Shown: piece by piece, positions 1 through 64,000 of the stretch
How the letters are laid out: each line of letters starts with the position of its first letter
How positions within the stretch are numbered: position 1 is the stretch's first letter
The notes under the pieces: generated by a model
The model's database searches: none
Told to the model about the DNA's origin: nothing
The model's input: only the letters and a program-made list of their open reading frames with translations
NCBI GenBank assembly: GCA_964348455.1
Contig: CAYGCQ010000001.1
Coordinates: 58,450-122,449, forward strand
Length of the DNA: 64,000 bases
DNA from: an uncultured Pseudomonadales bacterium
GTDB lineage: Bacteria; Patescibacteriota; Microgenomatia; UBA1400; MFAQ01
Direction of reading: 5' to 3'
Made by a program: the position numbers and the translations under genes

Positions 1-728
1 CAATTTTAGATCCACTAGTCTTTGTTAAAACCAATGTTCTTGGCACCCAAATACTTTTGGAAGCCGCCAGGAAATATAAACTTCGCTTTCATCACATCTC
101 TACAGATGAAGTTTTTGGCGCACTACCTTTAAATTCGGAACTAAAGTTCACCGAAAATACACCCTATGATCCGCGAAGCCCATACTCGGCCTCCAAAGCA
201 GGATCTGATCATCTGGTTCGAGCTTATTTCCACACCTTTGATTTACCTATTACCATTACAAACTGCAGTAATAACTTTGGACCCTTTCAAGACACGGAGA
301 AATTTATTCCTCGCATGATCACCAATTTATTAATCGGTGAAAAGGTCAAAGTTTACGGCGATGGCAAGTATGTTCGTGATTGGCTTTACGTTTTAGATCA
401 CTGTCGTGCCATAGATGACGTACTTCACAGAGGTAAGGTAGGGGAGACATACTTGGTGGGCGGCCTTACCGAAGACATTTCAAACATGGAAATGGTCAAA
501 AAAGTTTTGAAGATCATGGGTAAAGGTGAAGATAGTATAGAGTATGTCAAAGATCGTCCTGGTCACGACCGACGATATGCTGTGGACTGGTCCAAAATGA
601 ATAAAGAGTTGGGCTGGGAACCAAGTAAGGACTTTGACTCTTGCCTGAAGTCCACTATTGAGTGGTATACTAGCAACCCTTCTTGGTGGAAACCAAACAA
701 GCAAAAGTCCGAATCGATATACAAATAA
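1..728 (+). CDS. rfbB: dTDP-glucose 4,6-dehydratase, C-terminal ~240 aa (5' end lies upstream of window)
   Basis: Translation contains the [15 protein letters not shown] catalytic YxxxK, NCSNNFGP and [13 protein letters not shown] motifs typical of RmlB-type short-chain dehydratases. The ORF is open to the window edge. Confidence 0.85.
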
Positions 729-741
729 ATTAAAAAATAAA

Positions 742-1305
742 ATGGGCCTGATAAAAATAAAACATAAATCTATCGCCCTGCCCAAAAACACAAAACTCTA
801 TCGTCAAACTTACGGAAAAGTTGAAGGAATCCAAGGTGTTTATGTTTTAAAGACAAGCGTCTTTGCTGATGATTATGGCGGTTGGTTCAAAGAGGCAATG
901 CGTCTGGATGCAAGTGGTAATGTAGTAGCTCTCAAAGAATTAGGTGTCAATTTCCATCCTATTCAAGTCAATACCTCATTCTTAGCTCCAAAAACCAAAA
1001 GATTCTGGCACATTCATCCAAAGCAGAATGAAATCTGGACCACGAGCGGCACCATTCTCATGGGATTAATTGATTACCGACCGGAGTCAATTTCCTATCG
1101 AACAAAGATGAAAGTGATTCTCTCCTCCGATAAGCAAATATATATTCCCGCCGGAGTGGCCCATGGCTTTATAAATCCAAATCTAAAATCCGTAACCTTA
1201 AATTACTTTACAGATCACTATTTTGTAGCCAACAAATTCACCCAGGAATGTCGTATAGATCCAAAAATTATTTCTTATGACTTCGTTCTGCCGGAAAAAA
1301 TGTAA
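742..1305 (+). CDS. rfbC: dTDP-4-dehydrorhamnose 3,5-epimerase-like cupin (RmlC family)
   Basis: ~187 aa cupin with GVYVLKTSVFADDYGGWFKEAMR and AHGFINP motifs resembling RmlC. It follows rfbB directly. Start chosen at the ATG at 742 in the ORF frame. Confidence 0.6.
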   Translation: MGLIKIKHKSIALPKNTKLYRQTYGKVEGIQGVYVLKTSVFADDYGGWFKEAMRLDASGNVVALKELGVNFHPIQVNTSFLAPKTKRFWHIHPKQNEIWTTSGTILMGLIDYRPESISYRTKMKVILSSDKQIYIPAGVAHGFINPNLKSVTLNYFTDHYFVANKFTQECRIDPKIISYDFVLPEKM

Positions 1306-1312
1306 CACATCC

Positions 1313-1386
1313 GTCATTGCGAGGAGTGAAGCGACGCGGCAATCTATAATATCAATTGTCATTCCCGACCTGATCGGGAATCTATA
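1313..1386 (+). repeat. two adjacent hairpin repeats (type C 1313-1348; canonical 29-mer 1358-1386) between rfbC and the rmlD-like gene
   Basis: gtcattgcgaggagtgaagcgacgcggcaatctata, then gtcattcccgacctgatcgggaatctata, 15 nt before ATG 1401. Confidence 0.9.
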
Positions 1387-1400
1387 AAAATAAATTCAAT

Positions 1401-2321
1401 ATGTCCAAAGAAAAAATACTCATCACCGGTGCCAGTGGTTTAGTTGGCTCTCGTTTTGTGGAAAAGTACGTCGACAATTTTCAATTAATAACTCCTGAAT
1501 ACCCAGACTTCGACTTAACAAGGTTGGAGGATGTTCGAAAAATAATTGAAAAAGAAAATCCCGACTGGATCATAAACTTCGCAGCTTTTACAGACGTAAA
1601 TTCTGCTGAGGCACAGTTTGGTGATGAGTCAGGTTCGGCATGGAAAATAAATGTTGAAGGTACAGAAAATTTACAAAAAACATTTTTATCCAAGAATTTT
1701 ATTCAAATTTCTACCGATATGGTTTTCCCTGGTGACCTTAGTCAGCCAGGTCCATATTCCGAGACCGATATTCCTCCAGATTCAAGCGACAAACTCACTT
1801 GGTATGGCTGGACAAAAAACCGGGCAGAAAAACTAGTTCTTTCTCAGGGTGGCACAGTGCTTAGAATTATTTATCCGGTTAGAGAAAAATTTAATTTAAA
1901 GCTAGATTACATCAGAGGTGCTCTAAAAAAATTCGCGGAAGGAAAGATGTATCCTCTCTTTGATGATCAACAGATTTGTATTTCATACATCGATGAAGTC
2001 GCCGACACTTTATCCAAAATTATCGAGACTGATTCTCATGGTGTTTTTCATTGTTCTTCCGACACTACTACTCCCTACGAATTAATTTCCTATGTCGTTG
2101 ATCAGCTGGGCGAAGACGCCTCTCTTGTTAAGTCAGCTTCTATTAACGAATTTCTAAAGTCACAAGCAAACCCAAATCGTTACCCGGTTTGGGGAGGGTT
2201 AAGAACCGTCATCACCGAAGAGGCTTTGGAAATGCATTTCTCAACCTGGCAAACAGTAGTTGAGTATCTCATCGGTCAAGGTCTAAGTTTGCCGAAAGTT
2301 GAGAGTAGTGGTCAAAATTAA
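1401..2321 (+). CDS. rfbD: NAD(P)-dependent sugar reductase/epimerase, dTDP-4-dehydrorhamnose reductase-like (RmlD family)
   Basis: N-terminal Rossmann motif ILITGASGLVGS, ~300 aa, third gene of an rml-like cluster. The start codon lies 15 nt downstream of a hairpin repeat. Confidence 0.6.
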   Translation: MSKEKILITGASGLVGSRFVEKYVDNFQLITPEYPDFDLTRLEDVRKIIEKENPDWIINFAAFTDVNSAEAQFGDESGSAWKINVEGTENLQKTFLSKNFIQISTDMVFPGDLSQPGPYSETDIPPDSSDKLTWYGWTKNRAEKLVLSQGGTVLRIIYPVREKFNLKLDYIRGALKKFAEGKMYPLFDDQQICISYIDEVADTLSKIIETDSHGVFHCSSDTTTPYELISYVVDQLGEDASLVKSASINEFLKSQANPNRYPVWGGLRTVITEEALEMHFSTWQTVVEYLIGQGLSLPKVESSGQN

Positions 2322-2340
2322 TCGTATATACTATTTACAG

Positions 2341-3222
2341 ATGACTTCACCAATTGCCATATCTGGGAAAGCGGGTCGATGGTCCCCGAAGGGGGAGATC
2401 CACACCCATATAACTACTCCATCTGTCATTCCCGACTTGATCGGGAATCTATTTAAATTAACTCTACTTTCTCTATTTATTATTCTTGCCGGAATTTTCT
2501 CCCCCTTTGTTTTCGCGGATGCCAAATCAGACTATGATTACCAGTATGGTCAATACCGCACTAGCTACGCCGAGTTCTCTCTTTTAAAACAGGATTATCT
2601 AAACACTCCTAGTTTGGACAATCAACAGAAAGTTATGATTTCAGCCAAACAAACCATTCTTAGTAGAGACTTGGCCAAAGCCTCCCTTGACTGGTATTTG
2701 CTTGATCTAATCAACCATTACCGTGTCGATTACGAGCCAATCAAACCAATCATTGCTGCTTTAAATACATCTAGGCAATATTTTTTAAATGAATCATTTA
2801 AGTCCCAGGGAATAGTGACAGAAACTGATTTAAAAAAATTCACCGAGAGTTATCTCGAAACTGTTCCGCTGCACGATGCCATGATGAAGTTTGGGATTCT
2901 GGCAAACAAGATTGCTGAGCTGGTAAGAATTCAAATAGACTCACAAACTGCTTTAGAAACAATTATTCCGAAGCTTCCTTCACCTATGCCTCAGAACTTA
3001 ACAGATAGAGTCCAGGAGTTACGCGACAAAACCAAGTTTATTGATTCCAAAATAGATATTTTTGCCAATAACCTTCCCATAGCTGATGCTGTTGTCGAGT
3101 CAGCCAACGATATTTTCTTTACATCTCGAGTCGAGCTTTTAGCCGAGATTCGCCTTCTCCAACTAGACTGGATTAATCGCCTTATAGATCTAGATATAAA
3201 CTATGTCCAACCCCAAATTTGA
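2341..3222 (+). CDS. hypothetical secreted/membrane-anchored protein; N-terminal region is built from two repeat copies
   Basis: ORF has a hydrophobic segment LTLLSLFIILAGIFSPFVFA after a repeat-derived stretch (GRWSPKGEIH...VIPDLIGNLFK). True start uncertain. Confidence 0.4.
   Translation: MTSPIAISGKAGRWSPKGEIHTHITTPSVIPDLIGNLFKLTLLSLFIILAGIFSPFVFADAKSDYDYQYGQYRTSYAEFSLLKQDYLNTPSLDNQQKVMISAKQTILSRDLAKASLDWYLLDLINHYRVDYEPIKPIIAALNTSRQYFLNESFKSQGIVTETDLKKFTESYLETVPLHDAMMKFGILANKIAELVRIQIDSQTALETIIPKLPSPMPQNLTDRVQELRDKTKFIDSKIDIFANNLPIADAVVESANDIFFTSRVELLAEIRLLQLDWINRLIDLDINYVQPQI
2356..2452 (+). repeat. long GGTCCCCGAAGGGGGA-containing unit (about 2356-2405) plus canonical variant 2425-2452 (loop cttga)
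   Basis: Both lie just after rmlD-like stop, overlapping the N-terminus of ORF 2341. Confidence 0.85.
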
Positions 3223-3568
3223 AATAACTAATCCTGAGGCTATCAAACTTATTGATAATATTAAGAGTGGAGTTTTTTTCACTCCTGTTAAAGTTTGGGC
3301 TATCAAATACAAATGGTTCCTGGTAACCGGAGCTGTTATTATCGTACTTTTGATTGCTCTTGCTATTGGTAAAGCAATCTCTGCTAGCCGCCAGGCACCG
3401 GTGTTTCTTCCTCCCGATATCGGTACCCCTGTTCCTACCACCACTACGACAGTTAAGTCTGACTATCAATGGATACGACAAAATATTCTGAATTACAGTA
3501 CAGACCTTCCGGACCCTGTTCTTCCAGTTTTGGATAATACAATAAATCTCGAAAGTGCTAATATATAA
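3203..3568 (+). CDS. hypothetical single-pass membrane protein with Pro/Thr-rich linker
   Basis: 121-aa ORF with one TM helix (WFLVTGAVIIVLLIALAIG) and a PVPTTTTT linker. Confidence 0.45.
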   Translation: MSNPKFEITNPEAIKLIDNIKSGVFFTPVKVWAIKYKWFLVTGAVIIVLLIALAIGKAISASRQAPVFLPPDIGTPVPTTTTTVKSDYQWIRQNILNYSTDLPDPVLPVLDNTINLESANI

Positions 3569-3571
3569 CTT

Positions 3572-4306
3572 ATGGCTAAAACACCTACCAAAAAAACAAT
3601 TAACAAAGTAAAACCAACCATGGCAGAAAAAAAGACAAAGTCAAAAAAATCCGTGAAGTCCATTAAAAATTTGAGAACTCCGGTCGAAGAAACATTTCCT
3701 GAAATGACAGAAATGAAGAAGTCACCCTTTAGTTTTATTGTCAAACTAGTTCTCATTGTTGCGCTTGGTTCCGCACTATATCTTTTGGCACAGAAATACA
3801 GGGGTCTAATTCTAGCTGGTACGGTTGATTCTTCGCCTATCAGTAGGTCAGAATTAAATAAAAAGATGGTTGAGAAGTACGGTGCTCAAACATTAGATGA
3901 AATCATTAATGAAAGAATACTGGAAGGTCAATTGAAGAAAAACAACATAAGTATTTCTGACCAGGAAGTCAACGACGAAATGGCTAAAGTTATCAAAGAC
4001 TACGGTGGTGAGGAGGCCTTTAAGTCAGCCCTATCTCAGTACGGGTTAACAGAAGACAAAGCCAAAGACTCCATCAAACAAAGTCTTGGGCTAAAGAAGT
4101 TGGTTGAAATGAACTACAAGGTTGAGATAACCGCTGATCAAATCAAAAAGTATTTTGACGACAACAAAACTCAATTTACTGACAAGAAATTGGAAGAAGT
4201 TTCAGACAGTATCAAAGACACCTTGTATCAGCAAGAGATATATGCCAAGACACAAGAGTGGTTTACCGGAGTCCGAAAAGCCGCAAAGGTCGTCACCTTT
4301 ATCTAA
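3572..4306 (+). CDS. membrane-anchored SurA-N-terminal-domain-like chaperone
   Basis: Lys-rich N-terminus, one TM helix, then a region (SRSELNKKMVEKYGAQTLDEIINERILEGQ...KSALSQYGLTEDKAKDSIKQSL) resembling SurA_N/PpiD-type domains. Confidence 0.5.
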   Translation: MAKTPTKKTINKVKPTMAEKKTKSKKSVKSIKNLRTPVEETFPEMTEMKKSPFSFIVKLVLIVALGSALYLLAQKYRGLILAGTVDSSPISRSELNKKMVEKYGAQTLDEIINERILEGQLKKNNISISDQEVNDEMAKVIKDYGGEEAFKSALSQYGLTEDKAKDSIKQSLGLKKLVEMNYKVEITADQIKKYFDDNKTQFTDKKLEEVSDSIKDTLYQQEIYAKTQEWFTGVRKAAKVVTFI

Positions 4307-4312
4307 AGAACT

Positions 4313-5116
4313 GTGAAAAAAACTGCCCAAGAAAAACAAGCAAAGAAAGCAAAATTCGAGTTCGTCCCTAAGCGCTGGATTGTTCCGGCGCTTACGGCTG
4401 TTATGGTGTTGATTCTTATTATCAATGCCATTGTTTTTAACAGTAGATCGACTAACAATGTTGACCCGGAGCAGTCAGCATCACCATCTGCCATTATAAA
4501 CGCCGATAATATTTCTCTCCCGAACCCTGACTTTAAAAGCAGTAGCTCTATCGAAAGCGTCTTACGGTCCAGACGGACCAGAAGAGCCTTCCAGGACACT
4601 CAGTTATCGTTGAAGCAGGTTTCTCAGATGCTTTGGGCTGCCCAGGGGATCACCGTCGACTGGGGTGGTCGGACAGCGCCATCAGCCAAGTCTACTTACC
4701 CTTTATCCATATTTTTAATAGCGAACGATGTTGCCGGTCTTGAACCGGGTGAGTACCAATACATTTCGGGTGACAGAACTCCCGTCCATCAGCTTAAACC
4801 ACTTAAACAGGTAGAGTTGCAAAAATCTATTTTTGAAGCTTTAAATGAATCATCTTTTCAGCACGCTCCTGCGGTATTGATTATTACCGGAAGTATGGGG
4901 AAGATGGCAGAAGCCTATGGAGGCATTCCTCACGACAAAGAAGTCTACTTGGAAGCCGGACACGCCGCTCAAAATCTATACCTTCAGGCCGAAAGTCTGA
5001 AGCTTGGCATGGTAACCATCACAGGTTTTGACGCAGATAAAATTCTTGGGTTGGTGACAATTCCGGATACCGATACTATAATCTACCTAATTCCTTTCGG
5101 AATCCCAAAACTATAA
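4313..5116 (+). CDS. SagB-type dehydrogenase / nitroreductase-family protein with N-terminal TM anchor
   Basis: Motifs RRTRRAF, MLWAAQGIT, PSAKSTYPL, LEPGEYQY and AGHAAQNLYLQAESLKLGMVTITGF match nitroreductase/SagB-like folds. Confidence 0.6.
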   Translation: MKKTAQEKQAKKAKFEFVPKRWIVPALTAVMVLILIINAIVFNSRSTNNVDPEQSASPSAIINADNISLPNPDFKSSSSIESVLRSRRTRRAFQDTQLSLKQVSQMLWAAQGITVDWGGRTAPSAKSTYPLSIFLIANDVAGLEPGEYQYISGDRTPVHQLKPLKQVELQKSIFEALNESSFQHAPAVLIITGSMGKMAEAYGGIPHDKEVYLEAGHAAQNLYLQAESLKLGMVTITGFDADKILGLVTIPDTDTIIYLIPFGIPKL

Positions 5117-5126
5117 ATTTCATTTT

Positions 5127-5387
5127 ATGACAGAAAAATGGACACCAGATGTTAATGAGCGTATTCGTCGTGAGACATATATTGCTGATCTGAAAGCAGG
5201 AGATCCAGAAAAGTACGAATCATTGCTGGCAGAATGCGATACGTTTAAGAAGTTCGAGACTGAGCAACAAATTCAAGCCGCAAAAACTATGATTGAGGAT
5301 GCGGTAGCGCTTGACGCTGAAGAAGCATACGAGATTATGTTATCAAGAAGGACAGAACCAACAAACGATCAATATCAAAACTTCTAA
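5127..5387 (+). CDS. hypothetical small acidic protein
   Basis: 86-aa ORF with no recognisable motif. Codon usage resembles neighbouring genes. Confidence 0.4.
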   Translation: MTEKWTPDVNERIRRETYIADLKAGDPEKYESLLAECDTFKKFETEQQIQAAKTMIEDAVALDAEEAYEIMLSRRTEPTNDQYQNF

Positions 5388-5410
5388 GTTAATAAATATT
5401 TATAATAAAT

Positions 5411-5596
5411 ATGGCCGAAAAAGAACACCAATCTTCAATGTTTAATATAGATCCGGGAGGTAATGAAACAGTAAGGCCTAAAGGAATATTGAAAAAATTT
5501 AAAAAAGAAAAGAAAATTAAGCCGGCAAAAGAAAAGAAGCAAAAACCCGATCCGTCAGATCGGTGGAGTTGGACAAATCAGGGTGACGAAAAATAG
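5411..5596 (+). CDS. hypothetical small Lys-rich protein
   Basis: 61-aa ORF, low complexity. Could be non-coding. Confidence 0.25.
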   Translation: MAEKEHQSSMFNIDPGGNETVRPKGILKKFKKEKKIKPAKEKKQKPDPSDRWSWTNQGDEK

Positions 5597-5649
5597 CTAT
5601 TTTATCTTTCCCTACTATCTTTTCTTCCCCACACCACCACCACCACATT

Positions 5650-5944
5650 GTCATTCCGGGTCGTAGAGTCGCCTTGGGAGACCTTGACCCGGAATCCAGC
5701 CCCACACCACCCACTCATTAATTTGTCATCCCCGCGAAGATGGACCACTGGCACCCGAGGGGATAGATCCACAATCACTCACCACCTCACCAGTCATTGC
5801 GAGTTTCGGTACCCGATCCCAGAGTCGCCTCAGGAGACACCGAAGCAACCTCACACCACCTCACCACACCGTCTCACCACCCACTCATTAATTTGTCATC
5901 CTCTTCGCACTCCTTGTCATTCCCGACCTGATCGGGAATCTATA
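5650..5944 (+). repeat. intergenic array of 5 heterogeneous hairpin-repeat units separated by CA-rich (caccac) spacers
   Basis: Units: GTCATTCCGGGtcgtagagtcgccttgggagaccttgACCCGGAATCC (5650-5697); GTCATCCCCGCGAAGatggaccactggcacccgaggggatagatcca (5725-5771); GTCATTGCGAGTTTCGGT...ACCGAAGCAACCTCAC (5793-5854); a degenerate unit; then the canonical 29-mer (5916-5944). Confidence 0.9.
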
Positions 5945-6345
5945 TAGATAAAGTACAATTTAATTGTGAAGAGATATTATGTGTATATTCTCGCAAGTTA
6001 TAAAAATGGTACGCTGTATATAGGTGTAACAGGAAATTTAGAAAATAGAATATCTATCCATAAAAACGATATTGTGAAGGGGTTTACAAAGAAATTTGCA
6101 GTACACAGTCTGGTTCATCTGGAGGAATTCGAGAATTCATTACAAGCTATAGCAAGAGAAAAACAACTAAAGCATTGGAAGAGAGATTGGAAAATTGAAC
6201 TCATTGAAAAATCAAATCCAGATTGGAATGATATATCTGATGAATTTCTCTAAAAAAAGTTGAACCCGTTTTTATAGATTCCCGATCAGGTCGGGAATGA
6301 CGATTGAAATATTCCACATATTTTTACTCCGTGATTCGCAATGAC
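5916..6345 (+). mobile_element. ~430 bp micro-element: GIY-YIG nuclease gene flanked by perfect 29-bp terminal inverted repeats (copy 1)
   Basis: Left end gtcattcccgacctgatcgggaatctata (5916-5944) is the exact reverse complement of tatagattcccgatcaggtcgggaatgac (6273-6301). A second partial inverted unit gtgattcgcaatgac lies at 6331-6345. The whole unit is duplicated identically at 9253-9682. Confidence 0.7.
5966..6253 (+). CDS. GIY-YIG nuclease superfamily protein (UPF0213/YhbQ-like), 95 aa
   Basis: YVYILASYKNGTLYIGVTGNLENRISIHKND matches the GIY-(x10)-YIG core with the conserved R and H/N that follow. Identical to the ORF at 9303-9590. Confidence 0.8.
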   Translation: MKRYYVYILASYKNGTLYIGVTGNLENRISIHKNDIVKGFTKKFAVHSLVHLEEFENSLQAIAREKQLKHWKRDWKIELIEKSNPDWNDISDEFL

Positions 6346-6350
6346 AACAA

Positions 6351-6980
6351 TTACTTCCTTTTCCTCCACTTCTCAATTTCCTTATGATTTCCGGAGAGCA
6401 GTACATCCGGCACCTTCCAGCCATTGTACTCAGCCGGTCTGGTGTACTGCGGGTACTCCACGGCCATATCTTCGCTGTAAGACTCTTCTTTAAGAGATTC
6501 CGGATTCCCCAGAACCCCGGGCATTAGTCGACAAATACTGTCCACAGCCACCATTACCGGAAGCTCACCACCGCTTAGGACGTAGGGGCCGATACTATAT
6601 ATCTCATCTGCCAAATGTTCGTGGACGCGGTGATCAATACCCTCAAAGTGCGGGGCAATAAAGATCAAATGCTCTTCTGTTTTCAGTTTTTCGGCACTTT
6701 TCTGGTCATACATTTTTCCCTTTGTATCCATCAAAATTACTTTAGTATTTTCAGTCTTGAGTTCTTTGATGGCTCGATCCACCACATCTATTTTCATCAC
6801 CATGCCGGCACCTCCACCAAAAGGGTGACCATCCACACTTTTGTAGTTATCATCACTCCAGTCCCGTAAATTTCGGACATTGATTTGTACAGCCTCGGTT
6901 CCCACAGCCCGGCCAATCATGGAAGTCTTAAAAACACCTTCGAACATCTCTGGGAATATCGTCAAAATATCAATCTTCAT
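6351..6980 (-). CDS. trmD: tRNA (guanine37-N1)-methyltransferase
   Basis: MKIDILTIFPEMF...HPFGGGAGMVMKIDVVDRAI...IYSIGPYVLSGGELPVMVAVDSICRLMPGVLGNPESL is a full-length TrmD with SPOUT knot motifs. Confidence 0.9.
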   Translation of the reverse strand: MKIDILTIFPEMFEGVFKTSMIGRAVGTEAVQINVRNLRDWSDDNYKSVDGHPFGGGAGMVMKIDVVDRAIKELKTENTKVILMDTKGKMYDQKSAEKLKTEEHLIFIAPHFEGIDHRVHEHLADEIYSIGPYVLSGGELPVMVAVDSICRLMPGVLGNPESLKEESYSEDMAVEYPQYTRPAEYNGWKVPDVLLSGNHKEIEKWRKRK

Positions 6981-6994
6981 TATGATAAATTTGG

Positions 6995-7501
6995 CTAAAG
7001 ATCTATTATCGTGGGTGCGTAACCCTTAGTGAAAAAGATATGAGTCTTTTGATCAGTGCCATTATCCACTTTAACCGTGCAAGTTTCATCGCTTGTTTCC
7101 AGACTTGTAACCTGATATTCCTGATTAGCCTTGATTATATCCGGTTTACCATTGTAAGAGATTCTACCATTTTTAAGGATGGTCAGAATATTGATATTGC
7201 CTGTATCTGGATCTGTATTAGTATAATACTCTTTAGTCTCTGCATCTGGATTTAACTCTCTTTTCCAGCCATCTCTAGGAATATGGCCGAGTACATACCC
7301 CATGGGAAATGCGAATTCGCTCCCATCCATACCAGGATAACCATTGTATCTTTTTCGTATCCCATCCAATAAATTCAACACACTCTCATTATCATGAGAT
7401 GTCTCCACTTCACTTTTGCTTCTATCTGAGGAATTTGTTTCCATATACTGATAATACACCTTCCATTCAATTAGGAGAATATGGCTATATAATATCCTCA
7501 T
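6995..7501 (-). CDS. hypothetical protein
   Basis: 168-aa ORF with no recognisable domain. An internal M (METNSSD) is an alternative start that would leave a short divergent intergenic spacer. Confidence 0.45.
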   Translation of the reverse strand: MRILYSHILLIEWKVYYQYMETNSSDRSKSEVETSHDNESVLNLLDGIRKRYNGYPGMDGSEFAFPMGYVLGHIPRDGWKRELNPDAETKEYYTNTDPDTGNINILTILKNGRISYNGKPDIIKANQEYQVTSLETSDETCTVKVDNGTDQKTHIFFTKGYAPTIIDL

Positions 7502-7823
7502 GCCCAGACTTGTAAAGAAAACCGCTCACGCCCCCATGAAAGTGGGAGATAAATATATTTGCATGTGTGGTCTATCCAAAGACCAGCCATTTTGCGACAA
7601 ATCGCATCTTAAGACCCTCAAGGAGGACGAAACCAAACTTTACTGGTACGAGAACGGTAAAGCCGAAGAAATCGTGACCGAACCCGGGGAGTGTGATTGT
7701 GAAGAATGCAAGGAAGAGAAAAACTGTTGTTCAGACAGGGAGTGTCAATGTGACGGATTGTCTTCTGACGAGAGTACCGGGGACTGTTCCGGAGAAAATT
7801 GCTGTGGCCGTTGCAAAAAATAA
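7500..7823 (+). CDS. CDGSH-type iron-sulfur domain protein with Cys-rich C-terminal tail
   Basis: CMCGLSKDQPFCDKSH matches the C-x-C-x2-S-x3-P-x-CDGSH signature. The tail has many Cys pairs (CDCEEC, CCSDRECQC, CCGRC). Confidence 0.6.
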   Translation: MPRLVKKTAHAPMKVGDKYICMCGLSKDQPFCDKSHLKTLKEDETKLYWYENGKAEEIVTEPGECDCEECKEEKNCCSDRECQCDGLSSDESTGDCSGENCCGRCKK

Positions 7824-7828
7824 TATTT

Positions 7829-9010
7829 ATGAAAAAACTTCCCATCGCAGTCATCGTCATCCCCACTTACAACGAAGCTGCTTCTATCGGGAAGATGATA
7901 GATCACCTCTTTACAGTTACTTTTCCAATCATCAAGAACTGGGATTGTAAAGTTTTAGTAGTTGACGACACATCTCCCGATGGCACCTACAAGGTAGTTC
8001 AAGAAAAGCAAAAGAAGTTCAAAAATTTATTTTTATCCCTTAGTGCCAAGAAGGCCGGTATTGGCGGCGCCTATGTCCGAGGATTCCGCTACGCCATGAA
8101 AGAGCTACATGCCGACGTGGTCATTGAGATGGATGGAGACTTCCAGCATCCTCCTCGACTAGTAAACAATTTACTGAAAGCCATTGACGACGGTTACGAC
8201 TACGTCATGGGTTCCAGAAAAATAAAAGGTGGCAGCAATCCGAAAGGTTGGGGGTTCAAGAGAGTTTTCTTTAGTGAAGTTGGCGGTATGGTCGCTCGCT
8301 TTGTATTATTCTTCCCCACCAAAAATTACTTCCGCATTACAGATCCTACCGGTGGTTTCAAGGCTTCACGAGTTAAAGGTTTTGTAGACACCATTGACAT
8401 GGATCATCTTTATTCCAGAAGTTTTGGGTACAAGTTGGAGTTTCTCTACAAAATGGTTCTGTTGGGAGCCAAGGTAAAAGAAATACCATTACAGTTCAAT
8501 GTTAGAAATGCCGGAGAATCCAAGATAGAGCCTCAGACAGCTAAAGAGATTTTCAAAACAGTTTTTCTGCTTCGGTGGAACGATTCAACTACTCAAAAAT
8601 TTATTAAATTTGGATGCATCGGACTTTTCGGTTTTGCCATTAACAAAATCGGCCTCGACGTCTTTGCTAAACTTCTGGGCAACGTAATCAGTGTAATAGG
8701 AGTTCGTAATACCGTCGCCAACGCCCTCGCCGCCGAGGTTTCTATTATCAGTAACTTTGTTTTTAACAATCTCTGGACCTTCAAGAATGAAAAACTTGTT
8801 TGGGGGTCCAAGTTAATCAAAAAGTTTACTACTTTCAATCTCAGTTCCGTAGTCTCCGGTATCATCATCCCTAGTTTGGTAATCGGTCTTGGCACTCAGA
8901 CTTTTGGTGATCAGTACCGCACCCTTTTCTTAGTCATTGCTGTCTTCCTCATTACTGTACCGCTAAACTGGTTCATCTACAACGTATTTATTTGGAAGAA
9001 GAATAAGTAA
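7829..9010 (+). CDS. GT2 polyprenyl-phosphate sugar synthase (DPM1-like) fused to C-terminal GtrA-like 4-TM domain
   Basis: AVIVIPTYNEAASI, VVDDTSPDGT and IEMDGDFQHPP are GT2 DxD-family motifs. The C-terminus FIKFGCIGLFGFAINKIGLD...NLWTF resembles GtrA-family domains. Start taken at MKKLPIAV. Confidence 0.75.
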   Translation: MKKLPIAVIVIPTYNEAASIGKMIDHLFTVTFPIIKNWDCKVLVVDDTSPDGTYKVVQEKQKKFKNLFLSLSAKKAGIGGAYVRGFRYAMKELHADVVIEMDGDFQHPPRLVNNLLKAIDDGYDYVMGSRKIKGGSNPKGWGFKRVFFSEVGGMVARFVLFFPTKNYFRITDPTGGFKASRVKGFVDTIDMDHLYSRSFGYKLEFLYKMVLLGAKVKEIPLQFNVRNAGESKIEPQTAKEIFKTVFLLRWNDSTTQKFIKFGCIGLFGFAINKIGLDVFAKLLGNVISVIGVRNTVANALAAEVSIISNFVFNNLWTFKNEKLVWGSKLIKKFTTFNLSSVVSGIIIPSLVIGLGTQTFGDQYRTLFLVIAVFLITVPLNWFIYNVFIWKKNK

Positions 9011-9016
9011 AAACCC

Positions 9017-9281
9017 GTCATTGCGAGTTTCGGTACCCGATCCCAGAGTCGCCTCTGGAGAGACCGTAGCAACCTCACACCTTTCACCACACCACCCACC
9101 ACACCACCCGTCATTGCGAGTTTCGGTACTACGAACCGAAGCAATCTCCGCTATTACACCACTCCACGAATGTCATCCTCGCGAAAGCGGGCCGATAGTA
9201 CCCGAATGGGTAGATCCACAAACACCACACAACACATCCTCAAAACACCCCAGTCATTCCCGACCTGATCGGGAATCTATA
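9017..9281 (+). repeat. intergenic array of 4 hairpin-repeat units with CA-rich spacers, ending in the left TIR of GIY-YIG element copy 2
   Basis: Units at 9017-9078 (GTCATTGCGAGTTTCGGT...long loop...AACCTCAC), 9110-9149 (GTCATTGCGAGTTTCGGTactacgaACCGAAGCAATCTCC), 9172-9219 (GTCATCCTCGCGAAAGCGGGccgatagtacccgaatgggtagatcca) and 9253-9281 (canonical 29-mer). Confidence 0.9.
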
Positions 9282-9682
9282 TAGATAAAGTACAATTTAA
9301 TTGTGAAGAGATATTATGTGTATATTCTCGCAAGTTATAAAAATGGTACGCTGTATATAGGTGTAACAGGAAATTTAGAAAATAGAATATCTATCCATAA
9401 AAACGATATTGTGAAGGGGTTTACAAAGAAATTTGCAGTACACAGTCTGGTTCATCTGGAGGAATTCGAGAATTCATTACAAGCTATAGCAAGAGAAAAA
9501 CAACTAAAGCATTGGAAGAGAGATTGGAAAATTGAACTCATTGAAAAATCAAATCCAGATTGGAATGATATATCTGATGAATTTCTCTAAAAAAAGTTGA
9601 ACCCGTTTTTATAGATTCCCGATCAGGTCGGGAATGACGATTGAAATATTCCACATATTTTTACTCCGTGATTCGCAATGAC
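9253..9682 (+). mobile_element. GIY-YIG micro-element copy 2, identical to 5916-6345
   Basis: Same 29-bp TIRs (9253-9281 and 9610-9638), same internal sequence and ORF, same gtgattcgcaatgac end (9668-9682). Flanking sequence diverges immediately outside. Confidence 0.7.
9303..9590 (+). CDS. GIY-YIG nuclease superfamily protein, identical second copy
   Basis: 95-aa translation identical to 5966-6253. Confidence 0.8.
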   Translation: MKRYYVYILASYKNGTLYIGVTGNLENRISIHKNDIVKGFTKKFAVHSLVHLEEFENSLQAIAREKQLKHWKRDWKIELIEKSNPDWNDISDEFL

Positions 9683-9691
9683 GCAAATTTT

Positions 9692-9723
9692 GAGTTTTAG
9701 AGTTTTTGAGTTTTAGAGTTTTT
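9692..9723. repeat. direct tandem repeat (gagttttagagttttt) x2 at the 3' end of the minus-strand gene
   Basis: Two adjacent 16-nt units. A related motif ttttagagttttagattttttgagttttt occurs at 61747-61779. Confidence 0.8.
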
Positions 9724-10838
9724 TACAAATATGGAGCCCAATCCGCTATTGGTGCAGTGTTGTTTAAAAGGAAATTCCACGTAAATAAGAAAATTGGGAC
9801 TATTAGCAAAGCTGCAATTACTTTAAACTCTTTTTTTTGAGCAAGTTTATCCCAGCCAATAAGTACAAATGGAGCTATCGGCAATATGTATCTACTGATA
9901 TCTCGGTGAGCTACAAAAAGAGTGGATAAGAAAAACAGTCCAGCAAAATAGTATTCAACATCCAGTTTTTTCTCTTTAAGCTTCATGACTCCGATTCCAA
10001 AAATCAACCATGTCCAGATAATATCTTCGAGCCAAAAATTTCCCACCCAAACTTGACCTTTGGGTGCAAACACACTAAATGGTGGCCAGAATAAATGCAT
10101 ATTATCTCCGCTGTGCAAATAAGCCCAGAAATCACCGGTTCGAATATTAAAGAACTGGAACAATCCAAAAATTGCAACCACTTGAATTAATAACGGCCAG
10201 TACTTCCATTGAATTTTCTCCTCTTTGACTGATTGAACTAACGCAAATATTCCATACGCAGCAAGTAGAATAATTGCCGGACTTTTGGTCAGTTGGGCTA
10301 ACGCACCAAATACACCTGCCCAAACATATCTTCCTTTTTTGAAGTAAAAAAGGCTGGCAATGATAAAAAGCATAAACCATGGCTCAGGTGAACCAATCCC
10401 TCTTAGTGCCAACCATCTTGCCGGAAGAATCATAAAAACTATTGTTAGCCAAAACGGGTTAACGCTCAGTTTAAACTCGCTAAGGTACTTGTAAAACATT
10501 AAGAAGCACAGAATGGTTCCGAGTAAAGTGGCAAGTAGCATCGCCGTCGGCCCTTTCAAGAAAGGATCAAACATCGATATAACTGCAGGGTAAAGTGGGA
10601 AGTGTGCTGCAAAATACTCCGCTGTTTCTGTCGTCGAGAATGCAGTCTTTATGTGTTCTCTGTCATACCATGTTTTTTCAACTATTAGGTAGTTTGGACC
10701 ATCATAATTCTGCCAAAGAATCTTTGTTCCTTCAGAAAAATCAAGATTCCACCCGGGAAGATTGCTTTTTAGGACAAAAGGTGCCCAAACAATCAAGGTA
10801 AATAAAATAGTAATTAACACTAAATAAGCTCGTTTCAT
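9723..10838 (-). CDS. polytopic membrane protein, GPI-mannosyltransferase-2 (PIG-V)-like GT-C family candidate
   Basis: About 9 predicted TM helices. The N-terminal loop WQNYDGPNYLIVEKTWYD...FPLYPAVI resembles the W-DG-WY...GY...FFPLYP signature of Mannosyl_trans2-type proteins. Paralogous to 55861-56994. Confidence 0.5.
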   Translation of the reverse strand: MKRAYLVLITILFTLIVWAPFVLKSNLPGWNLDFSEGTKILWQNYDGPNYLIVEKTWYDREHIKTAFSTTETAEYFAAHFPLYPAVISMFDPFLKGPTAMLLATLLGTILCFLMFYKYLSEFKLSVNPFWLTIVFMILPARWLALRGIGSPEPWFMLFIIASLFYFKKGRYVWAGVFGALAQLTKSPAIILLAAYGIFALVQSVKEEKIQWKYWPLLIQVVAIFGLFQFFNIRTGDFWAYLHSGDNMHLFWPPFSVFAPKGQVWVGNFWLEDIIWTWLIFGIGVMKLKEKKLDVEYYFAGLFFLSTLFVAHRDISRYILPIAPFVLIGWDKLAQKKEFKVIAALLIVPIFLFTWNFLLNNTAPIADWAPYL

Positions 10839-10857
10839 CTACCTCTAGTATATACTT

Positions 10858-11574
10858 GTGAGTATGTCGAGACAAATAGATAAACTATCCGTATTCTTAC
10901 CGGCTTACAACGAGGAGGCAAATCTTGATAAAACAGTCAGAAATGTTGTAGAAAACCTCAAAAAAAATGTTTCCACCTGGGAGCTAATCATTGTTAACGA
11001 TGGCTCCAAAGACAAGACCGGTGAAATTGCCGATCGATGGAGCAAGAAAGACAAGAGGGTTACCGCCATTCACCACAATCCAAATCGAGGTTACGGGGCC
11101 GCCTTAAAGAGTGGCTTATATGCTTGTAAATATCCCTGGATCTCCTTTATCGACTCCGACGGCCAGTTCGATTTCAGAGAGATAAATCGTTTTATGGATA
11201 CTCAAGAAAAAACCGGTGCCGACATGGTCATAGGTTACTATCTTGGTAGAAAAGTTTCCTTCACTAGAAAATTAAATACTTTTATGTGGCAAGTAATTGT
11301 CCGAATCTTATTCGGTTTGAATGTCAGAGACATCGACTGTGGCTTCAAATTAATTTCCAAGAGAGTTGTGGACAAAATCGAACCGTTACAAAGTGAGAGG
11401 GGAGCCTTTATTAGCAGTGAATTCTTAATTAAAGCCAAAAAAGCCAGGTTCAAAATAGTGGAGATTGGTGTTCAGCACTTTCCCAGAAAACAGGGTGAGG
11501 GCACGGGGGCCAATCTAGACGTCATCATTCAGAGTTTTGTTGATCTCTTCAAGCTATGGTACAAGCTGAAGTAA
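10858..11574 (+). CDS. GT2 glycosyltransferase, DPM1-like polyprenyl-phosphate sugar synthase
   Basis: LSVFLPAYNEEANL, IIVNDGSKDKT, FIDSDGQFD, HHNPNRGYGAA and GFKLISKRV motifs. Confidence 0.75.
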   Translation: MSMSRQIDKLSVFLPAYNEEANLDKTVRNVVENLKKNVSTWELIIVNDGSKDKTGEIADRWSKKDKRVTAIHHNPNRGYGAALKSGLYACKYPWISFIDSDGQFDFREINRFMDTQEKTGADMVIGYYLGRKVSFTRKLNTFMWQVIVRILFGLNVRDIDCGFKLISKRVVDKIEPLQSERGAFISSEFLIKAKKARFKIVEIGVQHFPRKQGEGTGANLDVIIQSFVDLFKLWYKLK

Positions 11575-11576
11575 CC

Positions 11577-11826
11577 GTCATCCCCGATCCAGGAGTCGCT
11601 TGGGAGACCCTGATCGGGGATCAATATAATTAAAATACTCTGTCATCCTCGCGAACGCGGGGATTCACAGAAACAAAAAAACAACACCATGTCATTCCAG
11701 CGAAGGCGGGCCGCTGGTCCCCGGAGGGGGAAATCCATCAAATAAAACAAATGATAAAAAACCCAAAAATCTTTATTAAAAAATAATAAATAACATTGTC
11801 ATTCCCGACCTGATCGGGAATCTATA
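11577..11826 (+). repeat. intergenic array of 4 hairpin-repeat variants ending in the canonical 29-mer directly upstream of the next start codon
   Basis: Units at 11577-11632 (GTCATCCCCGATCcaggagtcgcttgggagaccctGATCGGGGATC), 11642-11670 (GTCATCCTCGCGAACGCGGGGATTC), 11691-11740 (long GTCATTCCAGCGAAGGCGGGccgctggtccccggagggggaaatcca) and 11798-11826 (canonical). The ATG follows at 11830. Confidence 0.9.
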
Positions 11827-11829
11827 CAA

Positions 11830-13326
11830 ATGAACTCAATAATAAATTTTATAAAAAAGAACAAATCCGAGTCTATATTGCTTGGAGCAGTCCTCCTTCT
11901 TGCACTTGTACTTCGCGTCTATCGTATCGAAGATTTTATGACCTTTCTTGGTGACGAGGGTCGTGATGTCCGCATTGTTCGCGATTTAATTACTCAAGGC
12001 AACTTAGTCTTTATCGGTCCGCAAACCAGTATTGGAAACATGTATCTAGGACCTCTTTATTACTACATGATGGCCCCTGCACTTCTCCTTTCCGGTCTCA
12101 ACCCCGTTGGACCAGCCATTATGGTTGCTCTACTGGGAACACTGACAATCTGGCTGACTTGGTTCGTCGGTAGAAACTGGTTTGGCAAACAGGCTGCATT
12201 TATCGCTGCGCTGCTTTTTGCAGTCTCTCCGGTCGCCATTATTTACTCCCGCTCTTCATGGAATCCTAACCCGATGCCTTTTTTCGCTCTTCTGTGTATC
12301 TGGGGAATCTATGAAGTCTGGCAGAATAAAAAATATATTTGGCTTCCCTATACCAGCATCTCTTTTGCCTTTGCTCTTCAGATGCACTATCTGGGGTTAC
12401 TTTTGATTCCTACCCTAGGCCTGTTCTGGCTTTTTACTCTCATATCCATTAATAAAGCCAAAGACATAAGGTCTAGAAGGATTTTTCTACGATATTCTCT
12501 TTTTGGGTTTTTGATTTTTTTATTACTGATGTCTCCACTTTTGCTGTTCGACACAAAACACAACTGGATGAACTTTAATGCTTTCAAGTCATTTTTCTCA
12601 GATCGTCAGACAACTGTAAATCTAAACCCCGCCAGGTCAGATAGATTTCTTCCTGTCATGCTTATGACCATTTCAGACATGGTTTTAGCTCGCCAAGAGT
12701 ACTTTGCTCCCATAACCTTAGCACTCACTCTTCTGCTGTCAGGCTGGGTTTATTTTAAGTCCAAGTGGCAGACTCCTCTAAAGGTATTATTTGTTTGGCT
12801 CGGTCTAGCTATCCTTGGTCTTAGTGTCTATAAGCAACATGTCTACATTCACTATCTCGGATTTATCTACCCAGCCATCTACCTTCTCATTGGGGCGATT
12901 TTAGGATTCATGTTACAACGGAAAGTAGTCTTAAAAATTATTTCAGCTTCTCTGGTACTCTTTCTCTTTTTCTACAGTCTGGTTTACAGTCCGGTAAGAG
13001 AAACTCCAAATCGTCAACTTTGGCGCACAGAAGCGGCCGTAGATCTCATTATTAAGGAGTCGGGTGGCCAGCCGTTCAACTTTGGCTTACTTGCAAAACA
13101 AAACTATGATGAGTCCTATCGTTATTTTTTGGAGAACAAAAAAGCCAATTCTTTTAGAGCTGAAGATAAGGTAACGAATCAGATGTTTGTCATCTGTGAA
13201 GACGGTGATGCTTGTAGCCCGGAAGGAAGTCCTGCGTATCAAATAGCCAAGTTTGGACAAGCTCATGTAGTGGGCACATGGAATGTTGACTATCTGAAAA
13301 TTTATCGTTTAGCACATTTCAAATGA
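11830..13326 (+). CDS. GT-C fold membrane glycosyltransferase, ArnT/PMT-like (subfamily with GDEGRD loop motif)
   Basis: More than 10 TM helices. The first periplasmic loop RIEDFMTFLGDEGRDVRIVRD carries the DE motif. Paralogous to 27145-28878 and the N-terminal half of 37686-38273. Confidence 0.65.
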   Translation: MNSIINFIKKNKSESILLGAVLLLALVLRVYRIEDFMTFLGDEGRDVRIVRDLITQGNLVFIGPQTSIGNMYLGPLYYYMMAPALLLSGLNPVGPAIMVALLGTLTIWLTWFVGRNWFGKQAAFIAALLFAVSPVAIIYSRSSWNPNPMPFFALLCIWGIYEVWQNKKYIWLPYTSISFAFALQMHYLGLLLIPTLGLFWLFTLISINKAKDIRSRRIFLRYSLFGFLIFLLLMSPLLLFDTKHNWMNFNAFKSFFSDRQTTVNLNPARSDRFLPVMLMTISDMVLARQEYFAPITLALTLLLSGWVYFKSKWQTPLKVLFVWLGLAILGLSVYKQHVYIHYLGFIYPAIYLLIGAILGFMLQRKVVLKIISASLVLFLFFYSLVYSPVRETPNRQLWRTEAAVDLIIKESGGQPFNFGLLAKQNYDESYRYFLENKKANSFRAEDKVTNQMFVICEDGDACSPEGSPAYQIAKFGQAHVVGTWNVDYLKIYRLAHFK

Positions 13327-13868
13327 GTTCCACAACTCTCACCTCACCTTTAATCTGGCTAGATCTCGAGTTCACCGACCTTGATGTCAAGAAAGGTGTC
13401 ATCGTTGAGATAGCTACTGTTGTTACCGATGGTAACCTAAACATTATCGGTACCGGACCTGATATCGTCATCAACCAGCCGGAGTCTATTCTGACCAAGA
13501 TGGTGAAGTGGAATCAAGAACATTTTGGTGAGTCCGGTTTACTACAAGAAATCAGAAATTCCAAAGTAACCACAGCCGAAGCCGAAGAAGAAACCTTAAA
13601 TTTTCTGAAAAAACACTGTGCCCCACATACAGCACTCTTGGCTGGATCGTCCGTCTACATGGACCGAGAATTTTTGAGACTTTATATGCCCCGCTTATAC
13701 GACTTCGTACATTACCGGATTATAGACACCAATACCCTAAAAGAACTGATGCATCGCTGGTACCCAAGCATCCCGAACTATCCGAAAGTGGAGCCTCATA
13801 GAGCTAAGGGCGATATTCTTGAGTCCATAGATGAGTTAAAATACTACCAGTCACACTTATTTAAATAA
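13323..13868 (+). CDS. orn: oligoribonuclease (DEDDh 3'-5' exoribonuclease)
   Basis: LIWLDLEFTDLDVKKGVIVEIATVVTD, YMDREFL and the C-terminal HRAKGDILESIDEL match Orn exo motifs I-III. 181 aa. Confidence 0.85.
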   Translation: MSSTTLTSPLIWLDLEFTDLDVKKGVIVEIATVVTDGNLNIIGTGPDIVINQPESILTKMVKWNQEHFGESGLLQEIRNSKVTTAEAEEETLNFLKKHCAPHTALLAGSSVYMDREFLRLYMPRLYDFVHYRIIDTNTLKELMHRWYPSIPNYPKVEPHRAKGDILESIDELKYYQSHLFK

Positions 13869-13875
13869 TATTCTT

Positions 13876-13901
13876 GTCATTCCGGGCTTGACCCGGAATC
13901 C
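13876..13901 (+). repeat. hairpin repeat, type B (GTCATTCCGGGCTTGACCCGGAATCC), 10 nt upstream of ATG 13912
   Basis: Stem CCGGG/CCCGG, loop cttga. Intergenic between orn and a GT2 gene. Confidence 0.9.
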
Positions 13902-13911
13902 AGAAACTCAA

Positions 13912-14673
13912 ATGTCTCCAAAACTATCAATAGTCCTCAGTAACTATAACGAGCTTGCAAACCTAGAAAGGGGAGTGCTTGAGGAAATGTATTCTTATCT
14001 TAAGAAAGTAAAATTCACCTGGGAAGTTATCATTAACGATGATGGTTCTTCCGATGGCGGTGACAAGATTATAGGAAATTTTGTAAAGAAGCACTCCGGG
14101 TTCAAAATGATAAAGGGAAGTCATGGAGGTAAAGCTGCCGGTATTTGGAATGGTATCCAGGCCGCCAACGGTGAAGTGGTTCTCTATACCGACATGGATC
14201 AATCGACTCCATTAAAAGAATGCGAGAAACTCCTTCCTTGGTTTGATAAAGGCTACGACGTTGTCTTTGGTTCTAGAGGAAAGATGCGCAACAACTTTTC
14301 TCCCATTCGCCAGGTATCCTCATGGTCCTTCAGAACTTTCAGGGGATTTCTACTTCTTCATGATGTTGTCGATACTCAATGCGGCTTCAAGGCTCTCAGA
14401 ACAGACGTTGCCAAAAAAATATTTCCCATGCTTTCAGTAATCAAAAGCAACAAGACTGTAAGCAAAGGTTGGACGGTTTCTGCTTTCGATGTTGAGCTAT
14501 TATTTCTCGCCGAGAAACTTGGATACAAACTGAAAGAAGTTGATGTTATTTGGAAGAACGAAGATACTTCCACCAGCAAACAAAAGAGTTTTATTGGTGA
14601 GTCGGTGGACATGTTACAGCAAATAATTCAAGTCAAAATTAATGACCTAAAAGGTTTATATGATCAAAAATAA
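13912..14673 (+). CDS. GT2 glycosyltransferase
   Basis: LSIVLSNYNELANL, VIINDDGSSDG, YTDMDQSTP and QCGFKAL motifs. ATG start chosen. The ORF track extends upstream to a TTG inside the repeat. Confidence 0.75.
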   Translation: MSPKLSIVLSNYNELANLERGVLEEMYSYLKKVKFTWEVIINDDGSSDGGDKIIGNFVKKHSGFKMIKGSHGGKAAGIWNGIQAANGEVVLYTDMDQSTPLKECEKLLPWFDKGYDVVFGSRGKMRNNFSPIRQVSSWSFRTFRGFLLLHDVVDTQCGFKALRTDVAKKIFPMLSVIKSNKTVSKGWTVSAFDVELLFLAEKLGYKLKEVDVIWKNEDTSTSKQKSFIGESVDMLQQIIQVKINDLKGLYDQK

Positions 14674-16162
14674 ATTAGCTTGGTTGGTGGGACTTGCTCT
14701 AGCATCCGTCGCTTTGTTTTTATTTTTTCGACTTTATTCACTAAATAAAATTCCTGTTTTTGTTGATGAGGCGATCTATGTTCGCTGGTCTCAAGTCATG
14801 AGGACAGAACCCACCCTACGCTTTCTTCCGCTTTCAGATGGCAAGCAGCCACTATTTATGTGGATGACCATGCCTTCACTCAAATTTATTTCAGATCCTC
14901 TAGTTGCGGGGAGAATAGTCTCTGTTTTTGCCGGACTTGGTTCTATGATTGGTATTGGAGTTCTAACCTTTTTACTTTTTTCTGACCCCTTCATCGCTCT
15001 ATTTTCTTCACTTCTTTATGCCATTGTTCCTTTTTTCATGTTTTTCGATCGCATGGCCCTCGCCGATAGTCTTCTGGCCATGTTCGGAGTTTGGGCTCTT
15101 GTTTTTGCGATTAAATATGCCAAAACACTAACCACCGAGTACGCCATCTATCTTGGTTTTGCCATTGGCGGAGGTTTATTAACGAAGTCACCTGCCATGA
15201 TTTTTTATATTTGGTCTTTACTTGCACTCGTCTTTTTTCTTGACCTAAAAAATATTCATGCAAAAAATATTGGGAAATTACTCTGGGGATTATTCTTGGT
15301 CCTTGTTATTTCTCAGGTAATGTACGGCATACTCAGATTAGGTGTTGGTTTCCAGATGATTGGAGCCAGAAACCAGGACTACGTCTACTCCATTAGAGAA
15401 GTCCTGAGTCATCCACTTTCTCCTCTGATCGGAAATCTAAAGACCACCGGAAACTGGCTATTCCTTCTTTTGTCCCCGACAGTCTTAATTCTAGGAGTAC
15501 TGGGATACTTAAACACTAAGACTAGAAGGCAGTTTTTCTTTTTACTACTTATTTCATTTCTGCCACTTATTTTTCAAGCTTCAATCGCCAAAGTATATAC
15601 CAGTCGCTACATTATCTATGCCACACTACCACTTCTACCACTAGCCGGACTTGGACTTCACTGGCTATTTTGCCGAAAAGGGATTCTCATTAAGTCCTCC
15701 ATTGCATTGTTTTTGTCTGTCCCTCTACTACTTACCACAGTCTATTTGCTAAATCCCGGCATCGCTCCCATGTCATACGATATGAGTAGTGGCTACTTGC
15801 AAGAATGGACTGCCGGTACCGGGCAGAAAGAAGTTGCCGATTATCTTCTAAAAGAAGAAGCTAAAGGAAGCAAAATAGTGGTTTTTACCGAAGGTACTTT
15901 TGGCACACTTCCCGATGGTCTTCAGATTTATACCGAGGGTCACAAAGATATTACCATTGTCGGATCCACACCAAATATTTACGAAATTCCCGAGGGATTA
16001 CTGAACACAGATCCGGAGAATCAACGTTACTACGTTTTAAATTCTTCTAGAAATCATCTTCCGGCTTCGGAAATGGAAAAGCTGGAACTTATCAAGGAGT
16101 ATCCCAAGATGACGAGATTAGATGGTTCTCACGAATCTCTTTTGTTCTTCCGCCTCAAATAA
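14660..16162 (+). CDS. GT-C fold membrane glycosyltransferase, ArnT/PMT-like
   Basis: About 12 TM helices. First-loop motif IPVFVDEAIYVRWSQVM (DE). C-terminal soluble domain. Confidence 0.6.
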   Translation: MIKNKLAWLVGLALASVALFLFFRLYSLNKIPVFVDEAIYVRWSQVMRTEPTLRFLPLSDGKQPLFMWMTMPSLKFISDPLVAGRIVSVFAGLGSMIGIGVLTFLLFSDPFIALFSSLLYAIVPFFMFFDRMALADSLLAMFGVWALVFAIKYAKTLTTEYAIYLGFAIGGGLLTKSPAMIFYIWSLLALVFFLDLKNIHAKNIGKLLWGLFLVLVISQVMYGILRLGVGFQMIGARNQDYVYSIREVLSHPLSPLIGNLKTTGNWLFLLLSPTVLILGVLGYLNTKTRRQFFFLLLISFLPLIFQASIAKVYTSRYIIYATLPLLPLAGLGLHWLFCRKGILIKSSIALFLSVPLLLTTVYLLNPGIAPMSYDMSSGYLQEWTAGTGQKEVADYLLKEEAKGSKIVVFTEGTFGTLPDGLQIYTEGHKDITIVGSTPNIYEIPEGLLNTDPENQRYYVLNSSRNHLPASEMEKLELIKEYPKMTRLDGSHESLLFFRLK

Positions 16163-16190
16163 TCGTCTTAGACATATATAATTACACTAC

Positions 16191-18008
16191 ATGCGTTACT
16201 TCTCTCAGATTATTCCCTCAATAGCCAAATTTATTTCACGATTTAGAGTAGAGATTATTTTGTTGCTTTTAATTGTTCCTGCAATCAGCGACATATTTAA
16301 GCCTGGTTTTATGCCTATGCACGATGATCTTCAAGTTCTTCGCTTGGTAGAAGTTCATAAATGTGTATTGGACGGCCAGATTCCTTGCCGTTGGGTGCCG
16401 GATGCTGGTTATGGTTATGGCTACCCTCTTATGGAGTTCTATCCACCTATGCCTTACTACCCGATGGAGCTCATGGTACTACTCGGTTCCGACTTCTTCT
16501 TACCGGTCAAGGTCATGTTTGCCTTAGCCTTCTTACTTAGTGGTCTGGGTATGTATCTATTAGCCAAGGAGTTCTTTGGTAAATGGGGAGGTGTTATAGC
16601 CGCCGTTCTGTATGTCTATTCTCCGTATCACTCTGTAGATGTATATGTTCGAGGCGCCATGAACGAAGCCTGGGGGATGGTCTGGTTCCCCTTTGTCCTT
16701 CTCTACATTTATAGATTAATACATAGTCATTCCCGACCTGATCGGGAATCTATAAAAATAAAATCCCAAAATACAATTTCTCGCGACTTTATCTACTTAA
16801 GCATCGCCCTCGCTCTCCAGCTAACCTCACACAACGTTATGACTTTAGTTTTTGCCCCCACGGCTATTATCTGGGCATTTTTCTGGATGTGGAAAGCAGA
16901 CAAATTTGAAAGGTTCAAAGAGCTCTTTTTTGCCGGGTTACTTGCCTTAGGACTTTCAGCTTTCTTCTTTATTCCCGTAGTCTTGGAGCAGAAATTTGTT
17001 CACGTAGACACCATGACCATCGGTTATTTCAATTACTTAGCTCACTTTGCTGATTTAAATCAACTATTCTGGACCCGTTTCTGGGGTTATGGCGGCTCTA
17101 CTTGGGGTCCGGAAGATGGGATGTCTTTCTCGATTGGTCACATTCAGTGGATCGGTGCCATACTCGCTAGCACAGTAGCTATTATGAGACTTTATCGACT
17201 CAAGTTTTACAAAAATGTATCTGTCATTGCGAGTCTCGTAGCCGAGCCGAAGCAATCTAAAAGTACAAAATCATCGGAAATAAATATGATGATTCTTCTG
17301 ATGATTTCTTTCGGCTTATTTTACGCTTTTCTCACTCATAGTCGATCAAACTTTATCTGGGAAAGGCTGTCAGTTCTTCAGTTTGCTCAGTTTCCTTGGC
17401 GACTCGTGGCATTGATTGTCTTTTACTTCTCTTTTGCTGCCGGATATGTGGGTACTATTACTATTCCTAAGTTTTTTAAGGCTATTATTTTTCCCATATT
17501 AATCATTGGCATTATTTTATTTAACATTCCCTTCTTCCGGTTTGAGCGTCATGTAAGGGTAACGATTCAAGAAAAAATGTCTGGACTTCAATGGGAGAAT
17601 CAGGTTACGGGTGGTATCTTCGACTATCTTCCTAGGACGGCTACCAGACCACCCGGCGCCCCTGCCTTCACTATTCCTCAATACATCGAAGGCAATGGTG
17701 GAATCTTGAACTATCGATCAGGGTCAAACTGGATTGCCTTTGATGCTTTCGTTTCTACTTCCTCAGCCAAAGTCATGCTTCCCATGTTTACATTCCAAGG
17801 TTTAAAAACAAAAGTCGATTCCCAGAGAGTGCTAACTGAAATGGATCCGGATCTAGGAAGAATAATCGTCAACCTGGATCAAGGACTTCATCATGTAGAA
17901 GCCAAAATTGGCTACACGAAAGTAAGGCTCTTGTCAGACTTTTTAACTTTTATTTCTCTTGCCATATTAATAAAGCTAATCTACCGTGATCGAAAACACA
18001 CCACCTGA
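16191..18008 (+). CDS. large polytopic membrane protein (possible GT-C glycosyltransferase) carrying two in-frame hairpin repeats
   Basis: 605 aa with at least 12 TM helices. Repeats at 16726-16754 (read as HSRPDRESI) and 17223-17259 (SVIASLVAEPKQS) keep the frame open. Confidence 0.5.
   Translation: MRYFSQIIPSIAKFISRFRVEIILLLLIVPAISDIFKPGFMPMHDDLQVLRLVEVHKCVLDGQIPCRWVPDAGYGYGYPLMEFYPPMPYYPMELMVLLGSDFFLPVKVMFALAFLLSGLGMYLLAKEFFGKWGGVIAAVLYVYSPYHSVDVYVRGAMNEAWGMVWFPFVLLYIYRLIHSHSRPDRESIKIKSQNTISRDFIYLSIALALQLTSHNVMTLVFAPTAIIWAFFWMWKADKFERFKELFFAGLLALGLSAFFFIPVVLEQKFVHVDTMTIGYFNYLAHFADLNQLFWTRFWGYGGSTWGPEDGMSFSIGHIQWIGAILASTVAIMRLYRLKFYKNVSVIASLVAEPKQSKSTKSSEINMMILLMISFGLFYAFLTHSRSNFIWERLSVLQFAQFPWRLVALIVFYFSFAAGYVGTITIPKFFKAIIFPILIIGIILFNIPFFRFERHVRVTIQEKMSGLQWENQVTGGIFDYLPRTATRPPGAPAFTIPQYIEGNGGILNYRSGSNWIAFDAFVSTSSAKVMLPMFTFQGLKTKVDSQRVLTEMDPDLGRIIVNLDQGLHHVEAKIGYTKVRLLSDFLTFISLAILIKLIYRDRKHTT
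16726..16754 (+). repeat. canonical 29-mer hairpin repeat inside CDS, frame b (HSRPDRESI)
   Basis: gtcattcccgacctgatcgggaatctata, exact. Confidence 0.9.
17223..17259 (+). repeat. hairpin repeat type D (GTCATTGCGAG...CCGAAGCAATCTA) inside CDS, in-frame
   Basis: gtcattgcgagtctcgtagccgagccgaagcaatcta. Confidence 0.85.
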
Positions 18009-19464
18009 CGCTCCATCGATACTGGAAGTCCAAGAGGTAAAGAGGCGTAGTGTCTCAGGTGTTCTCGCGCTCATTTCTCGTACTTTTATAATCCAAATTA
18101 TTTCCTTTGTTGCCACTCTTGCTCTTACTATTTTTCTCGATCCCAATACCTATGGTATTTTTTATCTTGTTTCTTCCGTCGTAAACTTCTTGGCCTATTT
18201 CTCGGACGTCGGTTTAGCCGCAGCTCTCATACAGAAAAAAGAAGCTATAACAGACGAAGATCTCTCTACTACTTTTACTATTCAGCAACTTTTGGTACTT
18301 AGTCTTCTGACCTTGCTTTTTATTCTGTCACCTTTTATTGGAAGTCAGTATCACATAGATCAATCGGGAATGTATCTACTCTACGCCATGGGAGTTTCGC
18401 TTTTTCTGAGTTCTCTAAAGACTATCCCTTCCATAATGCTGGAGAGAGAAATCAAGTTTAACAAACTCATTCTTCCTCAGGTTCTGGAAACTCTTACCTT
18501 TAACGGAATCGCCGTTTTTCTTGCTTGGCAAGGTTTTGGTGTCACCGCTTTTACTTTTGCAGTGCTCGGTAGGGGAGTTGTGGGGTTGATCGCTATGTAC
18601 ATTGTTTACCCCTGGAAACCCAAGATTGGAGTCAATCGAACTTCGCTCAAACACCTGCTAAAGTTTGGCCTTCCTTATCAGGTAAATACTTTTTTGGCAG
18701 TTTTAAAGGATGATGGTATGACCATTATTCTCACCAAGATTATCGGTACTCAGGGTTTGGGCTACATAGGCTGGGCGTCTCGTTGGGCGGGCCTACCACT
18801 TAGAATTGTCATGGATAACCTTACCAAGGTTTCCTTCCCGACTTTTGCTCGCTTGCAGCACGACAAAGAAAGACTGGCTAAGGCAGTAGAAATCAGCCTT
18901 AAGTACATGTGTCTACTGGCTTTCCCTATTCTGGTCGGTATGGGGTTTTTGGCTATTCCCATGACGCACTTAATTCCAAGATACGTAAAATGGCTACCCG
19001 CCATTATTCCTCTTTATCTTTATCTCTACAACTCAGCTTGGGCTAGTATCAGTACCAGTCTGACAAATTTACTGAATGCTACCGGTCATATAAAATCCAC
19101 TTTTAAACTAATGCTTATGTGGACAGGTCTTACCTGGGCAATCATGCCGATACTATCCATCAAGTTTGGTTATATGGGTGTTGCTTATGCCACAGCTTTG
19201 ATCGCCACATCCTCAATAGTTACAATTATTATGGCCAAGAAGTACGTCAGCTTTAGTATGATTCGAATCATAAAAACTCCAGTGCTCTCTTTACTGCCTA
19301 TGATTTTGTGGTTGTATTTATCGGTTGGATCAATTGGTTCATATTCTGCTTTGATAGCTATCCTTATTAGTTCAGCCATTATTTACTTTGGATCCATATT
19401 TATTTTGGAAGGTAAAACATTTTTTACCGATACGCTTAGTTACTTTAAGATAAAACATGCTTAA
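17986..19464 (+). CDS. Wzx-like oligosaccharide flippase (MOP superfamily polysaccharide biosynthesis protein)
   Basis: At least 12 TM helices. The N-terminus ISRTFIIQIISFVATLALTIFLDPNTYGIFYLVSSVVNFLAYFSDVGLAAALIQ is typical of Wzx/RfbX-family proteins. Confidence 0.65.
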   Translation: MIENTPPDAPSILEVQEVKRRSVSGVLALISRTFIIQIISFVATLALTIFLDPNTYGIFYLVSSVVNFLAYFSDVGLAAALIQKKEAITDEDLSTTFTIQQLLVLSLLTLLFILSPFIGSQYHIDQSGMYLLYAMGVSLFLSSLKTIPSIMLEREIKFNKLILPQVLETLTFNGIAVFLAWQGFGVTAFTFAVLGRGVVGLIAMYIVYPWKPKIGVNRTSLKHLLKFGLPYQVNTFLAVLKDDGMTIILTKIIGTQGLGYIGWASRWAGLPLRIVMDNLTKVSFPTFARLQHDKERLAKAVEISLKYMCLLAFPILVGMGFLAIPMTHLIPRYVKWLPAIIPLYLYLYNSAWASISTSLTNLLNATGHIKSTFKLMLMWTGLTWAIMPILSIKFGYMGVAYATALIATSSIVTIIMAKKYVSFSMIRIIKTPVLSLLPMILWLYLSVGSIGSYSALIAILISSAIIYFGSIFILEGKTFFTDTLSYFKIKHA

Positions 19465-22400
19465 AAAATTTCTTATAATCATCACCTTTATTTTTCTTAG
19501 CCTTCCGGGGAAAACTCTTGCTTTTAAGCCAGAAACTTTTGTCACTTTTGCCAATCCTGTTCGTGGTCCTGAAAATTGGCAAGCCGGCAAGCAAGACCCT
19601 CTGGCTCTTCCTATGCTTCAGTATGCCGAGTCCACATCCTCTGCTTATCCAATTACCTGGTTGCTTCGGTATGATGCAGTCAGAGATGCGACGATGTCTG
19701 CTTTTTTCAATAATCTCTCGACATCTGACAAGACTCAGACTCTAGGAGCATTCCTAGAAATTACACCTAAGTTATCTGCCGAAGCCAACGTCTCGTATCC
19801 AAAGGGCACCACTCCATTCAATGCCAATCGCATTTTTCTTTCCGGCTACTCGATAGATAATCGAGAAAATCTTATAGATACTTACATGGCCGCCTTCTTT
19901 GTTGAGTACGGCTACTATCCCAAGTCTGTCTCAGCCTGGAACCTTGATAGTTATAGTTTGCAGTACCTCCAATCCAGGTACTCAGTCCTAACAGCCATGA
20001 ACTGCGACGATCAGTACACCACTGATAACTATCGCATCTGGGGTGGTTATTTAGGTAGTCCCTACTTCCCGGATAAGAACAACTCCCTTATTCCGGCTAA
20101 ATCAGCTGACGAGCGTGTGAACTTGGCCATGGTACGCTGGGCTCAGAGAGACCTATTTAATTTTTACGGATATCGTTCTGAGTCTTCTTACTCAGTACAA
20201 GTAAATGATTATTTAGCTCAGGGACAAAACACAAAGTACTTTGAGAAACTCTTGGGATTGTATTCTCAGAGAAATTTAAATGAATTCACTTATATTAATA
20301 TTGGTTTGGAAAACGATTACGGTCTCATTGAATATAAAGCTGAGATAAAAAATGTTTTCAAAGCTCTTAAAGTAAACGAAGAAAAATTCAATCTCCACTT
20401 TATTTCGTTGTCCGATTTTGGTGATTGGTTCAAAGCTCGATACCCCGAAAGCACCCCGGCCTACTACTACGAGACCACAGATCCTTTGGAAAGTAGAGAA
20501 GGTAAGGTGTTTTGGTACCAGAGTCCTTGGTATCGCATCGGTTTCAAATCGGAAAAGGGGATTACTAAGATTATAGATTTCCGTGTGTACAATCGGGAAA
20601 TATATGAAGACTACTTTGCCACCCCGAATCAAGAACTTAGTCTCTACCAGGAAATTCCTGCCGTCATAGACTCGGTAAAGACACCAGGAACAGAAGTCAT
20701 TTTAGATCTGGATTTGGAAAAAGCTGAATTAGTCCACTCAAAGCAGTGGGATTACTGGCAAATTGCTTTTAAGTCGGGAGATGAAATTGTGACGCTAGAA
20801 CCGGAAAGAATTGTTTTTTCAGGTGTTTCTGCTCCGACGATTTCATCCAAAGATATCAAAGTAATCTCTAAGAAAAAAACAACCACTTGGGAATTAACTC
20901 CATACACTCCCTTTAAAAACTCTTCAAAGTTTACTTGGTTATTCTGGCTTCTTGCATCCCTAATAGTTGTCATCCTCGCGAAAGCGGGGATCCATCCCAA
21001 ATCACGACCTCCAACCTCGTCATTGCGAGATTCGGTAGACCGAACCGAAGCAATCTCCTCCACCAAACAATCCGTAATCTCTAAAAAAAATTCTTCTAAT
21101 GCCACAAAATCATCTGTCATCCTCGCGAAAGAGTTTACACTCCTGGGCGGGGGGATCCATCCGAACACTCGCACTCTTATAATTAGCATCTTAATCTCTC
21201 TCCTCGCCACCCTTACCGTCTTCCGTAATGGCCTTCTCTACCCCTTTGGCATGGGTTTCTGGGGTCCCAACGGACACGACGCTATCTTCCATCTCTCGCT
21301 CATAGAAAAATTCGCAGCCAGCCCCTTTAGTTTTTTACACCCCCAGATAGCCGGAGAGAGAATTGCCAACTATCATTTCATTTTTGATTTTCTGTCGGGG
21401 TTAGTCGTTAAGCTCTTTGGCATCTCTTCTCTGGATCTTTACTTTCGAGTCTTTCCTGTCGCTGCCGGTATCACTATAGTCTTACTCTTAAACAAGTTAC
21501 TAATATCTTGGAAATATAATCGCCAAGAAAGATTACTGGCAATCTTTCTAGCATTTCTGGCCGGTTCATTTGGCTTTATCCCAAAGCTTCTTACCGGCCA
21601 AAATTTTTTTACCGGAGAGTCCGCTTTCTGGGCCAACCAATCGGTCTCTATTTTTCTCAACCCCCCCTACGCCCTCTCCCTCATCCTCCTCCTAATTTTT
21701 CTTAACCGTATCACTAGTCATTCCCGACCTGAGCGGGTCGCTGATACTCGAAGGGGTAAATCAATACAAGACAGTTCAAAATTCTCGCCTGTCATCCCTG
21801 CAAAGGCAGGAATCCATCAAATTATTCCTCTAATTATTCTTGGTGCCCTCCTTGCCCAAACAAAAATCTACGCATTTATCCTACTTCTAGGAGCATTGTT
21901 ATTCTCCAAAAAATACAAACTGTTCTTCGGCGTTCTTGTTCTCGGAGTATTAATATCTTTGCCATTTACCGCCTTCGGTGGACCGTCACCCTTTCTCTTT
22001 TCTCCACTTTGGTTTCCCAGAAGTCTTTTTGCTTCATTTGATCGTTTTTACTGGCCCCAAATAGTTCAGGCCTGGCAAGCGTACGAAGCCTCAGGAAACT
22101 TTATTAAGCTAGCCTTGGTAAATTTATTTGCCTTAACAGTCTTTTTGATAGGAAACTTGGGCATGCGTTTTCTCGGCCTTATCCGAATTGCAAAAACAAA
22201 GGCGCCTAATGATTCCGAGACAATTGTTCGCTGGGTTATCTTTTTTGGACTAATCATTCCATTACTTTTCGTTCAGAACATCAATCCCTGGAACACGATC
22301 CAGTTCATGTACTACTCACTTTTTTTCTTAGCCATCTTCACCGCAAAATATATAAGCTCTCTTTTCACAGAAAAAACTGTCATCCTCGCGAATGAGGGAC

Positions 22401-22972
22401 GCTGGTCCCCGAAGGGGGAGATCCACAAACTGCCTCACCTTGTCATTCCGGGCTTGACCCGGAATCTATACAAATCTTCCATATTTTTAGTATTCATTCT
22501 TTTTGCCACCCTCACCTCCATTGGCACTCTCAAGGATTACATTGGTTTCTTCTCTTCTTCCCGTATCGGGTACACAGAACTATTGGCCCTGGATAAATTC
22601 CGAGACCAACCCAGAGGTATTGTCCTAGCTCCTTTTTACAGTCAGCCAAAGGCTTCAACCATCTACGCCCCCAAACCACTTTACTCATACGTATCCACAG
22701 CTTACATCTCCGCCATTTCAGGTCAACCGGAGTTCCTAGCCGATACTATCAATTTAGACATTACCGGCTTCGATTATACTGATCGCGCTAGGGACGTTCA
22801 GCGCTTTTACATTACCGAAGATAAACTGTGGGCAAACGACTTTTTATCTAATAATCATATTGAATACGTCTACGAAACCCCACTCCAAAAAATCAAGCTA
22901 GCTCCGGAAGATCTCAAATTAAAAAAAATCTTTGACTCTGGTGAAATAAATGTCTACGTTCGAGCACTGTAA
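19457..22972 (+). CDS. 1171-aa ORF: N-terminal secreted domain (~500 aa) plus C-terminal polytopic membrane domain, bridged by seven in-frame hairpin repeats (possibly two genes)
   Basis: Signal-like N-terminus MLKKFLIIITFIFLSLPGKTLA. Repeats at 20969-21162, 21717-21818 and 22379-22470. The downstream half has more than 10 TM helices. No stop in 3.5 kb. Confidence 0.45.
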   Translation: MLKKFLIIITFIFLSLPGKTLAFKPETFVTFANPVRGPENWQAGKQDPLALPMLQYAESTSSAYPITWLLRYDAVRDATMSAFFNNLSTSDKTQTLGAFLEITPKLSAEANVSYPKGTTPFNANRIFLSGYSIDNRENLIDTYMAAFFVEYGYYPKSVSAWNLDSYSLQYLQSRYSVLTAMNCDDQYTTDNYRIWGGYLGSPYFPDKNNSLIPAKSADERVNLAMVRWAQRDLFNFYGYRSESSYSVQVNDYLAQGQNTKYFEKLLGLYSQRNLNEFTYINIGLENDYGLIEYKAEIKNVFKALKVNEEKFNLHFISLSDFGDWFKARYPESTPAYYYETTDPLESREGKVFWYQSPWYRIGFKSEKGITKIIDFRVYNREIYEDYFATPNQELSLYQEIPAVIDSVKTPGTEVILDLDLEKAELVHSKQWDYWQIAFKSGDEIVTLEPERIVFSGVSAPTISSKDIKVISKKKTTTWELTPYTPFKNSSKFTWLFWLLASLIVVILAKAGIHPKSRPPTSSLRDSVDRTEAISSTKQSVISKKNSSNATKSSVILAKEFTLLGGGIHPNTRTLIISILISLLATLTVFRNGLLYPFGMGFWGPNGHDAIFHLSLIEKFAASPFSFLHPQIAGERIANYHFIFDFLSGLVVKLFGISSLDLYFRVFPVAAGITIVLLLNKLLISWKYNRQERLLAIFLAFLAGSFGFIPKLLTGQNFFTGESAFWANQSVSIFLNPPYALSLILLLIFLNRITSHSRPERVADTRRGKSIQDSSKFSPVIPAKAGIHQIIPLIILGALLAQTKIYAFILLLGALLFSKKYKLFFGVLVLGVLISLPFTAFGGPSPFLFSPLWFPRSLFASFDRFYWPQIVQAWQAYEASGNFIKLALVNLFALTVFLIGNLGMRFLGLIRIAKTKAPNDSETIVRWVIFFGLIIPLLFVQNINPWNTIQFMYYSLFFLAIFTAKYISSLFTEKTVILANEGRWSPKGEIHKLPHLVIPGLTRNLYKSSIFLVFILFATLTSIGTLKDYIGFFSSSRIGYTELLALDKFRDQPRGIVLAPFYSQPKASTIYAPKPLYSYVSTAYISAISGQPEFLADTINLDITGFDYTDRARDVQRFYITEDKLWANDFLSNNHIEYVYETPLQKIKLAPEDLKLKKIFDSGEINVYVRAL
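20969..20998 (+). repeat. hairpin repeat type E (GTCATCCTCGCGAAAGCGGGGATCCATCCC), in-frame (VILAKAGIHP)
   Basis: Stem CCTCGCG/CGCGGGG with a T-G pair that is a G-U wobble only on the + strand RNA. Confidence 0.9.
21019..21058 (+). repeat. hairpin repeat type D (GTCATTGCGAGATTCGGTagaccgaACCGAAGCAATCTCC), in-frame
   Basis: Nested stems ATTGC/GCAAT and TTCGGT/ACCGAA. Confidence 0.9.
21116..21162 (+). repeat. type E repeat with 15-nt insertion in the loop, in-frame
   Basis: gtcatcctcgcgaaag[agtttacactcctgg]gcggggggatccatcc. Confidence 0.85.
21717..21773 (+). repeat. long hairpin-repeat variant (GTCATTCCCGACCTGAGCGGGtcgctgatactcgaaggggtaaatca), in-frame
   Basis: Same architecture as 61439-61496. 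Confidence 0.85.
21791..21818 (+). repeat. hairpin repeat type F (GTCATCCCTGCAAAGGCAGGAATCCATC), in-frame (VIPAKAGIHQ)
   Basis: Stem CCTGC/GCAGG. Confidence 0.9.
22379..22429 (+). repeat. long type E variant (GTCATCCTCGCGAATGAGGGacgctggtccccgaagggggagatcca), in-frame
   Basis: Contains the inner GGTCCCCGAAGGGGGA hairpin shared with the 2364, 11691 and 51816 units. Confidence 0.85.
22442..22470 (+). repeat. type B repeat GTCATTCCGGGCTTGACCCGGAATCTATA, in-frame (VIPGLTRNLYK)
   Basis: Exact match to other type B copies. Confidence 0.9.
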
Positions 22973-23004
22973 CAAGAAGTTTCGTATCGATTACAATTAA
23001 ATAC

Positions 23005-23922
23005 ATGGCAAAAACAAAAATATCAGCGATAGTAAACACTAGGAACGAAGCAGATAATGTATTTGATTGCTTAAAGTCACTTAGTTTTTGTGATGAAATA
23101 GTCGTCGTTGATATGGAGTCAGAAGATAATACGAAAGAAATTGCAAAGCAATTTACAGACCATATATTTGATCATCGCAAAACTGGCTATGTAGAACCTG
23201 CCAGGAATTTCGCTATAAAAAAAGCAGTCGGAGATTGGCTTTTAATAGTAGATGCTGACGAGCGAATCCCAAAAACTTTAGCTGTCAAATTAATCGAGAT
23301 AGCCAATAACGGCGAAGTAGACTTTGTTAGAATTCCCAGAAAAAATTTAGTCTTTGGTCAGTGGCTTCAACATTCTAGATGGTGGCCGGACTACAACATT
23401 CGTTTCTTCAAGAGGGGTACGGTAGAATGGCAAGATGAAATCCACTCTGTTCCTATTACTTATGGAAACGGAATAAATTTAGATGCCGAGTCGTCACTAG
23501 CCATAGAGCATCACCATTACCGCAGTATTGACGAGTACTTCATCAGGGCTCTCAGATACTCAAACCAACAAGCCAAAGAGCTCATTGAGTCCGGATACAA
23601 GTTCGAACCTGCCGATATTATCAAAAAACCCATGGGAGAATTTCTCTCCCGTTTCTTCGCCGGTGAAGGTTACAAAGATGGTCTTCATGGCCTCATTGTA
23701 GCTATGCTTCAGTTTTTCTCAATTCTGCTTGTTTACCTTAAGGTTTGGCAGTTCGAGGGCCGAAAACCCGTCAAAGGTAGCGAATTTACCAAAGTTTGGC
23801 AAAAAGCTTTCATGGAGAAGTTCAAAGAACTTCGATACTGGTATCTCACAGTCCTCATCCAGAACTCTAGATCTAAGACCGAAGCCTTTTTCCTCAAGCT
23901 CCGCCGCCGTCTCCAAAAATAA
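23005..23922 (+). CDS. GT2 glycosyltransferase
   Basis: ISAIVNTRNEADNV, IVVVDMESEDNT and LLIVDADERIP motifs. Paralogous to 25222-26022 and 52102-52983. Confidence 0.7.
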   Translation: MAKTKISAIVNTRNEADNVFDCLKSLSFCDEIVVVDMESEDNTKEIAKQFTDHIFDHRKTGYVEPARNFAIKKAVGDWLLIVDADERIPKTLAVKLIEIANNGEVDFVRIPRKNLVFGQWLQHSRWWPDYNIRFFKRGTVEWQDEIHSVPITYGNGINLDAESSLAIEHHHYRSIDEYFIRALRYSNQQAKELIESGYKFEPADIIKKPMGEFLSRFFAGEGYKDGLHGLIVAMLQFFSILLVYLKVWQFEGRKPVKGSEFTKVWQKAFMEKFKELRYWYLTVLIQNSRSKTEAFFLKLRRRLQK

Positions 23923-23939
23923 ATTGATATACTGAATAC

Positions 23940-24239
23940 ATGATCACAGATCAGGAATTTTCACAACTCAGGACAATAATTAAAGAGGAAATTAATCTCG
24001 AAGTAAGAAAGGTTGTGGAAGATGTATTAGAGGAGAAGCTGGAACAGAAGCTGGAACAGAAGCTGGAACAGAAGCTAGATCAGAAACTGGACGAAAAACT
24101 CAAACCTATACATAGAAAGCTCAACAAGCTAGAAAAAGATTTGCAAGCAACAAATCACTTCTTTGATAACGAATACTTAGGTCACGAAAGAAGAATTACC
24201 AGAATCGAAACTCACCTAAATATTTCAAATCGTCTCTAA
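23940..24239 (+). CDS. hypothetical coiled-coil protein with tandem KLEQ heptad-like repeats
   Basis: EEKLEQKLEQKLEQKLDQKLDEKL is encoded by direct 12-nt DNA repeats (ctggaacagaag x3-4). Confidence 0.45.
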   Translation: MITDQEFSQLRTIIKEEINLEVRKVVEDVLEEKLEQKLEQKLEQKLDQKLDEKLKPIHRKLNKLEKDLQATNHFFDNEYLGHERRITRIETHLNISNRL

Positions 24240-24289
24240 AATTGTTCTTTTTTTGGAAATCAAGCACAAATAGACTATAATTGAGCTAG

Positions 24290-25219
24290 ATGAAAATAGC
24301 TTTTATTACAGTTAACTTTCACAGCGACGAAGATACTTACGAAGTCGTGTCCCAGCTAGAGAAAAATATTCTCCCAAAAGGAGTCGAGATGACGGTGTAC
24401 TGCGTAGATAACTCCGTATCCGACAAACTAAAAAGAAATCTTTCCAAATACAAACACGCTGTCTATGTTAAATCACCCGGTAATGTTGGTTTTGCTGCGG
24501 GAAATAACTTAGGGTATATTCAAGCTATTCGTGACAAAGCCGATATCATCGTCTTGATAAATAATGATACGGTAGTTCCAACCGACCTGGTTAAAAATAT
24601 TTTAAATTCCCCAATCACAGATCCAAAAGTTGGAGTTGTTGGTGGATTAATATATTTCGCTAAGGGGTTTGAATTCCAATCGAACTACAAGAAATCAGAT
24701 CTTGGAAAGGTAATCTGGTACGCAGGAGGTAAACACGACTGGAAGAATGTCTACGCTAGTCATGTCGGCGTGGATGAGGTAAACAGGGGGCAGTACAAAG
24801 GCATCAGGGATACTGATTTTGTAACTGGATGTCTGTTCATTGCTCGTCGGAATGTTCTTGAAGAAGTTGGTCTACTAGATGAACGTTACTGCTTGTATTA
24901 CGAGGACTCTGATTTGTGTGCCAGGATAAAAAGAGCCGGCTATCGAATCGTCATTGATACAAGTATTGAGATAGGTCACAAAGTCGCACAAAGTTCCGGT
25001 ATCGGTTCTCCCCTGAATGATTATTTTTTAACCAGAAACCGTTTACTTTTCGGCACCACTTATGCCTCACCGAGAACCAAGTTTGCCCTCATCAGGGAAG
25101 CTATAAAAAAATTATTTATCGGTACCCCCGCTCAGAAAATTGCCATCAGAGATTTTTTTACTAAAAATTTTGGTTGGGGTAGTTGGAACAAGAAAGTCTC
25201 TGTTCCCGGAAAACAATAA
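24290..25219 (+). CDS. GT2 glycosyltransferase (rhamnosyltransferase/WbbL-like)
   Basis: IAFITVNFHSDEDT, YCVDNSVSD, GNVGFAAGNN and VLINNDTVV motifs. Confidence 0.7.
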   Translation: MKIAFITVNFHSDEDTYEVVSQLEKNILPKGVEMTVYCVDNSVSDKLKRNLSKYKHAVYVKSPGNVGFAAGNNLGYIQAIRDKADIIVLINNDTVVPTDLVKNILNSPITDPKVGVVGGLIYFAKGFEFQSNYKKSDLGKVIWYAGGKHDWKNVYASHVGVDEVNRGQYKGIRDTDFVTGCLFIARRNVLEEVGLLDERYCLYYEDSDLCARIKRAGYRIVIDTSIEIGHKVAQSSGIGSPLNDYFLTRNRLLFGTTYASPRTKFALIREAIKKLFIGTPAQKIAIRDFFTKNFGWGSWNKKVSVPGKQ

Positions 25220-25221
25220 AT

Positions 25222-26022
25222 ATGAAACTATCTACTATTATTCTAGCTAGAGATGTAGAGAAAGAAATAATTCCTGCCATAAAATCCTCACAATTTGCCG
25301 GTGAAGTAATCGTAGTAGATACTGGCTCTACAGATGGAACTCTCGATATTTGTCGAAAAATGGGAGTAAGGATTGTCCACACCACAGGTGATAGCTTTGC
25401 TAAATGGCGTAACGATGGAGCCAAAGCTGCCAAAGGTGAGTGGCTACTGTATCTTGACTCGGATGAACGAATTCCCTTCAAACTGGCCAAAGAGGTCCTT
25501 AGTACTATCGCCGATACCGATTTTGCAGCCTTTACGATTAGTCGCTACGAAATATTTCTAGGAAAACATCTGAACCACTGGGGGGACCCGCGCGTTCTAA
25601 GACTGATGAAGAAATCAGCCTTAAGGCGCTGGGAAGGAAAACTGCATGAGCAGCCGAAGATTAATGGCACCATCGGGGATCTTCGCGAGCAAATGGTACA
25701 CTTGTCTCACAAGAACATTGACGAAAAGCTTCCCAATACACTCGTATGGTCCAAGTTGGAGGCCAAAATGCTCCTAGATGCCGGACACCCTCCCATGGCA
25801 GGATGGAGATTCATTAGAATTATGCTTACTGAATTTTGGAGTCGCTGTATCAAACAGGGGCTGTGGCGAGACGGAACCGAAGGCTGGATAGAGATAATCT
25901 ATCAAATGTTTAGCAAATTCGTCACTTACGAACGTCTTTGGGAAATGCAACGCAAGCCTTCTCTCAAGGATACATATGACAACGTCGACAAGCAAATACT
26001 CGAAGAATGGAAAAATAATTAG
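25222..26022 (+). CDS. GT2 glycosyltransferase
   Basis: LSTIILARDVEKEI, VIVVDTGSTDGT and LLYLDSDERIP motifs. Start at the ATG at 25222 just after the upstream stop. Confidence 0.7.
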   Translation: MKLSTIILARDVEKEIIPAIKSSQFAGEVIVVDTGSTDGTLDICRKMGVRIVHTTGDSFAKWRNDGAKAAKGEWLLYLDSDERIPFKLAKEVLSTIADTDFAAFTISRYEIFLGKHLNHWGDPRVLRLMKKSALRRWEGKLHEQPKINGTIGDLREQMVHLSHKNIDEKLPNTLVWSKLEAKMLLDAGHPPMAGWRFIRIMLTEFWSRCIKQGLWRDGTEGWIEIIYQMFSKFVTYERLWEMQRKPSLKDTYDNVDKQILEEWKNN

Positions 26023-26032
26023 TTAGCACCCT

Positions 26033-26061
26033 GTCATTCCCGACCTGATCGGGAATCTATA
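26033..26061 (+). repeat. canonical 29-mer hairpin repeat, 15 nt upstream of ATG 26076
   Basis: gtcattcccgacctgatcgggaatctata followed by aatataaaaacaatATG. Confidence 0.9.
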
Positions 26062-26075
26062 AATATAAAAACAAT

Positions 26076-27140
26076 ATGAAAAAAGCACTGTTATACGACC
26101 CATACATGGACACCCTTGGAGGCGGAGAACGTTATATCTTTACCTTTGCCCTGGGATTAATAAAAAATGGCTACAAAGTTATCATTGCTTGGTCCTCTCG
26201 TGATGAGCTGGATGAGGCGGAAAAGCGCTTCGGCTTAGATCTTTCTAAGGTTGAAATAGATGAAGAAGCCTACGCACTCTGTAGCCAAAAAAGTGGCTAT
26301 GCAGAAAGATTACAATTTACTAAGAACTACGACTTAATTTTTTGGGTCAGCGATGGCAGCTTGCCCTTCCTGTTTTCGAAAAACAACATCATTCATCTCC
26401 AGGTGCCCTTCAAAAAAATGGGTAACAACCCTGTCATCATAAATCTTAAAACAGTCTTTGTTAGTAAATTCGTATACAACTCGAATTTTACCAAAGAAGT
26501 CCATGAGAAAAATCTACCAAAGAACAAGAGTTTTGTTCTCTACCCTCCCATAGATGTAAATGGTATTAAACCAGGCAAAAAAGAAAATATCATCCTTTCC
26601 GTAGGTAGATTTGATTCTCCCTCTCACAGTAAACGTCAAGATGCACTAATTGATGCTTTTAAAATTTTTTCAAAAAAGAACAAGGACTATCAATTGATAC
26701 TTGCCGGTGGGCTTGCTGGAGGAGAAGTAGTGATTAAGAAACTTAGGAGTGCTGCTAAAGGACTCAACGTCAAGTTTGTTACCAATCCTGATTTTTCTGA
26801 GCTGAAGAAGCTCTACTCGAAAGCCAAATTTTACTGGCACGCAGCCGGATTTGATGTGGATGAAAAGAAGAACCCTGAGAAGGTCGAGCATTTTGGAATG
26901 ACAACAGTGGAGGCCATGGCCTCAGGAGCAGTCCCTATCGTCATTGGAAAAGGTGGCCAGAGAGAAATACTTACTCCAGAAACAGGAGTCCTTTGTTACA
27001 CTTTGGACGATATGGCGAAGGAGACTCTTGACCTTGCAGCCGATTCTGCCAAGGTGACACAGATGTCAAAAAGTGCTATTGAAAGATCCAAGTTTTTCTC
27101 CGTTGACAACTTCTACGAAAAATTAAAAGTATTGATATAA
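26076..27140 (+). CDS. GT4 (GT-B fold) glycosyltransferase
   Basis: C-terminal EHFGMTTVEAMASGAVPIVIGKGGQREIL is the GT4 E-x7-E-like donor-binding motif. Confidence 0.75.
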   Translation: MKKALLYDPYMDTLGGGERYIFTFALGLIKNGYKVIIAWSSRDELDEAEKRFGLDLSKVEIDEEAYALCSQKSGYAERLQFTKNYDLIFWVSDGSLPFLFSKNNIIHLQVPFKKMGNNPVIINLKTVFVSKFVYNSNFTKEVHEKNLPKNKSFVLYPPIDVNGIKPGKKENIILSVGRFDSPSHSKRQDALIDAFKIFSKKNKDYQLILAGGLAGGEVVIKKLRSAAKGLNVKFVTNPDFSELKKLYSKAKFYWHAAGFDVDEKKNPEKVEHFGMTTVEAMASGAVPIVIGKGGQREILTPETGVLCYTLDDMAKETLDLAADSAKVTQMSKSAIERSKFFSVDNFYEKLKVLI

Positions 27141-27144
27141 CAAT

Positions 27145-28878
27145 ATGAGTTTTTTTAAAAAAAACTTTTGGATCATTATTCTATCTACACTGTTAATAGC
27201 CACATCAGCTATTAAAGTTGCCGAGGTCTACAACGGCAACTTCCCATTTACCACAGACCAAGGGAGAGACATGGTGGATATACGGCACATGGTCGTTACA
27301 CACACTCCTAGACTTGTGGGTCCGACAACCAGTATCAACGGAGTCCTCTTGGGTCCATTCTGGTACTACTTCAATCTAATCCCCTTTATAGCCGGCGGCG
27401 GAGATCCTTCATACATCGTTTACTGGCAGATTCTTTGGTACCAAATCTCAGTCATTACTCTTTGGTTAGTTCTGAAAAGAAAGAATGCAAACTTAGCCGG
27501 CATAATTTCCCTCATCTTACTGCTTATGCCCACAGGTTTTAACGCGGCACGGTATTTCTGGAACGCAAACTCCATGCCCATTTTTACTGCCTTATATTTT
27601 GCAGCTCTCATCTGGGCTCTATCCCCCGATGTCATTCCTGCGAAGGCAGGAATCCACAAACACCAAGCCGCATCACGTGTCATTCCGGGTTTGACCCGGA
27701 ATCTATACAAATCGCTCAACTTTAAATTATTTACCCTAGGCCTTATCTCTGGTCTTGCCATGCAAGTCGAAGCCGCCTTTGGCATTCTTTTATTTCCTTT
27801 CGCCTTTATATATTTGCTATATTGTCATCCCCGATCCAGGAGTCGCCTGGGAGACCCTGATCGGGAATCTATGCAAATGAAACTCAAAAAAACAATCCCC
27901 CTTATCTTTGGTTTTGGCTTAACACTCCTCCCTCAAATCTTGTTTGAACTCAAGCACGGCTTCATTATGACAAAGATCTTGATTAATGAGATTATAGGAA
28001 GAGGGGGTATGTTGGGCGAAAAAATTAATTTTTCAGAAAGATTAATTCAAAGAAAAGAGCATCTTCTAGATCTGATCCAGCACTCCAGCCACCTCCCTCC
28101 AAATACTATTCTTGGCCTCTTTATCCTCGCCCTCATCGTCTATATCATTAGTCATTCAAGATCTAATCGGGCATCTAAAAAAAATAATACAAATTCAAAT
28201 TATTTAGATATTTGGACCCTCTCTTTCTTCTTCATTCTCTTCTCAGCTATCTTCTACCTTCTTTTTCCACAGAAGCTAAAGATCTGGTACACCTTGGGTT
28301 TTTCGATTCCGCTAGCAATTTTTATCGGCAGTTTCTTTAATTACTTGTTTGAGCGTAAGCTTTTTATTTTCAAGCTTATGGCTATCGGACTGCTCATCAT
28401 GACAGTTTTCTACTCCTTAAAATCTCAAGTTGACTACACCAGAGATGTAGCCTCTAAGGTCTCGGACGATAGAAGTAATATGAAGAATGAGTTGTCTGCC
28501 ATTGATTGGGTTTATGAGAATGCAGCGGGTAGGGGATTTAATGTCTACAGCTATCTTCCTTCGGTCTACGACTTTCCCTACAATCATTTATTCTGGTGGT
28601 ATGGAAGCTCTAAATATGGCTACGAACCAGCAGAAACAGCTTATTTGCCTGGCCAGCCGGAGTACATCAGGGATGTTGATAAGCTCTGGACCAAGAAAAA
28701 GCCGGTAGACCTGGAATATCCAATCACCTTTCTTATCATCGAAGAAGACTTCGATATGCCGGAAAGAACCGAAGCTTGGCTGGGAAATTTTGCTCATCTA
28801 TGCATAGTTAAGAAAGAAGTGTTTCCGTGGCATGCTCAGGTAAGGATGCTAACGTCAAATTGTCTTCCAGATAATTAA
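27145..28878 (+). CDS. GT-C fold membrane glycosyltransferase (GDEGRD-subfamily paralog) carrying three in-frame hairpin repeats
   Basis: The loop TTDQGRDMVDIRHMV...GPTTSINGVLLGPFWYY is paralogous to the 11830 gene. Repeats lie at 27631-27660, 27679-27709 and 27824-27872. Confidence 0.6.
   Translation: MSFFKKNFWIIILSTLLIATSAIKVAEVYNGNFPFTTDQGRDMVDIRHMVVTHTPRLVGPTTSINGVLLGPFWYYFNLIPFIAGGGDPSYIVYWQILWYQISVITLWLVLKRKNANLAGIISLILLLMPTGFNAARYFWNANSMPIFTALYFAALIWALSPDVIPAKAGIHKHQAASRVIPGLTRNLYKSLNFKLFTLGLISGLAMQVEAAFGILLFPFAFIYLLYCHPRSRSRLGDPDRESMQMKLKKTIPLIFGFGLTLLPQILFELKHGFIMTKILINEIIGRGGMLGEKINFSERLIQRKEHLLDLIQHSSHLPPNTILGLFILALIVYIISHSRSNRASKKNNTNSNYLDIWTLSFFFILFSAIFYLLFPQKLKIWYTLGFSIPLAIFIGSFFNYLFERKLFIFKLMAIGLLIMTVFYSLKSQVDYTRDVASKVSDDRSNMKNELSAIDWVYENAAGRGFNVYSYLPSVYDFPYNHLFWWYGSSKYGYEPAETAYLPGQPEYIRDVDKLWTKKKPVDLEYPITFLIIEEDFDMPERTEAWLGNFAHLCIVKKEVFPWHAQVRMLTSNCLPDN
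27631..27660 (+). repeat. type F repeat GTCATTCCTGCGAAGGCAGGAATCCAC, in-frame (VIPAKAGIH)
   Basis: Stem CCTGC/GCAGG, loop gaag. Confidence 0.9.
27679..27709 (+). repeat. type B repeat GTCATTCCGGGTTTGACCCGGAATCTATACA, in-frame (VIPGLTRNLYK)
   Basis: Direct match. Confidence 0.9.
27824..27872 (+). repeat. long variant GTCATCCCCGATCcaggagtcgcctgggagaccctGATCGGGAATCTAT, in-frame, followed by gcaaATG
   Basis: Same architecture as 11577-11632 and the inverted copy at 47101-47143. Confidence 0.85.
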
Positions 28879-28888
28879 TTACTCCATA

Positions 28889-28915
28889 CCATCCGCCTAG
28901 GCGGATCTATATATT
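28889..28915 (+). repeat. divergent hairpin variant CCATCCGCCTAGGCGGATCTATATAT upstream of ATG 28923
   Basis: Palindrome CCGCC-ta-GGCGG followed by the same ATCTATATA tail as canonical repeats. Confidence 0.6.
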
Positions 28916-28922
28916 AAACAAA

Positions 28923-30380
28923 ATGAACCTTAAAAGAATTATTGCACTCATAGTAATTTTGATTTCTTCGCTTTTAATTTATAATCACAAACTTTTGGAA
29001 GTACCAACCAGTCTTACGGTTGATGAGGCGGCTTTTGGTTACAACGCAGCTCTTCTGGCTAAAACAGGTAGGGATGAAAGAGGTCTTCGTATGCCCATGT
29101 TTGTCCTTTCGATAAACGGTAAGGACTGGCGCCAGCCGGTAACACAGTACTATTTGGCAGGTCTCTTCAAAGTATTTGGATCCTCGTTATACTTATTAAG
29201 ATTTTCCAGTGTCATTATTGTTCTGGCTTCTGTCTGGGCCATATATATTTTGACTGCAGATTTGATGGGTGGAAATTGGGGGCTAGTCGCTGCTATATCA
29301 CTTGCAACCATGCCAATCATGCTCATACAAGGACACTTGGGGCTAGACAATATCATGCCTGTTCCTTTTACAATCCTTTGGCTATGGTCATTATTTTCAT
29401 ACAGACACAAGCGTGATTGGCGATGGCTTGCCCTTTCGGCTTTTGCCTTAGGTATCAGTTTCTACTCATATAAGGGGATGAGGGCTATTGTTCCCATGTG
29501 GTTAATTACTTCTGTTATCTATTTATTAGCTATCAGGAAAAACTGGAAAGAATGGTTCAAATCATCTTTTGTGCTGGGACTTAGCTTTCTTCCTTTTTTG
29601 GCGATAATTCCATATATTGAAAAAAACTTTAGTGGAGCCATACTAGGAGGAGCCAATCCTACCTGGAACAATTTTTACGAATTAGCTATTCCTTATTTAT
29701 CTTCCTTTGACTTATCCTACTTATTTGTAAGGGGTGACGCTTTGCTTTTTCACTCTACTGGTAGGCATGGCATGATGTTGCTGGCAACCTTACCATGGAT
29801 TCTTCTTGGTATTTATAGAATGTTGCTTGGAAAAAATGCAGAATTTAAAACGATGCTACTGGCTCTAGTTGCAGGCCCTTTGCTATACAGTGTGGTCGGC
29901 TCAGAGCATCGCTACAGTCGACTTCTCTGCATGTTGCCATTGTATGCATTAACCATCACCGTGGGTGTCAAGCATTTATGGGAAAACAGAAAAACTAAAT
30001 GGAGTATTTTGGGGGCTGTCGCGCTTCTAATGGTCTTTGTTAACTTTGGGGATTTTGTAAGATACTATTGGAAAACTTATCCTGGTGTTACTCTCACTCT
30101 TCTGGGGAAGATGGATTATTATCGAGACTTCGAAACACTGGCAACAGAGTCAAGGAAGCTAAACCTCGAACCAGTACTAAGTGGAATGGTAGCGAACACT
30201 ACAGGAGAGATCGGAAAATTCTTTCAAGTCGTGTATTTTGGTCGACTCCTAGAAACCGTCTCTGATGATAGAGGTGCACAAGAAGGGCAGGCTATGCTTA
30301 CACAAAGAAAAGAAATAGATGGAAATACATTGATGGGTACCAATCAGGCCCTATACTTTGTTCAGGTTCCAGAGCAATAG
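28923..30380 (+). CDS. ArnT/PMT-family (GT39/GT83-like) membrane glycosyltransferase
   Basis: First loop TVDEAAFGYNAALLAKTGRDERGLRMPMF. About 12 TM helices. Confidence 0.7.
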   Translation: MNLKRIIALIVILISSLLIYNHKLLEVPTSLTVDEAAFGYNAALLAKTGRDERGLRMPMFVLSINGKDWRQPVTQYYLAGLFKVFGSSLYLLRFSSVIIVLASVWAIYILTADLMGGNWGLVAAISLATMPIMLIQGHLGLDNIMPVPFTILWLWSLFSYRHKRDWRWLALSAFALGISFYSYKGMRAIVPMWLITSVIYLLAIRKNWKEWFKSSFVLGLSFLPFLAIIPYIEKNFSGAILGGANPTWNNFYELAIPYLSSFDLSYLFVRGDALLFHSTGRHGMMLLATLPWILLGIYRMLLGKNAEFKTMLLALVAGPLLYSVVGSEHRYSRLLCMLPLYALTITVGVKHLWENRKTKWSILGAVALLMVFVNFGDFVRYYWKTYPGVTLTLLGKMDYYRDFETLATESRKLNLEPVLSGMVANTTGEIGKFFQVVYFGRLLETVSDDRGAQEGQAMLTQRKEIDGNTLMGTNQALYFVQVPEQ

Positions 30381-30386
30381 ATAGGC

Positions 30387-32639
30387 TTACTTGCGTCTTT
30401 TGTAGAAGTAGGTCAGACTCCCAAGCGTCAGCAGAAGACTAATACCACTAATCTTCATTCCAAGCCAAAAGCTTGCAGGCTGATAATCAAACACGACTTC
30501 TCCAGTGTCATCATTTAGCTTGATGCATCTAAAGATTCCGTCGCATTTTTCTATATCGGTTTCTTTGTCATTCACAAAAGCCTTCCATCCCGGATACCAT
30601 GTATCGGCCAGTAACAGTGTTTTTCCTTTACCACCATCATAAGAAATTTTTACGATATTTGGGGTATAAGAAGTGATTTTTACGTCACCACCATTATCAC
30701 CTACGAGTCTTGCTCTGGCCTTGTAGTTAGTATTCTCTAGCACAGCTGTTTCGTTGGTTTCAAATACTTTTTTCCATTCTTTTTGATCAATCGTGTAGTT
30801 TATATCATCTCCGCCCAGCTTTCCCAACTTTCCACGTTTTACTACAAGAAGATACTTGACATTAAACTCTCCAAGAGCTTTTGAGTCATATCTCTCTAAT
30901 TGCGAATATCTAGATATATTCCCACTAAAATCAGCATTTATTATTTCCAAATAAGCCTCCGTATATTCCTTTACTGCCATTGGATCATATCCAGAGGGAC
31001 TCATCAGGCGATACTGCATCCACGTGGCCGGAGGCAAGACTTCAGCCCTTTCCCTGTCGATTCTAATCACCTCATTTTTAGATTTTTCCTTAAGATAGCT
31101 AATAGAAGGTGTCTCGGGATAAACAATTCTTGCAGGCACAAATGGTAAATATTTCCAGCCAAATCTAAACATTTCCAGACAAGTTGTGATAAGTAAAAGA
31201 GCGGTGAATATTTTCCATTTTTTAGACAATAGAAAAGTAACAGAATATACTCCGATTAATGCTCCTGGCAACAGAAGATTTCTAAGGGTAACAAGTCTTT
31301 TCTCATCTAAATTTAAAAAAGGGTTAGTGTTTGATGCAAGTATTGCATCATTTGTTTTGGCTAGGTAATATAAAACACTATAAGCAAGACAAACAATACC
31401 TATTGTGGCCAATATTTTTTTATAGTTAATTTTCTCCAGATTTGAAATTACGATACCGGAAAGCACAGCCAGACTCATCGAGAAGATTACAGCCACTCTC
31501 CCGGCTGCACTAGTAGAGATGCCCGGAACTTTATATTCATAAACAGACCGTCCCAAGGAAGTATCAAATCCGAATAAAAATGAAAGTATAGCTAGTGCAA
31601 CAAAAAATCTAACGTATTTGTTTTCTTTAAAGAGGAAAAGAGATAATATGAAGCCAAATACCGCCAAAACTCCGGTATAAAAAATTGCCTCATGGTAATT
31701 AAAAACTCCGAAGAAGTTCCCTGTGGCGGGGTTCCCAAAATAATCAGGGGCGATTAAAGTTGCAAGATATTTTAAGGGTAGTAAGCCATTGTTATATCCC
31801 GAAATATACTTATCCACGGTTCTCATTCCATATTTTGTTAATTCTATGGTTGGTAGTAGTTGGAGAGCAGAGAGTCCTACAGATAAAACACCGGGAATAA
31901 GCATAGCTCCAATGTCTCTAAAGTCTTTTTTCTCCACCCATTTCCACAAAAAATAAACGACGGTTAATATTGAGATATAAACCATTATTTGAAAGTGCCC
32001 CGATGTAATTAGAAGAAAGAATATAAAAGGTAACCAGTAAAGATGGTAGATTTTTTTAGAGCTAAAATAATTTTCAAGAACTATGAAAATGATAGGCATC
32101 CAAATCATCGCGTGAGCCGCAGTCACAAATTGAGCCCAGCTAATAGCAAAACCGGAAAAAGCATAAATAATTGCGCCAGTCGTGGCACCAATATCATTCA
32201 ATTTAATACGCTTGAGATATAAGTACATGGTTACAGCGCTTGCGAAAGACGGGAAAATCACCAGGAAATCCCAACCGGCTATATCACCGAATAGCACCGA
32301 CACAATATTGAATGGGTAAAATACTCCGGAGTGAAAGTTGGCAAGTAGGGGGTATCCGGAGTAAGAGTAGGGATTCCACAAGGGGATTTGGAGATGCCTC
32401 CAACTTTCTGCTATTAGACTCTTCCACATATAGAACTGAGAAAAAATATCGGAAATTAAAGGATTTTTAATGGGAACACCTGCGACATATCCCCATTTAC
32501 TCTCGAGCCAAGGCTCGTAAGCCCCCACCATTAGGTCCCCGGGGAATGGCACATACCCTTTGAGAAATACTTTCCAAAAATAACCAATGGTCGCCAGTAA
32601 GAAAACTAAAATTGGCCAATATTGAAGAATTTTTTTCAT
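30387..32639 (-). CDS. YfhO-like polytopic membrane protein (putative glycosyltransferase)
   Basis: About 750 aa. N-terminal GDLMVGAYEPW...WNPYSYSGYPLLANFHSGVFYPFN is typical of YfhO-family proteins. Start set at the MKKILQYW internal Met, whereas the ORF track extends to 32693. Confidence 0.55.
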   Translation of the reverse strand: MKKILQYWPILVFLLATIGYFWKVFLKGYVPFPGDLMVGAYEPWLESKWGYVAGVPIKNPLISDIFSQFYMWKSLIAESWRHLQIPLWNPYSYSGYPLLANFHSGVFYPFNIVSVLFGDIAGWDFLVIFPSFASAVTMYLYLKRIKLNDIGATTGAIIYAFSGFAISWAQFVTAAHAMIWMPIIFIVLENYFSSKKIYHLYWLPFIFFLLITSGHFQIMVYISILTVVYFLWKWVEKKDFRDIGAMLIPGVLSVGLSALQLLPTIELTKYGMRTVDKYISGYNNGLLPLKYLATLIAPDYFGNPATGNFFGVFNYHEAIFYTGVLAVFGFILSLFLFKENKYVRFFVALAILSFLFGFDTSLGRSVYEYKVPGISTSAAGRVAVIFSMSLAVLSGIVISNLEKINYKKILATIGIVCLAYSVLYYLAKTNDAILASNTNPFLNLDEKRLVTLRNLLLPGALIGVYSVTFLLSKKWKIFTALLLITTCLEMFRFGWKYLPFVPARIVYPETPSISYLKEKSKNEVIRIDRERAEVLPPATWMQYRLMSPSGYDPMAVKEYTEAYLEIINADFSGNISRYSQLERYDSKALGEFNVKYLLVVKRGKLGKLGGDDINYTIDQKEWKKVFETNETAVLENTNYKARARLVGDNGGDVKITSYTPNIVKISYDGGKGKTLLLADTWYPGWKAFVNDKETDIEKCDGIFRCIKLNDDTGEVVFDYQPASFWLGMKISGISLLLTLGSLTYFYKRRK

Positions 32640-32676
32640 TGTATTCTTATTATAGCTAGCGAGTATAATTTTCGAT

Positions 32677-35007
32677 ATGGTGCAATCTATCAAGTCTAAT
32701 TTGTTTAGGATTAAGCTTGTTTCGGGGTTTTTGGTGCCTGTCTTAACAATGCTGTTTGTTGTTGGGTTGCTATTTTATCCGTATTTCAAAGACAATCGTG
32801 CCCCGATTGCTTTGGATATTCCAGTTGGAATGTATTATCCCTGGTATAACGACACGTTTGGATATGCTGTCCGGCCACCAGTTAAGAATTCTCTAATTTC
32901 AGATACTGTAAGTCAATTTTGGATCTGGAGAAATAGAGCTGTACCGCAATTAGGATTGGGAAAGGTTGATATTTGGAATCCTTACTCATTTTCTGGATAT
33001 GAGATGTCTCCTTGGTTCCATACTATATTATTTTCTCCTCTTAACATATTCTATTTTGTTCTTCCGGTTGTGGATGCAATGTCATTCATTGTTATATCTC
33101 AAGTAATTGTGTCATTGGTGGGTGGATTCTTGCTTGGTAAGTCTCTCTATTCCAGCTCTCTAGTTGGAGGATTCTTGGCTATTGGTTGGACAATGTCTAG
33201 TTATTTTGTGGGATGGCTCACCTGGGGGACTATTTCGTTCGCTTTGGCAATGATTCCATGGTCTTTGTATTTTATTGAAAAGTATTTAAAAAGTAAAAAT
33301 CAAAAAATTTTCTTATTTCTTACTGTATTATCTATTGCCGCGTTAATACTGTCTGGACATCCTCAGACTATTGGCTATGGGATGATAATCTTTTTTATAT
33401 GGAGTTCTACAAGAAGTCTTACTGCAGGAAAAAGATTGTTACCTTCATTGCTTATGTCTACATCTGTCATTATAGTTGGGCTTTTGCTCTGTTCTCCGGC
33501 CATCTTTCCAAGCATAGAGATAGTCAAGAACTCGATCCGTTCGCATGAGTCGCTAGCAAATGTAAATTATGGCTTTATACCATGGAGTAAAATTCTTGTC
33601 GGCTTGTTCTCTGTAAATTTCTTTGGTAATCCATCTTCAGGAAACTACTTCGGTGGAGATTACAATTTTCAGGAGAAGTTTGTGAACTTTGGAACCATAC
33701 CTCTCTTCTTTGCCATATATCAAACTATTAAGCTTGTTCGAACTCGGAAGTTTTCCTCATTGGATATACTGGGATTGAGCTTTTTTCTTATTGGTATTTT
33801 AATGGCCACTTCAGCTCCCTTGGGGTATTTAATCTATCGGTTTAATATGCCTTTACTTTCTACTAGTCCGGCTGGTAGAGCCACTATAATCATGATTTTT
33901 GGTGGAATGATCATGTCATGCTCAGGTTTAATAGATATTATTCAAAAGAAGCTTAACACCAGAGCTCTAGTTCACACAATAATATATTTTTTATCATTCC
34001 ATTTAGCTGCCTACGGAATAGTGCTTGGATATTTGCGTCTAATTTCCACATTCCCTGTTGATGTAGCATTTTTCTACCAATCAATAAAATCAAATTTTAC
34101 TACTGCGGCTCGAAATACGATTTATCCTATGGGTATATTCTTTATCCTATCTTCATTAATTCTGTTTATCAAAAAAACTGGAAAATTTACCCTACCAATT
34201 TCATTTTTTATAGTCATTTTAATGTTTCTAGAAGGCTTTATATTCTTTAGAAAAATTACCCCATTTGTTCCCAAGAACTTATACTTTCCCAGCACTCCAT
34301 CCTTGAACTACATCCAAGAAAGATACAAATCTACTCAAGATTTCTTCAGAGTAGAGCGAGAGTCTGGAGAGCTGCTACCGCCAAATATGTGGGAGGTATT
34401 TGGATTCTACTCAACTTCTGGATATGACCCCATCGCACCTCTTCCCTATGAAAAATATATGATTAAAAAAGAGGTAAAGGGTAACTACAGTCGCTACTTT
34501 GAAAATGGAGATGCTGTAGATAAGCTTGAAAATCTGGGAGTACGATATTTTTTGGTACTAAGACGCAATAAAGAAGCGATTCCTGTAAGTGGTAGTTCCC
34601 TCTCCTACAAGATAAATCAGAAGGTGTGGAAACCAGTTTTTTCAGAGGGACCAGTTGAGATATTAGAGAACTCAAATTACAAACCGCCTTACTTCTTAGA
34701 TAAGCAGCAGAAGTCTGATTTTATTTCACTTGTAGGCAAAAAGTCTGACTACTGGGAATTCGAGATTCAGTCCAGTACAAGCCAAAATTTTGTCCTTATG
34801 GAAAACAATTCCAAAAGCTGGTTGGCGTATGTTGACGGCAACAAAGTAGCTATAAGTTCATATGAGGGTACATTTAAACAGGTTGCCATTCCCAGTGGAA
34901 AGCATAAACTTCAGTTTTCATACCAGAATAAAGATCTCAGAACTGGATTGATCATTTCAGTCGTTATTTGGGTTTCCTGTGTAGTTTATCTGCTTCTGTT
35001 CTCGTAA
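32677..35007 (+). CDS. YfhO-like polytopic membrane protein, divergent paralog of the upstream gene
   Basis: 776 aa with MYYPWYNDTFGYAVRPPVKNSLISD...WNPYSFSGYEMSPWFHTILFSPLN and a conserved C-terminal beta-rich domain. Confidence 0.55.
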   Translation: MVQSIKSNLFRIKLVSGFLVPVLTMLFVVGLLFYPYFKDNRAPIALDIPVGMYYPWYNDTFGYAVRPPVKNSLISDTVSQFWIWRNRAVPQLGLGKVDIWNPYSFSGYEMSPWFHTILFSPLNIFYFVLPVVDAMSFIVISQVIVSLVGGFLLGKSLYSSSLVGGFLAIGWTMSSYFVGWLTWGTISFALAMIPWSLYFIEKYLKSKNQKIFLFLTVLSIAALILSGHPQTIGYGMIIFFIWSSTRSLTAGKRLLPSLLMSTSVIIVGLLLCSPAIFPSIEIVKNSIRSHESLANVNYGFIPWSKILVGLFSVNFFGNPSSGNYFGGDYNFQEKFVNFGTIPLFFAIYQTIKLVRTRKFSSLDILGLSFFLIGILMATSAPLGYLIYRFNMPLLSTSPAGRATIIMIFGGMIMSCSGLIDIIQKKLNTRALVHTIIYFLSFHLAAYGIVLGYLRLISTFPVDVAFFYQSIKSNFTTAARNTIYPMGIFFILSSLILFIKKTGKFTLPISFFIVILMFLEGFIFFRKITPFVPKNLYFPSTPSLNYIQERYKSTQDFFRVERESGELLPPNMWEVFGFYSTSGYDPIAPLPYEKYMIKKEVKGNYSRYFENGDAVDKLENLGVRYFLVLRRNKEAIPVSGSSLSYKINQKVWKPVFSEGPVEILENSNYKPPYFLDKQQKSDFISLVGKKSDYWEFEIQSSTSQNFVLMENNSKSWLAYVDGNKVAISSYEGTFKQVAIPSGKHKLQFSYQNKDLRTGLIISVVIWVSCVVYLLLFS

Positions 35008-35032
35008 TATCAACTAAGACTATAATAAACCT

Positions 35033-35914
35033 GTGACCAGACAAGCAAGAATCGATATCATCATTCCCTCTTACAACGCTCGATATTTACTGGAGAAAAA
35101 CCTCCCATCAATTATCAAGAATACTGAAAATATCGGGAAATTGATAATAATCGATAATGGCAGTGAAGATGACACTGTAGACTGGCTAAAGAAAAACTAC
35201 CCCAAAACAGTTATCGTGAGAAACAATTCTAACCTTGGTTATACCAAACCAATAAATCAGGGAGTAACAAAGTCTGACTCAGAGCTATTTATTCTCATCA
35301 ACAATGATGTTCTTCCTAAGAAGGGTTATGAAACCTCAGCTTTACCATATTTTACAGATCCTGAAGTTTTTGCCGTTACCTTCAATGAAGAAGGTGCCTC
35401 TTGGCCAGACATGAATTGGTCCCAGGGAAAAATGCAGTTTTCTCATGGAAAGGACAAATCCAAACCTGTCCTGTCCGCCTGGGCGTCAGGCGGAAGTGCA
35501 ATCTTTAGGAGGTCAATTTGGAATGAACTAGGTGGATTGGACGAAATCTATGCTCCATTTTACTGGGAAGATATTGACATTGGTTACCGAGCTTGGAAGT
35601 CGGGTTTTAAAATCATCTGGGAGCCTCGTGCTGCTGTTGTTCACGATCATGAATCCACTTCCAAAAAACTAAACCCAAAATACATTAGCACGATAAAACA
35701 AAGGAATGAACTACTCTTTAACTGGCTAAACATTACAAATAAGAAATATATTCGCCAGCATTTATATTTTTTGTTATCACACACTTTCCGACATCCAGGA
35801 TATCTAAGAATAATTTTGATTGCCGGATGGAGATACCTAACGCATCCACACTTAAAAAGAAAATTTATTATTTCCGATGAGAATGTCCTCTCTCATATTT
35901 CAAAGGCTATATGA
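35033..35914 (+). CDS. GT2 glycosyltransferase
   Basis: IDIIIPSYNARYLL, IIIDNGSEDDT, NLGYTKPINQG and a DxD-like FILINNDV motif. Confidence 0.7.
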   Translation: MTRQARIDIIIPSYNARYLLEKNLPSIIKNTENIGKLIIIDNGSEDDTVDWLKKNYPKTVIVRNNSNLGYTKPINQGVTKSDSELFILINNDVLPKKGYETSALPYFTDPEVFAVTFNEEGASWPDMNWSQGKMQFSHGKDKSKPVLSAWASGGSAIFRRSIWNELGGLDEIYAPFYWEDIDIGYRAWKSGFKIIWEPRAAVVHDHESTSKKLNPKYISTIKQRNELLFNWLNITNKKYIRQHLYFLLSHTFRHPGYLRIILIAGWRYLTHPHLKRKFIISDENVLSHISKAI

Positions 35915-36726
35915 AACCTGAACTATCCATTATTACTGTTGGATTCAGGTCAGAAAAGACCATGGGTCCATTTCTGGACTCAATCCAGAAAAACCGTGAC
36001 GGTATAAAAAAAGAAATTATAGTCGTGGATAACTATCCTGCAGATAAGGGAGCAACAGTCGCCGAAAAACACTCCACAAAACCAACCGTCATTCGAAACA
36101 CAGAAAACGTCGGATTCTCTATTGCCATCAATCAGGGGATAAAGGTTTACAAGGGAAAATACATTTTGATTATCAATCCGGACACTAGAATCATTGGTTC
36201 TGCTTTGAAGAAGTTATTGGACTTTGCCAAGTCCACTTCCAAGCTCGGAGCTGTTGCTCCTAGACTCTTAAATTATAATGGCAAAATTCAGCCATCGTGC
36301 TTCAAGTTCCCCACCATATGGAACGCTATAAAGTACAATTTTTTTGGCTGCAAGACGTGTTTCAAGAAGTACAATCCTGGGGACAAGATTACTACTGTAG
36401 ATGTAGCTGTCATGGCGGCATTCTTGGTCCCTAAAGCTACTTTAGACTACGTTGGCGGACTTGATGAGAGATATTTCCTCTACTATGAAGACGTTGAGTT
36501 TTGTAGAAGGCTTCACAAGTTTGGCCTACCTGTTTACTATCTTCCCGAGGCCAAGGTTAAGCATGCCCATGGTGTCAGTGGTAACTTCACTATGCATCTA
36601 AAAAGCCCCTTGTTAGCCTCTGCCAAGCTTTACTATGGTCCAGTGTATTTTGCCATATTAAATGCAGTTCTCTGGATTGGGCACAAGTGGCAAGTAATCT
36701 TAAGAGGAAAGCGTTTCCGAGATTAA
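35911..36726 (+). CDS. GT2 glycosyltransferase
   Basis: LSIITVGFRSE, IIVVDNYPAD, NVGFSIAINQG and LIINPD motifs. Overlaps the upstream stop (ATGA). Confidence 0.7.
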   Translation: MKPELSIITVGFRSEKTMGPFLDSIQKNRDGIKKEIIVVDNYPADKGATVAEKHSTKPTVIRNTENVGFSIAINQGIKVYKGKYILIINPDTRIIGSALKKLLDFAKSTSKLGAVAPRLLNYNGKIQPSCFKFPTIWNAIKYNFFGCKTCFKKYNPGDKITTVDVAVMAAFLVPKATLDYVGGLDERYFLYYEDVEFCRRLHKFGLPVYYLPEAKVKHAHGVSGNFTMHLKSPLLASAKLYYGPVYFAILNAVLWIGHKWQVILRGKRFRD

Positions 36727-36730
36727 GTTC

Positions 36731-38273
36731 CTATTTGGGAAAATTTTCAGTCAGGCATCTACTATCAAGGGATATTCTCTTTTCAAGTAGAAAATATCCG
36801 AATTCAAAAGTGTCTTCTATTTTAGAAAATTCATCTTCATCTTTTTCGTCTTTCTCGATTAAATGTTTTGGTATACCACCGATAGGTTCTCTGATTAAGA
36901 ATCTCACACATGTTACTCCTGATGTTGGTTGGGGGATATAGCCCGGAAAACCGAGAACATTCCCTGTTTCGTAATATGGAGAATATCCATGTACCGGTTT
37001 CCCATATTGATCGATCAAGTATGCCCATACAGTCTGCATGTTGTAGGGCATAGAGGTAATTCTCATGGTAAAAGATTTGTTGTCGGCCAGAGAATACATT
37101 TTATTTATTATCTTTATTTCATCCGCAAGGAACATAAACTGCTGAGTCTTGATGTCTTCTATCAAGCCGTCTTTGTTCAATGCTCTGATCTGATAAATAT
37201 TCCCCGCTAGAGCCAGCAGTATTACAGCAAATCCCACATATTTACTTTGGTCAATAGCCTTATCAGCAAAAGCAGCCAAGCCAATAATGAGTCCAGTGCC
37301 TATACCTACATTAATATAGTAAGCACTGTATGCACCAAATATAAATATTGCCACTCCACCAAAAATCCAAGTAAGAAGCAGACGATACTCTACTTTTTTT
37401 AGAGCTTGGTAAATCCAGAATAGCAAAAAGACACTCGCAATCACCCATAAAACACGAGAATCAGCAGGGAAAAAGTTATCATGAAAAAGTTTTATCCACC
37501 TCTTTTCATAAATAATCCATTTAGACGCATCGCCCGAAACACTATATCCACCTGTGGCTAAATTGAGAGCTGTTTTAACTCCATTAAAATTACTTCTGAT
37601 TTCAGTCAAGATATACGGAGAATCTATTCCCAGGCCGACAACTATTGCCAGAATCCAGGACTTAATGCTGATTTTCTTTAGGTTCTTAAACAGTATCAGT
37701 AGAATTACTATTCCGACTATAAAGAGTCACCAGAAAAAGTTCTAACTGAGCACCAGAAGCTATTCCAAGTGCCATCAATGGAAGTCCCCAAAATTTATTT
37801 TTATTTTTATAAATAACCACTGCGCCGGCAAAAAGGCTAATCCAGGAGAATATCGCCAGACTTGGGTTTCCATAATACATAGAGTACTGAGTCGCTTCGA
37901 AAGAGACGGCAAAGATTGCTGAAGCTATGTAGGCCGCTCGCTTACCAAAAAGTTTATCTGTAATCCAGAATATCGGGAAAATAGCCAAAGCATTTATAAT
38001 TCTAAAAACAGCAGCTACAAAGAAGGGGTTTCCGAGTCCAACTATATAAAGAATCCCCATTAAATACCAGTGAAGTACTCCATGATTAAGACCTGGGGCA
38101 TTTGCTGGTGGTCCAATTATTTTCCAATCTCCCTGAGTGTAAATGGCTTGAGAGACAAATGCATCTCTAGCTTCATCAAACCCAAAATATACATTTCCAG
38201 TAAACCCGTAAAATCTTAAAAACAAAGCTAGGATGAAAATTAGGCCCAGAGGCCACCATTTGTTCAATTTCAC
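36731..38273 (-). pseudogene. GT-C fold glycosyltransferase (GDEGRD subfamily) split into two ORFs (37686-38273 N-terminal part; 36731-37609 C-terminal part), probably by a frameshift or stop
   Basis: The N-terminal ORF has FYGFTGNVYFGFDEARDAFVSQAIYTQGDW, paralogous to the 11830 and 27145 genes, but stops after 195 aa. A second TM-rich ORF continues 76 nt downstream on the same strand. Confidence 0.45.
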
Positions 38274-38314
38274 ACACTAATTTTATCAAATAATATCATT
38301 TATGATGCAAGAAG

Positions 38315-39580
38315 TTGGTATACTCAACTTACATGAAACTGGCCAAAAATTTATGGATTGCGCTGATTATCGCCGTTATTCTTAGATTGTTTGTGATGGG
38401 CATCTCATACCATCCAGACCTTTCAGGTCAGTTGCTTTCGGGCTACTTCTTCGCTTTTGAGGGGGTGACAAATGTTTACGACCACCTGGCTAACCTCTCA
38501 TCGGACCATGCTTTGGTAAAAAACTTTGGAGTAGGGGACATCTTTATATATCCACCTCTAACGTACTTTACCATCGGTTCATTTATAAAACTCTCTAGCG
38601 TTATCGTTCCGGAAAAATTCTTTTTGGATATCATGAACGGCTTATCAATATATCAACCCGGACTCAGCTGGAATCTCATCATTCTTAAGTTTCCTTATCT
38701 TTTGGTAGATATCTGTATGGCTTTTGCTTTAGCGTCTCTGTTTGATAAAGAAAAGCAGAAAAAATGGGCCTTTTTACTCTGGCTTTTTAATCCTGTCACC
38801 TTTTACGCGACATTTTCCATGGGAGTATTTGATATTATTCCTGCCATTTTTACAGTTCTGTCACTGTATTTTGCCAAGCAAAAGAAGCTTCCCCTAGCCG
38901 CTGTGATGCTTTCAATCGGCGCTGCATATAAGCAATATCCCATCTTTTTACTTCCATATATCGTTTTCTCCGCTAAAAATTTCAGAGAAGGGATAAAGAT
39001 AGTTCTTTGCGGACTCCTCCCTTACCTTCTAACTATAGCTCCATTTCTTAATTCTTCTGCCTTCAAATATATGGTCTTTGGAGCCAAGTCTCAGAAAGAG
39101 TTTTATATGCAGTGGATGGTCTCGGGCTCAGAAGGAATCTTCCCATATCTCCTCGGAGTGGTTGTGCTCTACCTTCATGCTTTCAGAAATAAATATCTGG
39201 TTCCAAGACTGTGGAAATATTATCTGGGAATTTTTCTACTACTTTTTTCCGTCACTCATTATCACCCTCAATGGTTTATTTGGATCGCCCCCTTCCTGGT
39301 TATTGAGCTAGTCAGTACAGATTTCTACAATCTTTGGCTAGATCTTACTCTTTTTGCCTGCTACGTATTCATTGTTCTGACTTTCGACAACTCGCTTTCT
39401 GTGGGAATGTTCTCGGTACTCAATCAAAATCTAAATAAGTTCCAAGGGATAGATAAATTAATTTCCGCTAAGACAGATATCTTTGCACTCAAGAGTTACG
39501 TCAGGACTCTTTTTGCAGGAGTCAGTCTGTTCTTGGTCTTTGATTTGCTAAAGTCAGGTAAAAAGCCAAAAGAGGCATGA
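38315..39580 (+). CDS. hypothetical polytopic membrane protein (possible GT-C/DUF2029-like)
   Basis: 421 aa with at least 10 TM helices. Weak resemblance only. Confidence 0.45.
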   Translation: MVYSTYMKLAKNLWIALIIAVILRLFVMGISYHPDLSGQLLSGYFFAFEGVTNVYDHLANLSSDHALVKNFGVGDIFIYPPLTYFTIGSFIKLSSVIVPEKFFLDIMNGLSIYQPGLSWNLIILKFPYLLVDICMAFALASLFDKEKQKKWAFLLWLFNPVTFYATFSMGVFDIIPAIFTVLSLYFAKQKKLPLAAVMLSIGAAYKQYPIFLLPYIVFSAKNFREGIKIVLCGLLPYLLTIAPFLNSSAFKYMVFGAKSQKEFYMQWMVSGSEGIFPYLLGVVVLYLHAFRNKYLVPRLWKYYLGIFLLLFSVTHYHPQWFIWIAPFLVIELVSTDFYNLWLDLTLFACYVFIVLTFDNSLSVGMFSVLNQNLNKFQGIDKLISAKTDIFALKSYVRTLFAGVSLFLVFDLLKSGKKPKEA

Positions 39581-40332
39581 TCCCTCAACTTTTCCTGTCA
39601 TTTGTATTTTCTTTGATATTCTTTGCCAGAGAAAAATCAGGCTGGTTTGGTATTCTATATCTCGCATTTCTTCCATTTATTATTTTCTCCGGCTTAGAAC
39701 CACTCCTCTTATTTATCTCACTATTACTCGGGTATCTCCTCTTTTGTCTTTTCCGAAAACCAACCGCTTCTAACTTCGTAATCTTTATAATTGTTGTTAT
39801 TACTTCTCTTGCTATAGTCCAGCCAAGGAGTGGAATTGATCTGGGCATGCTCAATGCAATCAATTCTCAAAGAGGGGAGCACTCCGATTTTGAAAACTCA
39901 CTATTGCCAAAGCTACTTCACAACAAATCAGACCTTTTCCAATCTTTTATAAACAATTTTGACAAGCTTTTGTCTCCAGTTGCCATTTTTGCTTCCGGAT
40001 TTTGGCACAATATCAGTCCTTATTATCCTCTTGGATTCTTGTTTCCTTGGGATCTATTTTTTATCTATTACTTCTTCAAGAATCAATCGACTTCTTGGAC
40101 TCGAAAATCTTACTGGTTTTTTGCAGTAGCCTTGATTCTACTTATCCTGCTTACGGGATTTGTCTACCTTGACCAGGCAGAGGTTTACTGTTTCGCTGTC
40201 GTTTATTTCTTGGCTATTTTGGCTTTCCTTGGATATTCGCAGTCATCCATAAAGACCAGATATATTTTCCTACTCATCAACTCAATTTACTTGGTCTACC
40301 ATCTGGTCGTCACTAGTTACTTTCCCATATGA
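39577..40332 (+). CDS. hypothetical polytopic membrane protein
   Basis: 251 aa with about 7 TM helices. Overlapping start and stop with its neighbours. Confidence 0.45.
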   Translation: MIPQLFLSFVFSLIFFAREKSGWFGILYLAFLPFIIFSGLEPLLLFISLLLGYLLFCLFRKPTASNFVIFIIVVITSLAIVQPRSGIDLGMLNAINSQRGEHSDFENSLLPKLLHNKSDLFQSFINNFDKLLSPVAIFASGFWHNISPYYPLGFLFPWDLFFIYYFFKNQSTSWTRKSYWFFAVALILLILLTGFVYLDQAEVYCFAVVYFLAILAFLGYSQSSIKTRYIFLLINSIYLVYHLVVTSYFPI

Positions 40333-42062
40333 CAAAGTCGAATTTTAATCATAAATATGTCATTCCCGACCTGATCGGGAATCCATCCCCTGTTAAATTT
40401 ATGTTTTGGATCATAATTTTATTTGTCATATTTTTTACCAGATTCTACAAACTAGATTCTATCCCTCCATCTTTAACCATCGATGAAGTTTCCATAGGTT
40501 ACAACGCATTCTCAATACTCAAAACCGGCCGAGATGAGTGGGGAAATCTTTTACCTATTTCGTTTAGATCTGTGGGGGACTTCAAAGCGCCTACTCTAAT
40601 CTATCTCACGGTTCCCTTTATCAGGATTTTTGGGCTAAATGAATTTGGTGTCAGACTTCCAGTTGCCATCTTTTCTGCCCTAAATATCCTTTTGTTTTGG
40701 ATACTGGTTAAACTTTTTGTATTTAATAGGAAATTTATTTGGTCACCATACATAGCCACTCTAATCTTCTCGCTTTCGCCTTGGCTAATTCCATTCTCAC
40801 GTTCCGGCTTCGAAGCTGTTATTGCATTAACCTTTTTACTCACCAATCTAATTTTTGCTTTCAAGTTTAAGCAGTCAGGCAGCTTGCAACATTTCTTTTT
40901 TATGTTCTTATTTGCATTTCTTTCCGCCATCACATATCACTCGACCAAAATAGTTGTTCCCTTGATTAATCTATTCTTTATTGGTTTTGAATTTAGTTAT
41001 TTTAGATCTCGTCTCAAAGCCTGGTCAAGAGAAAACAAAACAGCTTTAATTTTTACATCCACAGTATTCTTATTGCTCATGGCTTTCTTCGTTGGGAATT
41101 TTATTCTTGGACCAGGATCCTCGCGGGCAAGTATGACGATGCTTTCGAAAGATTTTGATTTTTCCAGAGGCTTGCTTCCTCAGTTCCAACAGCATCCCTT
41201 CTCTGGACTTACTTCCTCAATTGGCTTGTTTTCACTTTGGTTTAAACGCTTGTTGGAATATTTTTCTCCAAATTTCTATCTTACGTCTGGACTTGGACTA
41301 GTTACACCAGGTCAGCCGGGTCAGGGTGTAATTTACTCCATCGAGTTTCCATTTTTAATTCTCGGGTTTTTGCTCTTAATTTTTAAGTCCAATATTTTGA
41401 ACACACTACTTGCTTCGACACTGGCTACAAAACTTCTGATTGTTTGGCTATTTATTTCTTTACTCCCAGCTTCTGTTACCAACAACAGTCAGCATGCTTT
41501 AAGAACTTTAAACATCGTACCGGTTATTACCATTCTTATCGTCGTTGGTTTTGAGTATACTTACTCGTTTCTCAAGAAGAATTTCTTGAGATATCTTTTC
41601 TTTACGCTGGTTCTTATTGGCTATATGTATGGACTACTAAGATTTACTGACTACTATAGCCTCCACTATCCGGTAGAGCTTTCAGAAACTCGTTCATACG
41701 GTTGGAAACAAATGGCAATATTTGCTAGAGGTCACCACACTGAATACGACTCTGTGTACGTAGACCCTAGGTTTGGTACTCAGGGTCCGTACACTTATGG
41801 TGTGCCATATCTCTATTTTCTCTTTTATTCTAAATACGATCCAAAAACCTATATTGACGATCCAAGAAGAAATTCTGGAACAGATTTTGAAAATTATATT
41901 TTCGAACCAATTGAGCGAATGTATGTAGATCAAGAAAAAAATAATTTATACATAGCCAGCCCTTGGACTTTTCCGAGCGAGCTAATATCCTCAAAAAATC
42001 AGAAGTATTACGTGCCTTTTCTCAACAACTCCTCTGGTTTATACGCCATTTCCGACAGGTAG
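40329..42062 (+). CDS. ArnT/PMT-family membrane glycosyltransferase (tandem paralog 1 of 6)
   Basis: TIDEVSIGYNAFSILKTGRDEWGNLLPISFRSVGDFKAP...GVRLPVAIFSALN. A canonical repeat at 40359-40390 lies in the N-terminal extension, and an alternative ATG at 40401 follows it. Confidence 0.7.
   Translation: MTKSNFNHKYVIPDLIGNPSPVKFMFWIIILFVIFFTRFYKLDSIPPSLTIDEVSIGYNAFSILKTGRDEWGNLLPISFRSVGDFKAPTLIYLTVPFIRIFGLNEFGVRLPVAIFSALNILLFWILVKLFVFNRKFIWSPYIATLIFSLSPWLIPFSRSGFEAVIALTFLLTNLIFAFKFKQSGSLQHFFFMFLFAFLSAITYHSTKIVVPLINLFFIGFEFSYFRSRLKAWSRENKTALIFTSTVFLLLMAFFVGNFILGPGSSRASMTMLSKDFDFSRGLLPQFQQHPFSGLTSSIGLFSLWFKRLLEYFSPNFYLTSGLGLVTPGQPGQGVIYSIEFPFLILGFLLLIFKSNILNTLLASTLATKLLIVWLFISLLPASVTNNSQHALRTLNIVPVITILIVVGFEYTYSFLKKNFLRYLFFTLVLIGYMYGLLRFTDYYSLHYPVELSETRSYGWKQMAIFARGHHTEYDSVYVDPRFGTQGPYTYGVPYLYFLFYSKYDPKTYIDDPRRNSGTDFENYIFEPIERMYVDQEKNNLYIASPWTFPSELISSKNQKYYVPFLNNSSGLYAISDR
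40359..40390 (+). repeat. canonical hairpin repeat (GTCATTCCCGACCTGATCGGGAATCCATCCCC)
   Basis: Lies between the ORF-track start 40329 and the alternative start 40401. Confidence 0.9.
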
Positions 42063-42083
42063 CGCATATAATTACTAAGCAAC

Positions 42084-42920
42084 ATGAAAAAACTAATATT
42101 TTTTGTCTCGGCAGTTTTGATGTTGGCTTTCTGGCCTCTCTCTTTCCTATTTGCCAATCAGGACTCCTGGGTACCCTTTTTCGTAGCTCTCACAATACTT
42201 CTGGTAGATTGGCTTCTTTATCTAAATAAGTTTAAATACCACTACTTCCTATATCTCCTCTTCCCTCTCATCCATCCTGCGTTGCTCCTCTTCCCAATTA
42301 TTTCACTTATTTTTATTGTTATTTCGACCGAGGGTAAGCCCAGGTGGAGAAATCTCACACTAGCAATATTCACCTCGCTCCTAATTATTGTCTCTTTTTT
42401 TTCCTACAAAACCTTCTATGCTTACTCCATCTTCACTCCAGATCCACTAGCTTTTGATACCCTAAACAAAAAGATTTCTCTAATCCCAAATCGCAATCTA
42501 GCCAAAGTTTTCATGAACAAAACTACAATTTTTCAGGATAAATTTAAATCCAATATTTTTATCTCTTTAGACCCAAACAACTACTTTTTTGGACTTCACC
42601 CACAAGAGTTGGGAAACAACCAGAACTTAACAAAATTTCCATATCTAGCCATTTTTCCCTTTCTGATAGGTTTGTACTATTTATTGGACAGTAAGTCCAA
42701 GCATTGGATAATATCTATCTTTGTTGCCATAGCATCTTCCATCGCCTTTATAAACAATCAGGATCGATTCGACATCCTACTTTACTTACCCATAGTCCTC
42801 ATTTGTCTTAATGGGCTGAAAAAGATCTTCGATTCATCATCTTTTAATTTCTCCATTTTTTCTGCCTTTTTCATCCCCATTTCAATTATCGAACTAGCTA
42901 GGCTAATTATATTTAGATAA
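42084..42920 (+). CDS. hypothetical polytopic membrane protein
   Basis: 278 aa with about 8 TM helices, interleaved between PMT paralogs. Confidence 0.45.
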   Translation: MKKLIFFVSAVLMLAFWPLSFLFANQDSWVPFFVALTILLVDWLLYLNKFKYHYFLYLLFPLIHPALLLFPIISLIFIVISTEGKPRWRNLTLAIFTSLLIIVSFFSYKTFYAYSIFTPDPLAFDTLNKKISLIPNRNLAKVFMNKTTIFQDKFKSNIFISLDPNNYFFGLHPQELGNNQNLTKFPYLAIFPFLIGLYYLLDSKSKHWIISIFVAIASSIAFINNQDRFDILLYLPIVLICLNGLKKIFDSSSFNFSIFSAFFIPISIIELARLIIFR

Positions 42921-44624
42921 ATGAAAAAATTAAGCAAACATCTCCCGCTTTTTCTTTTATTCATTGCTATCATCGTTGGGGCATTCTTCCGATTTTACAA
43001 AATCGGAGACTCTCCAAAAGGTGTTTATGTGGACGAAGCCGCCCTTGGTTACAATGCCTACTCGATTTTGAAAACAGGTAAGGACGAGTTTGGAAAAGCA
43101 TTTCCCATAATGTTTAGATCCTTCGCCACTTTCCAAAGTCCTGTATATACCTATCTCACAGTGCCCTTTATTTCCATGTTTGGATTATCCTCATTTTCCA
43201 CTCGCTTGCCTTCGGCATTATTCGGGTTGCTCACCATCCCCCTCCTATATTTTCTTGTTAAGCAGTTATCAGGTACAGATCCAGTCACCAAGAACCAAGT
43301 TCCTCGCACCAATCACTTCGCACTATTTTCTGCCCTCCTCCTCGCCATTTCTCCTTGGCACATTCAGTATAGTCGGACAGCATACGAATCAAACATTGCG
43401 CTCTTTTTCTTACTTCTGGGATCACTGCTGTTTATCAAAGCTTTGAAAAAACCTTGGCTTTTTACTCTCTCTGCTCTTTCATTTGGAATTTCTTTTATAG
43501 CCTACAGAGCCGAGATTCTGATTGTGCCAGTGTTACTCGCGGTATTTACCGTTCGATTTGGTAAGGTAATAATTACAAACCTAAAATCTTTCCTATTTCC
43601 AATCTTCATTGGAAGTATTCTTGGACTCGTGGTAATTGCTCCCACAGTTCTGATATTGCGCACCCCAGGATTCCAAGCAAGGACTTCAGCAATGAATATT
43701 TTTTCACTGTCCCTTCAGGCTCCCTGGGGTTATAAAGAGGGTGGTGGACCCCTTGAAAAATTAACGAACAATCCCCAGCTACTTTCAGGCAAAGAGTTTC
43801 TTTCACTTTACTCTTCTTATCTTTCACCTAGATACATGTTCTCTCTGGGAGACTCTGGTCCTAGAAAGCCGTATACAGACCTTGGCACTTTTTACGCATG
43901 GCAATTCCCTTTCTTTTTGGTTGGCCTTTATTTATTACTCAAGTCCAAAGATCAGAATGGTCTAAAAACTTTTATTCTTACATTGCTTTTGGTTTCTCCT
44001 ATTCCGGCGGCTCTTACCCGAGATCCTTACTCCACTCTCAGATCACTACCACTGGTAGTGCCCATAATCCTAATCATTTCGTACGGACTGGTGAAAATCT
44101 TCGAGATAAATTGGCGGTACGCAAATAGATGGAAGTACACCGCTCTCACAATTTTGATACTCCTATCTTCGTTAAAGATGTTTATATCTGCTTTCTATCA
44201 TCACGATTATTTCAGATCTGTTTTTTGGAACTACGGTTGGCAAAATGTAGTCGAGAGCTTTCAGGACTTGGATCCTACGTTGCCAATCATCGTGGACAAT
44301 TCCCGTGGAGATTCCTACATTGAGCTATTGTTCTTTTTAAAATACTATCCGGCTACATATCAGCAAGATAACCTAGAAGTGCCTCTTTCGGAGTACTATA
44401 CCAATATGACGCGCAACACCACAAAACACTTGGGAAAAATTACGGTTAAGGGCTTTCAATGGGGTGTTGATACTGACAATGTCGAACAGTATATTGTGGC
44501 TGATAGCATTGCTATCTCAGACCCACAAGTGGAGTATCACGGCCTAACAGTAGTTTCAGAGACTCGACTGCCCAACAACGGAGGCTCATTGCGCATACTA
44601 AAAACAAACCCTAAATCAAAATGA
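42921..44624 (+). CDS. ArnT/PMT-family membrane glycosyltransferase (tandem paralog 2)
   Basis: VDEAALGYNAYSILKTGKDEFGKAFPIMFRSFATFQSPVYTYL...STRLPSALFGLL. Confidence 0.7.
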   Translation: MKKLSKHLPLFLLFIAIIVGAFFRFYKIGDSPKGVYVDEAALGYNAYSILKTGKDEFGKAFPIMFRSFATFQSPVYTYLTVPFISMFGLSSFSTRLPSALFGLLTIPLLYFLVKQLSGTDPVTKNQVPRTNHFALFSALLLAISPWHIQYSRTAYESNIALFFLLLGSLLFIKALKKPWLFTLSALSFGISFIAYRAEILIVPVLLAVFTVRFGKVIITNLKSFLFPIFIGSILGLVVIAPTVLILRTPGFQARTSAMNIFSLSLQAPWGYKEGGGPLEKLTNNPQLLSGKEFLSLYSSYLSPRYMFSLGDSGPRKPYTDLGTFYAWQFPFFLVGLYLLLKSKDQNGLKTFILTLLLVSPIPAALTRDPYSTLRSLPLVVPIILIISYGLVKIFEINWRYANRWKYTALTILILLSSLKMFISAFYHHDYFRSVFWNYGWQNVVESFQDLDPTLPIIVDNSRGDSYIELLFFLKYYPATYQQDNLEVPLSEYYTNMTRNTTKHLGKITVKGFQWGVDTDNVEQYIVADSIAISDPQVEYHGLTVVSETRLPNNGGSLRILKTNPKSK

Positions 44625-46318
44625 AAATAAAAAATTTCATTCTCAACTACTGGCCCTTAATATTAGCTCTTTTCGTCGCAGGTATCATAAGGCTTTACGG
44701 CCTACTTCAAAATCCAATCAGTCTATATTCAGATGAGGTAGATATCGGTTATCAGGTACATACTTTGCTCACTACAGGCAGAGATTATCAAGGTAATTTC
44801 TTACCTTTACAGTTTCATTCATTTTCTGATGTTCGCACACCTCTCCCGATATACTTCACTGCTTTAGTTAATCTTATTGGTGTTCCATTAGATCTCGCTA
44901 TTCGTCTTACTCCGGCAATTTTTGGAATTCTGGGCATTTTGGCCACTTATCTTTTTTTAGAGAATCTATCAAAAAAAGAAATATTCGACCTGAAAGTATC
45001 CCATCTCGGATTAATTGGTTCAGCTATTCTAGCTTTAATCCCTTGGCACGTAACTTTTTCCAGAATAGGATTCGAACTATCCATGCTATATTTCTTTGCT
45101 ATTTTTGGCTTCTACCTATACACAGAATACTTGATAATGAAAAAAAATAAATTTCTTTATCTTTCTACACTTTTTCTTGGTCTCACTCCTATGGTGTATA
45201 GCACTGCCAAGCTGGCGGTGCTCGCATACCCAATTCTGCTATTGATGTTATCTGGTGATACCAAGGTCTTCAAATCTCTGAAACAGATTTTGACAGCTTT
45301 AGTGATTTTATTTCTACCCCTTGTCCTTTTACTACTCAGTGGGGGAGCTGCTTCTAGATTCCAATATATTTCCATCTTCACAAACCCAACGACGGTTCCG
45401 GAAATAAATCTTGAAAGACAGTCGGATTTTGGTCCCGTCTCTGCTGTGGGTTCCAGTCCCTCAATATTTACAAAAATATTTCACAATAAGCCTCTCTGGT
45501 ACTCTAACGATCTCACAAATAACTTGTTTGATTTAATCTCTACGCAATTTTTATTTACACAAGGCGACCCAAACCTTCGTCATTCACCAGAAAACTGGGG
45601 TGTATTGTATCGCGCAATATTCCCACTATTAGTGATTGGGGTGTATTTCCTCATTAGGTATCAAAAAAGCAGATTAGTGTTATTCTTGGGATCTTTTTTG
45701 ATTGTCGCCATGTCCGCATCAGTGATTACCAGAGGAGGTGGAACACATGCAAGTCGATCATATATGATGATCTTGCCTTTTGTGGTTGTTAGCGGAATTG
45801 GCTTAGCTTATTTAAGCTCCTTCAAAAAAATATTATTTTATCTATTTTCTTTAGCTGTTGTGTTTGAATCGATATTTTTTCTTCATAGCTACTGGACACA
45901 TTATCGATACGATTCTGCGGGTTTTTGGAGCTATGGCATGAAGCAAGCAATCATTTCTTCTGAGAAATACCCCGGACAGCCAATTGTGATTTCTCCGAAA
46001 AATGAAAACCCCTTGATTTTTTATCTGTACTACACAAGATTTGACCCTAGTAGATTTCAAAAATTTGTTCAAGACAATACCGTATACATCAATATGTCTG
46101 GCGAGCACAATCTTGAGGGTAACAGGATTGGAGACAGCAATCTCTATATTGCCACACTCAGCGACATGAACAATAAATCAGAAAACCTACTGCCTGAAGC
46201 AGTCTATTATTTTGCAAAACTCGAGACCATTAATAGTCAAGTCCGAACAGTAGGAACAAACAGTGACATAATTACATCACCTTCCGGTGAACCAATATTT
46301 TATGAAATCCATTTTTAA
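44621..46318 (+). CDS. ArnT/PMT-family membrane glycosyltransferase (tandem paralog 3)
   Basis: SDEVDIGYQVHTLLTTGRDYQGNFLPLQFHSFSDVRTP...AIRLTPAIFGIL. Confidence 0.7.
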   Translation: MKIKNFILNYWPLILALFVAGIIRLYGLLQNPISLYSDEVDIGYQVHTLLTTGRDYQGNFLPLQFHSFSDVRTPLPIYFTALVNLIGVPLDLAIRLTPAIFGILGILATYLFLENLSKKEIFDLKVSHLGLIGSAILALIPWHVTFSRIGFELSMLYFFAIFGFYLYTEYLIMKKNKFLYLSTLFLGLTPMVYSTAKLAVLAYPILLLMLSGDTKVFKSLKQILTALVILFLPLVLLLLSGGAASRFQYISIFTNPTTVPEINLERQSDFGPVSAVGSSPSIFTKIFHNKPLWYSNDLTNNLFDLISTQFLFTQGDPNLRHSPENWGVLYRAIFPLLVIGVYFLIRYQKSRLVLFLGSFLIVAMSASVITRGGGTHASRSYMMILPFVVVSGIGLAYLSSFKKILFYLFSLAVVFESIFFLHSYWTHYRYDSAGFWSYGMKQAIISSEKYPGQPIVISPKNENPLIFYLYYTRFDPSRFQKFVQDNTVYINMSGEHNLEGNRIGDSNLYIATLSDMNNKSENLLPEAVYYFAKLETINSQVRTVGTNSDIITSPSGEPIFYEIHF

Positions 46319-48245
46319 AAGCAAAACTTTTATTTTTCTACTTCTAACCACCTTATTGGGTGGTGTTCTCAGATTTTGGAAATTGGCCGACTTCCCTGTA
46401 GCACCCAACTGGGATGAGGTGAGTCATGGAGTTAATGCCTACTCGATACTCTTGACCGGAAAAGATGAATGGGGAATTTCATTCCCTCATATTTTTCGAG
46501 CATTTGGTGACTACAAACTTCCTTTGTATATTTATCTCTCTACTATCCCAGTTTGGCTTTTTGGATTAAACGTATTTGCTGTGAGATTCATTTCTGCCTT
46601 AGCCGGAACTCTCGCCATCCCCGGAATTTACTTACTAACACGAGAACCCTTCACAAATAAAGACACATCAAAGGACTCACCTGTCATTCCCGACCAGATC
46701 GGGAATCTATATAAAGACCTTCCGCTCCTCTCTGCCCTCCTTCTTGCCATCTCTCCATGGCACTTCTTCATTTCTCGTCCCGCTCTGGAAGCCAATCTAT
46801 CACTTACCCTAATAATTTTCGGCTTTTATTTCTTATTACGATTTTTGAAGCAAAATCAACCTGTCATCCCGACCGCAGTGGAGGGATCTCAAACCACAAA
46901 AAAATCTTTATCTCGAAAGATTTCTCTTCTCCCCGCGGTCCTACTTCTTGGTCTTTCCCTCCACACTTACAACACCGCCCGCGTCTTCGTCCCATTAATG
47001 GTTATCACAACACTTTTAATCTATAAAGAAAAATTTCTATCTAACATTCGTCATTCCGGGCTTGACCCGGAATCCATCCGGAAACAAAAAAATTTAAATA
47101 GATTCCTAATCAGGGTCTCCCAGTCGCTACGATCGGGAATGACAAGTAATATTTTTGCACTGCTCCTGGTAGTTATTTTCTCCGGCCTCGTCATCTTTCA
47201 AGTCTTCGTTGGAGAGGGCACAGCCCGCTACGAAAAATTAAAGATTTTATCGCCAGCTGCCGTTTTTCAAATAGGGGAAAGTCGAGCTAATAGCCAGCTA
47301 GCACCTCTATTTGCCAAGCTGATTCATAATCGACCTGTTTTCTTTGTTGGCACCGCACTCAGAAATTACATAGGGTATTTCACTCCCGATTTTTTCTCTC
47401 AGAAATGGGGAGCCCAGTTCCAGTTTGCAATTCCGGATCAGAACCTTTTGACTCTTCCTGTATTCCTCTTGGCCTTTCTCGGCTTCTTCTCTTTCCTTAG
47501 ACGAATCAACCCCCTTACGAATCATAAAATCATAAGTCATTCCCGACCTGATCGGGAATCTATACAAATGAATTCCATCAAATCCTTTCAGTTTCTTTAT
47601 TCCTGGCTCTTACTATCCCCGATAGCAGCGTCTCTCACTATAGATCCACCACAAGCCCTTCGCCCAAATCCCATGATCCCAGCCCTGATCATTTTTGCTG
47701 CACTGGGTTTTTACCGGCTTTTAAGTCTCGTTGGGTCCAAATGGAAAACAACAATCTCTGTCCTTCTTGCCTTGTGGATATCTATTTCTTTCGGTTTTTA
47801 TCTCAAGAATTACTTCGGTGATTATTCTCAAAAGTATTCTTCTTCATGGCAACATAGCTACGCTGAAGTAATGGATTACGTTAAAGATCACCAATCTGAA
47901 TACGACAAAATTTTTATAACCAAGCGCTTAGGCGAACCTCACATTTTCTATGCTTTTTACACCAAGTTAAATCCGGAACTGCTTCAGCTAGGGGGTGACA
48001 ATATCCGTTTTGAGAAGTCTGACTGGTTCTGGACAGATAAGATAGATAACATCTATTTTGTAAACGATTGGCAAATCCCAACTACCGGTATAAAAACTCT
48101 GCCATTAGAAAGTGGCGGTCAAATTCCCACCCAGAGAAGTCTCCTTATAACTTCTCCGGAACATGTACCGGTCAACGCTCATGTCATAAAAACAGTCAAT
48201 TTCTTAGATGGTACTCCAGCGTTTATAATTACTTCTGTCCCATGA
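46287..48245 (+). CDS. ArnT/PMT-family membrane glycosyltransferase (tandem paralog 4) carrying five in-frame hairpin repeats
   Basis: WDEVSHGVNAYSILLTGKDEWGISFPHIFRAFGDYKLP...AVRFISALAGTL. 652 aa versus ~565 for the siblings. The excess is accounted for by repeats at 46683, 46863, 47050, 47101 (inverted) and 47536. Confidence 0.65.
   Translation: MNQYFMKSIFKSKTFIFLLLTTLLGGVLRFWKLADFPVAPNWDEVSHGVNAYSILLTGKDEWGISFPHIFRAFGDYKLPLYIYLSTIPVWLFGLNVFAVRFISALAGTLAIPGIYLLTREPFTNKDTSKDSPVIPDQIGNLYKDLPLLSALLLAISPWHFFISRPALEANLSLTLIIFGFYFLLRFLKQNQPVIPTAVEGSQTTKKSLSRKISLLPAVLLLGLSLHTYNTARVFVPLMVITTLLIYKEKFLSNIRHSGLDPESIRKQKNLNRFLIRVSQSLRSGMTSNIFALLLVVIFSGLVIFQVFVGEGTARYEKLKILSPAAVFQIGESRANSQLAPLFAKLIHNRPVFFVGTALRNYIGYFTPDFFSQKWGAQFQFAIPDQNLLTLPVFLLAFLGFFSFLRRINPLTNHKIISHSRPDRESIQMNSIKSFQFLYSWLLLSPIAASLTIDPPQALRPNPMIPALIIFAALGFYRLLSLVGSKWKTTISVLLALWISISFGFYLKNYFGDYSQKYSSSWQHSYAEVMDYVKDHQSEYDKIFITKRLGEPHIFYAFYTKLNPELLQLGGDNIRFEKSDWFWTDKIDNIYFVNDWQIPTTGIKTLPLESGGQIPTQRSLLITSPEHVPVNAHVIKTVNFLDGTPAFIITSVP
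46683..46715 (+). repeat. canonical repeat variant (loop ccaga), in-frame (VIPDQIGNLYKD)
   Basis: gtcattcccgaccagatcgggaatctatataaa. Confidence 0.9.
46863..46892 (+). repeat. short degenerate variant GTCATCCCGACCGCAGTGGAGGGATCTCA, in-frame
   Basis: Resembles the 5' part of 61321-61371. Confidence 0.6.
47050..47080 (+). repeat. type B repeat GTCATTCCGGGCTTGACCCGGAATCCATCCGG, in-frame (RHSGLDPESI)
   Basis: Read in frame b. Confidence 0.9.
47101..47143 (-). repeat. inverted-orientation copy of the long GATC-stem variant (gattcctaatcagggtctcccagtcgctacgatcgggaatgac), still in-frame
   Basis: Reverse complement is gtcattcccgatcgtagcgactgggagaccctgattaggaatc. One of only three minus-orientation copies in the window. 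Confidence 0.85.
47536..47570 (+). repeat. canonical 29-mer plus CAAATG tail inside CDS, frame b (SHSRPDRESIQMN)
   Basis: Identical to the promoter-proximal copies at 11798 and 1358. Followed by an in-frame ATG. Confidence 0.9.
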
Positions 48246-49966
48246 AGAAATACACCATACTGATTGTTGCTCTGGTTCTAGGTACATTCCTTCGGCTGTG
48301 GCAGTTGTCTGCAGTTCCAAATGGATTGACCTGGGACGAAGCAGCTATTGGCTACAATGCTTTTTCGATTCTAAAGACCGGTCGAGATGAGCATGGCGCA
48401 TTCTTACCACTTATCTTCAAAAGTTTTGGGGATTACAAGCCAGGCGCATATATTTACCTCACTGTTCCCTCAGTCGCTATATTTGGCTTGAATGAATTCG
48501 CTGTGCGCTTTCCATCTGCTCTTGCCGGCATTCTGGGCATATTGGGCATTTACCTTCTCACCAATGAAATATTCTCAAATAAGTCTAAATCAAAATCAAA
48601 ATCAAAAAACAATGTCATTCCCGACCTGATCGGGAATCTATATAAATCAAATTCAACTTTTAATTTAGGGTCTTTCGCCGCTCTTGCCTTCGCCATTTCT
48701 CCCTGGTCTGTTCACTTTAGCCATGGATCTTGGGAGGTGAATGTTTTCTCCACTTTGACAATTTTTGCACTCTACTACTTCTTGAGATTTATAAAAAATA
48801 AATCATCTCTATACCCATCACTTCTTTTGGCTTGTTTGTCACTGGCCATGTATCAAGCTGCCAAGCTTCTTACACCTCTAGTATTCCTTCTATTTGTCAT
48901 AATTTACTGGAAAGAATTTTGGTTGGAATTTAAGAAATATCTCAATCCAAGAAAACTGTTATTAGTATTACCCTTTGTACTATTTGGCTTATTTATCTTT
49001 TTTGGATCTATCTTTGGTAGTGCTGGTAATAGACTTAGTACTCTTAGTATCTTTAACTACAAGCCAAATCTCGCAGAAAAAGCACTGCCAATAGACGGGC
49101 CAAATTCATTTGCTACTCCCATATTTCATAATCAGACCCAGTTGTCCACCTCACTAGTGATCTCCCGCTACATCTATCATTTTTCTCCGGAAGTCCTACT
49201 TTATGAGGGTCCGATAATCTCTGAAAGGGGACACATCCCTGGCCTTGGAGTTTTGAACCCTCTCGAATTTATTTGGCTTGTGTTTGGATTCATCTGGCTC
49301 GCTCGTCAAATTTTTCCAGGCAGTCATGACTCACCAAGTAAGCCCACTCTTTTAATCCTTGGACTATTGTTTATCGCCCCGATACCCGCTTCGCTGACTT
49401 TGGCCGAATTTTCAACCGTTCGCGCGCTATTTATGTTAGTTCCACTTGCCATAATTTCCGGTATTGGTATGGCCTATTCGATTCAGCAATTAAAATACTT
49501 TGCAGTTCCCATAGTTATCTTGTATGGTTTGGTCACCGTTTACACTTTTGATGTCTACTTTTTTCACAGCCAAACAGCTTTTGCAAAAGAATTTAATTAT
49601 GGATACAAACAAGTAGTTGGATTAATCAAAGAAAATCCAACCAAAAGAGTTGTGTTTACTGATGTCTTCGGTCAGCCATATATTTATTATCTCTTTTATA
49701 CCGCTTACGATCCCGATACATATCAAAAAAACAATGGCTTTATAGACGGAGGACTTGATGTGGGAAAAGTTGATAAAGTCGCCAACGTAGAGTTCCATCA
49801 ATTTAATTCCGATGACATGAATACTGGTAAGGACACTCTCTTTATCGGGAGTGAGGGTAATATCAATAACCAGTTCGACATAGCCGGGTCAAACGTGTCT
49901 CTTTTTCGCCAATTTGAAACTCCTGATCTAAAAATCTTATTTAGAGTCATTAAAACTAAACAATGA
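48242..49966 (+). CDS. ArnT/PMT-family membrane glycosyltransferase (tandem paralog 5)
   Basis: TWDEAAIGYNAFSILKTGRDEHGAFLPLIFKSFGDYKPG...AVRFPSALAGIL. The start MKKYTILIVAL overlaps the upstream stop. Carries a KSKSKSKSK low-complexity run and a repeat at 48614. Confidence 0.7.
   Translation: MKKYTILIVALVLGTFLRLWQLSAVPNGLTWDEAAIGYNAFSILKTGRDEHGAFLPLIFKSFGDYKPGAYIYLTVPSVAIFGLNEFAVRFPSALAGILGILGIYLLTNEIFSNKSKSKSKSKNNVIPDLIGNLYKSNSTFNLGSFAALAFAISPWSVHFSHGSWEVNVFSTLTIFALYYFLRFIKNKSSLYPSLLLACLSLAMYQAAKLLTPLVFLLFVIIYWKEFWLEFKKYLNPRKLLLVLPFVLFGLFIFFGSIFGSAGNRLSTLSIFNYKPNLAEKALPIDGPNSFATPIFHNQTQLSTSLVISRYIYHFSPEVLLYEGPIISERGHIPGLGVLNPLEFIWLVFGFIWLARQIFPGSHDSPSKPTLLILGLLFIAPIPASLTLAEFSTVRALFMLVPLAIISGIGMAYSIQQLKYFAVPIVILYGLVTVYTFDVYFFHSQTAFAKEFNYGYKQVVGLIKENPTKRVVFTDVFGQPYIYYLFYTAYDPDTYQKNNGFIDGGLDVGKVDKVANVEFHQFNSDDMNTGKDTLFIGSEGNINNQFDIAGSNVSLFRQFETPDLKILFRVIKTKQ
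48614..48645 (+). repeat. canonical repeat, in-frame (VIPDLIGNLYKS)
   Basis: gtcattcccgacctgatcgggaatctatataaa. Confidence 0.9.
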
Positions 49967-51813
49967 AATCAACTGTCATTCCGGGCTTGACCCGGAATCT
50001 ATACAAATTTATTCCTATTATTCTTGTCTTGCTATTAGCTGCCTTTCTAAGATTAATCTCTCTGGACAAATTTCCGGCTGGTTTAAACGCAGATGAAGCC
50101 GCGATTGGGTACAACGCTTGGTCTTTGATCCAGACAGGTAAAGATGAACATTCTATGTCTTGGCCATTAGTATTTAGATCTTTCGATGACTACAAGCCTC
50201 CAGTTTATTTTTATCTTGTCCTCCCATTCGTAAAATTTTTAGGACTGAATGTCTGGTCTGTCCGTCTTCCCTCAGCACTAGACGGTATTGCCTCTGTCTA
50301 CCTCCTTTACTTAGTTGTCATTCTTTTATTCAAAAAAACAAATTCCACTAACAATCATGTCATCCTCGCGAAGGCGGGGATCCATCCGGATCACAATTCT
50401 TCTGATTTAGAATGTGACACAAAGACATATCGATTTGCCCTCCTCTCCGCCCTCCTTCTCGCTATTTCTCCTTGGCATCTTCAGTTCTCTCGGGGAGGAT
50501 GGGAGGTAAACGCAGCACTCTTTTTTATCCTTTTGGGGATTTGGTCTTTCTTCAAGGGCTTGGAAAAGCCAAAATATTTTTATCTCTTTGTCATTTCTAT
50601 GGCCGTCAGCCTCTACACATATCACTCCGCCCGCATCATCTCTCCCTTACTTGCCCTCACTCTCGTCATCCTCTTCTGGAAACAACTCTTCCCAATATCA
50701 TTACCCAAAGTCCATCGTGTCATTCCCGACCTGATCGGGAATCTATATAAATCTACCGCTTCAAAAACCTGTCTCATCGCCTGTCTTCTCGGCCTCCTCC
50801 TCTCCCTCCCTCTCGCCGGCCAGCTTCTATCCAAAGAAGGTCAATCGCGTTTTTCAGGAGTTTCTGTTTTTTCAGATACCGGTCCACTCTGGCAAGCACT
50901 GGAACAGCGTAGAGCTCACACCCCTGAAACTATTTTTATCAAATCTATTCACAACCAATATCTTTCCTACGGACTAAGATTTGTCAAAAATTATTTATCT
51001 CACTTTTCACCACGCTTTCTATTTGTTACCGGAGACGAGATTGCTCGTAGTAAAGTGCCTGGTATGGGGCAGACTTATTTGTTCTTGATACCATTTTATT
51101 TTCTAGGACTTTACTCCTTACTGAAACTAGATTCGAAGGGTAAAAAACTTATTTTTATTTGGTTCTTGATAGCGCCATTGGCTGCTGCTCTAACTTTTCA
51201 GTCACCTCATGCCCTACGCTCTCAGAACATGGTAGTGCCTCTATCGGTAATCTCTGCGCTTGGACTTTCAGTATTTATAAACCTGCTTCTAAGAGTAAAT
51301 AAGAAATGGCTCACTATTACGATTTCAACTTTACTATTTCTTTCTGGCACCTACTCCGTCGCTCGGTATCTACATCTATACTATGTTCATTACCCCAAAG
51401 AGCTCCCCTTTGCTTGGCAATTCGGTTTTGATCAAGTCGCTGCTTATACCAACGACAACTATGATAATTATGACCGTATCTTAATTTCCGATCGTTATGA
51501 TCAGCCCTACATACTTATGGCCTTTTTCCTAAAATATCCACCTGAAGTGCTCCAAAAAGAACTTGTCATGACCCCTCGCGATAAGTTTGGTTTCTCCACG
51601 GTCAGAAAGTTCGGAAAGTTTGAATTCCGATCAATTGACTATGGTCAAGATAAGTTGCTTCCAAATACCCTTATAATGGCCGCAGACGAGGCCGTCGATG
51701 ATGAAGCCGTAATCCATATTATCAACGACCCCGCCGGAATCCCAATGTACAAATTCATCTCGACAGAACCTGTTTTAAAAATTGATCTACCTATCACTGC
51801 CAAAGAAAAATAA
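49963..51813 (+). CDS. ArnT/PMT-family membrane glycosyltransferase (tandem paralog 6) carrying three in-frame repeats
   Basis: NADEAAIGYNAWSLIQTGKDEHSMSWPLVFRSFDDYKPP...SVRLPSALDGIA. Repeats at 49975 (N-terminus, MKSTVIPGLTRNLYKF), 50359 (VILAKAGIHP) and 50719 (VIPDLIGNLYKS). Confidence 0.7.
   Translation: MKSTVIPGLTRNLYKFIPIILVLLLAAFLRLISLDKFPAGLNADEAAIGYNAWSLIQTGKDEHSMSWPLVFRSFDDYKPPVYFYLVLPFVKFLGLNVWSVRLPSALDGIASVYLLYLVVILLFKKTNSTNNHVILAKAGIHPDHNSSDLECDTKTYRFALLSALLLAISPWHLQFSRGGWEVNAALFFILLGIWSFFKGLEKPKYFYLFVISMAVSLYTYHSARIISPLLALTLVILFWKQLFPISLPKVHRVIPDLIGNLYKSTASKTCLIACLLGLLLSLPLAGQLLSKEGQSRFSGVSVFSDTGPLWQALEQRRAHTPETIFIKSIHNQYLSYGLRFVKNYLSHFSPRFLFVTGDEIARSKVPGMGQTYLFLIPFYFLGLYSLLKLDSKGKKLIFIWFLIAPLAAALTFQSPHALRSQNMVVPLSVISALGLSVFINLLLRVNKKWLTITISTLLFLSGTYSVARYLHLYYVHYPKELPFAWQFGFDQVAAYTNDNYDNYDRILISDRYDQPYILMAFFLKYPPEVLQKELVMTPRDKFGFSTVRKFGKFEFRSIDYGQDKLLPNTLIMAADEAVDDEAVIHIINDPAGIPMYKFISTEPVLKIDLPITAKEK
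49975..50006 (+). repeat. type B repeat 12 nt after the annotated ATG, in-frame
   Basis: gtcattccgggcttgacccggaatctatacaaa. Confidence 0.9.
50359..50389 (+). repeat. type E repeat GTCATCCTCGCGAAGGCGGGGATCCATCCGG, in-frame
   Basis: T-G wobble position conserved. Confidence 0.9.
50719..50750 (+). repeat. canonical repeat, in-frame (VIPDLIGNLYKS)
   Basis: Exact 29-mer plus TATAAA. Confidence 0.9.
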
Positions 51814-51815
51814 AC

Positions 51816-52088
51816 GTCATTCCTGCGCAGGAATGACGCTGGTACCCGAAGGGGGAAATCCATCAAATCAATTTCATCCCCTTTCGTCATTGCGAGTTTC
51901 GTAACCGATCCCAGAGTCGCCTCAGGAGACACCGAAGCAATCTCACTCCACCCTTGTCATTCTGAACTTGATTCAGAATCCATCCCCTCATCTCACACAA
52001 ACAATCTCACTCCACACACCACACCACACGTCATGGGGTTAATCCGCCGTGGCGGAAGTTTTGGTATTCCGAACCGAAGCAATCTATA
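51816..52088 (+). repeat. intergenic array of 4 hairpin-repeat variants with CA-rich spacers
   Basis: Starts with the perfect 22-nt palindrome GTCATTCCTGCGCAGGAATGAC (51816-51837), extended by gctggtacccgaagggggaaatcca. Type D long unit at 51886-51946. GTCATTCTGAACTTGATTCAGAATCCATCCC at 51956-51986. A GTCATGGGGTTAATCCGCCGTGGCGGAAG... unit ending AAGCAATCTATAAT at about 52029-52088. Confidence 0.9.
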
Positions 52089-52101
52089 ATATAAATATTC
52101 A

Positions 52102-52983
52102 ATGAAAGCCACTCGTCAAACAATCTCCGTCACTATGGCCTCGTACAACAACGAGGATAGTATTGCCGACACTCTCAATTCCGTCAAAGGCTGGGTTGAT
52201 GAGATCATCGTAGTCGATGGCACCTCTTCCGACAAGACTGCAGAGATTGCCAAGAAAATGGGAGCCAGGGTCATGATAAGAGAGAACAACCCTATCTTCC
52301 ACATTCAAAAGAGAATAGCAAATGATGCTGCCAAATCGGACTGGATTCTTCAACTCGACACAGACGAAGTGGTAACTCCTGAAATGAAAAAAGAAATTAT
52401 TGGTATCCTGGAAGGCCGATACTTCGGTTATAACTGGTGGATCTCACCTCTTAAACTTTCGTTAAATAAAATTTATAAAATCTTCCCCGAACCAAAACTT
52501 TTGCATTCACCTGCATCAGCCTACTGGTTACCACGCAAAAATTATTTTCTCAAAGGCACTCTGATGCACTCCGGCCAATATCCAGATCCGGTAATTAGAT
52601 TATTTCAAAAAGGAAAGGCCGAGCTGCCGGGCAAAGATGTCCACGAACAAATGGTAGTTAAAGGCGTTACTGGCTGGTTGAGGTCAAATCTCGATCACTT
52701 TGGAACCCCAAACTTTTCCAGATACCTTATCAGAGAAGATCGCTACTCAAGTTTGAACGCCCATCAGCTGAAAGAAAAAGGTCTAAAAATAAACATCTTG
52801 AATACGATAAATTATTTATTCTTCAAGCCTCTTGGAACTTTTTGCAGTCTATACTTCCGTTACCGGGGTTTCTTGGATGGCTTTCCTGGTTTTGTTTTTG
52901 CTCTCTACTCCGGACTTCATCACGCTTTCTCATACATGAAACTCTGGGAATTATATAAAGACATTGACTATGGAACCCATTAA
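52102..52983 (+). CDS. GT2 glycosyltransferase
   Basis: ISVTMASYNNEDSI, IIVVDGTSSDKT and ILQLDTDEVVTPEM motifs. Paralogous to 23005 and 25222. Confidence 0.7.
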   Translation: MKATRQTISVTMASYNNEDSIADTLNSVKGWVDEIIVVDGTSSDKTAEIAKKMGARVMIRENNPIFHIQKRIANDAAKSDWILQLDTDEVVTPEMKKEIIGILEGRYFGYNWWISPLKLSLNKIYKIFPEPKLLHSPASAYWLPRKNYFLKGTLMHSGQYPDPVIRLFQKGKAELPGKDVHEQMVVKGVTGWLRSNLDHFGTPNFSRYLIREDRYSSLNAHQLKEKGLKINILNTINYLFFKPLGTFCSLYFRYRGFLDGFPGFVFALYSGLHHAFSYMKLWELYKDIDYGTH

Positions 52984-53986
52984 AGTATTTATTAACAGCG
53001 GTGGCCACTCTGCCGGAAGAGGAGTCGGGGTCTATGCCGACAATCTCTCCAAGTCACTAACTAAGTTTCCGGAAATTATATTAACGGATAAAAATCCGGA
53101 CATTATTCACTACCCATTCTTTGATCTTTTTTATCCTACTCTCAAAATAAAAAAAGAAAAACCAACTGTAGTAACCATTCACGATCTTACACCTCTGGTA
53201 ATGTCGGATAGATATCCAAGAGGCGTCATGGGTACCATTAATCTGCTTAGGCAGTGGTATTCACTTCGCTCTGTCGCTGCCATTATCACCGATTCAAATA
53301 ATTCGAAGCAGGATATCGAGAAATATTTTAGAATTTCCCCGGAAAAAATATTCGTCACCCCTCTTGCAGTAGGGGATAGTTACAAGGTTAAACCAAGCCC
53401 TGCCAAGATTGCCGAGGTGAAAAAGAAATACAACTTGCCGAACAAATTTGTCTTCACCATTTCTTCTGGTCCGAACCCAAACAAGAATCTACCATCACTG
53501 GCTGAGGTAACTGATCGACTAGGTGTCCCCCTCGTAATTGTTGGAAAAAACATGATTCAGGAAATAGTAAAGCCTGTTCACCCAGAGCTAATCGACCTCG
53601 TAAGGCTTCAGGTGTATAACCACATTAATATTCTAGGAGCCATTCCAAACGAAGACGTAAACGCCATATTCCACCTCGCCTCTCTTTACGTTCAACCATC
53701 TTACTACGAAGGGTTTGGCTTACCACTACTGGAAGCCATGACAAAAGGCTGTTTAATAGCTTCTTCAAACACTTCCAGCTCTCCTGAGATCTATCATGAG
53801 GGGGCCATCACCTTCAATCCCCGAAAATTAAAATCCATGGAGAAAGCGATTCAAAAAGCACTCAGTCTTTCGCCAAAACAAAAAGCCCACCAAATTGAAA
53901 TGGCAAGAGAGCGCTCCAGAGACTTTACCTGGGCCAAAACCGCCAAACAAACTCTCGAAGTCTACAAAAAGGTAGGCTCTCTATAA
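52964..53986 (+). CDS. GT4 (GT-B fold) glycosyltransferase
   Basis: YYEGFGLPLLEAMTKGCLIASSNTSSSPEI donor-binding motif. Confidence 0.7.
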   Translation: MTMEPIKVFINSGGHSAGRGVGVYADNLSKSLTKFPEIILTDKNPDIIHYPFFDLFYPTLKIKKEKPTVVTIHDLTPLVMSDRYPRGVMGTINLLRQWYSLRSVAAIITDSNNSKQDIEKYFRISPEKIFVTPLAVGDSYKVKPSPAKIAEVKKKYNLPNKFVFTISSGPNPNKNLPSLAEVTDRLGVPLVIVGKNMIQEIVKPVHPELIDLVRLQVYNHINILGAIPNEDVNAIFHLASLYVQPSYYEGFGLPLLEAMTKGCLIASSNTSSSPEIYHEGAITFNPRKLKSMEKAIQKALSLSPKQKAHQIEMARERSRDFTWAKTAKQTLEVYKKVGSL

Positions 53987-55552
53987 TTTTCTTGCCAGAG
54001 TAAAATACTCAAAAAACTTTTGATATGCAGGAGTTCCTTTGTTGGGGTTGGGATCACTTAAAAATTTGTACGCCAAGTTTCGATATATTCTAACCTCAGA
54101 TGGAGTGATGATTTCAGAAAGTTGCTTTGCTGTTCGTTCAATAATAAAGTTAATTTCAGTTTTAAGAATCAATTTCTCAACGTCTATAGCTTCATCATCG
54201 TGTGATCCGAATTTCACAATATCTATTCCATATCTTGCCATTTCCATAATTATTTCTTCATGGTGTGGATCTTCTATTGATACAAAACGTGGCCAGCCGA
54301 GAACAATTTCTAGACTATTTCCAGAGTCTTCGGCCTTCTTATATTCTAAGTAAATATGGGTCAAGTCATTATACTTTCTGGGTTCATCTGCTAAATATCT
54401 AAAGAGTTTAGCTCTTTCCCCGGTTGGATTTCTGATAGATTCAATCTCCCAACCATACCAAACATCATGGTGGTGAATATCATTTCTACCACCGTCGTTG
54501 TTGTAAGATCGTTCAGGGTCAAACTCGAGATTTGGTCGAATGATCATTATTGGGGTTTCCTTGTTGATTGATGGATTTTTCATTATTAACCCTCTAAACT
54601 CAACAGCTTCTGACGGATACTCTTCCAGCCTCTGTTTCATATACTGCATATCTTCTTCAAAAAATTTTCTTGCAAGCATGACAGCTTCTAGGTCTGAAAT
54701 GATCTCTTTTTGACTTGGTCTTTCTTTCGATTTTTGCACTCCAATCTCTAACTTAAAATTTGATTCCAGCATGCTACTGTCAAACCATGTCTTCTCAAAT
54801 GAATTATCTGAATCATCGGGGTATTCGCGGTTAACTCTGTCTATGGGACCATAATAATCTAGCTCATCAAAGTCAGTATGATTTTTGATATCTAGGGGGT
54901 AATAATATGTCTTAGCTTCGTTAAGGTTACCGGTTGAAAATAGCTGCGTAAACTCTCTTACTTTATTTGCTAATTTGCTGGTAAAAACATCTTTGCTTGC
55001 AGCTACTAATGAGTGGATATGTGCAAGCTCTCTAGGATCCAGAAATACAGTTACCTTTATCATATTAAACAAGTCCATCCTTGCCAGCTCCGCTGTTCTG
55101 TTATCTACATCCTCATATTTTTCTATTAGCTTGATGATCTGCTCAATTGCCTTTTTTATATTTCCGACTGTTATTTCATTCGGAAGATTAGAGGATTCCT
55201 CTGAAATCGACAGCAAGCTTTCAATTACATCAGATTTGCAACTTCGGTCAGTGGATTGAATAATGCTCGGTTCAGAGATAATTTTGGCAAGCAAAGAAAC
55301 ATCTTCTCCTTTCCATTGTTTTTCTAGTACTCGTAATATGCTTAGCTTCTCAGTAGAGGAGTTTATTGTCAGGATGTTTTCAGTCATTGCCTCCTTCCAA
55401 TTATCTCCTAAGATATTTTTTGCTTTGTTAGCGAGCCTTATCTTTTCTTCAGAGTCAAGATAGCCAACTTGATATATTTCTTGGAATAATAGATCAGTTT
55501 CGGACAGTATTCCTTCATTCACATTTGATAATATTTTGTCAGAATCAATCAT
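53981..55552 (-). CDS. hypothetical soluble protein (523 aa), no recognisable domain
   Basis: Long uninterrupted minus-strand ORF with Glu/Lys-rich composition. Convergent with the upstream + strand genes. Confidence 0.5.
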   Translation of the reverse strand: MIDSDKILSNVNEGILSETDLLFQEIYQVGYLDSEEKIRLANKAKNILGDNWKEAMTENILTINSSTEKLSILRVLEKQWKGEDVSLLAKIISEPSIIQSTDRSCKSDVIESLLSISEESSNLPNEITVGNIKKAIEQIIKLIEKYEDVDNRTAELARMDLFNMIKVTVFLDPRELAHIHSLVAASKDVFTSKLANKVREFTQLFSTGNLNEAKTYYYPLDIKNHTDFDELDYYGPIDRVNREYPDDSDNSFEKTWFDSSMLESNFKLEIGVQKSKERPSQKEIISDLEAVMLARKFFEEDMQYMKQRLEEYPSEAVEFRGLIMKNPSINKETPIMIIRPNLEFDPERSYNNDGGRNDIHHHDVWYGWEIESIRNPTGERAKLFRYLADEPRKYNDLTHIYLEYKKAEDSGNSLEIVLGWPRFVSIEDPHHEEIIMEMARYGIDIVKFGSHDDEAIDVEKLILKTEINFIIERTAKQLSEIITPSEVRIYRNLAYKFLSDPNPNKGTPAYQKFFEYFTLARKL

Positions 55553-55559
55553 TTCCTAA

Positions 55560-55802
55560 TTAGATCATAGTGGAGCGATAGACACAATAAGTTGAGCCAT
55601 AGTTTTCGATATCTATGTTTCTAATAGAAGTTGTTCTTTCTGTGATATTATTGGTTTCTTCCTGTAGGATAAATTCTTCAAGATTAATATACTCTAAATC
55701 TTCCTCAAAAAACCTCACAGATATCCTTGTCGCTTCCTCAGTAGCGATAATCTTTTCAGTATCATGAGCTACAGCCATTTCCTCTTGTAGATAATCTAGC
55801 AT
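55560..55802 (-). CDS. hypothetical small protein
   Basis: 80-aa ORF directly downstream of the 523-aa ORF on the same strand. Confidence 0.3.
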   Translation of the reverse strand: MLDYLQEEMAVAHDTEKIIATEEATRISVRFFEEDLEYINLEEFILQEETNNITERTTSIRNIDIENYGSTYCVYRSTMI

Positions 55803-55860
55803 AGTTGAATATTACTACACCGCAAACTTGGAAGCGAAATTGATATAATCATCCTTACCC

Positions 55861-56994
55861 ATGTCTCTAAAAGAAATATTTAAGCTGATTTTAGGTTGGA
55901 GACTAATCTTGATTCTTATTGCCATCCCGGCAATGTTCCTTCTAGTACCCCGCCCTCGTTTCACCAACGTCTCCGAAAAGCCTGCCTTTGGAAACATTTT
56001 TTCCATGTGGTCCAACTTCGATGGATCTCGCTATCTAGATATAGCCCAAAATGGATATGGTTATCAGCGCAAGACAAACGCAGACTATGCTTTCTATCCC
56101 GTTTACCCCTGGTTGGTAAGAAGTTTTAGTTTCCTTGGTGGCTACTTATCTTCCGGTCTGATTATTTCTCATGCTTCATTTGTCTTGGCTTTGTATTTTC
56201 TCTACAAGCTAATTTTGCTGGACTTCAAGTCCAAGATTGCCAAGTCCACTATCTACCTTCTACTATTATTTCCTACAGCTTTCTTTTTTGGCTCGGTTTA
56301 TACCGAATCTGTATTTTTGTTGCTAGTTATTCTCAGTTTTTACTTTGCCAGGAAAAATAATTTTTTTCTCGCTTGTGCTATGGCGGGTATTGCCTCTGCC
56401 ACCAGAGTCACCGGAATTTTTCTCTGGCCCGCCCTCATCTATGAATTCTGGTTGCTTTACGGTAAAGATAAAAAATTTGAAATTAACCCCTCTTCTATCT
56501 GGCTTAGTCTCCCCCCCATAGGTCTAATTTCATTTCTAAGATATCAATTTCTTCAGACAGGAGATCTATTTTTCTTCATTAAGTACCAGACTGATTTAGC
56601 CGGGATGGCGGGGAACAAACTGATTCTTCTCCATCAAGTGTTTTTTAGATATTCCAGAATGGTATTGTTTATGGATCACTTAGACCCCTTATTCTTTACA
56701 GTTTTGCTGGAACTACTAAGTGCCGCCTTAATAGTTTTGGTGCTAATATTTTCGCTTAAGAAGATAAGGTTTTCTTACTGGATTTTTACCTTTTTGTCTT
56801 TCCTGCTTCCCACTTTTATTGGATCATTTTCCAGCATGCCTAGGTTTACACTAGTTCTCTTTCCTATCTTTATCTATCTGGCTCTATGGCTAGACAGGAA
56901 TCACCCATACTTCAAATATTTTTATTACCTTATTTGTGTGGTTTTCACAATCTTTTCTGTAATCTTCTTCACCCGTGGCTACTTTGTTGCCTAG
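55861..56994 (+). CDS. polytopic membrane protein, PIG-V/Mannosyl_trans2-like GT-C candidate
   Basis: WSNFDGSRYLDIAQNGYGY...YAFYPVYPWLV. Paralogous to 9723-10838(-). Confidence 0.5.
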   Translation: MSLKEIFKLILGWRLILILIAIPAMFLLVPRPRFTNVSEKPAFGNIFSMWSNFDGSRYLDIAQNGYGYQRKTNADYAFYPVYPWLVRSFSFLGGYLSSGLIISHASFVLALYFLYKLILLDFKSKIAKSTIYLLLLFPTAFFFGSVYTESVFLLLVILSFYFARKNNFFLACAMAGIASATRVTGIFLWPALIYEFWLLYGKDKKFEINPSSIWLSLPPIGLISFLRYQFLQTGDLFFFIKYQTDLAGMAGNKLILLHQVFFRYSRMVLFMDHLDPLFFTVLLELLSAALIVLVLIFSLKKIRFSYWIFTFLSFLLPTFIGSFSSMPRFTLVLFPIFIYLALWLDRNHPYFKYFYYLICVVFTIFSVIFFTRGYFVA

Positions 56995-58428
56995 CTACCA
57001 AATCCTTTTAAAGAGATAAAAGTGTCCCTGGTGGAATTCAAGGCTATATTTCTCATCCACTAGTAGTTTTTCAATTACGGATCCCTCGAAATCTTTTGGC
57101 TTATAGTCCCCGATAATACGGTTTTGATCTACCATGGCAACGTAGTCAGCTCCAAATACCATTTGTGGTAAATTAAACGCATTTTCTCTATGTGTAATGT
57201 GCCCTCTTACCTCAGATGATGCGGCTACAGAAGCTTCTTTTGGAATTGCCCTAAGCGCCTTCTCAAAAGCAATCTCATCTTGGCCAACATCATACATTGG
57301 TCTCCAGTATGATGGGGTAGTCGGAAGTGGGCTGTAGTGATAATTTGTTCTAATCGCAACAGCCAGTAGCCATACCCCGATTAACCAGCCAATCCACTTA
57401 TATTTTTTGAATATAATATCTATCAGCTTCCAAGCCAAGATTGTCGACATCACCAGTCCGACCACTATAATACTGTCATAGTGAAATGTGTTGCTTCTCA
57501 TCTGGCTTTGAGTGCTCATCATGTTAATAAAGAAGTCCGGCACCGCCAAGAAGAACCATGGAAAGCCGAGAAGTGGAATGAATCCAAAAGGTTTGAGAAG
57601 TGTAAGGTAATATGGCCCTGAGTCTATGTTGGTAAATTTCCAAAGTATCTTACTAATATCAAAGCCCACACCGGAATCATTAGAGTATTTGGAAATATCA
57701 AACCAGTTCCATACCCAAAAAGCTCCACTTACAGCAGCGTGAGGAATTAGATAGAAAACGGTTACTATAAACCATACCGCTCCGGCTACCATCAGGATCG
57801 TCCCCCTCAGCCATTGTCTATAGAAAATAAATATATAGACTCCTAGCATAACTACGGCCAGAGATGCGCTTTCCTTGGTCAGTAGTGTCAGAAATGAAAA
57901 TAAGAACATCCAGTTCCATTTTTTCTTATATGCACTATAGAAAGCCGCCGGGAGAAAAGCCATAGCCATGGTAACTCCATGAAAGTCATAAATATTAGAC
58001 CACTGTACACCTGGATTGAGAAGATAGACTGAAGCAATCACAAGACCCTTTACCTTATTCTTTAATACGTCACGAGCAAGAAGGTATATTGGAATCGCAG
58101 CCAGTCCGATAACTAAGCTTTGCAGAAATAATAAAGTATCAATACGATCATAGATAAGGTAAAAAGGCGAAAGCAAGGCCAGAATTAGATCAGCATGATA
58201 ACTAAATCTTGAGGTGGTCCCAGTCATTCCCGAGACAGCAAAAAAACGACCATTAGCAGTGTTCCATACAGTCTGATCCATATTTGCGAGATCAAAGCTG
58301 GAAGCAAAGGCATAGTGTCTTCGAATAGACAGGTAAGACAAGGTGATTACATAAACAGCAACTAGAATCGAAAGTGTTATTCCGGCCCAGTTTTTTTTGG
58401 CAAATTTTAGCAATTTATTTATTTTCAA
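56995..58428 (-). CDS. DUF2079-like polytopic membrane protein
   Basis: SFDLANMDQTVWNTANGRFF N-terminal loop plus about 12 TM helices. Commonly found in clusters with GT2 polyprenyl-phosphate glycosyltransferases. Confidence 0.5.
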   Translation of the reverse strand: MKINKLLKFAKKNWAGITLSILVAVYVITLSYLSIRRHYAFASSFDLANMDQTVWNTANGRFFAVSGMTGTTSRFSYHADLILALLSPFYLIYDRIDTLLFLQSLVIGLAAIPIYLLARDVLKNKVKGLVIASVYLLNPGVQWSNIYDFHGVTMAMAFLPAAFYSAYKKKWNWMFLFSFLTLLTKESASLAVVMLGVYIFIFYRQWLRGTILMVAGAVWFIVTVFYLIPHAAVSGAFWVWNWFDISKYSNDSGVGFDISKILWKFTNIDSGPYYLTLLKPFGFIPLLGFPWFFLAVPDFFINMMSTQSQMRSNTFHYDSIIVVGLVMSTILAWKLIDIIFKKYKWIGWLIGVWLLAVAIRTNYHYSPLPTTPSYWRPMYDVGQDEIAFEKALRAIPKEASVAASSEVRGHITHRENAFNLPQMVFGADYVAMVDQNRIIGDYKPKDFEGSVIEKLLVDEKYSLEFHQGHFYLFKRIW

Positions 58429-59353
58429 TGATTTTTTTTATCATCCAAGATTTTTCTTGAGTATTATTTTTAATTACCAGGTCGGCAAGTATTCCGGAAA
58501 CCAGTAGCTGTATTCCCGCTAGAAGCCCAACTAGCCCAACTAGTGGCCATATCTTGTCTGATAAAGTATATCCGAAAAAGATTTTCATCCATGCCATGGT
58601 AAAAAGTAAAACAGAAGAAAATAAAATCAGAAACAATCCCGCGCCCCCAAAGAGATGTAGTGGTCTAGAATTATATTTTCTGGTAAACCAGATCAGAAGC
58701 ATATCTAAGAATCCCTTGACCATTCTACTCGGACCATACTTACTGACTCCAGCTATACGAGGGCGATGATTTACTATTATCTCTGTGATTTTAAAACCTC
58801 TCCATCGTAGTATAGCCGGTATCATCCGATGCATTTCTCCACTCAAGTCCAAGTCCTCAAAGCAATCTCTTTTGTAAACTCTCAAAGTACATCCCGCATC
58901 GTGAACTGTGTCATCTACCAGTATGGATCTTAAATTCCTGGCCACGCTAGATATAAATCTTTTATCAAAACTATCCTTCCTCTGATATCTCCAGCCACAA
59001 ACCACTTCATACCCCTCCTCCATTTTTTGAATTAGTTTGAGAAAGTCGGCTGGATCATTTTGCCCATCTCCATCAAGAGTTATTATTTTCTCTCCCACGG
59101 AAGCTTTTATACCGGTATCTAAGGCAGTTGACTGACCAAAATTTCTTCTAAGTGAAATTATTTTGACACTTTCGATCTTTGCAAGCACCTTTTCGGTATC
59201 ATCTGTCGAACCGTCGTTCACTACGATAATTTCATATTCACCGGCAACTTTTTTCATCGACACCTTGATCTCTTTAATCAAAGTTTCTACGTTGCTCTCT
59301 TCATTAAAGACGGGAATCACAACTGAATATCTGGGACTATTTTGCTTTTGCAT
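58415..59353 (-). CDS. GT2 polyprenyl-phosphate glycosyltransferase (ArnC/DPM1-like) with C-terminal TM helices
   Basis: YSVVIPVFNEESNV, IIVVNDGSTDDT, RRNFGQSTALDTG, ITLDGDGQNDP and GCTLRVYKR motifs. Confidence 0.8.
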   Translation of the reverse strand: MQKQNSPRYSVVIPVFNEESNVETLIKEIKVSMKKVAGEYEIIVVNDGSTDDTEKVLAKIESVKIISLRRNFGQSTALDTGIKASVGEKIITLDGDGQNDPADFLKLIQKMEEGYEVVCGWRYQRKDSFDKRFISSVARNLRSILVDDTVHDAGCTLRVYKRDCFEDLDLSGEMHRMIPAILRWRGFKITEIIVNHRPRIAGVSKYGPSRMVKGFLDMLLIWFTRKYNSRPLHLFGGAGLFLILFSSVLLFTMAWMKIFFGYTLSDKIWPLVGLVGLLAGIQLLVSGILADLVIKNNTQEKSWMIKKIIENK

Positions 59354-59621
59354 TTGAAATAAGGTTAATGTTGCGCATATAGATGGCTATTTGTAAAAAA
59401 ATACTGATTAAAAAAACCACGTCTCTTCTCTGTAATACGTAAAAAATTAACATAATAGAAGCAATTATTCTCAATACCCAAAAACCAGTTGGGATGACGC
59501 TTCTTTTTTCTTTCTCCGAAACAGCCCACTGAAAAACAAAGCTTAAGAAAAATATACCTTGAGCAGCCAACCCCCAAACAGTCCACAAGTCTATTTTAAA
59601 TCCGGCAAATTCCATGCTCAA
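59337..59621 (-). CDS. small membrane protein with lipid-A-biosynthesis N-terminal (LAB_N)-like domain
   Basis: WTVWGLAAQGIFFLSFVFQWAVSEKEKRSVIPTGFW...DVVFLI matches the LAB_N pattern. Sits immediately upstream of the ArnC-like GT2. Confidence 0.55.
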   Translation of the reverse strand: MSMEFAGFKIDLWTVWGLAAQGIFFLSFVFQWAVSEKEKRSVIPTGFWVLRIIASIMLIFYVLQRRDVVFLISIFLQIAIYMRNINLISNAKAK

Positions 59622-59652
59622 ATTATAGACTACTTGTTATATTAGTGCGGAG

Positions 59653-60927
59653 ATGAGACTAGTGTTAAACTTACCTGTGAAACGCATTATCAAAGTTTTT
59701 TCTACACCCACCGCCAGATCTTCTACGGTATTTTATTTCTCAAATTTTTTCCTAAGTGTGATTCGCTATCTCTTTCACTTAATTCTTCTTAGACTTCTAT
59801 CTCCTGGCCAGTACGGAGAGTTTCTCTCCTATCTAAGCCTAATCTACTTACTAGGTATACCGGCAGGTACCATTGCCGGGGTAGTCACCAAATATGTTTC
59901 GGAATTTAACGGAAAAGGGGACAAGGCCTCAATCAATCATTTCTTCTACTACATTTTGAGGATAATCAGCCCTATTACTTACGGACTTGGATTTTTACTC
60001 ATTCTCTTCGCTCATCCACTAGCCACACTTTTCAAAGCTCACTCCATCGCTTTTGTTGTCCTTGGGGTTAGTATGTTTATTTCTCTCTATCAAACAGTCA
60101 TCAGCTCATATCTTATTGCCTTTCAGAAATTTATTTTCCAGTCGATCGTTGGTTTTTTTGGAGCCTTGCTAACTATCGGTATTTCCATTCTTTTTATAAA
60201 CCTCGGTTTTGGAGCTACTGGAGCGGTGATTGGTCAAATCTTGGCCGGCATCCTAACCACAATTGTAATTTTTTGGAATATTAGAAAATCCATAACTCCG
60301 AAGATAATTGCAAAGTCCACTGTCAAGTTCTCTCTTGCAGGTTTCACAGGATACAGTTTTATTTATTCTCTGGGTACCATGGCTCTAATCTCGGTAGATA
60401 TTTTATTAGCTAGAATTTTTTTCGACCCACATTTATCAGGCATTTATTCCTCTTTATCTATCTTGGGTCGCATGATCCTTTTTGGTCTTACTCCCATCAT
60501 CGCTTTAGTTTTACCGATTGCTTCGCATAGACACGCTTCGTCTGGTTCGACTAAGTCTGTTCTGATTAAGCTGGGCGGGGTCATAGTTATCTTTGGGCTC
60601 ATTGGCGCCGGCATTTTTGCAACTTTCCCAGCATTAATCATTAGAGTACTATCCGGATCAGCTTATCTAGAAGCTGCCCCATTTTTGTCAATCTTTGCCT
60701 TTTCCATGGTTTTCTTTGCTCTTAGCCAGTTTATGCTTTCGTACCAAATGGCTATTGGCCGTCCACAAGCAAATAAGCTAATGCTAGTTGCCGTTATTCT
60801 TCAGCCCATCGCTCTCTACTTTTTTAGAGGTAGCTTTTCCGGCTTCATATGGTCCGGCTTCGTTATCCAGCTTTTACTGACAACATCTCTGCTCTTGAGC
60901 TTGTTTCGATCCTCAAATCGTGCCTAG
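59653..60927 (+). CDS. Wzx-like flippase / polysaccharide biosynthesis membrane protein
   Basis: About 12 TM helices. N-terminal LLRLLSPGQYGEF is typical of MOP flippases. Confidence 0.5.
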   Translation: MRLVLNLPVKRIIKVFSTPTARSSTVFYFSNFFLSVIRYLFHLILLRLLSPGQYGEFLSYLSLIYLLGIPAGTIAGVVTKYVSEFNGKGDKASINHFFYYILRIISPITYGLGFLLILFAHPLATLFKAHSIAFVVLGVSMFISLYQTVISSYLIAFQKFIFQSIVGFFGALLTIGISILFINLGFGATGAVIGQILAGILTTIVIFWNIRKSITPKIIAKSTVKFSLAGFTGYSFIYSLGTMALISVDILLARIFFDPHLSGIYSSLSILGRMILFGLTPIIALVLPIASHRHASSGSTKSVLIKLGGVIVIFGLIGAGIFATFPALIIRVLSGSAYLEAAPFLSIFAFSMVFFALSQFMLSYQMAIGRPQANKLMLVAVILQPIALYFFRGSFSGFIWSGFVIQLLLTTSLLLSLFRSSNRA

Positions 60928-60997
60928 CTTCCTTGACAAAGACCCATAATAGTAGTATATTCAAGACAATCGCATCTTAAAAAAGAAGGAGGCCATC

Positions 60998-61240
60998 GTG
61001 CCCATAAACAAGTACAAACCTGCTATCAGGAGAGCTATTCAGCCTGATAACAACAAAAAGATATTTGTGACATTCGTAAGAATATTTTTCGGGAGTCTGG
61101 CATTGCTCTTTTTTTCACTTGCCATATATTGCTTTAGCCTTGGCGCTGCGCTAGGGGGAACAGTCTACGCAATATGTGGTTGCTTAGCAATAATTGTTGG
61201 TGCAGTTGGTGAAGCGACTTATCCCGGGACTCCTAAATAG
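60998..61240 (+). CDS. hypothetical small two-TM membrane protein (GTG start)
   Basis: An AAGGAGG Shine-Dalgarno at 60982-60988 sits 9 nt before GTG. 80-aa ORF. Confidence 0.4.
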   Translation: MPINKYKPAIRRAIQPDNNKKIFVTFVRIFFGSLALLFFSLAIYCFSLGAALGGTVYAICGCLAIIVGAVGEATYPGTPK

Positions 61241-61320
61241 GAGTCCTTTTTTTTGTCAATAAAGTTATTAGCTAACAATCTCGCACCCATAAACAACAGC
61301 TATTCACTCCACCCGATACT

Positions 61321-61736
61321 GTCATCCCGACCGTAGGGGCCGATGGTACCCGAAGGGGTAGATCTCACCCCACTGTCATTCTGAACTTGATTCAGAATCC
61401 ATCCACCATCTTTCATCATTGCGAGGTACCACACCCTAGTCATTCCCGACCTGAGTGGGCCGCTGGTACCCGAAGGGGTGAATCTATATAAATTATTCCA
61501 CCCTCTCGTGATCCCTACCAAATGAAATGAGTGGAGGAATCTCTCTCCACTGTCATTCTGAACTTGATTCAGAATCCATCCCCACACCACCACTCACAAC
61601 TCAACCCGTCATGGAGTTTATCCGCCGTGGCGGAAGTTTCGGCAACCGATCCCAGAGTCGCCTCAGGAGACACCGAAGCAATCTCACACCCTCTACCAAA
61701 CCATTCGTCATTCCCGCGAAGGCGGGAATCCATCCC
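61321..61736 (+). repeat. largest intergenic array: 7 heterogeneous hairpin-repeat units
   Basis: Units at 61321-61371, 61375-61405 (GTCATTCTGAACTTGATTCAGAATCC), 61414-61437 (degenerate GCGAGG type), 61439-61496, 61552-61583 (second TGAA/TTCA unit), 61608-61687 (GTCATGGAGTTTATCCGCCGTGGCGGAAG...ACCGAAGCAATCTCAC) and 61707-61736 (GTCATTCCCGCGAAGGCGGGAATCCATCCC). Confidence 0.9.
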
Positions 61737-61783
61737 ATTTATTCCAATTTTAGAGTTTTAGATTTTTTGAGTTTTTCAGCTAG

Positions 61784-62629
61784 TTGTTAATATATAATCT
61801 CCTCATGCCCACAAAGGCAAAGAAAAAAACATTCAAAGTCGGCAAAGTTGACACCAGTCTACTTTCTGTTATTGTTCCGACTTACAACTGTAAAACCATT
61901 TTCAAAGACCTATCTTTCATCAAACTCCATTTAGATATCCTAAATCGTCCCTACGAAATCATCTGCGTTGTCGACGGTCTAGTCTCTCCCAGAGATAAAA
62001 CTTATAAGCATGCAAAAAAATTCAGAGCAGACAAAACCAAAATATATTTTTACAAAAACAATAAAGGCAAGGGCTACGCCATCCGCTACGGCATGGCCAG
62101 GGCCAAAGGTGGGCTGATCGCCTTTATAGATGCAGGGGGTGATCTCCATGCAAAAGGTATTTCTCTAGCGCTTGAGCATATGAAGTGGTATGACGCGGAC
62201 ATTATAATAGGCAGCAAGCGTCACAAGGCTAGTAAAGTCGAGTATCCATTACAGAGAAAAATTCTTTCTTTCATTGTGCAGAAGGCTACCAAATTCATGT
62301 TCGGATTAAACGTTTCGGATACTCAAACAGGACTTAAACTTTTCAAAAGAAATGTGTTGGTAAAGGTTTTGCCTCGTTTGATCGTGAAGCGCTGGGCTTT
62401 CGACCTCGAAGTCCTTACAGTTGCTAACCATCTTGGGTTTAAAAGAATATTTGAGTCACCTGTCGAAATTAGTCACAATTTTATGAGCAATATCGGACTC
62501 TCCTCTGTCCAGAACTTTGCGATGGATTATCTTGCCATTCTTTACCGTACTTACATTCTTCGTTACTATGATGATGGAGGATCAGACCACTGGGAGGGAG
62601 ACCCAAATCTCACCCTCCGCTACAAATAA
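61784..62629 (+). CDS. GT2 glycosyltransferase
   Basis: LSVIVPTYNCKTIF, ICVVDGLVSP, AFIDAGGDL and QTGLKLFKR motifs. Alternative start MPTKAKKK at 61805. Confidence 0.65.
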   Translation: MLIYNLLMPTKAKKKTFKVGKVDTSLLSVIVPTYNCKTIFKDLSFIKLHLDILNRPYEIICVVDGLVSPRDKTYKHAKKFRADKTKIYFYKNNKGKGYAIRYGMARAKGGLIAFIDAGGDLHAKGISLALEHMKWYDADIIIGSKRHKASKVEYPLQRKILSFIVQKATKFMFGLNVSDTQTGLKLFKRNVLVKVLPRLIVKRWAFDLEVLTVANHLGFKRIFESPVEISHNFMSNIGLSSVQNFAMDYLAILYRTYILRYYDDGGSDHWEGDPNLTLRYK

Positions 62630-62644
62630 ATATTCTAAAATCTT

Positions 62645-62677
62645 GTCATTCCTGCGAAGGCAGGAATCCATCAAATG
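62645..62677 (+). repeat. type F repeat GTCATTCCTGCGAAGGCAGGAATCCATCAAATG running into the start codon of the next gene
   Basis: ATG 62675 lies 3 nt after the repeat body. Confidence 0.9.
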
Positions 62678-63817
62678 AATTCCACAAAAAAAACACAAGC
62701 CACTCTGCACCAAAAACTTCCCAAAGTCTCCATCATCATTGTCGACTACAAAAAGAAAAATCCATATTTAGTCGAGTGTTTGGACGCCATCCAAAATCAA
62801 ACCTACAAAAATTTCGAAATCATTCTCGTCTGTGACTATCCAGTTACATTGTCATCCTCGCGAAGGCGTGGATCCATCCCCTCACTCCGCCAAAAATCCT
62901 ACGGTCACTACGTCGGTCCGGCCGAAAAGCGAGATGTTGGTGCCAAGATGGCAAAGGGGGAAATTCTGGCCTTTATCGATGACGATGCTTTTCCATCACC
63001 TGACTGGTTAGCTAAAATAGTTCCTCATTTAAAAAACAAAGATATCGCAGGTGTGGGCGGTCCAGGAATCACCCCGACCAATGTATCCTGGCAGGAGCAG
63101 TCTTCCGGGTGGGCATCTGCCTCACCTGCTGGAGCTGGGAACTACACCTATCGATTTCTTCCCGGAAAAATGCAGTTTGTCGACGACTACCCCTCTATGA
63201 ATCTTGCAGTTCGCAAAACAGACTTCGATAGAGTCGGTGGTTTTGACTCGAATTTCTGGCCAGGCGAGGACACTAAGCTTTGCTTGGATCTTACACACAA
63301 GTTGGGCAAGAAAATAATTTATGAGCCAAAAGCTATTGTTTATCATCATAGACGCCCCATCTGGAAAGGTCACTTAATGCAAAACGGTAACTTCGGTCTT
63401 CATCGAGGATTTTTTGCTCGTATTCTTCCGGAAACATCCCTTAAGCTCATTTATTTCGCGCCATCATTTTTACTTCTCGGTCTTATTTATCTTTTATTTT
63501 TATCAAAATTAAATCAACCACCTTTTAACTATCTGCACTCATATGGCTGGTTGGCACTCAAACTATATTTCCTCCTCCTCACCCTCAACTCTCTCTGGAT
63601 TTTCTCCATCATTGCGAGGAGTGAAACGACGTGGCAATCCAGCACATCAACTTCCTTACACTCTGTCATTCCTGGCTTGACCAGGAATCCATCAAATAAA
63701 GTTCAATCAGCTATCCTCCAATCCCTCATTTCCATCCCCGTCATCTTTGTCACCCATCTTTGGTACGGCACCCGTTTCCTTCAAGGCTTCCTCTTTACCG
63801 AAAAATTATCCCGATAG
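62675..63817 (+). CDS. GT2 glycosyltransferase carrying three in-frame hairpin repeats
   Basis: VSIIIVDYKKKN, FIDDDAFPSPDW and GGPGITP GT2 motifs. Repeats at 62851-62881 (VTLSSSRRRGSIP), 63607-63640 and 63665-63694 (VIPGLTRNPSNK). Confidence 0.7.
   Translation: MNSTKKTQATLHQKLPKVSIIIVDYKKKNPYLVECLDAIQNQTYKNFEIILVCDYPVTLSSSRRRGSIPSLRQKSYGHYVGPAEKRDVGAKMAKGEILAFIDDDAFPSPDWLAKIVPHLKNKDIAGVGGPGITPTNVSWQEQSSGWASASPAGAGNYTYRFLPGKMQFVDDYPSMNLAVRKTDFDRVGGFDSNFWPGEDTKLCLDLTHKLGKKIIYEPKAIVYHHRRPIWKGHLMQNGNFGLHRGFFARILPETSLKLIYFAPSFLLLGLIYLLFLSKLNQPPFNYLHSYGWLALKLYFLLLTLNSLWIFSIIARSETTWQSSTSTSLHSVIPGLTRNPSNKVQSAILQSLISIPVIFVTHLWYGTRFLQGFLFTEKLSR
62851..62881 (+). repeat. type E repeat GTCATCCTCGCGAAGGCGTGGATCCATCCCC, in-frame, splitting the GT2 catalytic domain
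   Basis: Inserted between the conserved CDYP and the DxD region. Confidence 0.9.
63607..63640 (+). repeat. type C repeat (CATCATTGCGAGGAGTGAAACGACGTGGCAATCC), in-frame
   Basis: Same variant as 1313-1348. Confidence 0.85.
63665..63694 (+). repeat. type B-like repeat GTCATTCCTGGCTTGACCAGGAATCCATCA, in-frame
   Basis: Compensatory change: stem CCTGG/CCAGG instead of CCGGG/CCCGG with an identical loop. Confidence 0.9.
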
Positions 63818-64000
63818 CTCATGACTGGAACAATTTGTAATATAAAGTTGTTGCAAAAAATGCAACAACTGAAGCGTATAAACTATTTCCAATTTAGAAA
63901 GAGTTGCGGTAGGGAAGTGAATTTATCGCACATTACTCAGTTCGAGGTATAAACTCAATTTTCAACTTCTTACCAAAAGCCATTGCAATCTTATTCATAG

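Follow-up and report, generated by a model that had tools for sequence, protein, structure and literature searches.

A conserved array of six ArnT-like GT-C genes in a glycosylation island of Candidatus Collierbacteria

The array described here belongs to a Candidatus Collierbacteria organism, a member of the candidate phyla radiation with a tiny genome, and lies in a stretch of 64,000 nucleotides that was analysed as a whole (the window). Six co-directional plus-strand open reading frames were present at 40329-51813, where the original prediction had placed them: gene 1 (40329..42062; 577 aa, DE pair at residues 52-53), gene 2 (42921..44624; 567 aa, D38/E39, the member modelled with AF2), gene 3 (44621..46318; 565 aa, the most divergent first loop), gene 4 (46287..48245; 652 aa), gene 5 (48242..49966; 574 aa counted from its ATG, the mechanical ORF beginning upstream at TTG 48068), and gene 6 (49963..51813; 616 aa). 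The true start of gene 4, by comparison with its ortholog, is probably ATG 46302 rather than GTG 46287. Stops and starts overlap, as had been described, by 4 nt at 40329, 44621, 48242, and 49963, and the overlap between genes 3 and 4, counted from GTG 46287, is 32 nt. The six genes are not strictly contiguous, as genes 1 and 2 are separated by a 278-aa polytopic ORF (42084..42920, plus strand), an apparently shortened, GT-C-fold protein lacking the DE pair and located immediately upstream of gene 2.

The conserved block is headed by a gene for a 421-aa GT87/PIG-U-like polytopic protein (38315..39580, plus strand) of a different GT-C family (Pfam PIG-U, 33 bits; GT87, 29.7 bits), whose syntenic counterpart at the Collierbacteria locus L003 has 416 aa and a weak GT87 match. 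Between it and the array lies a gene for a 251-aa polytopic protein (39577..40332, plus strand) that overlaps gene 1 by 4 nt and is syntenic in L003/L004 and in the P0028 locus. Downstream are Pfam-assigned GT2 (293 aa) and GT4 (340 aa) genes (52102..53986, plus strand), a pair that follows the array in all syntenic genomes (L003/L004, the P0028 locus, L005, and L006). The order of the array genes is the same in L003/L004 and partly kept in L005, L006, and the P0028 locus.

The spread of lengths from 565 to 652 aa is largely due to in-frame insertions of a hairpin repeat. Eight such repeats, of a 25-nt type, are found in four of the six genes: one at the N-terminus of gene 1, three in gene 4 (nt 46683, 47050, and 47536), one in gene 5 (nt 48614), and three in gene 6 (nt 49975, 50358, and 50719). 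They always fall at predicted cytoplasmic loops or N-termini, and across all GT-C genes of the island we counted 11 insertions with frames kept. That the array frames remain intact through eight insertions, all on the predicted cytoplasmic side, argues for selection on these genes. Rfam at gathering thresholds gave no match anywhere in the window, so the hairpins belong to no RNA family in that catalogue.

The six array proteins are clearly homologous to one another by alignment and by a family HMM. Five of them match Pfam PMT_2 (PF13231, gathering cut-off 26.1 bits), three above the cut-off (gene 2, 34.1 bits; gene 6, 31.4; gene 5, 28.8) and two below it (gene 3, 22.2; gene 4, 21.9); in genes 4-6 the match ends at profile position ∼49-54, which is the point of hairpin repeat insertion. 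Gene 1 had no Pfam match and scored 478 bits against the family HMM, whose alignment included the window genes. NCBIfam matches were limited to Agl23 and ArnT and were all far below threshold (the ArnT model NF009784 matched gene 4 only, at 17.3 bits against a cut-off of 567). Each array protein is predicted to cross the membrane about 11 times, with the invariant Asp-Glu in a long first extracytoplasmic loop and an alpha/beta domain outside the membrane at the C-terminus. Gene 2 was modelled with AF2 (pLDDT 87.7, pTM 0.90); in the model, TM1 spans residues 2-25, and the DE pair starts the helix at 37-52, the first extracytoplasmic helix after TM1. In Foldseek, the best solved neighbor of this model was ArnT 5EZM (E 1e-7, TM 0.51-0.53), followed by AglB/PglB/STT3, Pmt4, AftA, Pmt1-Pmt2, and AftB, and every match with E<0.02 was a GT-C-fold protein. 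On the strength of this model, the array proteins are members of the GT-C superfamily with a predicted GT-C_A fold. The weak Pfam scores, the lack of any for gene 1, and a full-length family profile that matched no PDB sequence at E≤1 might instead suggest transporters or other polytopic proteins with a superficial likeness to PMT_2, and the original prediction had itself named membership of an unrelated transporter family as an outcome that would refute it. However, transporters appeared in Foldseek solely at E>0.03 with TM about 0.1, the high-confidence fold matches were exclusively GT-C, the canonical position holds an acidic pair that never varies, and ArnT was the single PDB match of the N-terminal family profile (E 6.8e-4), so that we regard a non-glycosyltransferase identity as hardly credible.

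The first-loop motif that had been attributed to all six proteins is indeed common to them, in the form DE...GY.A...TG.D...F.SF.D[FY]K.P, although several positions had been misstated; the residue before DE, given as D/T, is I, V, S, W, W, and A across the genes. The same loop (DE...GYNA...TGRDE) occurs, as predicted, in a seventh family member outside the array (28923..30380, plus strand; 485 aa, PMT_2 59.4 bits, and 325 bits to the family HMM, with window genes in its alignment). In the seven-way alignment of the array genes with this gene, the D, E, G, T, G, D, and P of the loop are invariant, and D38/E39 (gene 2 numbering) are also invariant in alignments of 33 and 27 sequences. Gene 3 departs from the signature with GYQV, GRDYQG, and FHSFSDVR, the latter two conserved inside its own orthogroup, and its second acidic pair is altered. 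In gene 2, neither the D nor the K of D[FY]K is present, and its L003 ortholog has no Lys there either. Because of the missing Lys in gene 2 and the altered acidic pair in gene 3, shared chemistry is not required of all six.

In ArnT, two motifs in the first periplasmic loop, RYA and YFEKP, are essential (PMC5377068); the active site is D55/E56 (D77/E78 in Pmt1), and the lipid phosphate is bound by K85 (PMC7801869). The counterparts in our family, GY.A for RYA and D[FY]K.P for YFEKP, are collinear with these motifs but altered. Local alignments of the N-terminal profile to ArnT begin downstream of the DE pair and place D[FY]K.P on YFEKPP and FGL..F.VR on FGLGEWQAR; in this HMMER alignment the conserved Lys of the family falls on the K of YFEKP in 5EZM. 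Comparison by hhalign with the single E. coli ArnT sequence, which served for motif collinearity alone (probability 13%), gave the same spacing for DE (0-1) and [ST]G (+14/15), with K at +34 in the family vs +30 in ArnT. Topology, motif collinearity, and the partial HMM alignment thus agree with the original prediction and support placing the DE pair at the catalytic Asp-Glu position of ArnT and PMT.

A phylogeny of the GT-C paralogs, the check suggested with the original prediction, resolved the array genes into six orthogroups. Within the array, paralogs share 22-32% identity, while the genes are 51-77% identical to their collinear L003 orthologs: gene 1, 64% (the ortholog lacking the 18-aa insertion); gene 4, 67.5% (597 aa); gene 5, 73% (563 aa); and gene 6, 77% (567 aa). 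Clear orthologs of gene 1 were found at eight Collierbacteria loci, and those of gene 2 in many MAGs (45-68% identity). Among 84 entries (83 related loci and this window), 64 have at least three family members and 34 at least five, and Microgenomates as a rule carry such arrays with 3-8 members. Many tandem paralogs, a member count that varies from 1 to 8 per locus among lineages, and an extra gene-2-like copy in some Collierbacteria (L010, L012, and L023) could be taken to reflect a recent amplification that makes surface glycosylation variable or strain-specific, as in antigenic or phage-receptor variation, and variability had been raised as a possibility at the outset. The paralogs are nonetheless far more divergent from one another than from the orthologs at the same positions of another genome, and no long inter-gene DNA repeats were found except the stretch encoding the signature, which was detected as a 5-copy repeat (D17). 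The low paralog identity, the 1:1 collinear orthologs, and the tree led us to reject recent tandem duplication, and variable glycosylation on this basis is very unlikely.

The two shortened proteins are a further conserved feature. The 278-aa protein is strictly adjacent to gene-2 orthologs. The 251-aa protein had no match in Pfam or NCBIfam, but hhalign matched a profile of its eight Collierbacteria orthologs to family-profile positions 261-363, corresponding to the end of EL4 and TM8-9 (probability 61%, E 8e-5), and by this alignment it is possibly a shortened GT-C relative without the DE loop. We suggest, tentatively, that both are probable non-catalytic partners of the adjacent enzymes. 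It has been speculated that small GT-C enzymes may require a second, acceptor-binding protein (PMC8035078). The array could encode one or more hetero-oligomeric complexes in which some full-length paralogs and both shortened proteins serve as non-catalytic scaffold or acceptor-binding subunits. The 4-nt overlaps, read as translational coupling, the strict pairing of the 278-aa protein with gene 2, the heteromers Pmt1-Pmt2 and EmbA-EmbB among the fold neighbors, and the degenerate second acidic pair of gene 3 are in keeping with such an arrangement. However, all six full-length proteins retain the DE pair and the other invariant loop residues, so none resembles a dead enzyme, and we consider this reading of the array as complexes unlikely.

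The array is embedded in an island richer in GT-C genes than had been estimated. Rather than about 14, the total is at least 17, because four genes had been missed: 14660-16162, 16191-18008, and 55861-56994 (all PMT_2) and 56995-58428 (minus strand, DUF2079). Two YfhO genes were found as predicted. The second GT-C subfamily (11830, 27145, and the gene at 36731-38273) was recovered in the tree, but the motif at 27145 reads DQGRD and has no DE. The minus-strand gene at 36731-38273 had been called a pseudogene and is disrupted by a frameshift near 37700; the L003 ortholog is intact (516 aa), and the frameshift could be an assembly error. We considered a hairpin repeat as its cause and rejected this, since it is a plain frameshift with no repeat there.

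Candidates for the remaining steps of such a pathway are present as homologs. Putative donor synthases include a 312-aa GT2 protein with two transmembrane segments (58415..59353, minus strand), a candidate polyprenyl-phosphate sugar synthase with full-length alignments to ArnC (7-295 of 316, 139 bits) and to PgfS (3-289 of 308, 128 bits), neither of which reaches its equivalog cut-off; a 238-aa GT2 protein (10858..11574, plus strand) resembling ArnC, dolichyl-phosphate hexose transferase, and PpgS; and a candidate lipid-P-sugar synthase by homology at 13888-14673 (equivalog scores below cut-off). A GT2-GtrA/DPMS transmembrane fusion (7799..9010, plus strand; Pfam GT2, 83 bits; GtrA_DPMS_TM, 43.6 bits, cut-off 26.1) may act as donor synthase and flippase, and there is a Wzx-type (Polysacc_synt_3) flippase gene (17986..19464, plus strand; Pfam, 177 bits). 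Genes for dTDP-rhamnose (Rml) lie nearby, and the island also has Wzx and YfhO genes and many GT2/GT4 genes. By homology, with every equivalog score under its cut-off, the island thus combines GT-C enzymes with a candidate flippase and candidate lipid-P-sugar synthases of the GT-A type.

The six enzymes might instead be protein O-glycosyltransferases resembling actinobacterial or eukaryotic PMTs, each modifying different secreted or surface proteins (S-layer proteins, pilins, or lipoproteins) and not a polysaccharide or lipoglycan. The PMT_2 and sub-threshold PMT matches, a DE motif positioned like D77/E78 of Pmt1, and the presence of Pmt4 and Pmt1-Pmt2 among the fold neighbors are what such enzymes would show. 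PMTs function as paralog pairs, and PgfS, which one donor-synthase candidate resembles, is a component of a protein-glycosylation system. Yet ArnT, not PMT, is both the best structural match and the sole PDB sequence match; Pfam PMT (PF02366, cut-off 22.7 bits) matched gene 2 alone and below the cut-off (20.1 bits); Pfam found no MIR domain in the array proteins; and the island, with its Rml, Wzx, YfhO, and many GT2/GT4 genes, resembles a polysaccharide locus. Separate protein O-glycosyltransferases are therefore a less probable explanation, though one to be taken seriously.

We think it likely that the array encodes six functionally distinct, anciently diverged, ArnT-like GT-C enzymes that form a multi-component line glycosylating an envelope acceptor outside the cytoplasm. 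ArnT, PMT, and the Gram-positive GtlB/GacL-type enzymes serve as models for the proposed mechanism, in which the island's ArnC/GtrB-like GT2 enzymes would make polyprenyl-monophosphate sugars at the cytoplasmic face, and GtrA- or Wzx-type proteins would flip these lipid-linked sugars across the membrane. Each GT-C enzyme would then transfer its sugar, with inversion, onto an acceptor at the outer face, the loop Asp activating or positioning the acceptor and conserved Lys and Arg residues holding the lipid phosphate. The acceptor may be a wall-linked (perhaps rhamnose-containing) polysaccharide, a lipoglycan, or surface proteins. As the six orthogroups are adjacent, translationally coupled, and kept in order, their products most likely differ in the sugar or linkage that they contribute to one shared envelope glycoconjugate; a single shared substrate is suggested by the conserved clustering.

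Among known systems, the array proteins come closest in fold to ArnT, the lipid A 4-amino-4-deoxy-L-arabinose transferase (CAZy GT83; PDB 5EZM/5F15), which is of similar size (∼550 aa) and likewise combines a GT-C_A membrane domain with a C-terminal extracytoplasmic domain. The first-loop landmarks are collinear: DE, [ST]G.D, an aromatic-(E)-K-P motif ahead of the second loop helix, and FG..F.VR where TM2 begins. Identity is nevertheless only 13%, the gene 2 model has ∼11 helices whereas ArnT has 13, and among window ORFs of at least 120 aa we found no ArnA/B/D-type domains, the ArnC-like GT2 genes alone being present. To our knowledge, Patescibacteria have no lipid A, so the acceptor must differ from that of ArnT. 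PMTs (GT39; Pmt1-Pmt2, Pmt4, and actinobacterial Pmt) share the DE pair in the first luminal or extracytoplasmic loop and are fold neighbors, but ArnT is closer; PMT paralogs act jointly as heterodimers. The mycobacterial EmbA/B/C and AftA-D enzymes offer a parallel in that many GT-C paralogs build one envelope glycan from polyprenyl-phosphate sugars outside the membrane. AftA, AftB, and EmbA were among the fold neighbors, but at TM 0.28-0.38 and from different GT-C families, and an arabinofuranose-donor pathway was not identified in the window. A general framework in which a polyprenyl-P-sugar synthase of the GT-A type and a GtrA/Wzx flippase supply a GT-C enzyme working outside the membrane is established, and PMT_2-type GtlB and rhamnan-decorating GacL belong to it (PMC8035078). 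Gram-positive systems of this kind (GtlB, YfhO, GacL, and CsdB/D/F) and Gram-negative GtrC resemble the island in its three component types, but in the known systems each modification has a single GT-C and a genome has a few, whereas here one family contributes six genes to an operon-like array and a seventh elsewhere in the island, the GT-C genes of the island (at least 17) come from several families, and shortened DE-less partners occur as well.

Neither the class of enzyme nor the overall logic of the pathway is new, and public annotations label these proteins 'glycosyltransferase family 39' or 'ArnT-like'; what stands out is the size and conservation of the array. New here are the conserved 278-aa interrupter and 251-aa predecessor, an island of at least 17 GT-C genes with donor and flippase genes, and the in-frame hairpins. 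We found no relevant paper on GT-C, PMT, or glycosyltransferase arrays in Microgenomates, Collierbacteria, or Patescibacteria.

Bacteria of the candidate phyla radiation have genomes of ∼1 Mb, presumably live attached to other cells, and have barely characterised envelopes; the relatives compared here include a Collierbacteria contig of 1.09 Mb and a Woesebacteria genome of 0.90 Mb. The ∼64-kb island, dense with glycosylation genes, would amount to roughly 6% of such a genome, and together with the Microgenomates-wide array this points to an elaborate, selected envelope glycoconjugate assembled outside the membrane. The six orthogroups, the invariant DE pair, and the conserved DE-less partner protein are concrete targets for testing. 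A bolder and rather doubtful extension is that Microgenomates (Collierbacteria and relatives) build a lineage-specific envelope glycopolymer outside the membrane by a conserved assembly line of at least six ArnT-like GT-C enzymes in complex with the shortened DE-less pseudo-enzymes (the 278-aa and 251-aa proteins). If true, such complexes would be an architecture undescribed for GT-C enzymes and would explain why ∼1-Mb genomes devote so large a share to surface glycosylation, perhaps for host attachment.

The six genes of the array were recovered in the ORF listing at exactly the positions and on the strand originally predicted: gene 1 (40329-42062, 577 aa), gene 2 (42921-44624, 567 aa), gene 3 (44621-46318, 565 aa), gene 4 (46287-48245, 652 aa from the listed GTG), gene 5 (48242-49966, 574 aa counted from the ATG), and gene 6 (49963-51813, 616 aa), all on the + strand. 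Stops and starts overlap by 4 nt (ATGA type) at four junctions, but genes 1 and 2, which had been thought to follow suit, are not contiguous, a polytopic 278-aa ORF (42084-42920) standing between them. Counted from the listed GTG, the overlap between genes 3 and 4 is 32 nt; comparison with orthologs indicates that the true start of gene 4 is probably the ATG at 46302. A seven-way alignment of the six genes with 28923-30380, a further GT-C gene, gave the first-loop consensus DEAAIGYNA.SILKTGRDE.G...P..FRSF.D.K.P, with D, E, G, T, G, D, and P invariant. These invariant residues bear out the proposed loop motif and its extension to 28923, but the residue preceding DE is not D/T as had been suggested. 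D38, E39, G53, D55, Y78, R95, P145, and Y195 (gene 2 numbering) are invariant in 33- and 27-sequence alignments; the loop of gene 3 diverges from those of other members, and in gene 2 both the D and the K of D[FY]K are missing.

Pfam PMT_2 matched five of the six genes (three above the cut-off), gene 1 having no PMT_2 match, and the Agl23 and ArnT matches returned by an NCBIfam search of the array proteins were all sub-threshold. For gene 2, AlphaFold2 modelling with 33 homologs gave a confident structure (pLDDT 87.7, pTM 0.90) that places TM1 at residues 2-25, followed by a 65-residue loop (helices 37-52 and 74-87 and a beta-hairpin), ∼10 more membrane helices with a long loop at 246-325, and a C-terminal alpha/beta domain at about residues 440-567. 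When this model was compared with the PDB, Foldseek gave significant E-values only for GT-C enzymes, led by ArnT (5EZM/5F15; E 1e-7, TM 0.51-0.53) and followed by AglB, STT3, PglB, Pmt4, AftA, Pmt1-Pmt2, and AftB; a transporter identity was rejected, as transporters appeared only at E>0.03 with a TM of about 0.1. The full-length family profile had no match among PDB sequences, and the profile of the N-terminal 250 residues had a sole match, ArnT of C. metallidurans (E 6.8e-4), in which D[FY]K.P aligned on YFEKPP and FGL..F.VRLPSA on FGLGEWQARLAVA. The array proteins are members of the GT-C superfamily, and ArnT is their closest solved relative; public annotation already labels them GT39/ArnT-like. 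They are orthologs of neither ArnT nor PMT.

In the gene 2 model, D38/E39 begin the first extracytoplasmic helix directly past TM1. The TM1-TM2 loop holds the active-site pair in both ArnT (D55/E56) and Pmt1 (D77/E78) (PMC7801869), and the first-loop motifs RYA and YFEKP are essential in ArnT (PMC5377068). Counted from DE, E. coli ArnT has SG at +14/15 and the Lys of YFEKP at +30, and the family has TG at +14/15 and the Lys of D[FY]K.P at +34. ArnT K85 touches the lipid phosphate and sits at the N-terminus of the second loop helix (PMC7801869), the same place as the family Lys, which directly precedes helix 74-87. The predicted identity of the DE loop with the ArnT/PMT catalytic loop is backed by topology, spacing, and partial HMM alignment, a mapping that sequence and model support short of residue-by-residue proof.

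Gene 2 has a 100%-identical counterpart on NCBI/ENA contigs, and among its named relatives Candidatus Collierbacteria (Microgenomates, candidate phyla radiation) come closest. At a locus of another Collierbacteria genome (L003/L004), a block runs GT2, GT2, GT-C (- strand), GT87-like, proteins of 234, 560, 271, 565, 567, 597, 563, and 567 aa, GT2, and GT4, in the same order as in the window. Compared position by position, the window genes each share 51-77% identity with their counterparts there (61% for gene 2), and identity among the array paralogs is 22-32% (BLASTP). When 36 GT-C proteins of four genomes are placed in a neighbour-joining tree, genes 2-6 each cluster with orthologs from L003 and from two more distant genomes (L005 and L006), and gene 1 clusters with L003; such branching points to ancient families and not to recent tandem duplication. 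The same tree places the 11830/27145 group in a separate subfamily, as expected, but the motif of 27145 is DQGRD, with no DE. Gene 4, gene 5, gene 6, and a GT2 gene stay together in more distant genomes. A family HMM was run on 84 entries, this window plus 83 related ∼20-kb loci (Collier-, Woese-, Curtiss-, Levy-, Gottesman-, and Chisholmbacteria and a few non-CPR MAGs), and it found at least three members in 64 of the entries and at least five in 34. Sequence comparison thus indicates that the six gene families are ancient, with members gained or lost in some lineages. The low paralog identity, the same-order orthologs, and the wide HMM spread argue for an array conserved throughout the lineage rather than one that generates variation between strains, contrary to the suggestion that paralog amplification implies possibly variable glycosylation.

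The 278-aa ORF had no Pfam or NCBIfam match, and most gene 2 orthologs have such an ORF immediately upstream (27 distinct sequences). Two independent profiles, one built from the loci and the other from database homologs, match family positions from about 153/184 to 416, that is, TM4/5 through TM11 (probability 94.9% and 95.2%; E 4.6e-8 and 2.8e-8). Because its first loop has just 5 residues, the protein has no DE loop; it also has no C-terminal domain, and one extracytoplasmic motif, DPNNYFF.FHPRE..NQNL.KFP, is strongly conserved in it. Upstream of gene 1, the 251-aa ORF matches family positions 261-363 more weakly (61% probability, E 8e-5). Both proteins look like candidate non-catalytic partners, and small GT-C enzymes have been speculated to need a second, acceptor-binding protein (PMC8035078).

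A hairpin repeat of roughly 25 nt, GTCATTCY-stem-loop-stem-RGAATC, is scattered through the window: GTCATTCY-N10-11-RGAATC occurs 26 times (24 on the + strand) versus 0.01 expected by chance, and its stems co-vary (CCCGAC/GTCGGG-, CCGGGC/GCCCGG-, CTGAAC/GTTCAG-, and CCTGCG/CGCAGG-type). Genes 1, 4, 5, and 6 contain eight in-frame copies (40359, 46683, 47050, 47536, 48614, 49975, 50358, and 50719), one being a related GTCATCC variant, and the GT-C genes 16191 and 27145 contain others (16726, 27631, and 27679); the peptides read VIPDLIGNLYK, RHSGLDPESI, or SHSRPDRESI-like. L003 orthologs lack the hairpins and show gaps of 10-19 aa there; the insertions explain why the proteins range from 565 to 652 aa and why the PMT_2 matches are cut short. 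Mapped on the gene 2 model, all 11 in-frame insertions are N-terminal or lie in loops predicted to be cytoplasmic (residues 119-128, 175-179, about 219, and 342-345); the C-terminal domain, the extracytoplasmic loops, and the membrane helices are free of them. The preserved reading frames and the confinement to loops argue that the genes are functional.

L003, without GTCATTCC hairpins in the orthologous genes, has another short repeat (ACCAATAACCAATAAC...; ACCAATAACCAATAACTT..., translated TNNHEPITNNF) at the same cytoplasmic loops (10361-10434, 13765-14133, 15539-15581, and 17224-17563 of that locus), of which TKNQVPRTNHF in gene 2 of the window looks like a decayed copy. Intergenic hairpins frequently sit immediately 5' of a start codon, with TCTATAnAAAT following them, and the ATG of ORF 11830 falls within a unit. 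Intergenic arrays of several distinct hairpin units, all starting GTCAT (families D5, D8, D9, and D13), occur at 5680-5915, 9013-9252, 11629-11840, 51816-52090 (directly 3' of gene 6), and 61337-61740, with no Rfam match. Two 100%-identical cassettes of ∼386 bp (5916-6301 and 9253-9638), each flanked by the hairpin repeat in inverted orientation, encode 95-aa GIY-YIG nucleases (5966-6253 and 9303-9590; Pfam E 4e-15) and could be a mobile element that gave rise to, or mobilises, the solo hairpins, a logic similar to that of REP/RAYT but with a GIY-YIG enzyme. The closest known analogy to these repeats is the Rickettsia palindromic elements, although those are longer. In-frame insertion of the Rickettsia elements into genes is mentioned in PMC1779305 and PMC10969869.

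Judged by gene content, the entire 64-kb window is a glycosylation island. It holds dTDP-rhamnose genes (57-2321), about 14 GT2/GT4 genes, two YfhO genes, and a Wzx-type flippase (17986-19464). ArnC/GtrB/dolichyl-P-hexose-synthase-like GT2 genes lie at 7799-9010 (fused to a GtrA domain), 10858-11574, 13888-14673, and 58415-59353 (- strand; aligning over its full length with ArnC and PgfS). The original estimate of about 14 lipid-linked-sugar-dependent transferases proved too low: we counted at least 17 GT-C-type genes, including four previously unlisted ones, namely three with PMT_2 (14660-16162, 16191-18008, and 55861-56994) and one with DUF2079 (56995-58428, - strand). The count takes in 11830, 27145, 28923, a GT87/PIG-U-like gene (38315-39580), and a frameshifted second-subfamily gene (36731-38273, - strand). 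The last comprises two ORFs (195 and 292 aa) broken near 37700 with no repeat at the break; its L003 ortholog is intact (516 aa), and the frameshift may reflect either genuine pseudogenization or a fault in the assembly. Elsewhere, a 1171-aa ORF (19457-22972, + strand) with ∼12 hydrophobic segments, an antisense ORF (20752-21210), and no Pfam match contains hairpin-repeat clusters (20956-21133, 21711-21822, and 22366-22490) and may be two or more genes fused in frame through repeats. A 12-nt tandem repeat, AGAAGCTGGAAC (∼6 copies, 24034-24105), separates GT2 genes 23005-23922 and 24290-25219. A 523-aa soluble protein (53981-55552, - strand) and a 424-aa protein with ∼12 TM segments (59653-60927, + strand) have no or almost no family assignment, and a 371-aa membrane protein (9723-10838, - strand) weakly matches the 'AZOBR_p60025 cell surface glycopolymer formation' family.

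The kind of system that the array represents is already known; the new details are how large and deeply conserved it is in genomes of very small size, the putative partner proteins with a GT-C fold and no DE loop, and the in-frame repeat insertions confined to loops, for which we found no describing paper. Known systems combine a GT-A enzyme, which charges undecaprenyl phosphate with a sugar, a flippase of the GtrA or Wzx type, and a GT-C enzyme, which passes the sugar on to a wall polymer outside the cell (PMC8035078). From this logic we propose that the array enzymes modify a shared envelope glycoconjugate, the main rival being a PMT-like role in protein O-glycosylation. In such glycoconjugate modification, each of the six enzymes would put its own sugar or linkage on the common acceptor, with polyprenyl-phosphate sugars from the island's ArnC/GtrB-like enzymes as donors; candidates for that acceptor are a wall polysaccharide containing rhamnose, a lipoglycan, and surface proteins.
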